From Octopus sinensis (Eukaryota): a DNA stretch of 64,000 nt. Location: NCBI RefSeq assembly GCF_006345805.1, contig NC_043007.1, positions 77,004,001 through 77,068,000 on the forward strand, in the 5' to 3' direction. Below the pieces are notes generated by a model. That model was not told the DNA's origin. It did no database searches and saw nothing but the letters and a program-made list of their open reading frames with translations. Position numbers and translations under genes: made by a program. This document shows, in pieces, positions 1 to 64,000 of this stretch. Numbering within the stretch: position 1 is the first letter of the stretch; each line of letters opens with the position of its first letter.

Positions 1-213
1 TAACATTGTGGGCAGTTGGAGACTTGATAACCCTCTAACCCAACTACAAATACTTATAGTAATATGGAAAAACAAAAATACCAAAGCAAACTAACATGGA
101 ATGTTGACTATACTGTTATTAAGATCAAATCAAAAGATAGTGTTCACTACCAGACTGTACAATATTTTAATAGTGAATGAAGTTAAAAGACAATGATATT
201 AATATCTACTTAC

Positions 214-357
214 AAACACTTCAACTTGGTGAGTTTTTCAAACAAAAACTCTGGCAAATGGTCCAACTTATTTTTGTTCATCTTCAGCAATTCCAAGGAA
301 GTTAAATTATCAAAACTGTATTTTTCTACTCTTCGGACTCTGTTGTTATTCAGATAG
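214..357 (-). CDS. LRIG: LRIG-family gene, internal LRR exon (144 bp): (L)YLNNNRVRRVEKYSFDNLTSLELLKMNKNKLDHLPEFLFEKLTKLKC(L)
   Basis: Minus strand ttttttgtttcAG|exon|GTaagt; two 24-aa LRRs, phase 2-2; resembles LRIG3 YLNSNRV...FDNL..LKLNRNRI as recalled. Gene continues beyond both window ends. Confidence 0.92.
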
Positions 358-1307
358 CTGAAACAAAAAAAATTATAATTATTATTACTGAATTAACCAC
401 TAAAATTTGCAATGTACTATAAGCAACAATTTGAAATGGGATAGAATCTTTGCTTCTAGATGTAGCTGTGTGTTACATTACACAGTACCTAGAGTCTCAA
501 ACACACCTACCGAGTGAAATTAGTTACATCATCATCATCATCATTTAATCTTTTATCTTTCACTGGTTGCAGTCATTAGACTGTGACCATGCCAGGGTTG
601 TTCAGCAGAAATAGGGGACAAACACAAAGACATATACATACATGTGCATGATGGGCTTTTCAGTTTCTTTCTACCAAATCCACTCACAAGGCTTTGGTTG
701 GCCCAAGGCTACAGTAGAAGACACTTGTCCAAGATGCCATGCATTGAGACTGAACCTAGAACCATGTGTTTGGGAAGCAAACTTAACACAGCCATGCCTC
801 CACCTATGTCCTAACATCCAATTCTATGCTAGCATGGGTCAGTTAGAATTTATTGAGACAGGTTTTCTAGGGCCAGATGGCCTTCAGAGTACAAACCCTC
901 ATGTTTCCCAGTAAGGTGATACTTTCCCCACAGGAAATATCACCTTGCTTTTCATGGAAGACTGGAAATGAAGAATATTGCTTGTATGATGGCAATGCTC
1001 ATTTACAACCATCACACGATGCCAAGACAAGGGCTCACACACACAAATATGATAAGCTTCTTTTACTTTCTGTTTACCAAATCCACTCACAAGGCTCTAC
1101 TATAGAAGACACTTGCTCAAGGTGCTGCATAGTGGGAGTGAAGCTGAAACCATGGGGTTGGGAAGTAAATCACACTGCTACACCTGTACCAGCATAAAAT
1201 ATTATTAGATATTATAAGCAACAATTTAGACTGGGATATGAACCTTGTTTCTTTCTAGAGGGAGCCTAGAGTGGCTGATAACCCTTCTATATAAAATTAG
1301 TTACATA

Positions 1308-1709
1308 TACTCTTTTACTTTTACTTGTTTCAGTCATTTGACTGCGGCCATGCTGGAGCGCTGCCTTGAGTTGAGCAAATCGACCCCCAGGACTTATTCT
1401 TTGTAAGCCTAGTACTTATTCTATCAGTCTCTTTTGCCGAACGGCTAAGTTACTGGGATGTAAACACACCAGCATTGGTTGTCAAGTGATGTTGGGGGGG
1501 GGGGGATAAACACAGACACACAAACACACATATATATACATATATACGACGAGCTTCTTTCAGTTTCTGTCTACCAAATTCACTCACAAGGCTTTAGTCA
1601 GCCCAAGGCTATAGCAGAAGATACTTGCCAAACGTGCCACACAGTGGGAATGAACCCAGAACCATGTGGTTGGTAAGCAAGCTACTTTCCATACAGCCAC
1701 TCCTGTGCC
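1308..1709 (-). mobile_element. tRNA-derived SINE family A (CORE-like; possibly octopus OR2/OK type), full length
   Basis: Reverse complement starts ggcacaggagTGGCTGTATGG..GGTTCATTCCC (A/B boxes), then a ttggcaagtatctt CORE-like motif, an internal (TA/CA)n tract and a gagtaaaa-type tail. More than 20 full or partial copies in the window. Confidence 0.85.
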
Positions 1710-1741
<32 letters not shown>

Positions 1742-2692
1742 ATATACATAGAAGAGAAATACATAAATTTATGTAATTCTCTTTCTATCAAACAATACAG
1801 TTTCCTTATAGAATGTAACAACGATATTTACATTAACATTCTGTCAAACAAGTTAAAACTATGGATATTTCATTGCAGTGATGGAACGGTCAGATTGTTT
1901 GACCTTATTTTGGCTCAAAATTAGTTTTGAGCTTAATTGCAAGGATGAAGTAAAATAAACTTTAAGAGAGGTCAGAAACGAGAGGAGAAAAGAATCAATT
2001 AGAGCTGTCAGTAACATTAAATAGACATTAGATTTGAAGCTGAAGCCTAAGTAAAGGTCAGGAGATGAGTTAAGGTTGGGCAGAAATGTACACAACAGCA
2101 AACAACCTAGCAACCTTACTATACACACATATAATATATTCCATGTAGACTTTAGAATCAGTTTGTCTTTTAAAAGAGATTACCAAGACCAAAACCAAAT
2201 TCTGTTGACATTTCATACTCATATCAAGTAGTCAACCTCCTCTTCATCCTCCTCCTCCTCATCATCATCATTGTTGTCATTTTATGCCTATTATTTTCCA
2301 TGCTGTCATGAGTTGGACAGGTTGTCATGTTCCAAATGAGGTCTTTATTTGGAGGCAGTGCTGTTTTAAGGTATAGAAACACTGGGCAGTTGCCTGGGGA
2401 GGCCTTGTGGGTCTAGGGGGAACCCAATTCTGATCTATGTATGTTGTGGTTTGCTGTCCATAAATAAATACTATAGGACCCAGTGCACTGATATGCCTAG
2501 AGCCCTCATGGGTTTAGGGAGCTAAATTTTGAACTATGCTGACATATAAGAAAGTTTACGAATATAAATTCTTAGAAAAATATCTTCAAGACAATTTTCT
2601 TTGAGAAAAAAAAGAGAAAAAAAACTAAAAAAAAATCAAAAACTAACAAAAATATAATAGCCGCTGTTAATAGATGATGATGATGTAGTAGC

Positions 2693-2723
<31 letters not shown>

Positions 2724-3659
2724 GTATAGGAACATGCACTGAAAACAGTGCACTGCTGCATCCACCATTTCTTGGTGATTCCCTGGTACTCTGGGTGGAT
2801 GATGCCACTGCACCACTCAGGGTACAACTTTCTAACCCACGGGTCGGTGTGGGTAGTCTTTACTGGTGGGAGTTTTACAAGATTGCAACATGTGTATTCT
2901 CTGGACATGCTAGTCTCCACATAGTACTTGAGCAATGTGAAATGAAGTGTTTTGCTCAAGAACAGAGCACACCACCTGATCTGGGAATTGAACCCACAGT
3001 CTGACAATCAAGAATGCAACACTCTAGCCACTAGGCCATGCACCATCACTACTGATCAGCTGAACTGAAAATAACTTTCCTTCACTGCCCCTATTTTATA
3101 GCTCAGGAGTTTTAAAAAAAAGTACACAGCAAAATTTCAGGAACCTTCCTTGATACAACCATTCCTGCAACTAGGAAGCCCAGTATTAACATGTTGAATA
3201 TATATTTACTGCTTATTGACAGATTTAAATATATTTAAAGCTATCAGACTAAACAGCCATTTATAAATCTGCTATATCAGGTTTTCCTCCCACTAAAGCC
3301 TATTTCTCAAGAGGCTTCACCAACATATTGGTTCAGGACTACAAGTCGAAGTAAAAGTTCCTCATTCTGAAATGCATAACCCTACCCCCCACCCACTCCC
3401 GCCATCTAAATCCATCTATCACAAAGTAAATACAGAACTTATACAGAAGGAGGCAGTCAGTCAGTCAGTAACAATTACTTTGTTACTTCAAAATGAAGCT
3501 GTCTGGCATGGAAATTAAAAAAAAAAAAACAACATCGCCAACAAATGTACTTAGGTGGGAATTAAACAAAATAAACTGGATATATTCAAGTAAAAATAGG
3601 ATATCAAAATAAAAATAATAAAAAATTAAAATAACAATAATCATAATCCTGTCTACAAT

Positions 3660-4330
3660 AGGCACAAATCCTGAAATTTTTTTGGGGGGGGGGGGGGAGG
3701 GGGGCTAGTTGATTACATTGACCCCAGTATGTAACTGGTACTTATTTTATTGACCCTGAAAAGATGGAAAGCAAAGGTGACCTCGGCAGAATTTGAACTC
3801 AGAACATAATGATGGGTGAAATACCACTAAGCATTTTGCCTGGTGTGCTAACGACTCTGCCTGCTTGCCACCTACATAATCATAGTAATAGTGGTATCAA
3901 ATTTTGTCACAAGGGCTGCAATTTTCAGGGAAGGGATTAGTCGGTTTCATTGACCTCAGTATTCAACTGGTACCTATTTTATAGGCCCTGAAGGGATGAA
4001 AAGCAAAGTCAATCTTGGCAGAATTTGAACTCGAACATAGCAATGGGCGAAAAACTTATTTCTTTACTACCCACAAGGGGCTAAACATAGTGGGGACAAA
4101 CAAGGACAGACATAGGTATTAAGTCGATTACATCGACCCCAGTGTGTAACTGGTACTTAATTTATCGACCCCGAAAGGATGAAAGGCAAAGTCGACCTCG
4201 GCGGAATTTGAGCTCACAAGACGAAACACAGCTACACATTTCACCCAGCGTGTTAACGATTCTGCGAGCTCTCCGCTCTTTTTTTAAAGACAGACGCAAT
4301 ACCGCTAAGCATTTCGTCCAGCGTGCTAAC
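3660..4330 (-). mobile_element. Cluster of three SINE family B copies (tandem/nested)
   Basis: 3660-3870 and 3900-4050 have tail type 2; a younger tail-type-1 copy (4057-4276) sits in the head region of the second. Confidence 0.75.
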
Positions 4331-4331
4331 A

Positions 4332-4364
<33 letters not shown>

Positions 4365-6300
4365 CAAATCACTAAGCAGAAGGAGTTAGACAACTGAATC
4401 AACTCCAATACTTGAACAGGTATTTCATTTTACTGAACCCCAAGTTGATCTCAACAGGATTTGAACTCAGAATGTCAAGAGCCAGAACAAATACAGCAAG
4501 GAGTGGGGAATTATCGTTGAGGGATCAGAGAAAGGAAAAAGGGATAACAAAACTCGAACAAAAAAAAGACAAAAAAAAACCCCAGACCCATGGAAAACAA
4601 GAAATAAATAAATAACATGAAGTAGCTGCCAATATTGTAAAGCAGGTGTTCTGCAGTAAACAGTTCCCGGAGTTAGTTAGACTGCCAAAAAACTTAAAAC
4701 AATACAACCCCCCCCCCAAAAAAAAAACCGAAAAAAGAACCAACAAAAGAAATGCAAGTAAAATGAGAGTGGTGGGGTGGGCGGAATGAATGGGTGAGTG
4801 GGAGGTTGGGTGAAAAACTTTGGGTTTTTTTTTAAACAAGGTGACAAACAGGAGGCAGCTGGTTAGAGAGATGCAAGAAGACATACCTAGTATGTTTCAA
4901 TTAAAAGGAAACCAATCAGGTTTGAAATTAGTATTAACTTCCTTCTACGTCCTACCCCTGCCCCACTACCCGCCAAAAACTTCTGGATGCACCACACCAC
5001 CACCACTGCTGCTACCATTGCCTGCACCAATTTACTTTTCCCTAATATCTTTATCTTCTTTCCATTTGATCACTGGACAAGGCAATCATTACTACCACCA
5101 CCACCACCACCAACACCGCTACTCCTCCGCATGGGCTATCAACAACTTAACACTAAGCCAATTTGTCTTTACAGCTACCAACCTGACAACCTGTCCCCCA
5201 GCCTCAAACCCCCCACTCTCCATGGCTCTGGATCTCAATTTCCTTTCCCCTCTCATCACTAAATTGTTACACAAAATCTATGTAGCAGTAGTAGCAAAGG
5301 TACTTTATCTATCTACTCGCCCACCCATCTATCCAGCCATCGGGGGGGGGGGGCTATCTGTCTTTATAGATATTTATCTCCCAACCTATCTTTATCTATC
5401 TATCTATCTATCTATCTTTCAAACTAAACATTATCTTTCTATCTATTTATCTATATCTCTCTCATTATCTTATCTATATCTAACACAGACCAACAGAAAA
5501 AGAATAGCTAAGCAACAGCAGTGACAGTAACAACTAGAGAGAGAGGAAGAGAGAGAGAAGAGAGAGAGACAGAGAGCTATCCACAGTATGACCTGCCAAC
5601 ATCTTCCACTTGAGTGTTGCCTCTAAGTGATGAATGACACTATTATTAGAGAAAACAGGCAATGTGATGGACATATTCACACTTTGACAAAATGCCTGCC
5701 AAGCCAACACAGTAGACAGATGTTTTCCAATATAATGGAGGACTAGCAAAGAAACAAAATGAACACACAAATAATGGCAGAAATTAAAGAAGAAAAAAAA
5801 TATCTACACTATTTCAAATATCCAGTCAGATAAACATAGGGCATATGTGTATACAACTTGGTGTCTGTGTGTGTAGACATGCATTGTACATATGTGTACA
5901 TACACACACACACAATCATTGTTTTAACATCCACTTTTCCATGCTAGCAAGGCTCAAATGAAATTTGATGAGACATGTTTCCTACAGCCTGATGCTCTTC
6001 CAGTCATCAACACTCGCCTGTTCCCAAGCAAGGTAATATTTTGCTATGGCCATACAAGTTTTCATGGAAGATTAGAAACAAAGGACAATGCTTGGGTTGA
6101 CAGTGGTGCTTATTTACAACTATTGCATGATACCAAGTCAAAGACACACACACACACATACAAAAGGGCTTCTTTCAGCTTCCATCAAACCAAACTACTC
6201 ACAAGGATTTGGTCATCTTGGGGCTAAGCAGAAAACACATGTCCAATGAACCAATGGGTGGGACTGAACCTGAAACTGCCCATATACATGCATACAAAAG

Positions 6301-6520
6301 GGCGGCGAGCTGGCAGAAATGTTAGCAAGCCAGGCGAAATGCATAGCCGTATTTCGTCTGTCATTACGTTCTGAGTCCAAATTCCGCTGAGGTCGACTTT
6401 GCCTTTCATCCTTTCGGGGTCGATAAATAAAGTACCAATTTCGCACTGGGGTCGATGTAATCGACTTAATTCCTTTGTCTGTCTCCTCTATGTTTAACTC
6501 CTTGTGGGCAATAAAGAAAT
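6301..6520 (+). mobile_element. tRNA-derived SINE family B (Meta-domain-like), tail type 1
   Basis: ggcggcgagcTGGCAGAAATG..GAGTCCAAATTCC head, then gcctttcatcctttcggggtcgataaataaagtacca, which resembles the Meta/Sauria-SINE central domain as recalled; about 17 copies in the window. Confidence 0.85.
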
Positions 6521-6934
6521 ATATAACTGCATACACAAATACACACACGTGTATGCTGAGTTTCACAAAGGAGGTGACAGGAGGCTATGACAAATGGAAT
6601 GCCATTATGTTGAAATAGACTTGTCTAACCTATCCTTGCCAGCATGGAAAAGTAAACATTAAAAAAATATGATGCAGAAGAGATGAATACACACAACACA
6701 GTCAAGGTACACATTTGGATATGCTATCAGGAACCAAAGAACTCAATACATGTGTGGGAGTATATTTCTTGTTAAAGTCGATGATAGACATTGTTCCCTT
6801 CCAATTTTTTGCTACGACATATTTATTTAGTGAGATATATATATTCATATATTTAGTGAGAAACTGCATGAAGAGATGTGAATATATCAGGGGGGGATGG
6901 CTGAATCAATGAAATACTGTGCCAAAATACCTTG

Positions 6935-7475
6935 TGGTATTTGCAATAGGTGGCTTGTGTGTCTCAATGACTCTCAGATCTTTGCCAGCAGAGAGCAAGA
7001 TCCTGGTGGAGCCTCCTTTATTGGACAAGTCAAAAGATAGAGGCCAGACTAATATGGATTACTCCTTTCCAAAAATGGCCTTGTGTAGGGCCAACACCCC
7101 TACCAAGAAAAACAGCAAAGTTACAGCAACATTGATGACAATTCAAAACCAATAAAACCTGGGATTGGAAGGCCTTCCTTCAGGAAAACATGGTGCAGTA
7201 AAATCTGAAAAGGAGCTGCAAGGCTATCTCTCCTTCTTACTACAAGGAGAATGAACTGTGAAAAAAAAATATCGGAGGGGGTGGGGAGTAGGTGCCAATG
7301 GCTCTGACTTGGAAACCACAAGGAAAACAACAGAGAAGAACTGCTAAAAGTAACCAGAGGCAGAATACTGAAGCAGAGCTGTAAAAGCAGGGATTCAACT
7401 GAAGAGAAAAAGAGGAAGACAGTGGAGAAGTTGTTGATGGCCCATACTCTGCAGGGAGTGAAGAGTTTAAGAAAA
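6935..7475 (+). mobile_element. Degenerate internally deleted RTE-like element (5' UTR-like + 3' end-like)
   Basis: ggtggcttgtgtgtctcaatgac..ggacaagtcaaa..ccagac..gggccaacacccctaccaagaaaaa resembles RTE 5' UTRs as recalled; 7410-7470 resembles an RTE 3' end. Confidence 0.5.
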
Positions 7476-9162
7476 TGTGTATTTGACCAGAGATTCTCAG
7501 TGGCCTATATAGACACCTGTGTATGTGTGTGTGTGTGTGTGGGGGGGGGGGGGGTGAATAAAGCTTAGGGGTCTAACAAGAGTGGGATTGATTTAAAAGC
7601 TTGCATTTTTAAATCCCTTTATGCCAGAAAAAAATTTACTGAAATGAGATTCAGTCTTGAAGTCCATGTTCACAAATAAAGGGACTAAAAACTGGCATTC
7701 TGTCAGTTGTGATGACAAGGGTTTCAGTTGATCTGATCAATGGAACAGCCTGCTCATGAAATGAGCACTTCACAGGTACAAGTACCCTTGATGTAGTTCT
7801 CAGGGAGATTCAGCGTGACACAGAATGTGACAAGGCCAGCATTTTGAAATACAGGTACTACTCATTTTTGCCAGTTGAGTAGACTGGAGCAACATCAAAT
7901 AAAGTGTCTTGCTCAAGGACACAACACGCTACCAACAATTGAACTCACAACCTTACCACCATGAACTGAACACCCTAACCACTAAGCCACATACCTTCAC
8001 ATTTAAAGTGATTAGATATGACTGGCTGATCAAAAACGGAAAAACAAAAAAAAAAACTGTTGCAAAATATCCCAAGCTTCATGCAACAGTTGTGCTCATT
8101 TTACTGGCTTTTCCAACTTCATATATGGTGTAATCTGGGTGTAACCATGTGCATTATTTACTAAGCAAACAGAGAAGGGCTTTAAAAGTAGAACAGGATG
8201 ATTTGTGGCTCAAACTCACAAGCTTGCAACACAATATTCATGATCATCTCCACGGACCACTTAACCCATCCTTCCCATTGAAAAATAATCCATGCATTAA
8301 AAGGTGCATTTGTATTTATATTTGACTGATTCTTTTCTCCTCTCAATTGTATTAAACACTGGTTAATTACATGTTTAATTAGTCTGATGTTTGATTAATT
8401 TGTTTTGGGGTTGAAGTGAAAAACCTTTTTTTTTTTTTATTTTTTTTTTTACAAAAAGTAAAATGTTCAAGAAACTCCGTACTAATCCTTTTGCATTCAG
8501 ATTACTCTGCCAAATGCAATGCTTATTCACATTGTTTTGAATAAAACAATGCATTATCTCACAGATTAAATATTCTGATGATGTGACCATTTATGTTTGG
8601 AGTGACATATGATTAAGTGAGTGAGGCAGGATCTGGTCATTTTGAACATAAAACAGGTAGAATATTTGGGCTGAATATGGCCAGTTTAAATGCTACAGGG
8701 TTAAGCAAACAAACAGGGTTAACATAATCAAGTAAAATGAAATCCTTCAAAGTAATGCCTGGCATACCCACAGTTTATGACTGAAATCATTAACAAGAAA
8801 CAGATGATCATATATACACATACCACAGCATGTTTCAGTGATGACATTCATCATCATCATCATTTAACATCCACCGTCCATGCTGGCATGGGTTGGATGG
8901 CTTGACAGAGGTAGAAGACTACACCAAATTACTGTCTGCTTTGGCATGGTTTTTTTTACTGTAGGATACCCTTCCTAACACCAACCACCCCATAGAGCAG
9001 ACCGAGTGATTTTTCTGAGGTACCAGTGTAAGTGAGGTCAGTTTTGGCATGGTTTTTACAGCTGGATGTTCTTCCAAATGCCAACCACTTCAGTGTGGAC
9101 TTGATGCGTTTTATGTGGCACCAGCACACATTCTTACACACATATTTCAGTGAAGACATTCC

Positions 9163-9389
9163 TTAACCCTTCAGCATTTAAACTGGCCATTTCTGGCCAT
9201 AATTTACCTGTTTTATCCTTAAACTGGCCAGGTCTGGCCTCTCACACTTACCCTAGAATATTATTCTAAAAATAAACAATCACATCATTGATAAATCTCA
9301 AAGCTACAAGGTAATGCATGACTAACTTTTATCAACGTGAATAAATAAGCATTACATTTGACAGAGAAATCTGAATGCTAAAGGGTTAA
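9163..9389. mobile_element. piggyBac-type MITE family E
   Basis: TTAA-CCCTTCAGCATT ... AATGCTAAAGGG-TTAA; other copies 8483-8704, 13373-13601, 44277-44505, 44564-44793, 45435-45660, partial 48224-48405. Confidence 0.85.
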
Positions 9390-11263
9390 AGTCTGAAGGT
9401 TTATTATTAAAAAAAAAGGCATAATTTTGGACATGCAGAAATTATAGTTTTGAGTAGAACGGCTGGTTACTCCGACACCATAGAGTATGGTGTATGTGTG
9501 AGATGAATATAACTAGAGTATCGCTCAATTCTGCAATAAGGACTTGGGGAGTGTTAAAAGAAGAGAACAAAAAGTGAAGAATGAAATTGGTTTTGAAGCA
9601 CCGTGTTTGTACAAGAATGGAAAGAAATCCCAACAGAAATTGTTAACTGGTTTACAGTGAAAACAGATGGATAAGTGTTAGCTTGGTTCAAGCCAGAACA
9701 GGCAGGAAAATATTAATATAACAACTTTCCCAGGAGTAGTTTCTTCAAGTTAAAAAAAAAAAAAGCATTAAAGAGACTTGGTTTAATCCTTCTATCACTG
9801 TTTTTGACAATAGGTGAAAAGTTTTAAAGCACCCACTACAATCACTTTAACAAGTGTCCACTATAAAGAATGAAAACTAAGGCTGTGTGTAAGCATGTAT
9901 GTTATTTTTTTTACTTGTTTCAGTCATTTTTGATTGTGTTCATGCTGGGGCACCAACTTGAAGGGTTTTATTTGAAAAAAATTGACCCCAAAACTTAAAG
10001 CCTGGTACTTTTTCTGTTGGTTTCTTCTGCTGAACCATTAAGTTATGGGAATATAAACACACCAACACCAGTTGTCAAACAATGGTGGGGGACAAACATA
10101 GACACAAAGACACGCACACATAGATATATACATGACAGGCTCCTTTCAGTTTCTGTCAACCAAATCTACTCACAAGGCTTTAACTTTTATCGTTTACTTG
10201 TTTCAATCATTAGACTGCTGCCATGCTGGGGCAATGCCTTCAAGAAATTTTCATTGATTGAATTGATTACAGCACTTATTTTTGAAAGCTTGGTACTTAT
10301 TGTATTGGTCTATTTTGCGGCACTGGTAAATTACAAAGATGTAGACACACTAACGTTGTCAAGCGATTGTGGTAGTGGGGGAGAACACAGACACACACAT
10401 GTAAATGAATGAATGAATGTGTGATTTGTGGTACAAAATGAGTATGAATGAATGTGTGTGTGTGTGTGCATGCACACACACACACACACACAAATACAAT
10501 GGACTTCTTTAGTTTTCATCTATCAAATCCACTCACAAAGCTTTGGTCGGTCTGAGGCTATAAGAAGACATTTGCCCAAAGTGAATTACAGTGGGACTGA
10601 ACCCAGAACAATGATATTGGGAAGCAAACTTCTTACCACAAGGTCAGATCTGTGCTCAGTTTCTATTTAGTTTTTTTTTTTTTTAATACAAACATTTAAT
10701 GTTAAAATATAGCCTTTTAAAATTTCTCATACAAAACGCATCAGTAACTTTAACTTTCCACAAAAAGGGTACCAGTAATTATTTCTTTCTTCCTTGATCT
10801 TCAATGCAATTTGAAGTCAAAGATACAGAGAGCCACTGCTTTGGAGATTTCGGAAAGATATTTCACTACGTATGAGATGTTAGTATCTATTTATTTTCGT
10901 TAGTATCGGTCAGTTATTAGTGATTTGTGGCACGAACTGAGAACATCTTGTGAAGGCAGCTGCAAATGAGAGAGTTAAAACCCCCTCCCCCCATCTATTA
11001 TAACTAACTACAAGACAGCAGGGGGAGAAGGGAACCTTGAACAACTTCAGTTTCACTTGATATTTAAGTTTTCTAACAGATTAGGGGTTTAAACAAGATG
11101 CACACTGGTTTCTTTCATGAAGCATTTGTTATAAAAATCACAAATAAATAATAATAATAATAATATTTCCTTCCCACCAAAAACACCCCCACGACTCCAT
11201 CCAAAACCCTCCCAAAACACGTGTGTGCGTGTGTATACACACATATATATGCGAGTGCACACA

Positions 11264-11309
<46 letters not shown>

Positions 11310-12569
11310 TATATACATACATATATATATGTATATATACATATATATATATATGTATATATGTATGTATATATGTATATATATATTGTTGCAACCAAAA
11401 AGACAAAAATAATATAGAACTAGAAGATAAGTAGATAAAAACAGAATGTTCTAGATGAATGAGTTTTGCTCATTATTTAAGGGGGTAGATCCACCCACAT
11501 CTACCACAAAGAAGAAAAAAAAACAAATAAACAGCAGTTTGGAAAACACTTCAAGAACCACAGAAGGTAAATGAATTGGGTCCAATTTAGAAGGATACAA
11601 AAACAAAAGTATATTGTACCAAGGCACTAATTATGTTGGTTTTTTGGGTTTTCCTCCTTTTTCTTTCTGATTTCTTTTTTTTTTTTTTTTTTTTATGCGA
11701 GCAAACATAACAGAATGAATGAAAGAAAGAGAGAAAGAAAGAATGCGAATAGCAGCAGCTCACCCTGCCACCAGAAGGCCATTAGTGATATTATGTGATG
11801 TCGTGTAAAATAAACACAGAACTCAAGGAGTGGATGTAAGGAATAGTAGAGAAATTCTGGGCCAAAGAAGCAGTGATGAAAATACCACTCTGTCGGCAAG
11901 GCAAGTGCAATATTTGTAGAAGTGTTTTAAGTCAATCCAACCTCTGAAAACTGCAGAGTTAATTTAGCTGGCTGACTTGTTTGTTTTAGGCTTAGTTTTC
12001 TGCCGATGGTAAAGGCATTGACGAGCAGCAGCACTCTGATGAGAAGCCTCCACAGATGGTTAGATGGAGCTTATGTACACACACACTCACTCACTCACTC
12101 ACACTGACACATTTGGGAACTAACTTCTCGGTACTAATTGCCAGTGAATGAAACAGAGGCAACTGGAGATAATCTGGTTTTACAATCATGGCCAAAGACT
12201 GGGAATATGGAGTCCAATGCAAAAAAAAAAAAAAAGAAAAGAAAAAAAGAAACACTAAAAGAAAAAGAGAAACAGAATTTAAAAAAAAAAAAGAAGCAAA
12301 TGTGAATGCCAGTAGAGAAAGCAATCTCTGAGATACCAGGTCAACTGATAATGATGATAGAATTAAGTATTTTGGTAAATTAGACTATTTTCAGTTTAGA
12401 TTAAGAAAAATCAACAAACTAAATCTTCAGAGTCTGCAGTTAATGGTAAAATATTTAAAAAAAATTTCATGAAAACCATTGCAAATAAAATACTTTTCCC
12501 TGGACTTCATCTCCAAAATTTCAGTGTTTTCTGCATTGCCCTAGTAATAACAATATTAATCCTTTTATT

Positions 12570-12784
12570 CTTTTACTTGTTTCACTCATTTGACTATGGC
12601 CATGCTGGAGCACCACCTTCACCTTCAAGGGTTTTAGTCAAACAAATTGACCCCAGGACTTGTTTTTTTTAAAGCCTAGTACTTATTCTATCTGTCTCTT
12701 TTGCCGAACCGCTAAGCTACGGGGATGTAAACACACCAACACCAGTTGTCAAGTGGTGATGGGGAACAGAGACACACACACAGG

Positions 12785-12845
<61 letters not shown>

Positions 12846-13348
12846 TACATATACACACACAGTACTTCGGCCACTTTGTAATACAGATGAAACATTGGCC
12901 CTGTTGGAGTCAGTTCCATACCCAATCATTATATTTTGTAGTAGGGGTTCTGAATGAGAGGCGAAGAGGCAAGACAACCACCAAAAATGGCTGAGCTCCA
13001 TGCCACAGATCATGTGCAACACAACAGAAGGCTCCAACAGGGCCAATCAATGTTTCATTTGTAAAAAATGCAATGCGAAACATCCAGTTATAAGTTGGCA
13101 ATTAGGAGAAATTTACAATAGTTTAAAGTGGCCGAAGACTTTGGCACGGTACTGTATGTATGTATGTATATATGTATATAAATATATGACAGGCTTCTTT
13201 CAGTTTCTGTCTACCAAATCCACTCACAGGCTTTGGTTAGCCAGAGTCTATAGTAGAAGACACTTGCCCAAGATGCCACACAATGGGACTGAACCTGGAA
13301 CCATGTGGTTGGGAAGTAAGCTTCTTACCACACAGCACCACCTGCGCC
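12570..13348 (-). mobile_element. SINE family A copy interrupted in its internal microsatellite by a Tc1/mariner MITE
   Basis: Tail half 12570-12780 and head half 13185-13348 match family A; about 295 bp of foreign sequence lies between them. Confidence 0.8.
12860..13154. mobile_element. Tc1/mariner-like MITE
   Basis: Left CAGTAC-TTCGGCCACTTT vs right AAAGTGGCCGAAGACTTTGGCACGGTACTG followed by TA; inner inverted repeat atgaaacattggccctgttggag / ctccaacagggccaatcaatgtttcat. Confidence 0.75.
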
Positions 13349-13739
13349 TAATTTATAACAAAGACCAGAAACTTAACTCTTTAGCATTTAAACCAGCCGT
13401 ACCCAAACTAAATATTCTACCTGTTTTATGTTGGAATTGGTTAGCTCTGGCCTTCCACTCCTACCATATAATGTCATTCTAAAAATAAGCAATCACATCA
13501 TAGAAATCTCAAAGCTATGAGATAATTCATATTAACTCAAAAGAATGAAAGTAAATAAATAAGCATTACTTCTGACAGTATTCTGAATGCTAAAGTGTTA
13601 ATGGGAGAAACACCCAATTAAATTGACAGTCCTCCTCTAGTTGACTGGTACATTATTTTTTCGGCCTGGGCAAGGATGAGTGGCAAAGTTAACTTTGGTA
13701 GGATTGGAACTCAGAATGTAAAGAGTTGGAACAAATATC

Positions 13740-13956
13740 TATTTCTTTACTACCCACAAGGGGCTAAACACAGAGGGGACAAACGGATTAAGTCGATTAC
13801 ATCAACCCCAGTGCGTAACAGGTACTTAATTTATCAACCTCAAAAGGATGAAAGGCAAAGTTGACCTCGGCGGAATTTGAACTCAGAATGCAATGGCAGA
13901 CGAAATACAGCTACGCATTTCGCCCAGCGTGCTAACGATTCTGCCAGCTTGCCGCC
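13740..13956 (-). mobile_element. SINE family B with 14-bp TSD
   Basis: ttggaacaaatatc flanks both sides (13726-13739, 13962-13975). Confidence 0.85.
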
Positions 13957-15046
13957 CTAATTTGGAACAAATATCATGACTTCTTGGGCAAGTGTCTTCT
14001 ACAATAGCCCTGGAAGACCAATGCCTAATGAGCAAGTGAATTTGGTAAGACAGAAAGTGTGAGGAAGCTTGTTATATATATATGTGTGTATGCATGTTTG
14101 TGACATGTTAACCCCCCCCCCCTGATAACCGGTGTTGGTTGGTTTATATCTCCATAACTCAACAGCCTGGCAAAAGAGGCCGACAGAGTAAGAAATGAAC
14201 CCCAGTATTAAAAAATAAGTACTGGGGTTGATTTCTTAAATTAAACCCTTTAAGTCACTACTCCAATATGAGTACTGTCCAATGACTGGAACAAGGAAAA
14301 GATAAAGATATCAAGATATCTTTAAATAATTCTTCTAAACCTGAAGTGAGCTAGAAGAATGTTCAAAGCTGTAACTCACAAACAAACAAATAAATAAATA
14401 AATATATAAAACTACAAATTACTGAAAAAGTAGTTATATATGCTAATCCCTTGAAACGGATAGTTAAAGTGGAGTAATTAGAATAATTAATATGCTTTGT
14501 TTGATGAAATAATTCAATTCATTAAAACAAAGATTGACTTGAACTCTTGAACTTGTGAACCAGCCGGCTAGATCTTTTACAACTCACTATTCCCAATGAA
14601 ACAGTAACAGCAATTAGCCCAAATTATCAAGGTGAAATACTGGAAAACTGGTTTCAGTTACAAAACGAAGAAAAGAGAGAAAGAAAAAGAAAAAAAAGAA
14701 AAGATAAGAAATATAAGGAACCTGTGCTGTCAGTTTTATATTCCGAGAATACCAAAGAAAAAAAAAGCTTAGAGAAAAATAAACCAAGGCTGAATGGGAG
14801 CAAAATAAACAATCATAATAACAAGTCTTTCTACTATAGGAACAAGGCCTGAGATTTTGGAAGAGGTGGGGGTTAGTCCATTACATTGACCTCAGTGGTC
14901 AACTGGTATTTATTTCATCAACTCCCAAAAGAATAAAAAGGCAAATTGACCTCAACAGCATTTGAACCCAGAATGTAAGGATGTATGAAAGGCTACTGAG
15001 TATTTTCCCCAGCATGCTTAATAATTCTGGCAGTTTGCTGCCTTAT

Positions 15047-15079
<33 letters not shown>

Positions 15080-17261
15080 TATTACTACCCATGTATTTTA
15101 ATTTAACTTAAAAAAAAAAAAATTAACGAACTATTGAGTTTAGTTTAATGGCCTACCAATGTATACTATAAGTTTCTTTGCCCTAGGAGTCGGGAAGACA
15201 CTCGCCAAGAAATGGAAGCAAATTTGAAAGAAGAAGAAAATAATAATAATAATCCTTTCTACTGAGCGGACTAGTTGATTACATCAACCCCAGTGTCTCA
15301 CTGGTACTTAATTTATTGAACCTAAAAGGATGACAGGCAAAGTCAACCTTGGCAGAATTTGAACTCAGAACATAAAGTTGGATGAAATACCGCTAAGCAT
15401 ATTTTGTCCAGTATGCTAACGATCCTGCCAGCTCTCCACCTTCCTATTCACCTTCAATAACCGACAACAAATAATTATAAAGCAATATAATGTTGATGAA
15501 TTAGCCTCTGGTTTCTGTCTTTTGAAGTAGTAGGTTCACTCGTTTCAATACAAAAGAAAAGGTTTCATTTGAAAAGACCTTTGACAGTGTTGCAATAAAC
15601 TTCTCAAAATAGAACGAAGAGAAAGAAAAGAAAAGAAAGATGAAAAGATCACTTTGAAAAATCAATATAAAATCTCAAAAGACCAGGAGGGAAGGAGGGA
15701 GAGGAGAGGCTGGCTATAATGATGTAATGTTTACTGAATGAAAGACCTTAAAATTCTGGGTTTTGTGTCAATTTATAAATTGATAATTAACAATAGAATG
15801 TCTATTTAAAAGAGTGTCAACACAAGGTAGACTGGTGTGGTTGTAGAAAGTAAAAGCAAAGGGTTGTAAGATAGATTCCATTGTTACCAGATGGAATCTG
15901 GTACTACTACCACTACACTAATAACAATAGTACCACCACCACTGAGTCACCCACATCCATTATTCATAGTGAGGGAGCAACATTGTATGTCACCCCATTC
16001 CAGATACAAAAACCGAAGCTATCAGAAGTTTGATGCAATTTATTCTGATAGGCACATGTGTAGTTGTGTAGTTAAAAAGATTGCTTCCCAACCACATGGT
16101 CTTGGATTTGGTCCCACTTAGTGGCACATTGGGCAACCATCTTATACTATAGCTAGCTTTGGGTCAATCCAAAACTTGTGGGTAGATGGAAACCGAAACT
16201 CTGTGTGAGACTGTATGTTTATATTTCTATGTTCTGACATCATATGATTGTTGTAAATGAATGTCGTTCATTTCCCATAGTCTACAAAAACATGTCTGGC
16301 CATGGGAACAATATAACCTTGCTTTGGAACAAATAAGGTTTAGTAGCAGGAAGAGCACCTGGCCATAGAAAATCTGCCTCAATAAACTTTGTTCAACTCA
16401 AACCAGCATGCAAAAGTGAACATTAATAACTATGATGATGACAATGATGACCATGGGCCATATTTGTGGCACAACTTCCTTTAGTTTCCTTGATTAGGGG
16501 TCATCCAAAGAAGTAGGTTTTACTAATACAAAAAGATTTTGTTCCACTTTATTAGAGTCGAGTAAGGCCTTTGACTAGAAATTACATTCACGTACACACA
16601 GCTCTTGCTCCAAAATCAAGAAGGACTTTGCAATGGAAAGTGTGTCAGTTTTTTGCCTCTGGCTACCCACTAACCCAAATGATTAAGGGCGTGAACAGGG
16701 AGGAAAAGAAAACAAACAAACAAACAAACAGAAAAACACATTTCATATTTACTATAAATGTGTGAGTGTCAAAGGGTGGGGGGCCCACAGCCAACAGATA
16801 GGAAGGTGTTAAACCTTTGACTTAATAATCTTTTAACAGGGAATTTCTAGATAAAGATAGGCTCCACACACATACACACACAAAGATAGCATATCTCTTG
16901 TGGGGACTCAATGTTGTAGATCAAGTTAGTTCGCTGCAACTTATACGCCTTTACATACCAGCATGCTGGGATCACAACTCAGCTTATTTCGGTGACCTTA
17001 CTTGTTCGCAGGAAGTATTATGATATATTTTCTTCTTCTTCTTCTTCTTCTTCTACCATCCCCCACCCCTCACCGACCAGATCATATCACCATCATTATC
17101 ATTACAGCTAACAGAGTTACCAAATCTTAGTTTGCCATGCTCCAAGTGTCTTCGTGTACTTAAATCACTAAGATTCTGTCTGTCGTCTTCTGTGTCTGTA
17201 TCTCTTCAATATATCTACATCTGCCCTTTGACAAACAGCCTTTAACCCCTTGGCTTTCGCT

Positions 17262-17580
17262 TTCACCACCACCAGCACCACCACTGCAGCCTCTACCATT
17301 TCCTCTTAACCCAGCTACCACCACCATCACCATCACCACATCACCAACAGCAGCAGTTCATCAATACTATATCCCAGCCAACCACAACTGCAGCTAATAG
17401 TATTATAACTAATAAAACCACTACTTCACTTACTACAAATGCTACTACTACCACAACTATACTACTACTACTACTACTACTACTACCATACAATTATCAC
17501 CACTACTGACATTACACTACCACAACCCCCCCCCCCACTACCACCACACCAGCAGCAACACCACCACCCTTACCACTAAT
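17262..17580. repeat. Degenerate (CAC)n/(ACT)n trinucleotide region
   Basis: Runs of caccac, cagcag and actact. Confidence 0.8.
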
Positions 17581-18093
17581 TCCCCCTCCCTGCCAGTGCC
17601 TCCATCATTTGTAGTGGGGGAGCAAGTTGTATGTAACCCCATTCCTGACACTGAAAACAATCTAAACTGGTCCACTGACATTGCTACAGACAAAAGCTGG
17701 TCAGAAACAAGGCTGTGATGGATCAATAAATTTACTCTACACAACATCATCACTAAACGGTCGAGGTATTAGTTTACGATAACACAGATTTAATGTCAGG
17801 GAAAAACAACAGAAACTCGCACATTTGGAGGTAAAACACACAGTGTAATCAAAATGACTGACACGGATATTGCTTTCAAATTTCGACACAAGTTCAAGGA
17901 AGGGGGCTATTCAATTGCAGTGACCCCAGTGCTCAATTGGTACTTATTTTATTGACCCATGAAAGTATGAAAGGTAAAATCAACCTTGGTGCAATTTGAA
18001 CTCAGAATGTAAAGACGGATGAAATACTGTGAAGCATTTTGCCCAGTGAGCGAATGTTTCTGCCAGCTCGCTATCTTCATAGTAATAATAATA

Positions 18094-18567
18094 GGGACGG
18101 CAAAATTCATCTGGGGTTTTGACTTCCAGACAGGCAAGATATCAGAGCACCAAAGGCTGGATATGGTAACCGTTAGGAGCAACAAACAAGAGTGCCTAAT
18201 AATTGATATGGCAGTACAAGGAGATCAACATAGCACTATGAAAGAAAGAGAAAAGGTTAATAAATATGGAGACCTGAGAATTGAGATTGCTAAGATGTGA
18301 CAGCAATGAGAGCCAAACAAAGGTTATCCCTATTGTCATCGGAGCATGGGGTTCAATACCACCCAATCTGAAAAAACATCTGAGAACTTGAGAAATACCC
18401 TACAATCTAGGTGTGTTGCAAAAGTCGGCATTACTTGGAACTGTACGCATATTGCGTAAAGTATTGTCTGTCTGAGGTCCTTCTGACATGACAGACAGTA
18501 CAAACCCCCAGTAGACACAATATCTTCAATCAACAACCTCACGATATTGTATACTTTGTGACGTCTA
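18094..18567 (+). mobile_element. 5'-truncated R4/Dong-clade non-LTR retrotransposon (restriction-like endonuclease domain + 3' UTR), disrupted
   Basis: Translation WGFDFQT..HQRLDM...CLIIDMAVQGD...KEREKVNKYGDLRIEIAKM* then VIPIVIGA.G...LQKSALLGTVRILRKVL; flanked by (TAA)n on both sides. Confidence 0.85.
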
Positions 18568-19064
18568 TAATAATAATAATAATCCTTTCTACTAAAGGCA
18601 CAAGGCCAGAAATTTTTTTTTGGGGGGGAGACTAGTTGATTACATTGACCCCAGTTATCAACTGGTACTCATTTTATTGACTCTGAAAGGATGAAAGGTA
18701 AAGTCAACCTCAGCAGAATTTGAATCCAGAATGTAAAGATGGATGAAATGCTGCCAAGCATTTTGTCCAGCATCCTAACAATTCTGCTAAAGGCCAGAAA
18801 GTTTGAAGAGGATGGAGTTAGTTGATTACAATGACCCTCCTTGCACCCTGAAAGGAGGAAATGCAAAGTCGACTTTGCCGGAATTTGAACCCTGATTAGA
18901 AGAAATGCTGCTAAGCAATTCTGCCTAGTGCGCTAACGATTCTGTCAGTTTACTATTATGATGTATGATGATGATGATGATTAATAATAATAATAATAAA
19001 CAACTATTATTATTATTATTATTATTAATTTTATAATAATATCAGGAGAAATATGAACTAACAA

Positions 19065-19108
<44 letters not shown>

Positions 19109-20101
19109 TGTGTATAAAAAATGAAAAAAATTGTTAAATTTGTATCTAATTTTTGAAATATTCACTGTTTCCCCAGGAGAACCGAATTTTAAAAAGGAAA
19201 TTGAATATTGAGTTTGTCATTAATTCTCTTTATGCAGACGAAGCAATAATTAACTGTAATTCCTGAAATCTATCTTAGTACAAGTGCCTCAAAATGGCAG
19301 TTGTGTTGTAATTGAATGAATGAATGAATGAACGATGTTCGTTAATTTAACTTGTTAACTAAAATGCACACACACACACCTATGCCAAAATGTACAAGCA
19401 TATTACGTACAAACCAATTATAGAGGTGTCAGTGAGGTCACTTCACCTGCTAGAAACAGTACAGACACCTCACTCAAATTATACCCAGTTGCCTTAAAGC
19501 AGAGAAGATATATAGGATAATGTACTCCTAGATACATTATGACAGAATGATAAAAAAAGGGAAAAAGTAACCATGGGATGTAATAGTTGATATGTCTTTG
19601 ATACAGAACTGGAACTTAACAACAAGCATGCATGTATGTATACATTATACATGTTAGTACACACACAAGTGAACAGAGGCACCATTGCATGGTTATTCAA
19701 CCTGTTAGAAATAGCAACCAACATTTCCTACAAATCTCACGGCACTTTCTTAAACTATAACAAAATATATATGTAGGCCATCTTGGCCAATGTACTACTG
19801 TTTATATATAAATACACACACACACACACACTATATATATATATATATATATATACACAAAAATTCAGGGTGAATACTTGATAATTGTAAGCACCTGTAT
19901 ATACCATTTAGAGGCTATAGACACACATTTACATCAATTATGCATTGTTATAAACTGTTTAATAAAGGCCTGAAACATATGTACCGCTAAGTCCTTTGCA
20001 TCATGTTTTTATTTTGATAAATATATATATATATAAAATAAAAATAGTAATGCAATACAAGAATATTGCTTTCCAGTAAAGAATAGCCCGTGAGGGAAAA
20101 T

Positions 20102-20258
20102 TATACATAGAAGTAAATATATGGCACAACGAAGTACCGATATTTACTGGAAAATAGCGAACGCAGTGAAGCTATACATTAGCGTCGTATTTATTACGTT
20201 CGCTATTTCCCAGTAAATATCGGTACTTCGTTGTGCCATATATTTACTTCTATGTATA
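20102..20258. repeat. Inverted repeat, 62-bp arms (1 mismatch), 33-nt loop
   Basis: 20102-20163 is the reverse complement of 20197-20258. Confidence 0.95.
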
Positions 20259-20959
20259 TATATATATAAAAAATTTAAAATAGTTTGATTTGGAATTAAC
20301 TTGAAAGAACATTCTTAGCCAAATGTGTGTGTGTGTGTGTGAGAGAGAAAAATAATAAATGAATAAAAGAATTGAAAATAATAGGTGTAAAGTTTAAATT
20401 TAAAATAACTGCCCCATTGAGGCGTGTGTGGGAGAGGGGGTAATTGTGGTACTACAATGATGAATGAAGTATCTATATGATGGCATGAGGTATATTCTCT
20501 GGTTCTGTGTACAGAGGAGAGAGAGAGAGAGAAAAAGAGAGAGGGAGACGTAGGTGAGTGAGATACATAAGGAGAGGTGGTTGGTGGTGGTGTTGTTGGG
20601 AGATAGCAGTGGCATCTCTTGTATTGTTCCAAGATGAAAGAAACAGCATCAACAACCACCAATGTTTGCTGTTTAACACAACAGCAGCATCAGTTTACTA
20701 CAATGTGAAATAGTAAAGAACAAAAACAAAACAAAAAAACAAAAAAAATGAATAAATAAAAATGGAGAAAGAGATGGAAAGCAAAATTTACTTCATCTTT
20801 TCTAGCACAAATCTCTTTAGAGGATCATCTTAACAAGCTCTATTGAAATAGGCTTGGAAAACAAACTAGGGGTAGGAGGTGTCCTTTGGTTAAGGGTCAG
20901 TGGAGTTTGCCCTCTAAATATTAACTAGCAATGCTTCAGGTTTCACAGCAGAAGGTGTT

Positions 20960-20960
<1 letters not shown>

Positions 20961-20999
<39 letters not shown>

Positions 21000-21408
21000 C
21001 ATACACACATATATACATATATGTATATATACACACACACACACACACATATATATACACACACACACATATATATATATACATACACACACATATATAT
21101 ATATACATACACACACACACATATATATACATACACACACACATATATATATATACATACACACACATATATATATACATACACACACACATATATATAT
21201 ATACACACACACATATATATATATACATACACACACACACATATATATACATACACACACACATATATATATATACATACACACACACATATATATACAT
21301 ACACACACACACATATATATACATACACACACACACACACATATATATACATACATACACACACACACACACATATATATACATACATACACACATACAA
21401 ACACACAC
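20961..21408. repeat. Compound (TA)n/(CA)n microsatellite with ~20-bp higher-order period
   Basis: Recurrent tatatatacatacacacacaca units; source of several spurious ORFs. Confidence 0.9.
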
Positions 21409-22079
21409 TTAAGTGTTCCTTTCAAATATATAAACACACAAAGATGCAAGCAAACAAGAAGAGGCGGGTGAATGATAAAACTCTGGGTATAGCCCACAGG
21501 CTTCAGACACAACCCACACAGCTACACACTGAATGAAATGAGAAAAAAAAAAAAAAAGAAAAGAAAAAGTAGATCGTTTATATTCGTCAGTACAGTACTG
21601 AGTTTTAGTGAAAGATGTGACTGAAGGAGCCCCAAACACAGAATTTGGGAAGAAAAGAAACAGGAACAAAAAAAAAAAAAGAGAAGCTAAAATCTCACAT
21701 CATTTGTATATCATTTTGCATGGATGTAGGCAAAAAAAAGTAGAATGTGTGACAAGAGAGTTGATTTGTTGTAGTGTAATTCAGATAAGTCTGTATGTAA
21801 TTGGGCCTTGCAGTGAAACAACATTAATGTCAGAATCAATTAATTGTGGCTGCCAGGTACAATGTTGGAGAGGAATAATGCAACAGGAATAGTTTTATAA
21901 CTAGGGTCCTTATTCACACAACAGAACTTTTGCAGTCTTTTTCATCCTTTTCCCTCCTGGAACTGATATCAAAACAACACTTCTTACAATGAAGAGTTCT
22001 TAAGGGGACACAAATCAAAACAAAACTTGCATGAAAGAAATAGTAAATTACCACCCATACAGCCATAACCATTTCCTTT

Positions 22080-22312
22080 GAGGCTTCATAAAAAAGCACC
22101 CATGCTGGTACCACATATAAAGCACCTGTGCTGGGTGTCACCTATGAAGCTCCCGTATTGGTGCTACGCAAGAAGCTTCAGCGCTGATGTCATGTAAAAA
22201 GCATCCGTGCTGGGGTCACATAAAAAGTTCCCATGCTGACACCGTGTAAGGAACTTCTGTGCTGGTGCCATGTAAAAGAGCACCCGCGCTGGTGTCACAT
22301 AAAAAGCACCCA
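22080..22312 (+). repeat. Degenerate ~26-bp minisatellite (about 9 units, consensus ~gtgctggtgccacrtaaaaagcaccc) in a family D element
   Basis: Repeated gctgg..cac/cat..taaaaagc units lead directly into the family D body. Confidence 0.8.
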
Positions 22313-22465
22313 ATACACTCTGTCAAGTGGTTGGTTTTGGGAAGGGCATCCAGCCATAGAAACCATACCAAAACAAACAATTGGAGCAGTGCTTCAGCTG
22401 GTCAGCTCTTGTCAAACTGTCCAACCCATGCCAACAGGGACAATGGATGTTAAATGATGATGATG
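22313..22465 (+). mobile_element. SINE/LINE-tail family D (RTE-like tail ggaagggcatccagcc...ggatgttaaa(tga)n)
   Basis: Motif recurs at 8848-9125(-), 39256-39445(-), 39860-40075(+), 48408-48541(+), 50480-50660(+) and elsewhere, ending in (TGA)n. Confidence 0.7.
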
Positions 22466-23230
22466 CTGCTGATGCCAAAATAGTTAACTTTTTTGTTGGG
22501 GAAAGAAGCACAGTTAAACAATGTTGCTAATATTACTGGTAGTAATTTTGGCACATGTGTGTGTGTGTGTGTGTGTGTAGGCAGTGCTGGATTAAACATT
22601 AAGCAAAATAAGCACATGCTTAGGGCATCGAGGGAGAGGGGGGCACCACATGAATGGTAAATGGTTTACGGCACAAAAGAAATTACTGCAGTCTAATGAT
22701 TGAAACAAATAAAAGATAAAAGGTGCATGCATGTTTGTTTTTTTTTTTTTTTTTTTTTGCTGTATCAGCTAAAACACATAACCTGATAATAGTATGAAAA
22801 TAGTTTTGGAAATTTAAAATATCCTTACTAGACAGTAGGGGAGTAGGGTTAGCTGATTTCTTAGGAACATAAAATAAAAAGCAACTTTTCATTTTTTTTT
22901 TCTTTTTGCAGCGAATTGGGGGTGGGGTGTTATTAACTGTTGAAATAATGGTGAAGCATTAGTCCAGAAACAGTAATAGAAGGAATGTGAATTTGGCAAA
23001 AAATTAACCCACAGTCTGAAAAGATGGGAAATTGGTTTCTGAAAGACATAGACTGAAAGTAAATATATCTGAAAGAGATACATTGGTTTGTTTGATGATC
23101 AATTCTCTAATAACATGACCCTAATGTGAGGGTCATGGATGTAGACAGTTATGGCAAAGATATATGAGTTGAAAAAGAGAAAGGGATTAAAAAAAAAGGA
23201 AGTAAAAAGAAAAAGGGTAAGATATCTTAC

Positions 23231-23368
23231 AGTTGATGTAAATTTAATCCAGCGTGGAATGTTCCAGTAGTTATATTATAAATATGATTAAAATTCAAGT
23301 CCAACATTCGTAATTTTGGTAAGCCATTTAACACTCTGGAATCAATAGACCTGATCCAATTGTGGTGC
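23231..23368 (-). CDS. LRIG: LRIG-family gene, internal LRR exon (138 bp): (L)HHNWIRSIDSRVLNGLPKLRMLDLNFNHIYNITTGTFHAGLNLHQ(L)
   Basis: Minus strand ttttctttatttccatttctAG|exon|GTaaga; lies in ORF 23227..23460; aligns by eye to LRIG1 QHNKIRSV...LDLSLNNITEV...FPHG..IKEL as recalled. Confidence 0.92.
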
Positions 23369-25726
23369 CTAGAAATGGAAATAAAGAAAATGGTATTATG
23401 CAAAAGAGAAAACAAGAACTTGCGCATCAATAATATTAAATGGAATTCAGAATTATTCAATTCTCAGAGTTATATAAACAGAAAATAAGATTTGTCGTGT
23501 ATTTTACGATAAAAGTGTTGAATAATTAATAGAATGAGAGTGAAGAATAAGCATGTGTGAAAGTGTGTATGTGAGCGAGAGAAAGAAAGAGAAACGGAGG
23601 GAGAGAGAGAGAAAAAGAGAAGAGCAGGTGGTGGTGGTGGAGTAAGAAAGTACTTAGATTAATCTTTTGTCTTAAAACACAGAATCACAGTATTGACCAG
23701 ACCATCAGATGATGTTAAACACCGGTCACAATGTGCTTTGAATTCTGCCTTGATTGTGTCATTTTTTTTTTTTCTCATCATGACCCAAATTACTTAACTA
23801 GGTTATCTTCCCATCATCGTGGAGGCTTTCAAAGTGGTCTTTTCTGGTCCCTTGGATACAACTGGACAACTGCATGGGTCCACCTGCTATCTGTGTCATA
23901 AAAACACATTAGTAATTGTCCAGCCAATATTTTGTTGTGTTGTAAGCTTGCTGGGCATGGAAATTTAGATAGTGCTTTCAGTAAGCATACATGCATGGAT
24001 GTATTGTCCTCTTATCTCCCAAATACACCAATCCTTTTCCTTTAATAGCTTGTAAACTTTAGAGAATTCTTGAATTTTGAGATTATCTCCCCCTTCTTAA
24101 ATGGAGCTGGTCTTTATTTCCATAATAATTTTAACTCAAGAATTTATGTTGTATGGTATTTGATATATCTGTATTTGTCTATGTGGTTCAAACATATGTT
24201 ACTGGCCACTCAGAGTTATTTCTCTCAATTTATTGTCATGTATGTATATATGAACATATAAATAATGCAAAACTGTTAAATGAATTAGGTCTGTGTAGTA
24301 AGCTGTCAAGAATGTGTGAGGCGTATGTTAAGTTCCGAGATTAATGAAATAGGGGAAAGTGCTGTGAATAGACAGATGCCTTAAAAATAATTTTTAAATG
24401 TAAATGAAAAATCATTCACATACACATACCAAAAAACAAAAACAAAAAAATAACAAAAGCAAAACAACACCTGCTAAGCTTTACATTCTAAATAAATCAT
24501 GTAATAAACGAGTTAGTAAACAGTAAGGTTAGGTGGTCGTCACAGTATCAAAATATAATATAAAATTGTTGGTCATGCTAAGTACAGTGAGAGAGAACAG
24601 GGGGGGGGGGGAGAAGTGAAAGTAAGAAGGGGTGACAGGCAGAAACATGGAAGTTAAGCTTGAGGCCTGCAGAGGAAGGCAAGTTGGCTTTGATAATGAC
24701 CCCTATCAGTGTCGGATTTAGACAGAATAATTAGTGTCTTTGTTAGGGCTATCTTAAAATAAGAAATAACAGTAAGATGTTGGGGTGGGAGACTGGGTAG
24801 GGTAGGTAGGTGACTGTGGTGGTAGTTGGGGGTGGGGAGCAGGGGGACAGAAGGTAGTGATGTGTGTGTGGGGGGGGATAGTAGAAGTAAGGGCACTTGC
24901 TGCCGCTATAATTTCTATACTTGTGTCTTCACTTGAAGGGTTCTTAAGGATTTCAGGGACCAGGTGTCGCTGAAGAGAAACAAGGACAAACTGAAGTTTA
25001 ATTTAGTTGCACTGGAACACACACGTGTTGGGTGTGTGCACGTGCATGTGTTAGGTGTATGCACAAGTAAGATGCAGGTGTGTTTGTGTGTGCATGTCTT
25101 TGTGCTAGTGTTTGTCCCACACGCTACTTGACAACCAGTGTTGGTTTGTTAACATCCCTGTTACTTGCCAGCTCAGCAAAAGAGACTGAGAATAAATATC
25201 AAACTTCAAAAAAAAATAAAGAAAAAACAAAACAAAACAGAACACTGGGGCTAATTTGTTCCACTAAAACCTCTCAAGATAGTGTCCCTGCATTGCCACA
25301 GTTCAATATCTCCTTCCCTTCCTTTTCGTTTCTTTCCCACCCTCCTCTCTATGTCCACCTGCATTCATATGTAAACAACTAACAAAACTACCCTTTTCAA
25401 AGTTCTTGCTTCAATCAATACACCCATCTATATAGTAGTTTGTAAGAATTCACAAGCACTGCCTCTAAATCCAGCAGAACTTTTTGATTGGTGTAGTATG
25501 ATTAATATCCTGATGTCTAAACAACAAGTCAGTCCTAAGAACATTAAAGCAAAATTGTTCAAAGAAGTATGCATGTCGAATTAAGGGACTCCCTTAGAGT
25601 CCATGGAGATCCTGAATAATATCTAATAATATCTTATGGATGTGGTGAGGTAGTCCCAAATATATGTAGCAATGTATTAATAAAAATATAAAAATCTCCA
25701 TCTGTGAAATATTTCTCATTAATATA

Positions 25727-25997
25727 TATTGTTGCTATTATGCAAAAGTGTCGTAAGTCCAAAAGGTTGCTTTTTCAGAAAATGGAAAAAATAGTTTCAC
25801 CATTCCTCAGCAAAACCGTTGTACTACACTTTGACAATTTTTCATATCTTGGCATCTGATGCAGCTGGAGATACAATAGCTTGATCAAAAGAACTGGCTA
25901 TTGCAAGGAAAAATAAATATAGAAGAAAAAAAACAAAAAAAAAACACACTTGGCCTAATTTGGACATACGACAGTTTAACATAATAGCAATGACATA
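25727..25997. mobile_element. Old MITE with ~35-bp imperfect TIRs in AT-rich target (superfamily uncertain)
   Basis: tgttgctattatgcaaaagtgtcgtaagtccaaa (25730-25763) vs tttggacatacgacagtttaacataatagcaatgaca (25959-25995). Confidence 0.7.
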
Positions 25998-26113
25998 TAT
26001 ATGTTAAATATTTGTTTTTGTTCAGTTACGATAAAAAAAAAAACAATTTTATGTTTAACTGATGGCTTACTCTGTACTTTTGTAAAGTACAATTTATTAT
26101 CCTTAAGAATGTT

Positions 26114-26204
26114 GACAGTGACTTCGAATTTTCGGCCAGTTGAACCATCATCAGACTTCCTGTCTGACGATGGCTTAAAAGGTTGGAACTTTGAAGTTAC
26201 TGTT
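26114..26204. ncRNA. Inverted pair of degenerate minimal type I hammerhead ribozyme motifs (Penelope-like element type)
   Basis: Minus: agt-CTGATGA-t-ggtt-caact-ggcc-GAAA-attcgaa-GTC-act. Plus: gt-CTGACGA-t-ggct-taaaa-ggtt-GGAA-ctttgaa-GTT-ac. Arms 26114-26156 and 26162-26204 with a 5-nt spacer. Confidence 0.65.
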
Positions 26205-26244
26205 CATAAAATTCTTGTTTAAGAATAAAAAGGTATACATATAC

Positions 26245-26296
<52 letters not shown>

Positions 26297-27149
26297 ATGT
26301 GTGAGTGTGATTTAGCTTTGAAAAAAAAAAAAACAGGAAAAAACAGTGAAAACATTTAATAAGAAAGAAGAAAACCTAAATATAGACAGAGGTATGAATT
26401 GTTTAAGGATTAAACTGACTGTTGGACAGCATTGACTCAGTAAACAAGACAATCTAGAGTGAAAAACTAGAAATACAACTTCAGACTAGTGGCTGTGGAG
26501 TGTTATGTGAGGCGGCGGTGGGGGGTGGGGAACCAAGTCGAAGTGGGTGTGGTGGGAGTAGAAAGAAAGGTGAGAGGAGAGGAAGAAAGGTGTTGGTTTG
26601 AAATTTGCTCAGGGAAAAAAAGAAAGAAAAAAGCAAAATACAGAGGTGTAAAATGTTTTGCTGATAAGATTATAAGACAGTGTTAGTATGAATGCACTTC
26701 TCACATAATATCTCTGGTTTGAATGATTGTTAAAATAACTCCCACAATAAACAAACTATTTGTGTGCATGTGTGTATAATATATGTGTGTGCGAACATGT
26801 GTGTGTGTGTGTGTATGTATATGTAATCACATGGTTCCGGGTTAAGTCCCACTGTGTGGCACCTACAGCAAGTGTCTTCTACTATAACCTCAGGCCAACC
26901 AAAGCCTTGTGAGTGGATTTGGTAGATGGAAACTGAAAGAAGCCCGTCATATGTGTGTGTGTTTATATCCCTGTAACTTAGCAGTTCGGCAAAAGAGACC
27001 AATAGAATAAGTCCTGGGGTCAACTAGTTTGACTAAAGACAGAGCTCCAGCATGGCTACAATCAAATGACTAGAATAAGTAAAATAAGACACATACACAG
27101 ACATATATATATATATACACAAATATACATATAACCATACATACACATC

Positions 27150-27187
<38 letters not shown>

Positions 27188-28003
27188 TAGATAGATAGAT
27201 AGATAGATACATGAGTACATGTAGATACATATATGCATACATGTGTACACACAAAGTCTATATGGATGTATGTAGATATAATTAAAATTCAAGCCAATTC
27301 AAGAATTCACACTAGGTATGGTAGTGGTGGTGGAGGTGACGGCAATAGTGTTTGAAGGTAATTGTGGGATGTTCCAAAAATAACACAGGGTAACTGTCAC
27401 CAAGACTAGTTTTTTTTTTTTTTCCTTGTGACAAATTATTTCCTTGAGTCTAAAACAAATAAACTGCTTGGGGGATTTATGCTAAATGTAAAAAGAATGT
27501 TGGGAAAAGATTTTAGCACTGGCCAGCAGTAGCTTGAGGTCAGCAAGTGTACGACTGGAAGCCTGTAGAAGATTACTGAGATCTGCAGAATTCCCTTAGG
27601 AAGAAACTTTCGGTCTGCCCTCATGTCTATCTATGTAGGTTTACACATTTATAATTAGCAATTTTAGTCTAATTGTGCTATCATTATTGCGATAAGAACA
27701 AAGGTGTCGAGTTGGCAGAATTGTTAGTAAGCCAAACACAATGCTTAGCAGCATTTTTCGTAACTCTTCACATTCTGAGTTCAAGGCTCACTGATGTTAA
27801 TTTTGACTTTCATAGCTTAAGGGTTGATAAAATAAAGTACCAGTCAAGTACTGGGATTGATGTAATTGAATTAGCCTCTCTTCATAGAATTGCGACCCTT
27901 GAACTTTGTAACGGTCCAGTGATCCATTCAAGGGAATGTAAATCAGGTAACAACCCTTATGAGTTTCAGGGCTCAAGGATAAAAAAAAAAAAAATTATCA
28001 TAG

Positions 28004-28535
28004 ACATGGGTCTGGCTGTGTGGTAAGAAGCTTGCTTCCTAATCACATGGCTCAGGGTTCAGTCCCACTGTGTGCTACCTTGGGCAAGTGCCTTCTACCA
28101 TGGCCTTGGGCTGATCAAAGCACTGAGTGGATTTGGTAGAAGGAAACTGAAAGAAGCCCATCATATATATGTGTGTGTGTTTGTCTTTTACTACCACTTG
28201 GCATCTTGGCTAAGTGTCTTCTACTACAGCCTTAGGTCAACCAAAACCTTGTAAGAGGATTTGGTAAATGGAAACTAAAAGAAGCCTATAATGTGTGTGT
28301 GTGTGTGTGTGTCTTTGCACTTGCTTTGACTGATTGACAACTGATTGACAACTGGTGTTGGTGTGTTTATATCACTGTAACTTAGCAATTTGGCAGAGAG
28401 AGACTGATAGAATGAGTACCATGCTTACAAATAAGGAAAAAAAAAAACTATTGGGGTCAATTCATTTGACTAAAAGTTCTCCAGGGCAGTACTCTGGCAT
28501 GGACAGAATCTAATGTCAAACAAGTAAAAGATAAG
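28004..28535 (+). mobile_element. SINE family A, older copy with internal duplication of the CORE-like segment
   Basis: Head at 28004; segment cttgg(g)caagtg..ggaaact..aagaagcc occurs twice (28078-28160 and 28205-28287). Confidence 0.7.
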
Positions 28536-30077
28536 AGATAAAATATCATAGTTGTTTTACATAAGAAATCTTGTAACCCATTGTATCACTATGCTGGCAA
28601 TAAAATAGGTTCTAGCTGTATACCATATAGTAATGAATCAGCCACTAAGAGATTGTTTTTTTTTTTCTTTTTCGAGGGTTGTGTTTGTGTGTATCTATGT
28701 GCATGGAAGGATTTCCAAATGATCTTGAGGGGTTAACAAAACACTTGCCAGTGATTTCAGTTCTCTCTTGCTTATAGTGCCATGTCCAAGGGACATGACA
28801 CTTATTTCTATCAAGAACAACTAACCCATAGAATGGGAGGTACCTTGGGTTATGGTAATAGGAAATGATGAATCAACCATGCAGTCAGCCTTCAATAAAC
28901 CTAGTAATTCCTGTTCCAGAAACTTCTATTCTACTCTGAAATGGGTGGATAAGTTTATAAAATGAATCCAAGATCTGGATTTCTTCAATATGCAAAGCAA
29001 CATGGATTCTGGTTTATCTCTTTTGACAAAGACCTTATGATGATGTTTAGTTCCAGGTGGACCTTGACTGAATAAACCTATGATAAATGTTCCAGCTGTA
29101 GCCATCCAGTATTTCTGTAAGTAAGAAACTACACTGTCTTATGTGTCCTTTTTCTTTTACCATAGACAGTTGAGTGTGATTTAAAAGAGTTTTCCTGCAA
29201 TTTATGGATCTCAGTTGCTGGTTTACGGACATTCTGAGAAGTTTACTGCTAAAAGTAAAACTTAACTCTCAAAGAGATTTGGAATAGCTGTTCCTTGAAG
29301 CCCCTCATCTCAGAGGAAAGGAAAAGAGTATGCAAGGTGGGAGTGGGGAAGCAAAAAACTTAAAGTTTTTGAAAACAAAATTGCTTTCAGAATGCTAATT
29401 TCTGTTGTATGAAACAGAAATACTATAAAAAAAAAATTAGGACGGGTGGGGGTGGGAAGAGGAACTACTCTTTTCTTTTCCCATGGGGTAAAGCGCTTGG
29501 AGTGATAGCTTTTCCAACATTCTGCCAAAAATAAATCTATATATAGATCCTTTGTCAGTATAGAAAACAGATTCTAAACTGATAAAGTCGATAAATGGTA
29601 AAAAAATAAAAAGAAAAAAAAATAAGACAAAGAAAAATTAAAGGAGAGCACATTGGCAAAAATATGAGGAGACCTTCAAAACCAGCAGAATATTAAAAAC
29701 CTAAATTAAGGTGAGAATTGGTGGATGGTTGTACAATGGACTGATTTATTATACATATTACAAGGTGACCAGCACCACTTGAAAAGGGGAGATAATCTCA
29801 AGAATCAAGAATTCTCCAAAGTTGGCAAGCCTTTAAGGAAAAGGACAGGGTTATTGTCTGGAGATAAGACAGTCGGACGTGGGGGGTACATGTTTCTGGC
29901 TCAGACTTCATCAGCACAACACTTGTCTAATCTTTTTCTCCAGTAGCTAAGAAACTTAGACTTCATAGCCTACAGTCTGAGTGAAACAGGTAAAAGATAA
30001 TAAAAAAAAAAATGATTCCAACGTTATATGGAATGATAAACTCAAATCGAGAGAGGGGAGCTGTTACAACAGACTTT

Positions 30078-30492
30078 GGATCTTTTCGGTTTGAACGGCA
30101 GCTTTTAAACATAATTTCTAGGTAACTAGAAAATTTTAAACTTCGTATACTGGTAGAATGTGTTTATAAAACATCTTTTTCTCTTGGCTTTATTGAGAAA
30201 ATTCTATAGTTTGCAAGATATTTGTTTTTCTTCAATTTCTGCAATTTCAACCAATCACTGACGTCTATTGAGGTAAAAACATTCTGTGCCGTATGAATAT
30301 GTCCCTCGTTTAAGAAACAGATTAGGTTTATTTACATTTGTGAAGAAAAAAAAGATACCCTTCCCCATCCCTAACCACCTCTAACACTAAAAGAGATTGA
30401 AATGCAATAGATCGATTCTAGGGTCATAATTATGGGTGACAATTTCATATGACACCGCTAGAAAAAACTGCAGTTCAAACCGAAAAGATCCA
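30078..30492. mobile_element. Unclassified non-autonomous TIR element (family G), 21-bp target duplication
   Basis: TIR GGATCTTTTCGGTTTGAAC / GTTCAAACCGAAAAGATCC+A; ggagctgttacaacagacttt at 30057-30077 and 30493-30513. Confidence 0.9.
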
Positions 30493-31541
30493 GGAGCTGT
30501 TACAACAGACTTTAGTACTCAGTGGGCCAAAATTGGTGACCTGGTTATCATTACTGGTTGTTGCTGTTATTTCATGTGAACACTGCTTAATAAATATTTG
30601 AGGGACAATGTATAAAGACCACAACAGCCGCATTACATCATAAACCCCTATGTGTAGAGAAATCTTCAAGGGGAGTAAGCAGGAGAAGGGGGTGCATAAC
30701 AAATAGACCCTCTCAAAAACCAGATTCTCCTCCGCTCTTTCTCCACCACAGGCAACACACACACACACACACACACACACCACTACCACCGATGCAACCA
30801 CCACCACCACCACCAAAACTTGCTAAACTTTAGTCACAGTCAGATCATTCTGAATTTCACAGTACTTCTCTACTCATCCTTCCTGACAATGAGATTCTCA
30901 ATGGCAACTTGATCTGAGGAATAAGAGGGGAGAGAAAGCGAGAGAGAAATGGAGAAAGAAAAAAAGACATAGGGAGGGGGAAGCAGAAACAGTCAGAAAG
31001 CATGCAAGTCGGCTTCTTCCTCTTCCTACCTCCTTTATTTGCTGTGGAGGACTCTGCACTCCTCCACCACCACCTCTGCCTCGAACTGGCAGCCAAACAC
31101 CAACAGAGGTAGCAGTCGTAGTAGCAGAGTAAAGCAGAGGAGTGTTAACCCCACCATCACCACCAACAACAACAACAACACCACCACCACCTCCTCTTCT
31201 TCCCTCCTCTCTATAACACCTCAACTGGCTACCATGACAACTAAACTTAAACCTCTCCTGTGTTGCTGATAAGAGAGAGGAAGAGAGGTAAGGAAAGAGA
31301 GAGAGGAAGAGAAGGAAGGAAAGAGAGAGAGAGAGAAAGGGTGGTGGCAGAACAGTGTGGATCTGATACCCTGGCCAAGAAACATTTTGTTTTCACAGGT
31401 GTCACTTCCACTACATATGGGTGAGTACTTGAGTGGGTGAGTGTGTATGTAGGTGTGTGAGTACTTGTGTCTATATATATAAAACATACGTGTGTGTGTG
31501 TGTATGTATGTATGTATATATATATATATAATATATATATA

Positions 31542-31596
<55 letters not shown>

Positions 31597-32092
31597 GTTA
31601 AGTATACAGTTCATCTTTATCTGTATCAGTGTACACATATCTGCTCATGTGTACACAAAGACACACACACACACATACGCATGTAACCACATAACTGTGT
31701 GAGAGTATGTGTGTGAATGCCAAACAGAAGTGTAAGAAAGTGTGTGTGTGTGTGTGTCTGAAACAGAAGCTATATAACACGAAGTAGGACAGTACCAACT
31801 CCAACACTTTGAACACATAATTAACGCCACCCACCATGGCTTCTCCAGATTTCAGCAGTTACAAATGTTGGGAAGCTCTTTGTGGTCACTACACTTGCTA
31901 GTTATAGCAGCCAGAAATATCTTATCATCGGACACTGCAGTCATGAATATACATAGTGGGGAAGGGGGAAATATAGTTGCAACTTCAGTGATTGTCTGTC
32001 TAGCTATCTATCATCTACTTGTTCCAGTCACTGGATTGCAGCCATGCTGGGGCACCCCACTTGACAGGCTTAGCTAAATAAATTGACCCCAG

Positions 32093-32509
32093 GGATCTTT
32101 TCGGTTTGAACGGCTGTTTTTAACATAATTTCTAGGTAACTAAAAAAATTTTAAACTTTGTATACTGGTAGAATGTGTTTATAAAACATCTTTTTCTCTT
32201 GGCTTTATTGAGAAAATTCTATAGTTTGTAAGATATTCGTTGTTGTTTTTTCTTCAATTTCTGCAATTTCAACCAATCACTGACGTCTATTGAGTTAAAA
32301 AGCATTCTGTGCCCGTATGAATATGTCCCTCGTTTAAGAAACAGATTGGGTTTATTTACATTTGTGAAGAAAAAAAGATACCCTTCCCCCCCACCCCTAA
32401 CCTTAAAAGAAATTGAAATGCAATAGATCGATTCTAGGGTCATAATTATGGGTGACAATTTCATATGACACCGCTAGAAAAAAACTGCAGTTCAAACCGA
32501 AAACATCCA
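32093..32509. mobile_element. Family G TIR element, second copy, 7-bp target duplication, inserted in a family A SINE
   Basis: Near-identical to 30078-30492; accccag at 32086-32092 and 32510-32516; removing it restores SINE text aaattgaccccagtact. Confidence 0.9.
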
Positions 32510-34194
32510 ACCCCAGTACTGTTTTGTTTAGTTTTACAAGTTTGGTGCTTTTTACGTCAGGGTCTTTTGCTGAACTGCTAGGCTATAGAGGACATTGATT
32601 ATTAAGCAGGGTGAGTATGACAAGGGAACAAACACAAACACACAAGCACATATATATGAGGAGCTTCATACAGTTTCTGTCTGCCAAATTTACTTAAAAG
32701 GTATTGGTCGACACGGGCCTAAAGGTGTTGCATGCTAAGATTGAACCAAGAGTGACATGGTGGCAAAGCAAGCATTTTAGTCACATGGCCACAACTGTAT
32801 CAATCTATTTCATATCTGTTAATTGTTTCAGTCATTTGACTGTGGCTATGCTGGAGCACCGCCTTTAGTTGAACAAATTGTCTCCAGGACTTATTCTTTG
32901 TAAGCATAGTACTTATTCTATTGGTCTCTTTTGCCAAACTGCTACATTGGTTGTCAAGCAATAGTGGGGGACAAACAGACACACAAATACATACATATGT
33001 GTGTGTGTGTGTGTATGTATATATATATATATATATATATAGGACAGGACTCTTTCAGTTTCTATCTACCAAACCCACTCACAAGGCTTTGGTCGGCTCA
33101 AGGCTATAGCAGAAGACATTTGCACAAGCTGCCACACAGTGGACTAAACCAGGAAGCATGTGGTTGAGGAGCAAGCTTCTTACCACACAGCCATTATCTA
33201 AAAAGCAAAAGAGAAAAGGTGCGTGGCTTGGTGGTAAGAGTAATTCACCTCACAATCGTAAGGCAATGTGCTGTGTTCTTGAGCAAGACACTTTATTTCA
33301 CATTGCTCTAGTTCACTCGGCTGGCAAAAATGAATTGTTCCTGTAATTCAGTTACGTTCTGTGTCACACCTGAATCTCCCCAAGAACTATGTAAAGCCTG
33401 TGTATGTCTGTGGAGTACTCAACCACTTGCACGTTAATTTGCCAAGCAGGCTGTTCCACTGATTGGATCAACTCAAATATTTGTCATAATCACCAGAGTG
33501 CTATTTTTCTTTTTATCTATCTAGTTATCTGTCTGTCTGTCTATCTACCAATTTACACACACACACACACATACCATAACAGGCATAAACATGAATTTAT
33601 GACTGCATGGTTGTCTACATATGTGTGTACAGTTGAAAAGTGGTAGTGAGTTGTTATTACCAACTATTAAAAGACTAATGTAGACAATAAAAAGTTTCAT
33701 CTTGTAAATCCTTGGCAAATAACTGCACTTTACAGCAAGAAAATGGTAGCTTTGGTAATGTTCACCATCTACCAGCTGGTGCCAGATGGAAGCACTCATT
33801 CCCTTCGAGTTAAAAAAACAACAACAAAAAACAAAGACATAAAAAAAAAATAGTGGCTACATGAGAGTTGTAGAGATATTCAGGATGTGAAACAGGAGTT
33901 CAATGGCCTCAAGGTTTGATGTTTTGCAAGATGAGGAGGAAGAGCTACTCTTTTACTTGTTTCAGTCATTTGACTGTGGCCATGCTGGAGCACCGCCTTT
34001 AGTCAAGCAAATCAACCCCAGGACTTATTCTTTGGAAGCCTAGTACTTATTCTATTCATGTCTTTTGCCGAACTGCTAAGTTACGGGGATGTAAACATAC
34101 CAGCATCGGCTGTCAAGCGATGTTGGGGAGACAAACACAGACACACAAACATACACACACACATATATATTCATCGAAAAGCAGAAAATATGTT

Positions 34195-34244
<50 letters not shown>

Positions 34245-34296
34245 CACACATTGAATGCTGTTCAGAACTAATACTGCTGCCATTGTGAGAAATGAA

Positions 34297-34347
<51 letters not shown>

Positions 34348-35174
34348 GTGTATGTCTATGTATGTATGTATGGGCGTGCATGTACTTGTGTTAGTCTTTT
34401 GTCCACCCCACAACCACTGCTTGACAACCAGTGTTGGTTTGTTTATATCCACATAACTTAGCAGTTTGGCAAAAGAGTCCGACAGAATAAGTACCAGGCT
34501 TAAAAAAAAAGTGAAAATAATCACTAAGGGTGATTTGTTTGACCAAAACCCTTTAAGGTACTGCCCCTGCATGGCCACAGTCCAATGGCTAAAACAAGGA
34601 AAAGCTAAAGTAATAAACACAACAAAAAAGTAATAATAAAATAAAAATCACTGAATGAAATAATTAATTAATAAATTTGAATACGAAAATGTATTTTTCG
34701 TCAATGACAAAAATAGTCTCTAAGACAAGTTAAGAAATAAACGGTCAGAATAAATAGCATTGATTTGCAGAAGAGAATGTCAGCTTTTGTCTGGGTAGTG
34801 AGTGTAACAATTTTATACATAAATAAATCAAACATCTCTCTCTCTCTCTCTCTTGCCTTATCCAAATCCCCCCACCCTTGCTTTACTGCCAATCAATGGT
34901 GTGGTAGTACAAATTGGAATTAATTTTAATGAATGTGAACATCTCAGCGAAGAAAATATAAATTTGTGTATACGGAGGAGATAGTGGGGGGGGGGGAATT
35001 TGATTAGATGACAAAGTAGAAAACTAGTAGGCAATGAAAATTGTACAAGTTGTTGAGTCACTACAGTGTCGGGTGGGGGAGCTCATTGAGCAAGAGAGAG
35101 AGAGAGAGGAAGAGACTGTGAAGAAGAGAGGAGATTTCATGTGTGTATGTATGTGCCTATCAATCACACAAGAA

Positions 35175-35500
35175 CTGGCCCTCCGTCGGTTACGACGATG
35201 AGGGTTCTGGTTGATCTAATCAACAAAACAGCCTGCTGGTCAAATTAACATGCAAGTGGCTGAGTACTCCACAGACATGCATACCCTTAATGTAATTCTC
35301 AGGGAGATTCAGTGTGACACAGAATGTGACAAAGCTAACCCTTTGAATTACGGGTACAACTCAATTTTGCCAGCTAAGTGGACTTGAGTGACATGAAGTA
35401 AAGTGTTTTGCTTAAGAAGACAATGTGCCCCCCAGCTATTGAATTCATGACCTGACAAATTTGGGCCAAATATCCTAACCTCTTAGTCATGTACCATCAC
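35175..35500 (-). mobile_element. tRNA-derived SINE family C
   Basis: ccgtcggttacgacgatgagggttc..aacagcctgct..gggagattcagtgtgacacag..aagtgttttgcttaag; related copies at 7690-8000(-), 33218-33500(+), 41638-41910(+), 56370-56600(-), 58015-58230(-); A/B-box head visible at 41638. Confidence 0.75.
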
Positions 35501-35519
35501 TTTCACACACACACACACA

Positions 35520-35657
35520 TACAAGGGGGTGCTGAAAAGATCCTGGTGTTAGGTAAAAGAAAATACAGGAGGATCAGTTAATTATGATTTCATTCAACAT
35601 TTTCCCCTCTCAGATTCACACACTTATTGCAATGGTCCTTCAGTTTTTCGAAGCACG
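35520..35657 (+). mobile_element. mariner-like MITE end
   Basis: TA-CAAGGGGGTGCTGAAAAG start, typical of mariner TIRs; no partner end found. Confidence 0.5.
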
Positions 35658-36779
35658 TCATGTTCTTAATGAAAAATGATTTCATTTCATGTTGCTCTGC
35701 AGGTGGGAGAGTGGAAGAATCATTACTGTGCTGGCAGAAATGTTTTATAGTATATATTCCCATTCTCTATGTTCTGAGTTCAAATCCCACCTGCATGGAG
35801 AGGGCAACAAGAAATCCCGCGAGTATTTATCCCAAGTCTAGTCACAGTAGTCAAAGTTCCAGTAATCTACTTAATAGCAGCAAGGGAGAGTTTGGCCCCT
35901 CCCAGATCATAAAAAGTGTACTGGAGAAGGTTCATAGGACTTGCCTAAGGGCAGACCACCACTAGACTGCATATATATATGAAGCGAGAAATAGACAGCC
36001 AAACAAGGAGTGATGCAATGAATAATATGTGCAATACAAAATTTCTAAATTACTTGAAATTTGCCACTTAGTTGGGGGAAGAAAACAAAAACCTAGTGGC
36101 AATTATCAAAGACTAAAAAAGAAAAATCAATTTCATGAAAACAAGGCTAATTTCACAAAATTAGTGTACATGCTTAGGGGGAAGCTTTGTTTGCAGGAAA
36201 CAGGATGTTTTTTGCCATATTATCTTTCATCGCTATAAAACACCATTTGGCACATCAGGCCTTAACTTCTTTAACTAAATTCTGGACCTTCATCCACAGC
36301 AAAATATTTTTTTTTAATAAATTATGAAAACTCATACAGGCCAAAAATCTTCATAACTCTTTTTCTGTAAGCAAAACCGGTCAGTAGGTCAAAGTAGGTT
36401 ATGCATATAATGCCATGTTGATGAGACCCAATGTTAAAACCTGACCATAGTTGTCCCACTGCTTGCAAATAAAGATCAGACTTTCCCTTAATCTTCCTCC
36501 ATTGATGATTGAATATTCTAACACATGAAACTTTGATAACTTAAGCAAGACTGATACCAATATGTACAAATTATATCAGTTCCAATATATTTAGATACCT
36601 ACACATTCACATGATGTGTGTGTGTGTGTATACTGCAGTTTAGCAAGTTTTCAATGATATATCTGCTTTAAGCATGATACAAAGATTACAATTTTTAACT
36701 AATACAGCTGCCATCACTAATAATGAATGTGTGTGTGTGTGTGTGTGTGTGTATACGCGAATGAATATATATATATATA

Positions 36780-37191
36780 GGCGCAGGAGTGGCTGTGTGG
36801 TAAGCAGCTTGCTAACTAACCACATGGTTCCGGGTTCAGTCCCACTGCGTGGCATCTTGGGCAAGTGTCTTCTGCTATAGCCCCGAGCCGACCAATGCCT
36901 TGTGAGTGGATTTGGTAGACGGAAACTGAAAGAAGCCTGTCGTATATATGTATATATATATATGTATGTGTGTGTGTTTGTGTATCTGTGTTTGTTCCCC
37001 TAGCATTGCTTGACAACCGATGCTGGTGCGTTTACGTCCCCGTCACTTGGCGGTTCGGCAAAAAGAGACCGATAGAATAAGTACTGGGCTTACAAAGAGA
37101 ATAAGTCCTGGGGTCGAGTTGCTCGACTAAAAGGTGGTGCTCCAGCATGGCCGCAGTCAAATGACTGAAACAAGTAAAAGAGTAAAAGAGT
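36780..37191 (+). mobile_element. SINE family A, young full-length copy
   Basis: ggcgcaggagTGGCTGTGTGG...GGTTCAGTCCC head, CpG-rich body, gtaaaagagta tail. Confidence 0.9.
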
Positions 37192-37764
37192 ATATATATA
37201 CACACACACACACACACACATACATACATACACATATATGGTAGTGTTTATCACCACTCTAATGAGGGTATTCTCTAAGGGATGACAATACTGCTGTTTT
37301 AAACCCAGGAAGATATCTCCTCCAGCTGGTTTATTCAATGTGCTTTCCACACTTGATATTTATTGCAAGTGGTAGATAAACTTCTGCCACCCTAGCTTCG
37401 AAACCACCAGGCCATGTGATTTCAATCTTCTTGGATCTCTTTGGTGAAGGGCACTCATTTTGCCAGGCATGGCAGCAGTTTAATCTTGCTTGCAATATAT
37501 GTAGAAAATACAGTGTCATACAATCACTGATTTTGTAACTAGGAAACTAGTCCATTAGAAAACCTCTGTTCGAGATAGAAGCAGTATATGAACTAAAAGG
37601 TGGTGTATATTGCCACTTTAATATGCATGTGTGTGTGTATCAATGAATTGTGTATGAATGATTGTGTATGAATGATTGTGTATATTTGCATATATAACTC
37701 TTTAAAAATATAATGCAATATTTGTAGATACATATACATGTATTTTTTTTTCTATCGCTTGATC

Positions 37765-37800
<36 letters not shown>

Positions 37801-39544
37801 CTGTCTATATATATATAATTTACTGACATATATAGGGAGGAAAGGAGCCGTATGAGGAAGGGGGAGACAATGAAAAAGAGAAAGAAGAGATGGGTGTGGG
37901 AGAAGAAAGGCAACTCAATAGCAGATACAGTTAAATTAAAATTTATCACCTATCTGACCTCTGACCCAGTTGTGCTCTGCCACCCCCTCCTTCCAACCCA
38001 TAACTAACCATAGTGCAGACTCCCTAGTTTTTTTTCTTTTTTCTATGTCAGCTTACTGTCAGCCTAATTTGAAGACAGTTAAGTAACAATTATGGAACAA
38101 TTACACGCACTGTGCAGCACTAAAGAGAAACAAGCCCATTCGAAATTGTTTATACACACATGAAGATATATATACACACACACATAGATAAACTGAAATT
38201 CAAGTCAGTCAACAAAGAACTTGGGGAAATGTATAAATAGAGACTTTTCCCATTAATGTGTCTGTTATTGAGCGAACATGTATGTATGTATGTATGTATG
38301 CACGTATGTACATATGTATGTATATGCACGTGCACATGCAAAGGAAAATAGAACTCAGACAGACACACATGTGCAGGTGTGGAGTTGATTGTTTTACACT
38401 GGAAGATTTTAAAGTAACACAAGCACAATTTCAGTGCAAGTTAAAAAAAAATGAGCTCAGACAGAGTGATGTGGTGTGATGAAGCGAGCAAGATGTGTGC
38501 CAGTGAGTGTGTGTGTATGTGCGCGTGCATGTGATGTGTTGCAATGGGTTATGTTATGCACACACAGTCAGGTGTGTGTATGTGTATGTGTGTACGTGCA
38601 ACTGACATCAGTTATTTTGAATGCACCGGGAGAACTCTAAAACAATATTGTTTGAAAGCAACAACAGAGCAATATTAATTAGTTTGTAAGCAAGTTAAAT
38701 TAGACCCTGGGTACTTTCTTATGATTGACACCCAATTTGTAACTTACTCAAGGTGCAGGCATGGCTGTGTGGTAAAAAGTTCGCTTCTCAAACCACACGG
38801 TTTTGGGTTCAGTCCTGTTGCATGACACCTTCGGCAAGTGTCTCCAACTAAGACTGACTAAAGCTTTGCGAGTGGATTTGGCAGCTGGAAACTGAAAGAA
38901 GCCAGTCCTTTGTGTATGTGTGTGTGAGTGTGTGTTTGTCCCCAACCACTGTCTGACAACCAGTGTTGGCTTGTTTATGACCCTATAACCTAGCAGTTTG
39001 GCAAAAGAGACTAACAGAGTACACGGAGAAAAAGTACCAGTAAGAATTTATGAGAAAAAGGCAATGAATTGGAGGGCAAAAATGTAAAGAAAACGAAATG
39101 TTTTGGACCAAAAAAAATCTTTCAGAGAAACAAACAATCACCCAGTCTTTTGCTTTTTTCTTTCTCCATGATGTAGTGATCGCTATTCTGAAAGTCTGTT
39201 GATCAACTATTACATCAGTCTCATGATTGTAAAAGTTGTTTTACTAAGTTGCCGTCATCATCATTTAATATCCATTTTCCAAGCTGGAATGGATTAGACG
39301 GTTTGACTGGGATTGGCATGCCGGAGAGCTGCGCCAGGCTCCACTCATCTGTTTTGGCTTGGATTCTATGGCTGGATGCCATTCCTAACACTAAGCACTT
39401 TACAGAGTGTACTGGATATTTTTACATGTCACTGGCACTACCAATAACCATGAAAAAAAAAATTTGGCTGTTGATAATAGGAAAGTATCAAGCCATGAAT
39501 ATAGTATAACAACAAATTGTTGTATATGTATAACATACCCTAAC

Positions 39545-39730
39545 TGAGTGATTCTCAACCAGGGTCCATATAAGATTTTGTTGTTAAACTTTACGTGCAA
39601 TAAATTGATTAAACTTCTACCATACATAAAATATTCAAACATAATTTTATAATATAATTCTGAATAATATTTCATTATTAAAATATAACAGGATTTTTTA
39701 AACATCGAATGAATATAGGTATCCACCTGA
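39545..39730. mobile_element. hAT/Charlie-like MITE fragment
   Basis: agtgattctcaaccagggtccatataagatt is the reverse complement of the end at 42797-42828 (aatcttatgtggaccctggttgagaaccac); related fragment near 57100-57280. Confidence 0.55.
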
Positions 39731-42446
39731 GTTATGTATGCACACACAGTCAGGTGTGTGTGTTTGAAAGCAACAACAGAGTAATATTAATTAGTCTGTA
39801 AGTATGTCCCAACCCCTCATCTCACCAGATAAAGCTGCTTCCCACCTCACCTGCAGCTTCAGGGTTTGTAACCTCGCAAGCCGCATGGTAACCTTACTAG
39901 GGCTGATGGCAAATAAAAAGCCCACAGTATATGATGTAAAGTGGTTGACATAAAAGAAGGTGCCCAGTCACAGAAACCATGCTAAAGCAGACACTGGAGC
40001 ACAATGCAATTCTTGGATTCACTGGGTCCTGCTAAACCATCCAAAACATGTCAGCAAGGACATTAAATGATATTGACCATGATTTCTGTATTAATTTTAT
40101 ATTTATTCATTATTTTAATTATTTTTTTTGTTTGGCATAAAATCGATACAAACACACACACAGACTCTGAAAGTACATTTTAATGAAACGAGGAATGGAA
40201 AAACATGACAAAAGCAACTTTTTGGAAAAAATACAAAAAAAGAACAAGAACGAAAGTGCTTTTTGAGCAAAAAGAAAAAAAATAAACTGCTAAAAAAATT
40301 AAATGGTAGGTGAGGGTAAGTGAAAACAATGACATATGTAAAGTAGAACTGTGTGTGTGTATATATGTTGGTGGTGGTGGTGAGGGCAAAGAGATGAAGG
40401 TGTGTACAATAGAAAACTGTTCAAGTGTTTAGTAGAGTTAGAGGTATAAAGTGAATTAAGTAGTTTGGTGTGCATAATGTATGTATATGTGTGTGTATGT
40501 ATGTATTTGTGCTACAGTGACAAAAAGTGAGGAGAAATTTTGGGAACTGCTATGAACATTTAAAGCTGTCTCAAGTGAAAGCAGCAGCAATATTGAGCAG
40601 GTAGAATAATGATGGTGATGAGGATGTTGATAAAAAGAACTGGTGGATGATGAGAGTTGGTGGAGAATAATATTGCTGACTGTTCTCAATTTAGGGGGAG
40701 GATTGTTTGGCAAATGTGTACATGTGCTTGCATACATGTGTGATTTTTTTTGTTTTTTTTATATATTTTATTTTTAATCAATTCAGAAAAGATAAAACAG
40801 AAACAAGAAGAATTGTCTTTCAGATTAAACAGATAAAGAAAAAAAAAAAAAAAAAGACAGCGGATAGAGAAAAGAGATAAATTGTATTGATTGTAGATAG
40901 AAGGAAAAAAAAAAGATAAACAAAAAAAAAACAAAACCAAATAAAACAATTCATTGCATTTCATGTGCTTTTGTGTGTGTGTGTGTGTGTGTTTATGTGT
41001 ATATGTACAAGTGTGTGTGGGTGTATGTGCATGTATGTAAAAATGTAATGTAAATATTTCTATTGCCTTCCCCCACAGCCCACCACCACAAGGGTTCTTA
41101 GAATCCAACACTTTTGGGTCTGATTTCTTAGTAAGAAGTGGATAAGAAATGAATCTCCTACTGGATAAGATATGATGCCAGTCTATTGTGCATGTCATAT
41201 ATACCAGTCCTTTTATGTTAACTAGGTGAACTTGAAGCATGTTTCTAATGAAGCGTAATATATTCATCCAACCCATGCTGGCATGACAGAAATGGACATA
41301 AAGACAAACAAAATACATACATACATACATGTGTGTGTGTGTGTATGCAGAAGAACAATTTTGAATCAAAATCTGTAAAATATACTCGTTAACAAACCCC
41401 ATCTGACCTGGAACAGTCTGTAATATTGTCTTCCATTGATGCCCACCACCCTTATTTCTTTCCATTATTGTTTTACCATGTTAGAACATAGTGTGTAGGG
41501 TATAGCTGTGTGTGTGTGTTTGAATGAATCCATTTCTACCTTCATATATGACACTGCTTAACAAAACACTGTCTATACCTATGCCCTGTTATCTAGCAGT
41601 GCAATAAATAGGTATCACTGAAATATGTACTGGGTGTGAAGGCTTGTGGTTTAGCGGTTAGGATATTTGGCTCACAGTCATAAGGTCCTGGGTTCAATTC
41701 CTGGTTGTGTGTAGTGCCTTTGAACATCGCACTTTATTTCCTGTTAAAAACGAGTTGTACCTATATTTCAAAAGGCCAACCATGTCACATTCTGTGTCAA
41801 TCATCCTAAGAGTTACATTAAGGGTACGTGTGTATCAGAGAAGTGCTCAGCCATTTGCACATTAATTTGATAAACAGGGTGTTCCATTGATTGGATTAAC
41901 TCAACATAACTGCCAGTACAGTGGGGGATGTGACTGACTAAAGCCCTTCAGCAAGAGTACCATATTTACCGAGTGGTGGTATTAAGTTTGGCATAGCCTG
42001 GATTAATACTGGTTGAATCCAATCTTAATGCATACTGATCTGGCAATTCCATAGAAGCACATAAAAGAGCAAGATTAGCTCTAAATCAGTGGTTCTTCCT
42101 TGATTACCATTTTATTCTGGTGGATCTGATAGACATTCAATGCTTAAAGGTGGCAGGGTGGCAAAAACATCACCACACTGGGTGAAATGCTTAGCGGTAT
42201 TTGGTATGTTTTTATGTTCTGAGTTCAAATTCTGCCAAGGTTGACTTTGGCTTTTAACCTTTTGGGGTCAATAAATTAAGTACCAGTTGCATATTGGAGT
42301 CGATTTAATCGACTGCCCTCCTCTCCCAAAAATTTCAGGCCTTGTGCTGAGAGTAGAAAAGAATGTTTAAAAACTAGTATTATAGATACTTCTTTCATAA
42401 TTCCTATTTTGAATTTTACATGTTCTCTTGTGTAAATTTGCAATAG

Positions 42447-42611
42447 CATCATCATCATCATTGTTCGACCGTGGTCGAGACAATGGAATTTACCATGCTA
42501 CGCCAGACTTCACGGTCCATCATGGCATTACGGAGGTCCTGTTGCTAGATGCCTGTATCCCTGGAGATTACATCAGGGTAGGAGAGTGTGCGCCCTCTGG
42601 TATTGCGAGTA
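42447..42611 (-). mobile_element. RTE-clade LINE 3' end, young, 5'-truncated
   Basis: Minus translation TRGRTLSYPDVISRDTGI*QQDLRNAMMDREVWRSMVNSIVSTTVEQ* then (TGA)n tail; tagcat on both flanks. Confidence 0.75.
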
Positions 42612-44276
42612 GCATTCTCCCTGAGAGAACATGTTTCAATGGCCAGAAACTTGTTAAACATTTTGAAATATTAGACAAACAACTTAGCAGTTTATTGCTT
42701 CTTGCAATAAATACAGCCAAATCAAAATTTTTCTGTGGACCCCCAAAATACGGCTGTGGATACCCAATTTACTATTTTGCTTGCTCGGAGCCCCAAAAAT
42801 CTTATGTGGACCCTGGTTGAGAACCACAGCTCCAAAAGACTAGCAGGACAGACATGACTGAAGTGATCAACCATTAGTTTTAATGAGAATTAAATTAAAA
42901 GAATTTTGGCATGAGAATGTTTTGTAAAACAATATGTAAGTGAAACTTAGAGCATAGAACAGTTAATAATTATCTCATAAATATGAAACAAAAGAATAGC
43001 AACAAGTACAAAGGAATAGTTTTGCCTATTGTTATTATTATTATTATTGTTGTTGTTGTTGTTTCAGAGAGTAGTTAAACCAAGAATCCACTTCAAAAGT
43101 TTGCAAGAACATAAGAGCTGCTAAGATAAGGAAAACAGAAAATGGTTTTTAAAAGGAATTCTAAGAAAATATGGAAAAAAAAAAAAAAAAAAAAGGAAAG
43201 AGAAAAAAAGAGGGTGTGCAGAGTTGAGAGAGAGAAAGAAAGAGGGGGGTGCATGGAGTTTTGAGTTGTGTATTTTGTGAGTGAGATGGTGTGGAAGTTG
43301 TTAGAAGTTTAGCAGCTTGTGTTGGAAGGAACAAACAATCCAAGCAAAAGACAAAGGGAAGAATAAATAACTGGTATGAAGATGTAGTGACAGATATTTT
43401 GTGTGTGTGTGTGTGTGAATACTACACATATGGAGAGAGAAAGAGGAGGGAGCAGAGAGAATCAGGGCGGTTAGGTTTGTTTGGAAGGAGGTAGTGTGGT
43501 ATAGCGATGATAGTGGAGAGGTATAGGTGGATGGGATCAAAGCAATATCAGACAGTAGTCTGTAGGGCTGCCCAAATGAGCTGATTTTTGTGCCAAACAT
43601 TTCAACATGTGATACTGCTTACTGTTGGTGGTCACTGATTAATGGCAAGCACACACACACACAAACACATAGAGTCTGAGAAAACAGTTGGAAAACTTTA
43701 AAAAAGAAAAAAATAGCAACCCCCCCTCAAAAAAAAAAAAACACAAAGGTTCCATCCCTTCACCCATTTCTAACTCAAGCTGGCTGTTTATTTATTTATT
43801 TTTTTCCCCTTAGACTTTTCAGAAGATTCTTATTTTCAGTGAAAACAAGATAAAGAAAAGCTGATTTGAAAGGAAATTTAGCATTTGTCTTTAGTTTAAA
43901 TTTCTTATTTTTAGTTCAAGTTTCTTTTATGAGAGTTGCCAGCAGCATTTTTCAAGAATTTTAAATTAGTTCTGCAGGTCTTATTTACAGTTCAAGTTTG
44001 GTAAATAAATAAAAAAAAAAGTAATCATATATATTTATACACACACACACACACACAAAGAGAAAGCTGGGGGTGTTGTATATTTCTCTAAGCTTGAAGT
44101 ATTGACAGGTGTTGGGAGTGGTCGAATTCCTCACAAAAGGCTTGGAAACCTTTGAGTTTTCAAACTGTCCCCAGGGAATCAGGGCCAGCTGACTAAATAA
44201 AAGACTGATTTCCTTCAACTGTGGCCATCACACAACATGGACATTAACAAGAGTGTTTGATATTAGAAAATGATCT

Positions 44277-44793
44277 TTAACCCTTTAGTGTTCCCATTAT
44301 TCTGACAAAATTAATCCTTTTTTATCCACATTGTTTTGAACTAATCAGGCATTATCTTGTAGCTATGAGATTTTGATGAGGTAGCTGTTAATTTTTAAAA
44401 CGATATTGTAGGGTTGGTGTGAGAGACCAGATCTGGCCAGTTTGAACATAAAACAGGTAGAATATTTTTGGCCGGATATGACCGGTTTAAATGCTAAAGG
44501 GTTAAAAAGCAGTTTCAGCTGATTTGCTGACATCTTTTACTGCAGCCATGCTGGGGCATCACCTTAAACCTTTTGCATTCAAGTTACTCTGTCAAGTGCA
44601 ATGCTTTTTCATTCACGTTTGTTTTTCATTAATCTTGCATTTATTTTGTAGCTTAGAAATTTTGATGACATAACTGTATATGTTTAAAACAGCATTGAAG
44701 GATAAGTGTGATAGGCTGGATCTGGCTGGTTAGAACATAAAACAGCTAACATATCTGGACCAGATATGGCCAGTTAAAATGCTAGAAGGTTAA
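44277..44793. mobile_element. Two adjacent family E MITEs, the second nested in a family A SINE
   Basis: TTAA-bounded 44277-44505 and 44564-44793; SINE A sequence on both sides of the second. Confidence 0.75.
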
Positions 44794-45155
44794 AGAACTT
44801 TAGTCCAATAAATTGACCCCGGTACATTTTTTTAATGCCTGGTACTTATTCTATCGGCATCTTTTGCTGAATTGCTAAGTCATATTAATGTAAACACACC
44901 AATACCAGTTTTCAAATGGTGATGTGGGACAAATAGACACAAAGACATACATACACACTGAGCTTCTTTTAGTTTCTGTCTACCAAATCTACTCACAAAG
45001 CTTTGGTCTGCCCAAGGCGTCGACCAGTGGGACTGAACCTGGAAACATGTGCTTGGGAAGCAAACTTCTTACCACACACCCACACCTGCAATTCTATTAA
45101 CTACACAAGAGTCAGTTTACACTCAGGACTGACCCCCAATTAGGAAATAGGACAT

Positions 45156-45820
45156 TAATCCTTTTGATACCAACCTAAGACTGCTTTTGATTCAATGATA
45201 CAAACATCCTGTTTAACCCTTTCGTTACCAACCCCGCTGAAAATGGCTCTGGTTCTGAGTACAAATGTCTTGTTTCCATAAGTTCTGAATTAAAATCTTC
45301 CACCAAACTTTAGTCACAATTTATGTTCCTAACACTAGCTGAATGATAACCAAGTTATTTTACTAAATTCTTTGTAATATTTAAAGTAATTGAAAGAAAC
45401 AGAGCATTTCATAATAAACACAGTAACAAAAGGGTTAAATCCTTTAGCTTTTAAAATCGCCACTATCAACCCAAAATATTCTACCTGCTTGATGCTCAAA
45501 CTGGTCAGGTCTCTCACACCTAACCGACAATGTCATTCTAAGAATAAACAATAACCCTCATCGAAATCTTGGAGCTACAAAATAATATATAATGATATCG
45601 AAACAATGAGAATAAATCAGCATTTTGTTTGACAGAATAATCTGAATGCTAAAGAGTTAATGTTATTTAAACTGAAATTTGCCTTTAAAATTTCATGTTA
45701 CTCGGTTTCAAATGCCATTTTAATAATGGCAAAGTTATTTTATTTAAATTCCTTATTATTTTCTAAATAAATTAAAATGGAAGCAGTGTAGTTTAACAGA
45801 AATATGGTAACAGAAAATGA
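45156..45820. mobile_element. Nest of piggyBac-type MITEs: family F (45213-45438) and family E (45435-45660) inside an older F-like element
   Basis: TTAA-CCCTTTCGTTAC...GTAACAAAAGGG-TTAA directly followed by an E copy; flanks resemble a diverged F. Confidence 0.75.
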
Positions 45821-46689
45821 GAAATTAATATCATTTTTAAGGGTCTTTCAGAATTAAGTTTATATTACTGCATAACACACACACAAAATGGATGATAAGT
45901 AGAAAATAAGTAATGTTTTAAACGTATTAAAGTTTTAATGAATTCATCATAGATTTATGCAGTATCTTCAGAGAATAAACATTGCCATCGAGTTTATCAG
46001 TAAAAACTGGAAAGTACACACACACAAAATATATACACATATACAGATATGCAATACACACATGTAGGTTGATAAGCCATATCTTCATCTAAATGATCAA
46101 ATCAACATTCTTAGGTTTACTAATAAGACCAAACAACAGTAACAAGAAGGAGTCCAAGTCCAAATAGCAGTGTGCTAGTACTACTACCACCACTACCATC
46201 ATTATCACCACCAGCAGCAGTAGTAGTAATAGTACATCGGTTGAGATTAGATAAGAGAAAAACAGATCAAATCAGACTGGAGGTTCATGTTTTAATTTAC
46301 TGGTTTGGAAGTGAAAGGCCAAGAGAAAAAGTTCTAATAATACATTACTAAATCAATGACTCATACTTCAGACCTCGACCCCCTCCTCCTCTTTAATTCA
46401 GCTCTTCTCTCATTACAAGTATATATAAACAATTACAATCATGTCTAATCCCTTACACTAGATTGATTGCTCTGGCAAGATTTATTATATTATAATGCAT
46501 TTTCAAAGAGTCATCAGTTTCTGTGTTCATTCATGAAACCATATTCCTCAATCATAGCTTTATCTTGTATCATGATCAGCTTGAGATTACTTCTTTAATT
46601 CGTCCAGTCCTAACATTTCTGTCCACACAAAACAAAAACTCTTCCAACCCAAAAGCTACTCTACCGAACACCAGTGGGTTTATCTTATA

Positions 46690-46900
46690 CAAATTTAAAT
46701 ACTGTATTTCCGATCCGAGCAAGCTGAATAACATCTGCGATTGTGTGTCCATACTGCTCTTGCTAGTCTTGCATGACAGGTGGACGCCCTTCCCTCTTCA
46801 TTTCATCTTTAACCTCTCCATCATTGCTTTATATGCAGAAACCGTTTAAGAAATTTGGTAATTATGCATTTGACATGAACAGGAAGAAATGTAAAGAATT
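46690..46900 (-). mobile_element. Highly decayed RTE-like LINE 3' fragment
   Basis: Minus translation pieces KAMME..K..RG...GHTIADVIQLAR resemble the RTE C-terminus. Confidence 0.35.
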
Positions 46901-47970
46901 GCGAAGGTCAGTCAGCTCCATCTATCCATCCTAATTATGATATTAATGCTAACATGGACTGAAGGCTTAAATTGATGAGAGAAAGGCTTACTTGCCAACA
47001 TTAGTTATGCATGGCATCTGTCTCAAACTTTAATTATAGCACTGTTACTCAGAGTAGTAACAGCAATGATGTTTAGAAATAGTTATAGTATTAATAATAG
47101 TTATAATACTGATATAAGAGTGCTTATAATACTGGTATTAAGAGTAATTAGAGAGGTGATAGGAGAGAGGCAGTAGTACTGATATAACGATCTTTATCTT
47201 CTACCATTTACTGGTTCCAGTTAGTAGACTGTGACCATGCTGGAGCAACACCTTGAAGAATTTTTTTTTAGCTGAATGAATCGACCCTGGTACTTATTAT
47301 TTTTTCTTGAAGCCTGGTGCATATTCTATCAGTCTCTTTTGCTAAACCACTAAGTTACAGGGCTGTAAACATACCAACACCACTTGTCAAGCAATTGTGG
47401 ACACACAACATACACATACATATAAGACAAGTTTCTACCAAATTCCCTCACAAGGCTTTGGTCAACCAAAGGCTTTAGTGGAAGACACTTGGTCAAGGTT
47501 CCATGCAGTGGGACTGAACCCAGAACCATGTGGTTGAGAAGGAACTTCTTACCACACAGCCACAAGTGTTTATAGGATCAATACTAGAGTAGTCACAAAT
47601 CTATGGTCAGCTGCATGTCTTAAACTTGTGGCTTTTACCAAATCTTAATCCATGCAGCTAAAATCCACGATAACAAACCCAAACTTCTTTATTCCTCAAG
47701 CCATCTCTATAAATGTCTTGAGTAGGGAGTTTTATGGGAGGGAAGGGACGTCTGTCTGCATTTTACTTCTAAGAAAGCTTAGCAACCAACAAGGCATGTT
47801 TTGAATGAAATACAATTAAATCCTGTTATAAGCAATTCATTTACAGACAACAATAGGGATTATTGCAAGTTAGTCATAAAGATAACAGGATTAACTAAAT
47901 GACATGCAGCATTTGAAATTAAAATGAACAGCAAAAATAAAAAAAAAGAAGTCAGAAGGTGTCTACTCAC

Positions 47971-48042
47971 AAGTGAAGTTGTTCAAGACTATAATTCTTT
48001 CCAAAATATGGCATTTCAGCAAGGTTATTGTAACTAAGTTTC
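47971..48042 (-). CDS. LRIG: LRIG-family gene, internal LRR exon (72 bp): (L)KLSYNNLAEMPYFGKNYSLEQLH(L)
   Basis: Minus strand tttgttatttctttgcAG|exon|GTgagt; phase 2-2; resembles the LRIG KLNNNELxxIP..LxL segment; supplies the xL that the next exon lacks (TT+G=Leu). Confidence 0.9.
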
Positions 48043-48545
48043 CTGCAAAGAAATAACAAAAGGAGTAGAATTTAAAATATAAAAAAGAAAGTAGCAGAAT
48101 TTATTTAAATACATACTATACATAATGGCATAATCCCACCCCAAGAAAAACATACGGGTATATTAGATGCACCTTAATTCCGGTAGTGCATGTTCAGGGG
48201 GAAAAAAAAAGGTTTTTAGTTCATTAACCCATAACCTTTTAAGCTTTCAAACTGGCCATACCAGGCCCAAATATTCTACCTGTTTTGTGTTCAAACTGAT
48301 CAGATCAGGCCTCTCACAATTACCCTGCAATGTCATTCTAAAAGTAAACAATTATATCATTGAAATCTGAAATCTATGAGATGATGCATGAATAACTCAA
48401 AACAATAACATCCAGCCATAGAAACAATGCCAAATCAGATTGGAGTCTAGTACAGCCCCTCAGCTTACCAGTCCTGGTCAAACCGTCCAACCCATGTCAG
48501 CATGGACAACGGATGTAAAATGATGATGATGATGATGATGATATA

Positions 48546-48748
48546 TACTCTCTCTCTTTACTCTTTACTCTTACTTGTTTCAGTCATTTGACTGCGGCCA
48601 TGCTGGAGCACCGCCTTTAGTTGGGCAAATCGACCCCGGGACTTATTCTTTGTAAGCCCAGTACTTATTCTATCGGTCTCTTTTGCCGAACTGCTGACGG
48701 GGACGTAAACACACCAGCATCAGTTGTCAAGCAATGCTAGGGGGACAA

Positions 48749-48783
<35 letters not shown>

Positions 48784-48946
48784 CGACAGGCTTCTTTCAG
48801 TTTCCGTCTACCAAATCCACTCACAAGGCATTGGTCGGCCCGGGGCTATAGCAGAAGACACTTGCCCAAGATGCCACGCAGTGGGACTGAACCCGCAACC
48901 ATGTGGTTGGTTCGCAAGCTACTTACCACACAGCCACTCCTGCGCC
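48546..48946 (-). mobile_element. SINE family A, young full-length copy
   Basis: Near reverse complement of 36780-37191; shares diagnostic sites aaggcattgg, gcaatgctag, aagcccagtac. Confidence 0.9.
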
Positions 48947-51643
48947 TACAAAGAATTCATAAAATCATTACTGCGTTCTAAATAAATAAATAATTGATGC
49001 TGGTGGTGATCATGGCAATGAGACAGTGAACAACCAGCATGGCTAAATCTCATTAGAAATCAACTAACTTTAGCCAGATGACAACCAATCAAAATCTAGT
49101 GACAAACTCATTGAGGCAATATGGTTTATTGGTGAATGTTCATATATGCAAATTATCCTCTGCCTAGATCCACATCCATTGCTGTATTATATCATCATCA
49201 TACAAGAGCCATGGTCAAAACTTAGGGTAGAATTTCACAACTGACACGAAGGAATGACACGTGATTCTTGCCATGTCAAGTCAAATTTACAAACTATTTA
49301 ATTAGAGTTAAAATGGTAATGGAGGAGGCCAAGATCAGTTTCAGAGATATTGGAACCAAGTTAAAACTATGTGAGCAGTTTCAAATGTGACTGGTGGGAG
49401 GGAGTGCATATAATATGTTTTCATATTTTTACTAGTTTCAGCCATTGAACTGTGGCCATGCTGGAGCATCAGTTTCAAGGGATTTTAGTCTATCACTCTG
49501 ACCCCAATTCAATCACTCAAATACATATTCTGTTGGTCTTGTTTGCAGAACCATTAAGTTATAAGGATGTAAACAAGTGGTAGTGATGGTAGGGTGACAA
49601 GCTTCCACCCAGTTTCCATCTGTCAATTCACTCACAAAGCATTGGTCAACCTGGGGTTATAGTAAAATACACTTGCCAAAGGTGCTAAGCTGTGAGACTG
49701 AACTCAAAACCACATGGTTGCAAAGCAAGCTTCTTCACTACACTACCAATCTATACTTATTAAATTGCTACGGTATGTTTTTATACAACACCAATAAGCA
49801 TAAAGACATACATCATCTTCAGCACAGTTTCCATCTAACAAACTTAACTCTTGTGGTTGTGAAGCAATTTCCTTAAATAAATGGGGGTATTCCTGCACGT
49901 ACATACCTGAATTTTTTAAATTTCATTTCTCCCTTTCTTTTTTTATTAAATGTATTTCTAGAAAGATCTCCACCTTTCTGGTCATTATTTACTATAAGAT
50001 TAAGGTAGCGAGCTGGCAGAGTTGTTAGCACGATGAGCAAAATGCTCAACAGCATTTTATCTGTCTTGATGATCTGTGCTCAAATTCTGACAAGGTTGAC
50101 TTTGCCTTTTGTCCTTTACTGGTTGATAAAATAAGTACCAGTTGAGCACTGGTGTCAATGTAATTGACTTAACCCCAACCCCGAATTTGCTGGCACTGTG
50201 CCAAAATTTGAAACCATTATTAGCTACAAAATTAAACAGCAACTTTTGTCTTTTTCCATTTATAACTCAACCTTGTGGTCTTGAGTTCAATCCCACAGCA
50301 TGCACCTTAGGCAAGTGTCATCTGTTATAGCAGACTGAAGTTTTGAGCGGATTTGGCTGATGGAAACTGAAAGAATCCCATCATATATATATATATATGT
50401 GTATGTGTGCATATGCATGTGTGTACCTATGTAAAGACATCCCCTGATGTCTGTAACCAATTATCATCATCATGTGAGTCAGGTTATTTCCAATCTTCCT
50501 TGGAAAGTATGTCAAGCCATGAGAAAATATTAAACCTGTCTGAAAACAGGTGATGGCTGGTGTCAAGGAGGGCAACCAAACATAGAAAATCTGTCTGAAA
50601 AAATTCTGTCTGACCCATGCAAGCATGGAAAAGTGGATGTTATATGATGGTGATGATGAAAGGATTTTCAAAAATGATCCTTTTTGGAGAAAAATTCTTA
50701 TTTTAAATAGATTTAAATGGATATAAATAATGAAAGTTGCACAGAAAATTAGACAGAAAACTGCTCAGTTTCAGTGGGTGACCACCACTTGCAAGCTGAG
50801 TCTAGTGATGATACTAAATTCTCATCTATTAACAACTGGAGTAAATGCGCTTCATACAGTCATCTGATAACAAGTCGTACACAGTGAGAATGAAGATATT
50901 AATAGACCAGCAGAATATACTGATATCCACATAAATCTCAATATTTAGTGACCAGAAAAGACAAAAAAGAAATATACAAACACAAACCAAATACCATAAA
51001 AATTTATTGACATACTATATAATACTTTAAACAAAATAATAAAAAAGTAACGTTGAAAAACTGAAGCATTTTATATTAGATTAGATAAATCATGAGAGAT
51101 GTGAATGTTTCATAATTTAGTTTAATTGGAGGGGAGGGGGAAGACAAATACAAATGATATTATTCATAAAATTGGTTACAACAACAAAACAACAACAAAA
51201 CTTTGAACATATTAGTTACTGAATATGATATTTACATAAGTTCGAGATAAAAATTAAGAACTACTTCCTAAAATGGATTTCAATAGGTTAGCGAAGGTTA
51301 GAAGAATCATGAGAAAGTCATTTATCAATTGGCTATGGCTAATTTCATCAATCACAATGCTGTTAAACACTGACACCACAGCTATAACAGCTGAGAATGC
51401 GGGAGTTATTGGCATTTCAGAGAATGGTTTTGGTACTTCTGCTAATGCTGAAGCATTCTGGGATATCACGAATTAATAACTTGCAGCACTGTCGCATTTA
51501 AAAAAGCACCATGACAAAGCACTGGAGCTTTTTTTCTTAATTTGGAAATATTCTGTATTTGATGGCATAAAAGATGCATGGGTGTATTAGATGCACCCTA
51601 AGATTCAGCAGTGTACATTCAAGAAAAATAAGTTTTTAATACA

Positions 51644-51869
51644 TTAACCCTTTTGTTGCTAACCCAGCCAAAACCGGCTCTGACTGTGGTAAAATGTCTT
51701 GCTTTCATAAACTCTAAATTAAAATATTCCACCAAGCCTTAGTCACAATTTACGTTCCTAACACTAGCTTAATGATAACTAAGTTATTTTACTAAATTCT
51801 TTGTTATATTTGAAATAATTGAAAGAAACACAGAACATCTCAAAATAAATACAGTAACGAAAGGGTTAA
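51644..51869. mobile_element. piggyBac-type MITE family F
   Basis: TTAA-CCCTTTTGTTGC...GTAACGAAAGGG-TTAA. Confidence 0.85.
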
Positions 51870-51959
51870 AGCTTGTAATATAGGCCTGACTTCACATATT
51901 GAACCCAGGGTGATTTATTTGAGATGTATTTTGGAAATAAAAAAGTGTTTCTTAGATGT

Positions 51960-52366
51960 ACTATCTTATGCTAGAGGACACTGATAGAAACTGTCTGACA
52001 AACTAGAAGTTTTACAAATGCAAACATATGGAACAATGTTAAGAATATTTTGGACAAAACATGAAACTAATGAAGTGCTACAACTTGCAAACAGAAAAAG
52101 GTCACTACTCTCAACTATTAAAAAAAAAAAAAAAGGCTAAAATACTTTGGTCACAGAGTAAGAGCACTAGGTATACAAAGGGCTATTATGAGAAGTAAAG
52201 ATAAATTGCAAATACTTGAGAGGAAGACCTAGGACAGACTGGTTTGAATAACATCAAGGACTAGACTACACTACCACAGAGTGATTGTGTAAGAATGGCA
52301 GAGAAAAAGAGCTGAATGGAGACCCTTGATATTGAACCTGCTAAAAGCAGATGACACCCTAATGAT
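51960..52366 (+). mobile_element. RTE-clade LINE 3' remnant (pseudo-ORF)
   Basis: Frameshifted KLEV..MLRIFWTKHETNEVLQLANRKRSLLSTIKK..LKYFGH...RGRPRTDW...CVRMAEKRAEWR, typical of the RTE C-terminus; ends in tgatg. Confidence 0.75.
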
Positions 52367-55157
52367 GCTGACTCAATATTGAGCAGCTGGTATTGGATAG
52401 GGTAGGATGTTGTCGGCCTTGAAGGGATGTTGATGGTCATTTAAAAACAATTCATTGTCACTTTCAACAAATATAATAGAAAGTGAATTGCACTGCAAGC
52501 TGAAGGAACTTAAAACCCACAATAGCAATAATGGTAATTAATACAGAGCAATTAACTTACACTAACAACATACAATAATATATATACAGTACAAATAATA
52601 ACACAATAATTACAATAATAACATGATTGCGCTGACAAATGCAAACATGTCAACACACACATACACCTCGCTAGCCATTAATAACAGTGAGCTGTATGGC
52701 TTCCCTGGGAAACAAAACAGTTTCTCAACTTTGTGTGTGTGTTGTGAACAGAAAGTGAATCAAAATGATATGTGTTCAACAATAGAGAGGAAAATAAATA
52801 CAGGAAAACACTGATTTTCAACCAAAATGTGTAACAAGTACAAGTATGTAGGGTGCACTCATGTCTCATATTGGATCACATTTTAAAGGTTGAAATATTA
52901 TATTCTGGCTTTGAGGGGGTTTTGTAAAGTAGTTTTGATTATGTGAAGAATGTGTGGTCACCATGAAATATTATTTGCTGTTACAAGGTCTATCAATTAT
53001 ATAGTGTTCTGAAGATTTTAGTTGCAGGCTGTACATGTGTAACAAGGATTTTTGCGGTGGAATTCCGCAGTGTGTTATGTTTTGGAATTGTTGAGTACCT
53101 GTTTAAGATCAGTGTATGTACACACAACTCACTATTATTGTCATTATTTGAACATTTTACAGTGTATCCTGGGTGTTTTTGACACGTCACCAGCACTAGT
53201 GAGGTCACCAAGTAACTTCCAAGACAGAAAATGAACAAGAAAAGGAAAAAGCTTCTTTGACAAAGCAGGGTTGTATTTGAGAGGGTGGGGCAGCATTTTA
53301 TGGCCAGGTGCTAGGATTAAAATATGGCAGAGAAAAGTTGCAGTGGTTCTTGCTGAGCTACTGAAGAGCTTCCACAAGATTGCATGACCAGCTAGAAATA
53401 TGGCTAAGTCATGCTCAAATCACACCCTAATCTCATAAAAACCAATGGTTGCATTTGAAAGTCTAAGCTATGTCTGAAATGACAAAATTAAGATACGGAT
53501 AGTTACAACTAGAGCACTTTTGATCACAAATCTGCTTGATCAAAGCTGAGATGGGGCTTAACAGTACCAATAATGGGTATAATACACAATGCCAAATCTA
53601 CAATATTACAGTGTTGTATTTGACAAAGAACTCTAAGGGACCAAGGGAGAGGAACACTAAATGTAAAGTATAAAAAGAACATTAAAGATTCATTCTATGA
53701 AACAACACTGAGTATATCTTGGATGTATAAACTTGCCAATCTCTATCCTTCACTTGCTTTCATTTACGCCATTTGATAGTATAAAATGAACAATAAGTGT
53801 TTTACGTCCATAAATACTAGCTAATTTCTAGTTTCTGTTTCATTTAGTATAATTAACCCTGTTATCAATGACACTGAAATTAACTTCAATTGGTTAAATA
53901 CTTCTACACAGCTCAAGATAATTGTTGAGTTAACACTGTTTTGCTTTATTTATTCAGCAACTCTGGCAATGGAAATGTATGGTAATAAAGCTGATAGAGT
54001 GGAAAATAAGTGTTTGTTTAAATATCTATTACTTCACTTTACAACAACAATAATACTTGTGCTTGTCCTCTGTGTGTGTGTGTGTGTGTGTGCACGCACA
54101 TACATTGGTGAAGAAAAAATGTCAAATAAATGTATGATAAGCTTAGTTAAATCAGTTATGAATTATCATTTTCCAGTTTTAACCAAGAAAATGTCAGTAA
54201 AAAATAAACACACACACACACACATATACATACATACACCCACTTTGTATTTTCTATTTACAAGATTCTTGATGTGAATTCGTGTGTTGAAACAAATCCT
54301 GTTGTCTTGGGAGGGTCATTATGCCAATAACACATGCACTGGTTCAATATCACTTCTTTACTGTTAGTCAATCGGTTAAATATCTAAACAACTACTCAAC
54401 TGTTTGTTTAATGTACTGGCTAGACAATCAATTGGTTGGTTGTTTGCCAAAATTCCTTCGTCATGTATATATGCGCATATGCAAAATGTGTGTGCATGTA
54501 TTCATACTGTATGAATGGATTTATGCAAATGTGTGTATGAGAGTGCAAATAAATGTAAAATTCTGTAAAGAATGGTTGCATTTATGCATGTGCATATGCA
54601 TACACATGCATGTATTTGCATACATGCGTAAGTAGAATTGCTAAGTCTATTGCAAAAATAGTTTTTATGCCAATTTGAGTAGCAGAATTCAAAGAGAAGG
54701 CCAATCAATTGAGACTGATAACAGAACAAGTTATACCATCTAGCACCTACTTGTTAGAGAATTTGGTGGATGGAAACTGTACAGAAGCCTGTTGTGTATG
54801 TGTGTGTATATATATATATTTGTGTGCATGTGTCACCTACCACCCACCCATTGCTTGAAAAACCAGTGTTGGTTTGTTTACATCCCCGTGATCTAGTGGT
54901 TCAGCAAAAGAGACCAATAGAATATATATATATATAACCTGCATAGTATCTTTATAAACCGGGCTAATTTAGCTGTTTCTCTGCAGATTGGAAAATAATG
55001 AACAACTGCGATCACTTTTTGAATCTTATTGGATTCTCATCGAGGCATTTACATCAATTTGACCAATCCCAGAGAAACAAGCAGCAAATTTGTTTATATA
55101 CTCAACAATTACTATAACTAAAGAAAACTTGAGCTGCCAATTTGCATACCATAAGTA

Positions 55158-55367
55158 TTAACCCTTTCGTTACCAACCTGGCTGAAACCGGCTCCGGCTC
55201 TGAGTACAAATGTCTTGTTTTCATAAGTTTTGCATCAAAATATGCCACCAAACCTTAGTCACAATTTATGTTCCTAACACTAGCTGAATGATAACTAAGT
55301 TATTTTACTAAATTCTTTGAAAGAAACACAGAGCATCTCAAAATAAATACAGTAACGAAAGGGTTAA
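55158..55367. mobile_element. piggyBac-type MITE family F
   Basis: Perfect TTAA-CCCTTTCGTTAC / GTAACGAAAGGG-TTAA ends. Confidence 0.9.
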
Positions 55368-55606
55368 AGCTGTATTTTAAAGATTAGGAGCCTGTCAAAT
55401 GGACCTCAGTCCTTACAGTATCAAGGTATGATATGATAAATATGTATAACTTTATATAGTACCTTTATAAACAGGGCTAATTTAGCTGCTTATGAACACA
55501 GGGACACATGCATACAACAACAGTCACAATACATTCTGCAACAAAGCAACAAAACGAAAGGGATTGAAATTATGAAATTACATGAAAAATGAAAAAATAT
55601 ACTTAC

Positions 55607-55678
55607 AGCTCTTTGAGGTTAGGCAAGTGGCTAAACACTGATTCATTAATATGTGTAATCTTATTGCTGCTAATATCT
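55607..55678 (-). CDS. LRIG: LRIG-family gene, internal LRR exon (72 bp; first exon visible in window): (L)DISSNKITHINESVFSHLPNLKE(L)
   Basis: Minus strand tcttttctcttgtgtcttccAG|exon|GTaagt; 72 bp, phase 2-2; one 24-aa LRR similar to the first LRR of vertebrate LRIG1/3 as recalled; joins in frame to 47971-48042 (CT+G=Leu). Confidence 0.9.
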
Positions 55679-56119
55679 CTGGAAGACACAAGAGAAAGAC
55701 GAGCATAAATTACATGGAATCATACAATGGATTTAGAGAGACATTTAAAATCGCTTTGGAAAGTTAATTATTTTGGTGGTCAAATAATAAAAAAGAAGAA
55801 AAATAACAAAAAGTAAAGATATTGGTGATTTCCTCAAACATCTTGAAGGATTCCTTTTGGTTTGTCAATTTTATCTTTTACTTGTTTCAATCATTAGACT
55901 GCAGCCATGCTGGAGCACTGCCAAATACTTATTCTATAGGTCTCTTTTGCTAAACTGCTAAGTTACAGGAATGTAAACACATCAACGCCAGTTACCAAGT
56001 GGTGGTGGGGAACAAACACAGACACAAAGATACACACACACACACACATATATATATGTATGTATATATGTGTATATATATATATGTATGTATGTGTATA
56101 TATATATATATATATATAT

Positions 56120-56165
56120 ACAATTCATAAATAAGGGCAAACGTTTGCCCTTATTTATGAATTGT
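56120..56165. repeat. Perfect 46-bp palindrome with no spacer
   Basis: acaattcataaataagggcaaac|gtttgcccttatttatgaattgt. Confidence 0.95.
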
Positions 56166-56264
56166 TTATAATTTTAACCTTTAAAGATATTTTTTAATAT
56201 GCTGGCCATTGGTAAAAATTTTTTGGGGAAAAAAAAATTTTTCGAAAGAAATTTTATCCTACAT

Positions 56265-56295
<31 letters not shown>

Positions 56296-56882
56296 TGTCC
56301 AACCCATGCTAGCATGGAAAGCGGACGTTAAACGATGATGATGATATATATGTATATATATATATAAAATTGGCACTCCCTCGCTTATGACTGTTCCAGT
56401 TGATCTGATAAAAGGAACAGCTTGCTAGTGAGATTAACATGCAGGTGCACAGAGCATGACAAGGCTGGCCCCTTGAAATACAGGTACTACTCATTTTCGC
56501 CGACTGAATGCACTGGAGCAATGTGAAAAAAAGTGTCTTGCTCAAGAACACAACATGCTGACGTGAACTGAACTCACAACCTTACAATCCTACGATATGT
56601 TTGTGTGTGTGTGCAAGTGTGTATACAATGAGCTTTTTTTCAGTTTCTGCCTACCAAATGCACTCGTTAGGCTTTGATTGGCCTGAGGCTATAGCAGAAG
56701 ACACTTGCCCAAGGTGCCATGCAGTGGGACTGAACTTAGAACTAAGTGGTTGAGAAGCAAACTTTTTACCACATAGCCACATCTGTGTCTCTACATTTTA
56801 TCTATACAGGTATTCTACTTGGAAATGATCTTTCAACAAGCAGAATGAAGAATGTAAGGTGTGTGTGTGTGTGTGAGTAAGT

Positions 56883-56924
<42 letters not shown>

Positions 56925-57319
56925 GAGAGATATATATATATAGAGAGAGATAGAGAGATAGAGATAGAGAGAGAGAGAGAGAGAGAGAGTACTGGTTTTT
57001 CTCTTTTTTCATTTCATTCTTCGTTTTCAATGTTCTTTTTTCCATGCTTGCATAGTCTGGGCAGAATTTACTATGGCTGGATGCACTTCCTGCTGCCTCA
57101 TAACCATTCAATGGTTAAAGAATCTTATTATATTATTAAATATTATTAGGAATTGTATTTAAAAGAAATTGTTAAAATATTTGGTATATTGGAGAAGTAT
57201 AAGCAATTTATTGTTCATAAACTTTAACAAAAAAATCTTAGACCCCCAAGGGCCATATGAATCCTAGTTGGGAACCATAGTACTAGAGCACTATGCAGTC
57301 CTTGGACACATCGGATTCT

Positions 57320-57546
57320 TATTTCTTTATTGCCCACAAGGGGCTAAACATAGAGGAGACAAACAAGGACAGACAAAGGGATTAAGTCAATTACATCGAC
57401 CCCAGTGTGTTAACTGGTACTTATTTAATCGACCCCGAAAGGATGAAAGGCAAAGTCGACCTTGGCGGAATTTGAACTCAGAACCTAACGGCAGACGAAA
57501 TACCGCTAAGCATTTCGCCTGGCATGCTAACTATTCTGCCAGCTTG
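57320..57546 (-). mobile_element. SINE family B with ~17-bp TSD
   Basis: ccttggacacatcggat at 57300-57316 and 57547-57563. Confidence 0.85.
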
Positions 57547-58868
57547 CCTTGGACACATCGGATCCTGTCAAACTGTCCAATCCATGCTAGCACAGAGCAT
57601 TAATGTTAAATGATGATAATGATGATGATCATCATCATGGAGAAGGTGTGAAAATGTCCAGGTTTGTGTTTGGACAAGCCGTAAAACTGCTTGGAGAAGA
57701 AAACAACATAATCAAAATTGACTTATGGGTATTCTTTGATGGGAAAAGTCTAGAAGGTCCTCCGATATAAAAAAAAACCCTGCAGTTGAAATCAGGTTCA
57801 GTTAGCTTGTTCTTTATTGTTAATGGGTACTTAACTGTGGATGCTTAGAGAGGTCATCACTCTGGTACTAATAGAATGCTGAAAGATGGATTCTTCAAGC
57901 TGAGCCAACTAGCAGGAGATATAGGAGTAGACCAAGAACAAGATGGTTGGATAATATTTATAATCTCACTTGGTCATGCTTGGAAATCTAGCCAAAAAGT
58001 GTAATGACAGCTAGCACTCTATTGGTCATGATGACAAGGGCTCCTGTTTACCTGATCAATGGAACAGCCTGAAATTAACGTGCAAGCGGCTGAGCACTCT
58101 ATAGACAAGCATACATTGTATGTAGTTTTCAGGGAGATTCAACAATTACAGAATGTGACAAGGCAGTCCCTTTGAAATACAGATACTCATTTTTGCCAGC
58201 TGGAGCAATGTGAAGTGAAGTGTCTACTTCTGATAGGACCCTGTGGAGGAGGTTCCTGAGAACTCTACCCTTAAAACCATCCTAGGAATTGTAGGCACAT
58301 AAGGTGGATGGGTACATAGAGAGTGGCATACACATTATACGAGCGTACAATGATGTACAGATGCCTTATTAATGAGATGGCTATTGCCTGACAAGGTGAA
58401 GCAATCATCATATAGACAGGCATACATAGAGATTTGACAGTTGCATTATTAAAAGATCTTAAAATTAGAATTTTTGATTTAATAGAAAAAAAGAAATAAC
58501 AAGTAGTGTATATATGGGATGGATGGTGTATTTGCAAATATGTGTGTCTGAATGTATATATATATGCGCATATGCAAAATGTGTGTGCATGTATTCATAC
58601 TGTATGAATGGATTTATGCAAATGTGTGTATGAGAGTGCAAATAAATGTAAAATTCTGTAAAGAATGGTTGCATTTATGCATGTATTTGCATACATGCGT
58701 AAGTAGAATTGCTAAGTCTATTGCAAAAATAGTTTTTATGCCAATTTGAGTAGCAGAATTCAAAGAGAAGGCCAATCAATTGAGACTGATAACAGAACAA
58801 GTTATACCATCTAGCACCTACTTGTTAGAGAATTTGGTGGATGGAAACTGTACAAAGCCTGTTGTGTA

Positions 58869-58884
<16 letters not shown>

Positions 58885-58926
<42 letters not shown>

Positions 58927-59501
58927 CATGTGTCACCTGCCACCCACCCATTGCTTGAAAAACCAGTGTTGGTTTGTTTACATCTCCGTGATCTATCTAG
59001 TGGTTCAGCAAAAGAGACCAATAGAATAAGTACTAGATTTAAGAAGAAAAAAGAACTGGAGTCAGTTTCCTTGGCTAAAGCCCTTCAAGGCATGGCCACA
59101 GTCCAGTGACTGAAACGAGTAAGCAATAAGATGTCCCTTATATTCAAATGTTTTAAATCATGTATTAATAAACACACACACACACACACACACAAAATAT
59201 GCTTAAAAGCAACATTACACAAAAGATGTGTCTAAGTACCATAAGTCAGGAAGATTTTTGAATATATAAATGTTTAAATGCAGCATTTACTTTTGGGACA
59301 CGATGTTTGTTGAGTGCATGCAAATGTGTACTACTATAAGTCTGTTTAGCTTCTCCGATGCTGAATTCATGTTTAAATGCAGTATTACTTATGGGACATA
59401 GTCTGTTGTATGTGAGAGAAGAAAGAGAGATATTATGGCTTGAAGGAGTGGAATAGAGAAAAGTTTTTTAGTCTATGTAAAGTACTACCTCACTCTAGAA
59501 A

Positions 59502-59566
<65 letters not shown>

Positions 59567-60138
59567 CATGTGTCACCTGCCACCCACCCATTGCTTGAAA
59601 AACCAGTGTTGGTTTGTTTACATCTCCGTGATCTATCTAGTGGTTCAGCAAAAGAGACCAATAGAATAAGTACTAGATTTAAGAAGAAAAAAGAACTGGA
59701 GTCAGTTTCCTTGGCTAAAGCCCTTCAAGGCATGGCCACAGTCCAGTGACTGAAACGAGTAAGCAATAAGATGTCCCTTATATTCAAATGTTTTAAATCA
59801 TGTATTAATAAACACACACACACACACACAAAATATGCTTAAAAGCAACATTACACAAAAGATGTGTCTAAGTACCATAAGTCAGGAAGATTTTTGAATA
59901 TATAAATGTTTAAATGCAGCATTTACTTTTGGGACATGATGTTTGTTGAGTGCATGCAAATGTGTACTACTATAAGTCTGTTTAGCTTCTCCGATGCTGA
60001 ATTCATGTTTAAATGCAGTATTACTTATGGGACGTAGTCTGTTGTATGTGAGAGAAGAAAGAGAGATATTATGGCTTGAAGGAGTGGAATAGAGAAAAGT
60101 TTTTTAGTCTATGTAAAGTACTACCTCACTCTAGAAAA

Positions 60139-60184
<46 letters not shown>
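58885..60184 (+). repeat. Tandem duplication of a ~640-bp unit bounded by (TA)n tracts
   Basis: 58911-59510 vs 59551-60147 differ only in repeat lengths and two substitutions that I could see. Confidence 0.95.
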
Positions 60185-60187
<3 letters not shown>

Positions 60188-60232
60188 AAAAAGAATTACT
60201 TCAGAAACAACAAGCAGTGGTTTAGTGGCCCG

Positions 60233-60250
60233 TGCTGCCACCTGGTGGCT
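60233..60250 (-). promoter_or_regulatory. Candidate CTCF site
   Basis: Minus strand AGCCACCAGGTGGCAGCA fits the CCASYAGRKGGCRS consensus; GC-rich spot in otherwise AT-rich unique sequence. Confidence 0.55.
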
Positions 60251-60688
60251 GTCCTTGAGACAGAGGTGGGCAAAGTTTGCCATGAAACTTGAGCTTGGAG
60301 TTTTAGTTCAGAAAATACTATTTCTCATATTGTCGTTTGATATCTCAATGTAACAAGATATTATGGATATCAGTAAAAGGGATGGTAGTGGTGGTCTGGA
60401 CCTCGCTAGAGGAGAACGAGAGGGAAGGGAAGAGGAAGTAGAAGAAAAGGAAGCCAACACACTACACCAGGAATACTACTACAAAAAGCACCTCCATTGC
60501 ATCACTCTCACCACCACCCCAACATTATACACTACTAGCACACATACACTCTCTCGGTATCAATCAATCTATTTATCCCTGTATATATACATACATACAA
60601 GCACATGTGTGTGTGTGTGTGTGAATATATATATACACACACACACACATATATTTACAGAAAACAAAAGGTGAAGACAGGTAAAAGG

Positions 60689-60755
<67 letters not shown>

Positions 60756-60809
60756 ATATATATACATATGTATATGTGTGTATATATGTATATGTGTGTG
60801 TGTGTATAT

Positions 60810-60877
<68 letters not shown>

Positions 60878-61018
60878 CACACAAATATTTGTATAATTTT
60901 ATGTATAAAGGTTATGTTAACGTTCCGAGCTACTTGGTAACATTATTAATTGATTGATTAATTAATAATTAATTAGTTTACCCTTTTATTATTAATTTGA
61001 AATTATATATATATATAT

Positions 61019-61094
61019 AGTCCAATGATTGAAGCAAGTATAAGATTATATATATATATATATATAATCTTATATTTGCTTCAATCATTGGACT
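61019..61094. repeat. 76-bp near-perfect palindrome centred on (TA)n
   Basis: agtccaatgattgaagcaagtataagatt-(TA)n-aatcttatatttgcttcaatcattggact; the right arm is a family A SINE tail. Confidence 0.9.
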
Positions 61095-61572
61095 GCAGCC
61101 ATGCTGAGGCACTGCTTTGATGGATTTAGTTGAACAAATCGATACCAGCATTTATTATTTTTTTTAAGCCTCATATTTATCATACTGGTTTCTTTTGCTG
61201 AACTGCTGCTGACAGGGATGTAAACAAACTGACACTAGTTGTCAAATGGTGGTGGTGCTGGTGGTAGTGGAGACAAACACAAACACACAAAGATACACAG
61301 ACACAAGTGGAAACTTGTGAATCTATCAAATGAATTACTGCAATTAAAGAAAACGTGAACCACCACTGTTGCTACTACCACCATCACCACCATGGTGCAA
61401 TCAATATGTGCAGCTATGTCTTGTGAAAGAGAGGCGGTAGGAGGAGTAGAAAATTATTTGTAAATTCTGCAAGTTAAACTTCGCAATATGACATAGCAGA
61501 AAGGTAGAAAAAATGTAAAGCATAGTTGCTGTTATTTAAACCAAAAGTCAGACTTTTATGGAACAAACCCAT

Positions 61573-61961
61573 ACTCTTTTACTCTCTTTTACTTGTTTCA
61601 GTCATTTGACTGCGGCCATGCTGGAGCACGACCTTTAGTCGAGCAAATCGACCCCGGGACTTATTCTTTGTAAGCCCAGTACTTATTCTATCGGTTTCTT
61701 TTGCCGAACCGCTAAGTGACGGGGACGTAAACACACCAGCATCGGTTGTCAAGCAATGCTAGGGGGACAAACACAGACACACAAACATATATATATATAT
61801 ACATATATACGACAGGCTTCTTTCAGTTTCCATCTACCAAATCCACTCACAAGGCATTGGTCGGCCCGGGGCTATAGCAGAAGACACTTGCCCAAGATGC
61901 CACGCAGTGGGACTGAACCCTGTGGTTGGTTAGCAAGCTACTTACCACACAGCCACTCCTG
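61573..61961 (-). mobile_element. SINE family A, young copy
   Basis: Same diagnostic subfamily as the 36780 and 48546 copies. Confidence 0.9.
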
Positions 61962-62530
61962 GTCAAAAGCATTCCAGTAATCTTTTGTATCTTTCATCAT
62001 TTACTTGAGACTGTGGCCATGCTGGAGCGTCCCCTTGAAGAATTTCTAGTCACATGAATCAACCTCAATAATACTTATTTTATTTTTAAGCTGGTACCTA
62101 TTCTATCAGAAGAAGTACAAGGCATTAAAAAAAAAAACAGTAAAAGACATGTAGTGAGGTTAATTCTTCATGGCAGTACTCCAGAATGGCCACAGCCTAA
62201 TGACTGAAGCAAGTAAAAGATTAAAAGATTGGCTTATGTAGTTATATAATAAATATAATCTGGTGTAAGGAGGTGTAGTGTGGGATATAGTGTAGCAGGG
62301 TGTGGTGGAATAGGGTCCGCTGATGTAGTAGTGTGCTATGGAATGGAGTAGTTATAACACGGCATACTATGGTTTGGCATAGTGTGCAATGTGGTGGTGC
62401 AGCGTAGCCGAAACGATTTGCAATGGTTTAGAGTAGAGTGTCCCTATACAGAAGCAATATCAAGTTTCCTTGAGTTTTAAGTTCAAATCCTCCAGATGTG
62501 ATCTATGTCAATAATATAAAGTACTGTCAA

Positions 62531-62747
62531 GGGCGACGAGCTGGCATAAATGTTAGCATGCCGGGCGAAATGCTTAGCGGTATTTCGTCTGTCTTTACGT
62601 TCTGAGTTCAAATTCCGCCAAGGTCGACTTTGCCTTTCATCGTTTAGGGGTTGATAAATTAAGTACCAGTTGCATACTGGGGTTGATCTAATCGAGTGGC
62701 CCCCTCCCAAAAAAAATTTTGGGCCTTGTGCTAAGAGCATAAAAGAA
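62531..62747 (+). mobile_element. SINE family B, tail type 2
   Basis: Same head and central domain as 6301 but tail cccctccc..aattt..ggccttgtgc..agaa; similar copies at 42148-42362, 50000-50215, 63270-63481, 18585-18790. Confidence 0.8.
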
Positions 62748-63541
62748 TATCAGGTAAATATCAAATGGTAATGACGATGATCATGATGGTAACAATGAAG
62801 ATAGAGATGATGGAACTAGACAGAAGTTGTCAGAATAGAATACCATGCTGATTCATTGGGATGCTGACTGTCACTTATCCTTCTTCTTCCTCCTCCTCCT
62901 CCTTCACCTTCTATGGCATACAGGGTTGTATGTTAAATGACTGAAGGGCAGGAACAGAGTGGGAGAGCATGGAGGGAATAGTGGGAGGAATCATGGTGAA
63001 AGAAGGAAAGTCATAGCAACAAAAAAGGGGAGAAAATCACAGTAGAGGGAGTGGGAGGACAAGAGAAAGACGGGGGGGGATAGGGGAGGAAGATAAGGAA
63101 GAAGATAATGGAGGAGATGGAGAGGGAGTAGGGATGAACCATATGAAAGAGCAAGTGAATATGAATATGTGAGTGAGTATACCTGTGACCAGTGGTCAAT
63201 GCATGTAGTTTTACAAGGAGGAGGGAAAGAGTGGTCAAGAGATTAAATGCCCATGTAATTGGTTTCAAAGCTTGGCACATAGCCAGCAAGTTTGGGGCTG
63301 CGGGTAGGGGAGGTTGGAAGCTGATTACATCAACCCCAGTGCTCAACTGGTACTTATTTTATCAATCCTGAAAGGATGAAAAGCAAAGTCGACCTTAGCA
63401 GAATTTGAACTCAGAGCCTAAAGACGGGCAAAATGCTGCTAAGCATTTTGTCCAGTGTGCTAATGATTCCGCCAGCTCGCCATGTATGGATGTATATATG
63501 TGTATTACATATATAAGGACAACAGTGTGAGTGAGTGTGTA

Positions 63542-63574
<33 letters not shown>

Positions 63575-64000
63575 GTATTCCCTGTGATCAAAAAAGATGT
63601 GTATATATGTAACAGCTACATGTGTGTACTTTATGTGAATATGCGTTGGTCAAAAGAGGGGCATCAGTAAATGTATGTAAAGTGTGTGTATGCGCGTGAA
63701 GAGAGAGTGGTGGACTGGTAATGGAGAGAAATCAGACACCTTATCCATGAGTCTCTTGCCACCCCATCCCCACCTCTCAGTATCAGTGTTGTCAAGTCAA
63801 ATGAGAAATTTACTGTTACCACATGTTGTTGATAAACATTAAGAGATGATGGCGAGGGCGGTTGCAGTGGTAAGAAATGAGAGAGATATCTGGAGGAAAA
63901 GAAGGGTGGGAGAAGCCAGTGAAGATGGAGAGGAAGCTAAATAGAAAAGAAAGCAAAAAGAGAGAAAAAGAAAATCAATGAGAGGGGAGGGAGGGAAACA

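Follow-up and report, generated by a model that had tools for sequence, protein, structure and literature searches.

Paired, head-to-head ends of a Hydra-clade Penelope-like element in an LRIG intron of Octopus sinensis

A head-to-head repeat in an LRIG intron

The window, the whole 64,000-nucleotide stretch of Octopus sinensis DNA analysed here (contig NC_043007.1, positions 77,004,001 to 77,068,000), carries a repeat at 26011-26229 within an intron of an LRIG gene. An LRIG3-named protein matches minus-strand exons 55677-55606, 48041-47970, 23367-23230 and 356-213 at 100% identity, and exons flank the site, as the original prediction had it. The inverted hammerhead motifs described there are confirmed as part of a copy of a dispersed repeat. 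This repeat is formed by two head-to-head, 5'-truncated ends of a Penelope-like element (PLE) of the Hydra clade, each a hammerhead with an optional tail of ~80 nt, beside (TA)n. The unit is longer than first described, and the minus arm extends to 26011, tail included. Positions within an arm are numbered from the first base of stem I (+1), with the cut after +39. The features of the locus are:

23368..47969, minus strand: LRIG intron holding the insertion (flanking exons 48041-47970 and 23367-23230)
26011..26157, minus strand: long arm, pLTR end of a Hydra-clade PLE (aligned to the family majority sequence from +2 to +152; tail profile match)
26093..26098, minus strand: AATAAA in the AT-rich spacer of the element (AATAAA lies at +60..+78 in 111/208 arms)
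26120..26154, minus strand: long-arm hammerhead core (sequence and alignment; predicted to be masked by a hairpin)
26158..26161, no strand: head-to-head junction, locus-specific (sequence; 34/34 adjacent junctions of the tail-picked set differ)
26162..26229, plus strand: short arm, second pLTR end, +3 to ~+70, without tail and with a broken core (alignment; inverted-arm end at +55 to +85 in 33/33 twins)
26224..26229, plus strand: AATAAA at the short-arm end (sequence, alignment)
26234..26306, plus strand: (TACA)n(TA)n(TG)n microsatellite, likely the insertion target (sequence; tail-end microsatellite in 73/95 copies)

The long arm lies on the LRIG sense strand and consists of a hammerhead from +2, an AT-rich spacer and the tail. 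Its innermost part, 26114-26156, pairs with 26162-26204 at 31 of 43 positions. RNA of 26090-26230 is predicted to fold with z-scores of -6.85 (minus strand) and -9.70 (plus strand), none of 200 shuffles being as stable. On the minus arm the hammerhead parts are present as predicted: CTGATGA (26154-26148), an extra T, a GGT/GCC stem II, GAAA (26133-26130) and GTC (26122-26120), which places the predicted cut at 26120/26119. This copy had been called one substitution from canonical; the A for C at 26129 is indeed there, but stem I has only 3 bp, one of its pairs and the 15.2-16.2 pair being missing. The motif is also found on the plus arm, with CTGACGA (26164-26170) and GTT (26196-26198), although GGAA stands in place of GAAA and stem II contains wobble G-U pairs. 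AATAAA occurs on each strand, and that of the plus strand is 3 nt out of register with the AATAAA of the family. A covariance-type search, suggested with the original prediction, did not recover the motif: an Rfam scan of 24000-28500 gave 26 matches at E<=10, with no hammerhead among them.

Several other repeats lie in the window. A high-copy MITE-like element (25722-26000) adjoins the insertion, with 42-nt terminal inverted repeats that are 83% complementary and flanked by TA; contig cover in DNA runs is very deep for it. Copies of another interspersed repeat, which we take to be SINE-like, occupy 26824-27037, 28040-28474 and 25139-25186, and the same repeat breaks up many PLE copies elsewhere. 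Within 59246-60103 a stretch of ~640 nt is duplicated almost exactly and in direct orientation, as shown by translations that recur in the ORF list, and 17949-18300 (plus strand) is presumably a fragment of a LINE RT C-terminus, judging by its motif.

The repeat family and its parent element

A genome search with the feature gave 509 first-look candidates, 40 of which were scored. All 30 loci fetched (window included) were twins with opposite arms; 25 had a tail on one arm, five had no tail and none had two. An exact 20-nt tail motif matched the genome 185 times, against 0 for the control, and this count is a floor since only the least changed copies match. The first 95 of these matches in genome order, taken without regard to their 5' ends, make up the tail-picked sample. 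It contains 33 adjacent twins and 39 copies with an inverted partner within 700 nt; a separate tail query found 13 twins among 30 loci (query locus included). None of the 33 adjacent twins is two-tailed, and in all of them the inverted arm ends at +55 to +85 and never carries the tail. The 34 adjacent junctions in this set are mutually different, and solo arms and ORF-linked arms are common. Thus, the head-to-head layout was remade with each insertion, contrary to the proposal that the feature is the relic of a bidirectional module.

Consistent with the (TA)n insertion preference of the Hydra clade, the tail end adjoins a microsatellite in 73 of the 95 copies, compared with 65 of 285 control windows. 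No target-site duplication was readable; the flanks in the window are microsatellite. Two near-identical copies, L117 and L118, lie ~22 kb apart on opposite strands and are likely a local duplication.

The arms of one locus share more variants than expected by chance (123 vs 81+/-7; 2000 permutations, 62 loci), but they are only slightly more alike (79.6% identity) than arms of different loci (77.2%). This points to one common template followed by separate decay, although gene conversion between the arms could alternatively account for the shared variants. Intact cores were found in 9 of 167 full arms, four of the nine having been picked by a pattern that demands the core, and the minus arm of the window is one of these nine. 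None of 62 twins has both cores intact, and the C-to-A change seen at 26129 recurs in 10 of 279 arms. Targeted inactivation of the minus copy, another suggestion of the original prediction, is therefore unneeded. Two rearranged loci were also seen. In L069 (2210-2248), a single case, the body is joined to an arm at ~+39 and the ribozyme is deleted up to the predicted cut. In L143 (1451-4188), a 2.5-kb copy whose truncation point lies within the RT directly adjoins an inverted hammerhead arm that begins at -3, so that a short arm can stop at the ribozyme start even with a long partner.

Upstream of the hammerhead, solo arms run into a common AC-rich non-coding body (~1.2 kb) and then into GIY-YIG and RT motifs. 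First-look candidates (which are not copy numbers) become scarcer towards the 5' end, with 2302 for the tail and 1927 for the arm, then 824, 119 and 58, as 5' truncation predicts. In four loci (L152, L158, L162 and L163) the tail is followed without a break by a leader of ~60 nt and then by the start of the ORF, giving the tandem pLTR-ORF layout that, with an inverted 5'-truncated copy and a one-sided tail, is characteristic of insertions of EN+ PLEs. Just after the tail, the leader of these four opens with a GCTCTG...GTGCTTT-like motif; such words flank the ORF start or 3' end in sea-cucumber and copepod Hydra sequences (PMC8557442, by eye).

The motif order in L140-L145 indicates a single ORF with RT followed by a C-terminal GIY-YIG endonuclease, all copies seen being broken, and tblastn with two homologs (P0001 and P0003) covered RT and EN parts across the same loci. 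Few copies reach the RWK motif and the DKT that replaces DKG in the clade, which were found as KRFRWK and PDKSS in L145, FDKST in L140 and ILRW in L148. Among 25 loci, the CxCX5C linker is intact in one, and CPL, CxxC.NE and EL..SC.H, the latter two representing the CxxC and CxH motifs, were each found in eight. The CCHH motif appears to be absent from the EN, with CxxC between VY and YIG in 0/25 loci, a weak result given the decay of the copies. Colinear copies give a parent length of ~3.5 kb, above 3 kb owing to the long 3' region; Hydra-clade PLEs tend to be 'generally short' (PMC8557442). No PLE family was returned by Pfam for four ORF fragments or for P0001/P0003. Taken together, motifs compared by eye with the supplement of PMC8557442, rather than a tree, place the parent in the Hydra clade of C-terminal-endonuclease PLEs (Craig et al. 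2021, PMC8557442), which includes Hydra-1_Obim. The hammerhead differs from that of Hydra-1_Obim, so that the family is a distinct one.

GAAA, G10.1-C11.1, stems I-III and NUH are all present in the family majority sequence. A plain majority call of the arms also gives CUGA, which is misleading here. Arms chosen irrespective of the core have CG at +6/+7 in 31 cases, TG in 36 and CA in 30. They resemble in this the CpG sites +25 and +33 (p=0.10), whereas true TG sites rarely show CG or CA. This behaviour points to CCGA, not CUGA, as the source, and among exact genomic matches with the downstream CpGs kept there are 12 of CCGACGA and 4 of CTGAYGA. The parent core was most likely CCGACGA (U4C), and a minor CUGA master may have existed beside it. 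Where the original prediction called for a genomic consensus with CUGANGA, GAAAC and GUH intact, the ancestral core thus largely departs from it. The CUGANGA core, present in both window arms and absent from the inferred ancestor, is probably a product of CpG decay, a textbook-looking core that arose from an atypical one. Since CpG decay of CCGA can yield a canonical-looking CUGA, hammerhead calls and majority consensuses in old repeats can mislead. U4C is reported to reduce in vitro activity considerably and still to allow viroid infectivity (PMC3088659).

Copy ends, origin of the twins and present function

The 5' ends of copies gather in the first 13 nt of the ribozyme, with a TATA box ~32 nt upstream, rather than at the cut. 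We counted 39 ends per 513 nt in +13..-2; the corresponding figures were 43 per 4453 nt for +14..+72 and, farther upstream, 7 per 1270 nt, one of these seven (L179) being an alignment run-through. The pile-up was also observed in 51 solo arms, five arms with a faint inverted match having been dropped (15 ends per 276 nt vs 27 per 2224 nt, p=2e-5). At the cut (+36..+44) no excess was found (8 per 681 nt vs 35 per 3772 nt, p=0.33).

Several sources of these ends were considered and rejected. Against cleavage stands the lack of an excess at +36..+44, and against the collapse of long palindromes the persistence of the pile-up in solo arms. Stalling at the ribozyme structure would be expected on its 3' side near +44, where there is no peak. 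As to splicing at the stem I CAG, described for D. virilis (PMC4209133), no GT occurs in the 160-nt upstream majority sequence and copies starting at +4 are preceded by no shared exon, a donor farther away being conceivable.

At -32 the parent carries TATATAAAG; only one other TATA-like word occurs in 821 nt, and such a word falls in an 8-nt window in ~1.6% of cases by chance. CGCAGT stands at the ribozyme start of the parent. The promoter reading uses the TATA-to-start spacing and the Inr consensus. In the six new Hydra consensuses in the supplement of PMC8557442, compared by eye and without a control, a TATA run precedes stem I by 31-34 nt in two cases, and YCAGTT stands at stem I in two. 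TATA and Inr were also noted in the pLTR of a rotifer PLE (PMC3846280), and an internal pLTR promoter was shown for D. virilis Penelope (PMC2377424). The pile-up of ends and its position relative to the TATA box suggest a transcription start at the ribozyme, and the copies may begin where RT runs off the 5' end of the RNA.

We conclude, with a probability of about 0.9, that two head-to-head 5'-truncated Hydra-clade PLE ends were inserted here and have since decayed, RT having likely been primed off both strands of a TA-rich target, and that the feature likely has no function now. One cDNA would start at the tail end (~+158) and the other at ~+70, both would run to the RNA 5' end near the first ribozyme bases, and the cDNA ends would be joined by microhomology. 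The template would be uncut RNA, with two primers copying one molecule. This priming scheme is deduced from end positions only. The protein of the anole PLE Poseidon PAc nicks and extends both strands, has two internal RT starts bounding the tail and uses uncut RNA in vitro (PMC11167929); two such starts fit arm ends near +70 and +158. Classical, non-overlapping twin priming was also looked for, and of three candidates only L220 fits, L200 and L256 having internal deletions.

How the two arms came to face each other could be explained otherwise. A single cDNA might snap back and copy itself by self-priming, as proposed in PMC3846280, which would suit both the variants shared by the arms and the many junctions at palindromes such as stem III. 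The 5' extent of the tailed arm would then have to equal or exceed that of its partner, yet the tailed arm is shorter by >10 nt in 15 of 39 pairs and longer in 3 (p=0.008), a test that later deletions could blur. That the tailed arm is more often the shorter than the longer speaks for one RNA copied from two primers rather than for a tailed cDNA folding back on itself, and we regard fold-back as unlikely. Similarly unlikely is a short non-autonomous master (hammerhead plus tail, or the palindrome) mobilised in trans by Hydra PLE proteins. In its favour, 89 of the 95 tail-picked copies end <=90 nt upstream of the ribozyme, most of them inside it, and 61 body-bearing and 201 short arms, the former picked with one query, differ at +48 (p=1e-4) and +51 (p=0.001). 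This difference, like the lack of a readable target-site duplication, counts against our preferred explanation, and it could reflect a separate short master. However, both variants of +48/+51 occur in both arm classes, +19 (p=0.53) and +60 (p=0.07) show no difference, and a whole palindrome as master is contradicted by junctions that all differ. A palindromic DNA-transposon MITE whose likeness to a hammerhead arose by chance would also give an inverted repeat flanked by TA-rich DNA. Its symmetric termini and interior should be fixed, whereas the arms are unequal, the centre varies, two tails occur in 0/33 twins, solo arms exist and the sequence is continuous with an RT-endonuclease ORF, so that this explanation can hardly be entertained.

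An exapted or once-functional module for bidirectional cleavage and polyadenylation, acting on LRIG pre-mRNA, is nearly as implausible. The minus arm does lie on the LRIG sense strand, is followed by AATAAA and belongs to the few arms with an intact core. Against this, its CUGA is likely the result of CpG decay, core bases +5 to +11 are predicted to be paired with a probability of ~1, the plus core is broken, and minimal hammerheads of this kind did not cleave as monomers in the published accounts (PMC4209133). AATAAA is ordinary element sequence in the family, and tandem transcripts would have to read through it; the hexamer as such turns up 152 times across the window. Folding predictions place the LRIG-sense arm inside a hairpin (-43.9 kcal/mol, vs -9.3 kcal/mol for the hammerhead-constrained fold) and give stems I and II a near-zero probability. 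Transcription of LRIG would produce the antisense arm ahead of the sense ribozyme, with which it would pair, and no cleavage is predicted. Reading the feature as a decayed PLE insertion, we consider it most likely inert, and the locus itself ordinary. The original interpretation is therefore only partly supported: its link to PLEs and minimal type I hammerheads was right, and the bidirectional module and the targeted inactivation are not supported.

More tentatively, and with the odds somewhat against it, these stubs may record the PLE cycle itself. Transcription would start from a TATA/Inr promoter on the first hammerhead bases, so that the ribozyme caps the mRNA 5' end, and an RT dimer would prime twice on uncut RNA (~+70 and ~+158) to give overlapping twin-primed products. 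With its U4C ribozyme weakened, the family would have reached many hundreds of copies, if not more. If true, PLE transposition can do without efficient cleavage. What PLE hammerheads do has been called unclear (PMC8557442), and the family bears on this question with a footprint that can be counted: ends lie at the ribozyme start rather than at the cut, and a long arm is strictly paired with a short one.

Comparison with known systems

Published precedents exist for Hydra PLEs in octopus, for inverted pLTRs, for inverted 5' copies with a one-sided tail (PMC8557442, PMC3846280) and for pairs of hammerheads on opposite strands (PMC4209133). In the literature searched, which included few subscription papers, there was no report of a start-site pile-up, of overlapping PLE twin priming or of a U4C PLE master.

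The parent has in common with the Hydra clade the RWK, DK[S/T] and RLINP motifs, the CxCX5C linker, CxxC and CxH around E/N, and the (TA)n target. It also shares a hammerhead close to the 3' end, in which CTGANGA is usually followed by an extra base, stem II is short and stem III is palindromic (PMC8557442 File S2). It differs in its hammerhead, unlike that of Hydra-1_Obim, in the ~1.2-kb 3' non-coding region and in being old and degraded; in addition, every Hydra hammerhead in File S2 of PMC8557442 has CTGA, whereas the ancestor of this family most likely had CCGACGA. Penelope-13_HM has an inverted 5' copy with a hammerhead on each strand (PMC8557442).

Metazoan non-LTR retrozymes are likewise non-coding and PLE-related and carry type I hammerheads (PMC7229834; 10.64898/2026.07.22.740005). 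They are, however, head-to-tail tandem units, whereas the head-to-head pair here is traceable to an ORF-bearing parent, and the family is not a retrozyme in this sense. With anole Poseidon PAc (Frangieh et al. 2024, PMC11167929), the proposed mechanism shares two RT starts bounding the tail, extension of both strands, an AT-rich target and an uncut RNA template. PAc belongs to another clade, head-to-head products are not treated in the passages compared, and the tail here is ~80 nt.

The inverted pLTR insertions of EN+ PLEs (Arkhipova et al. 2013, PMC3846280; Cervera and de la Pena 2014, PMC4209133) share the head-to-head arrangement, a tail on one arm only, a palindromic junction, TATA and Inr-like pLTR motifs and dual opposite-strand hammerheads. 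In those insertions the cores lie ~100-700 bp apart, whereas here both arms are cut down to the ribozyme, with the two cores ~10 nt apart.
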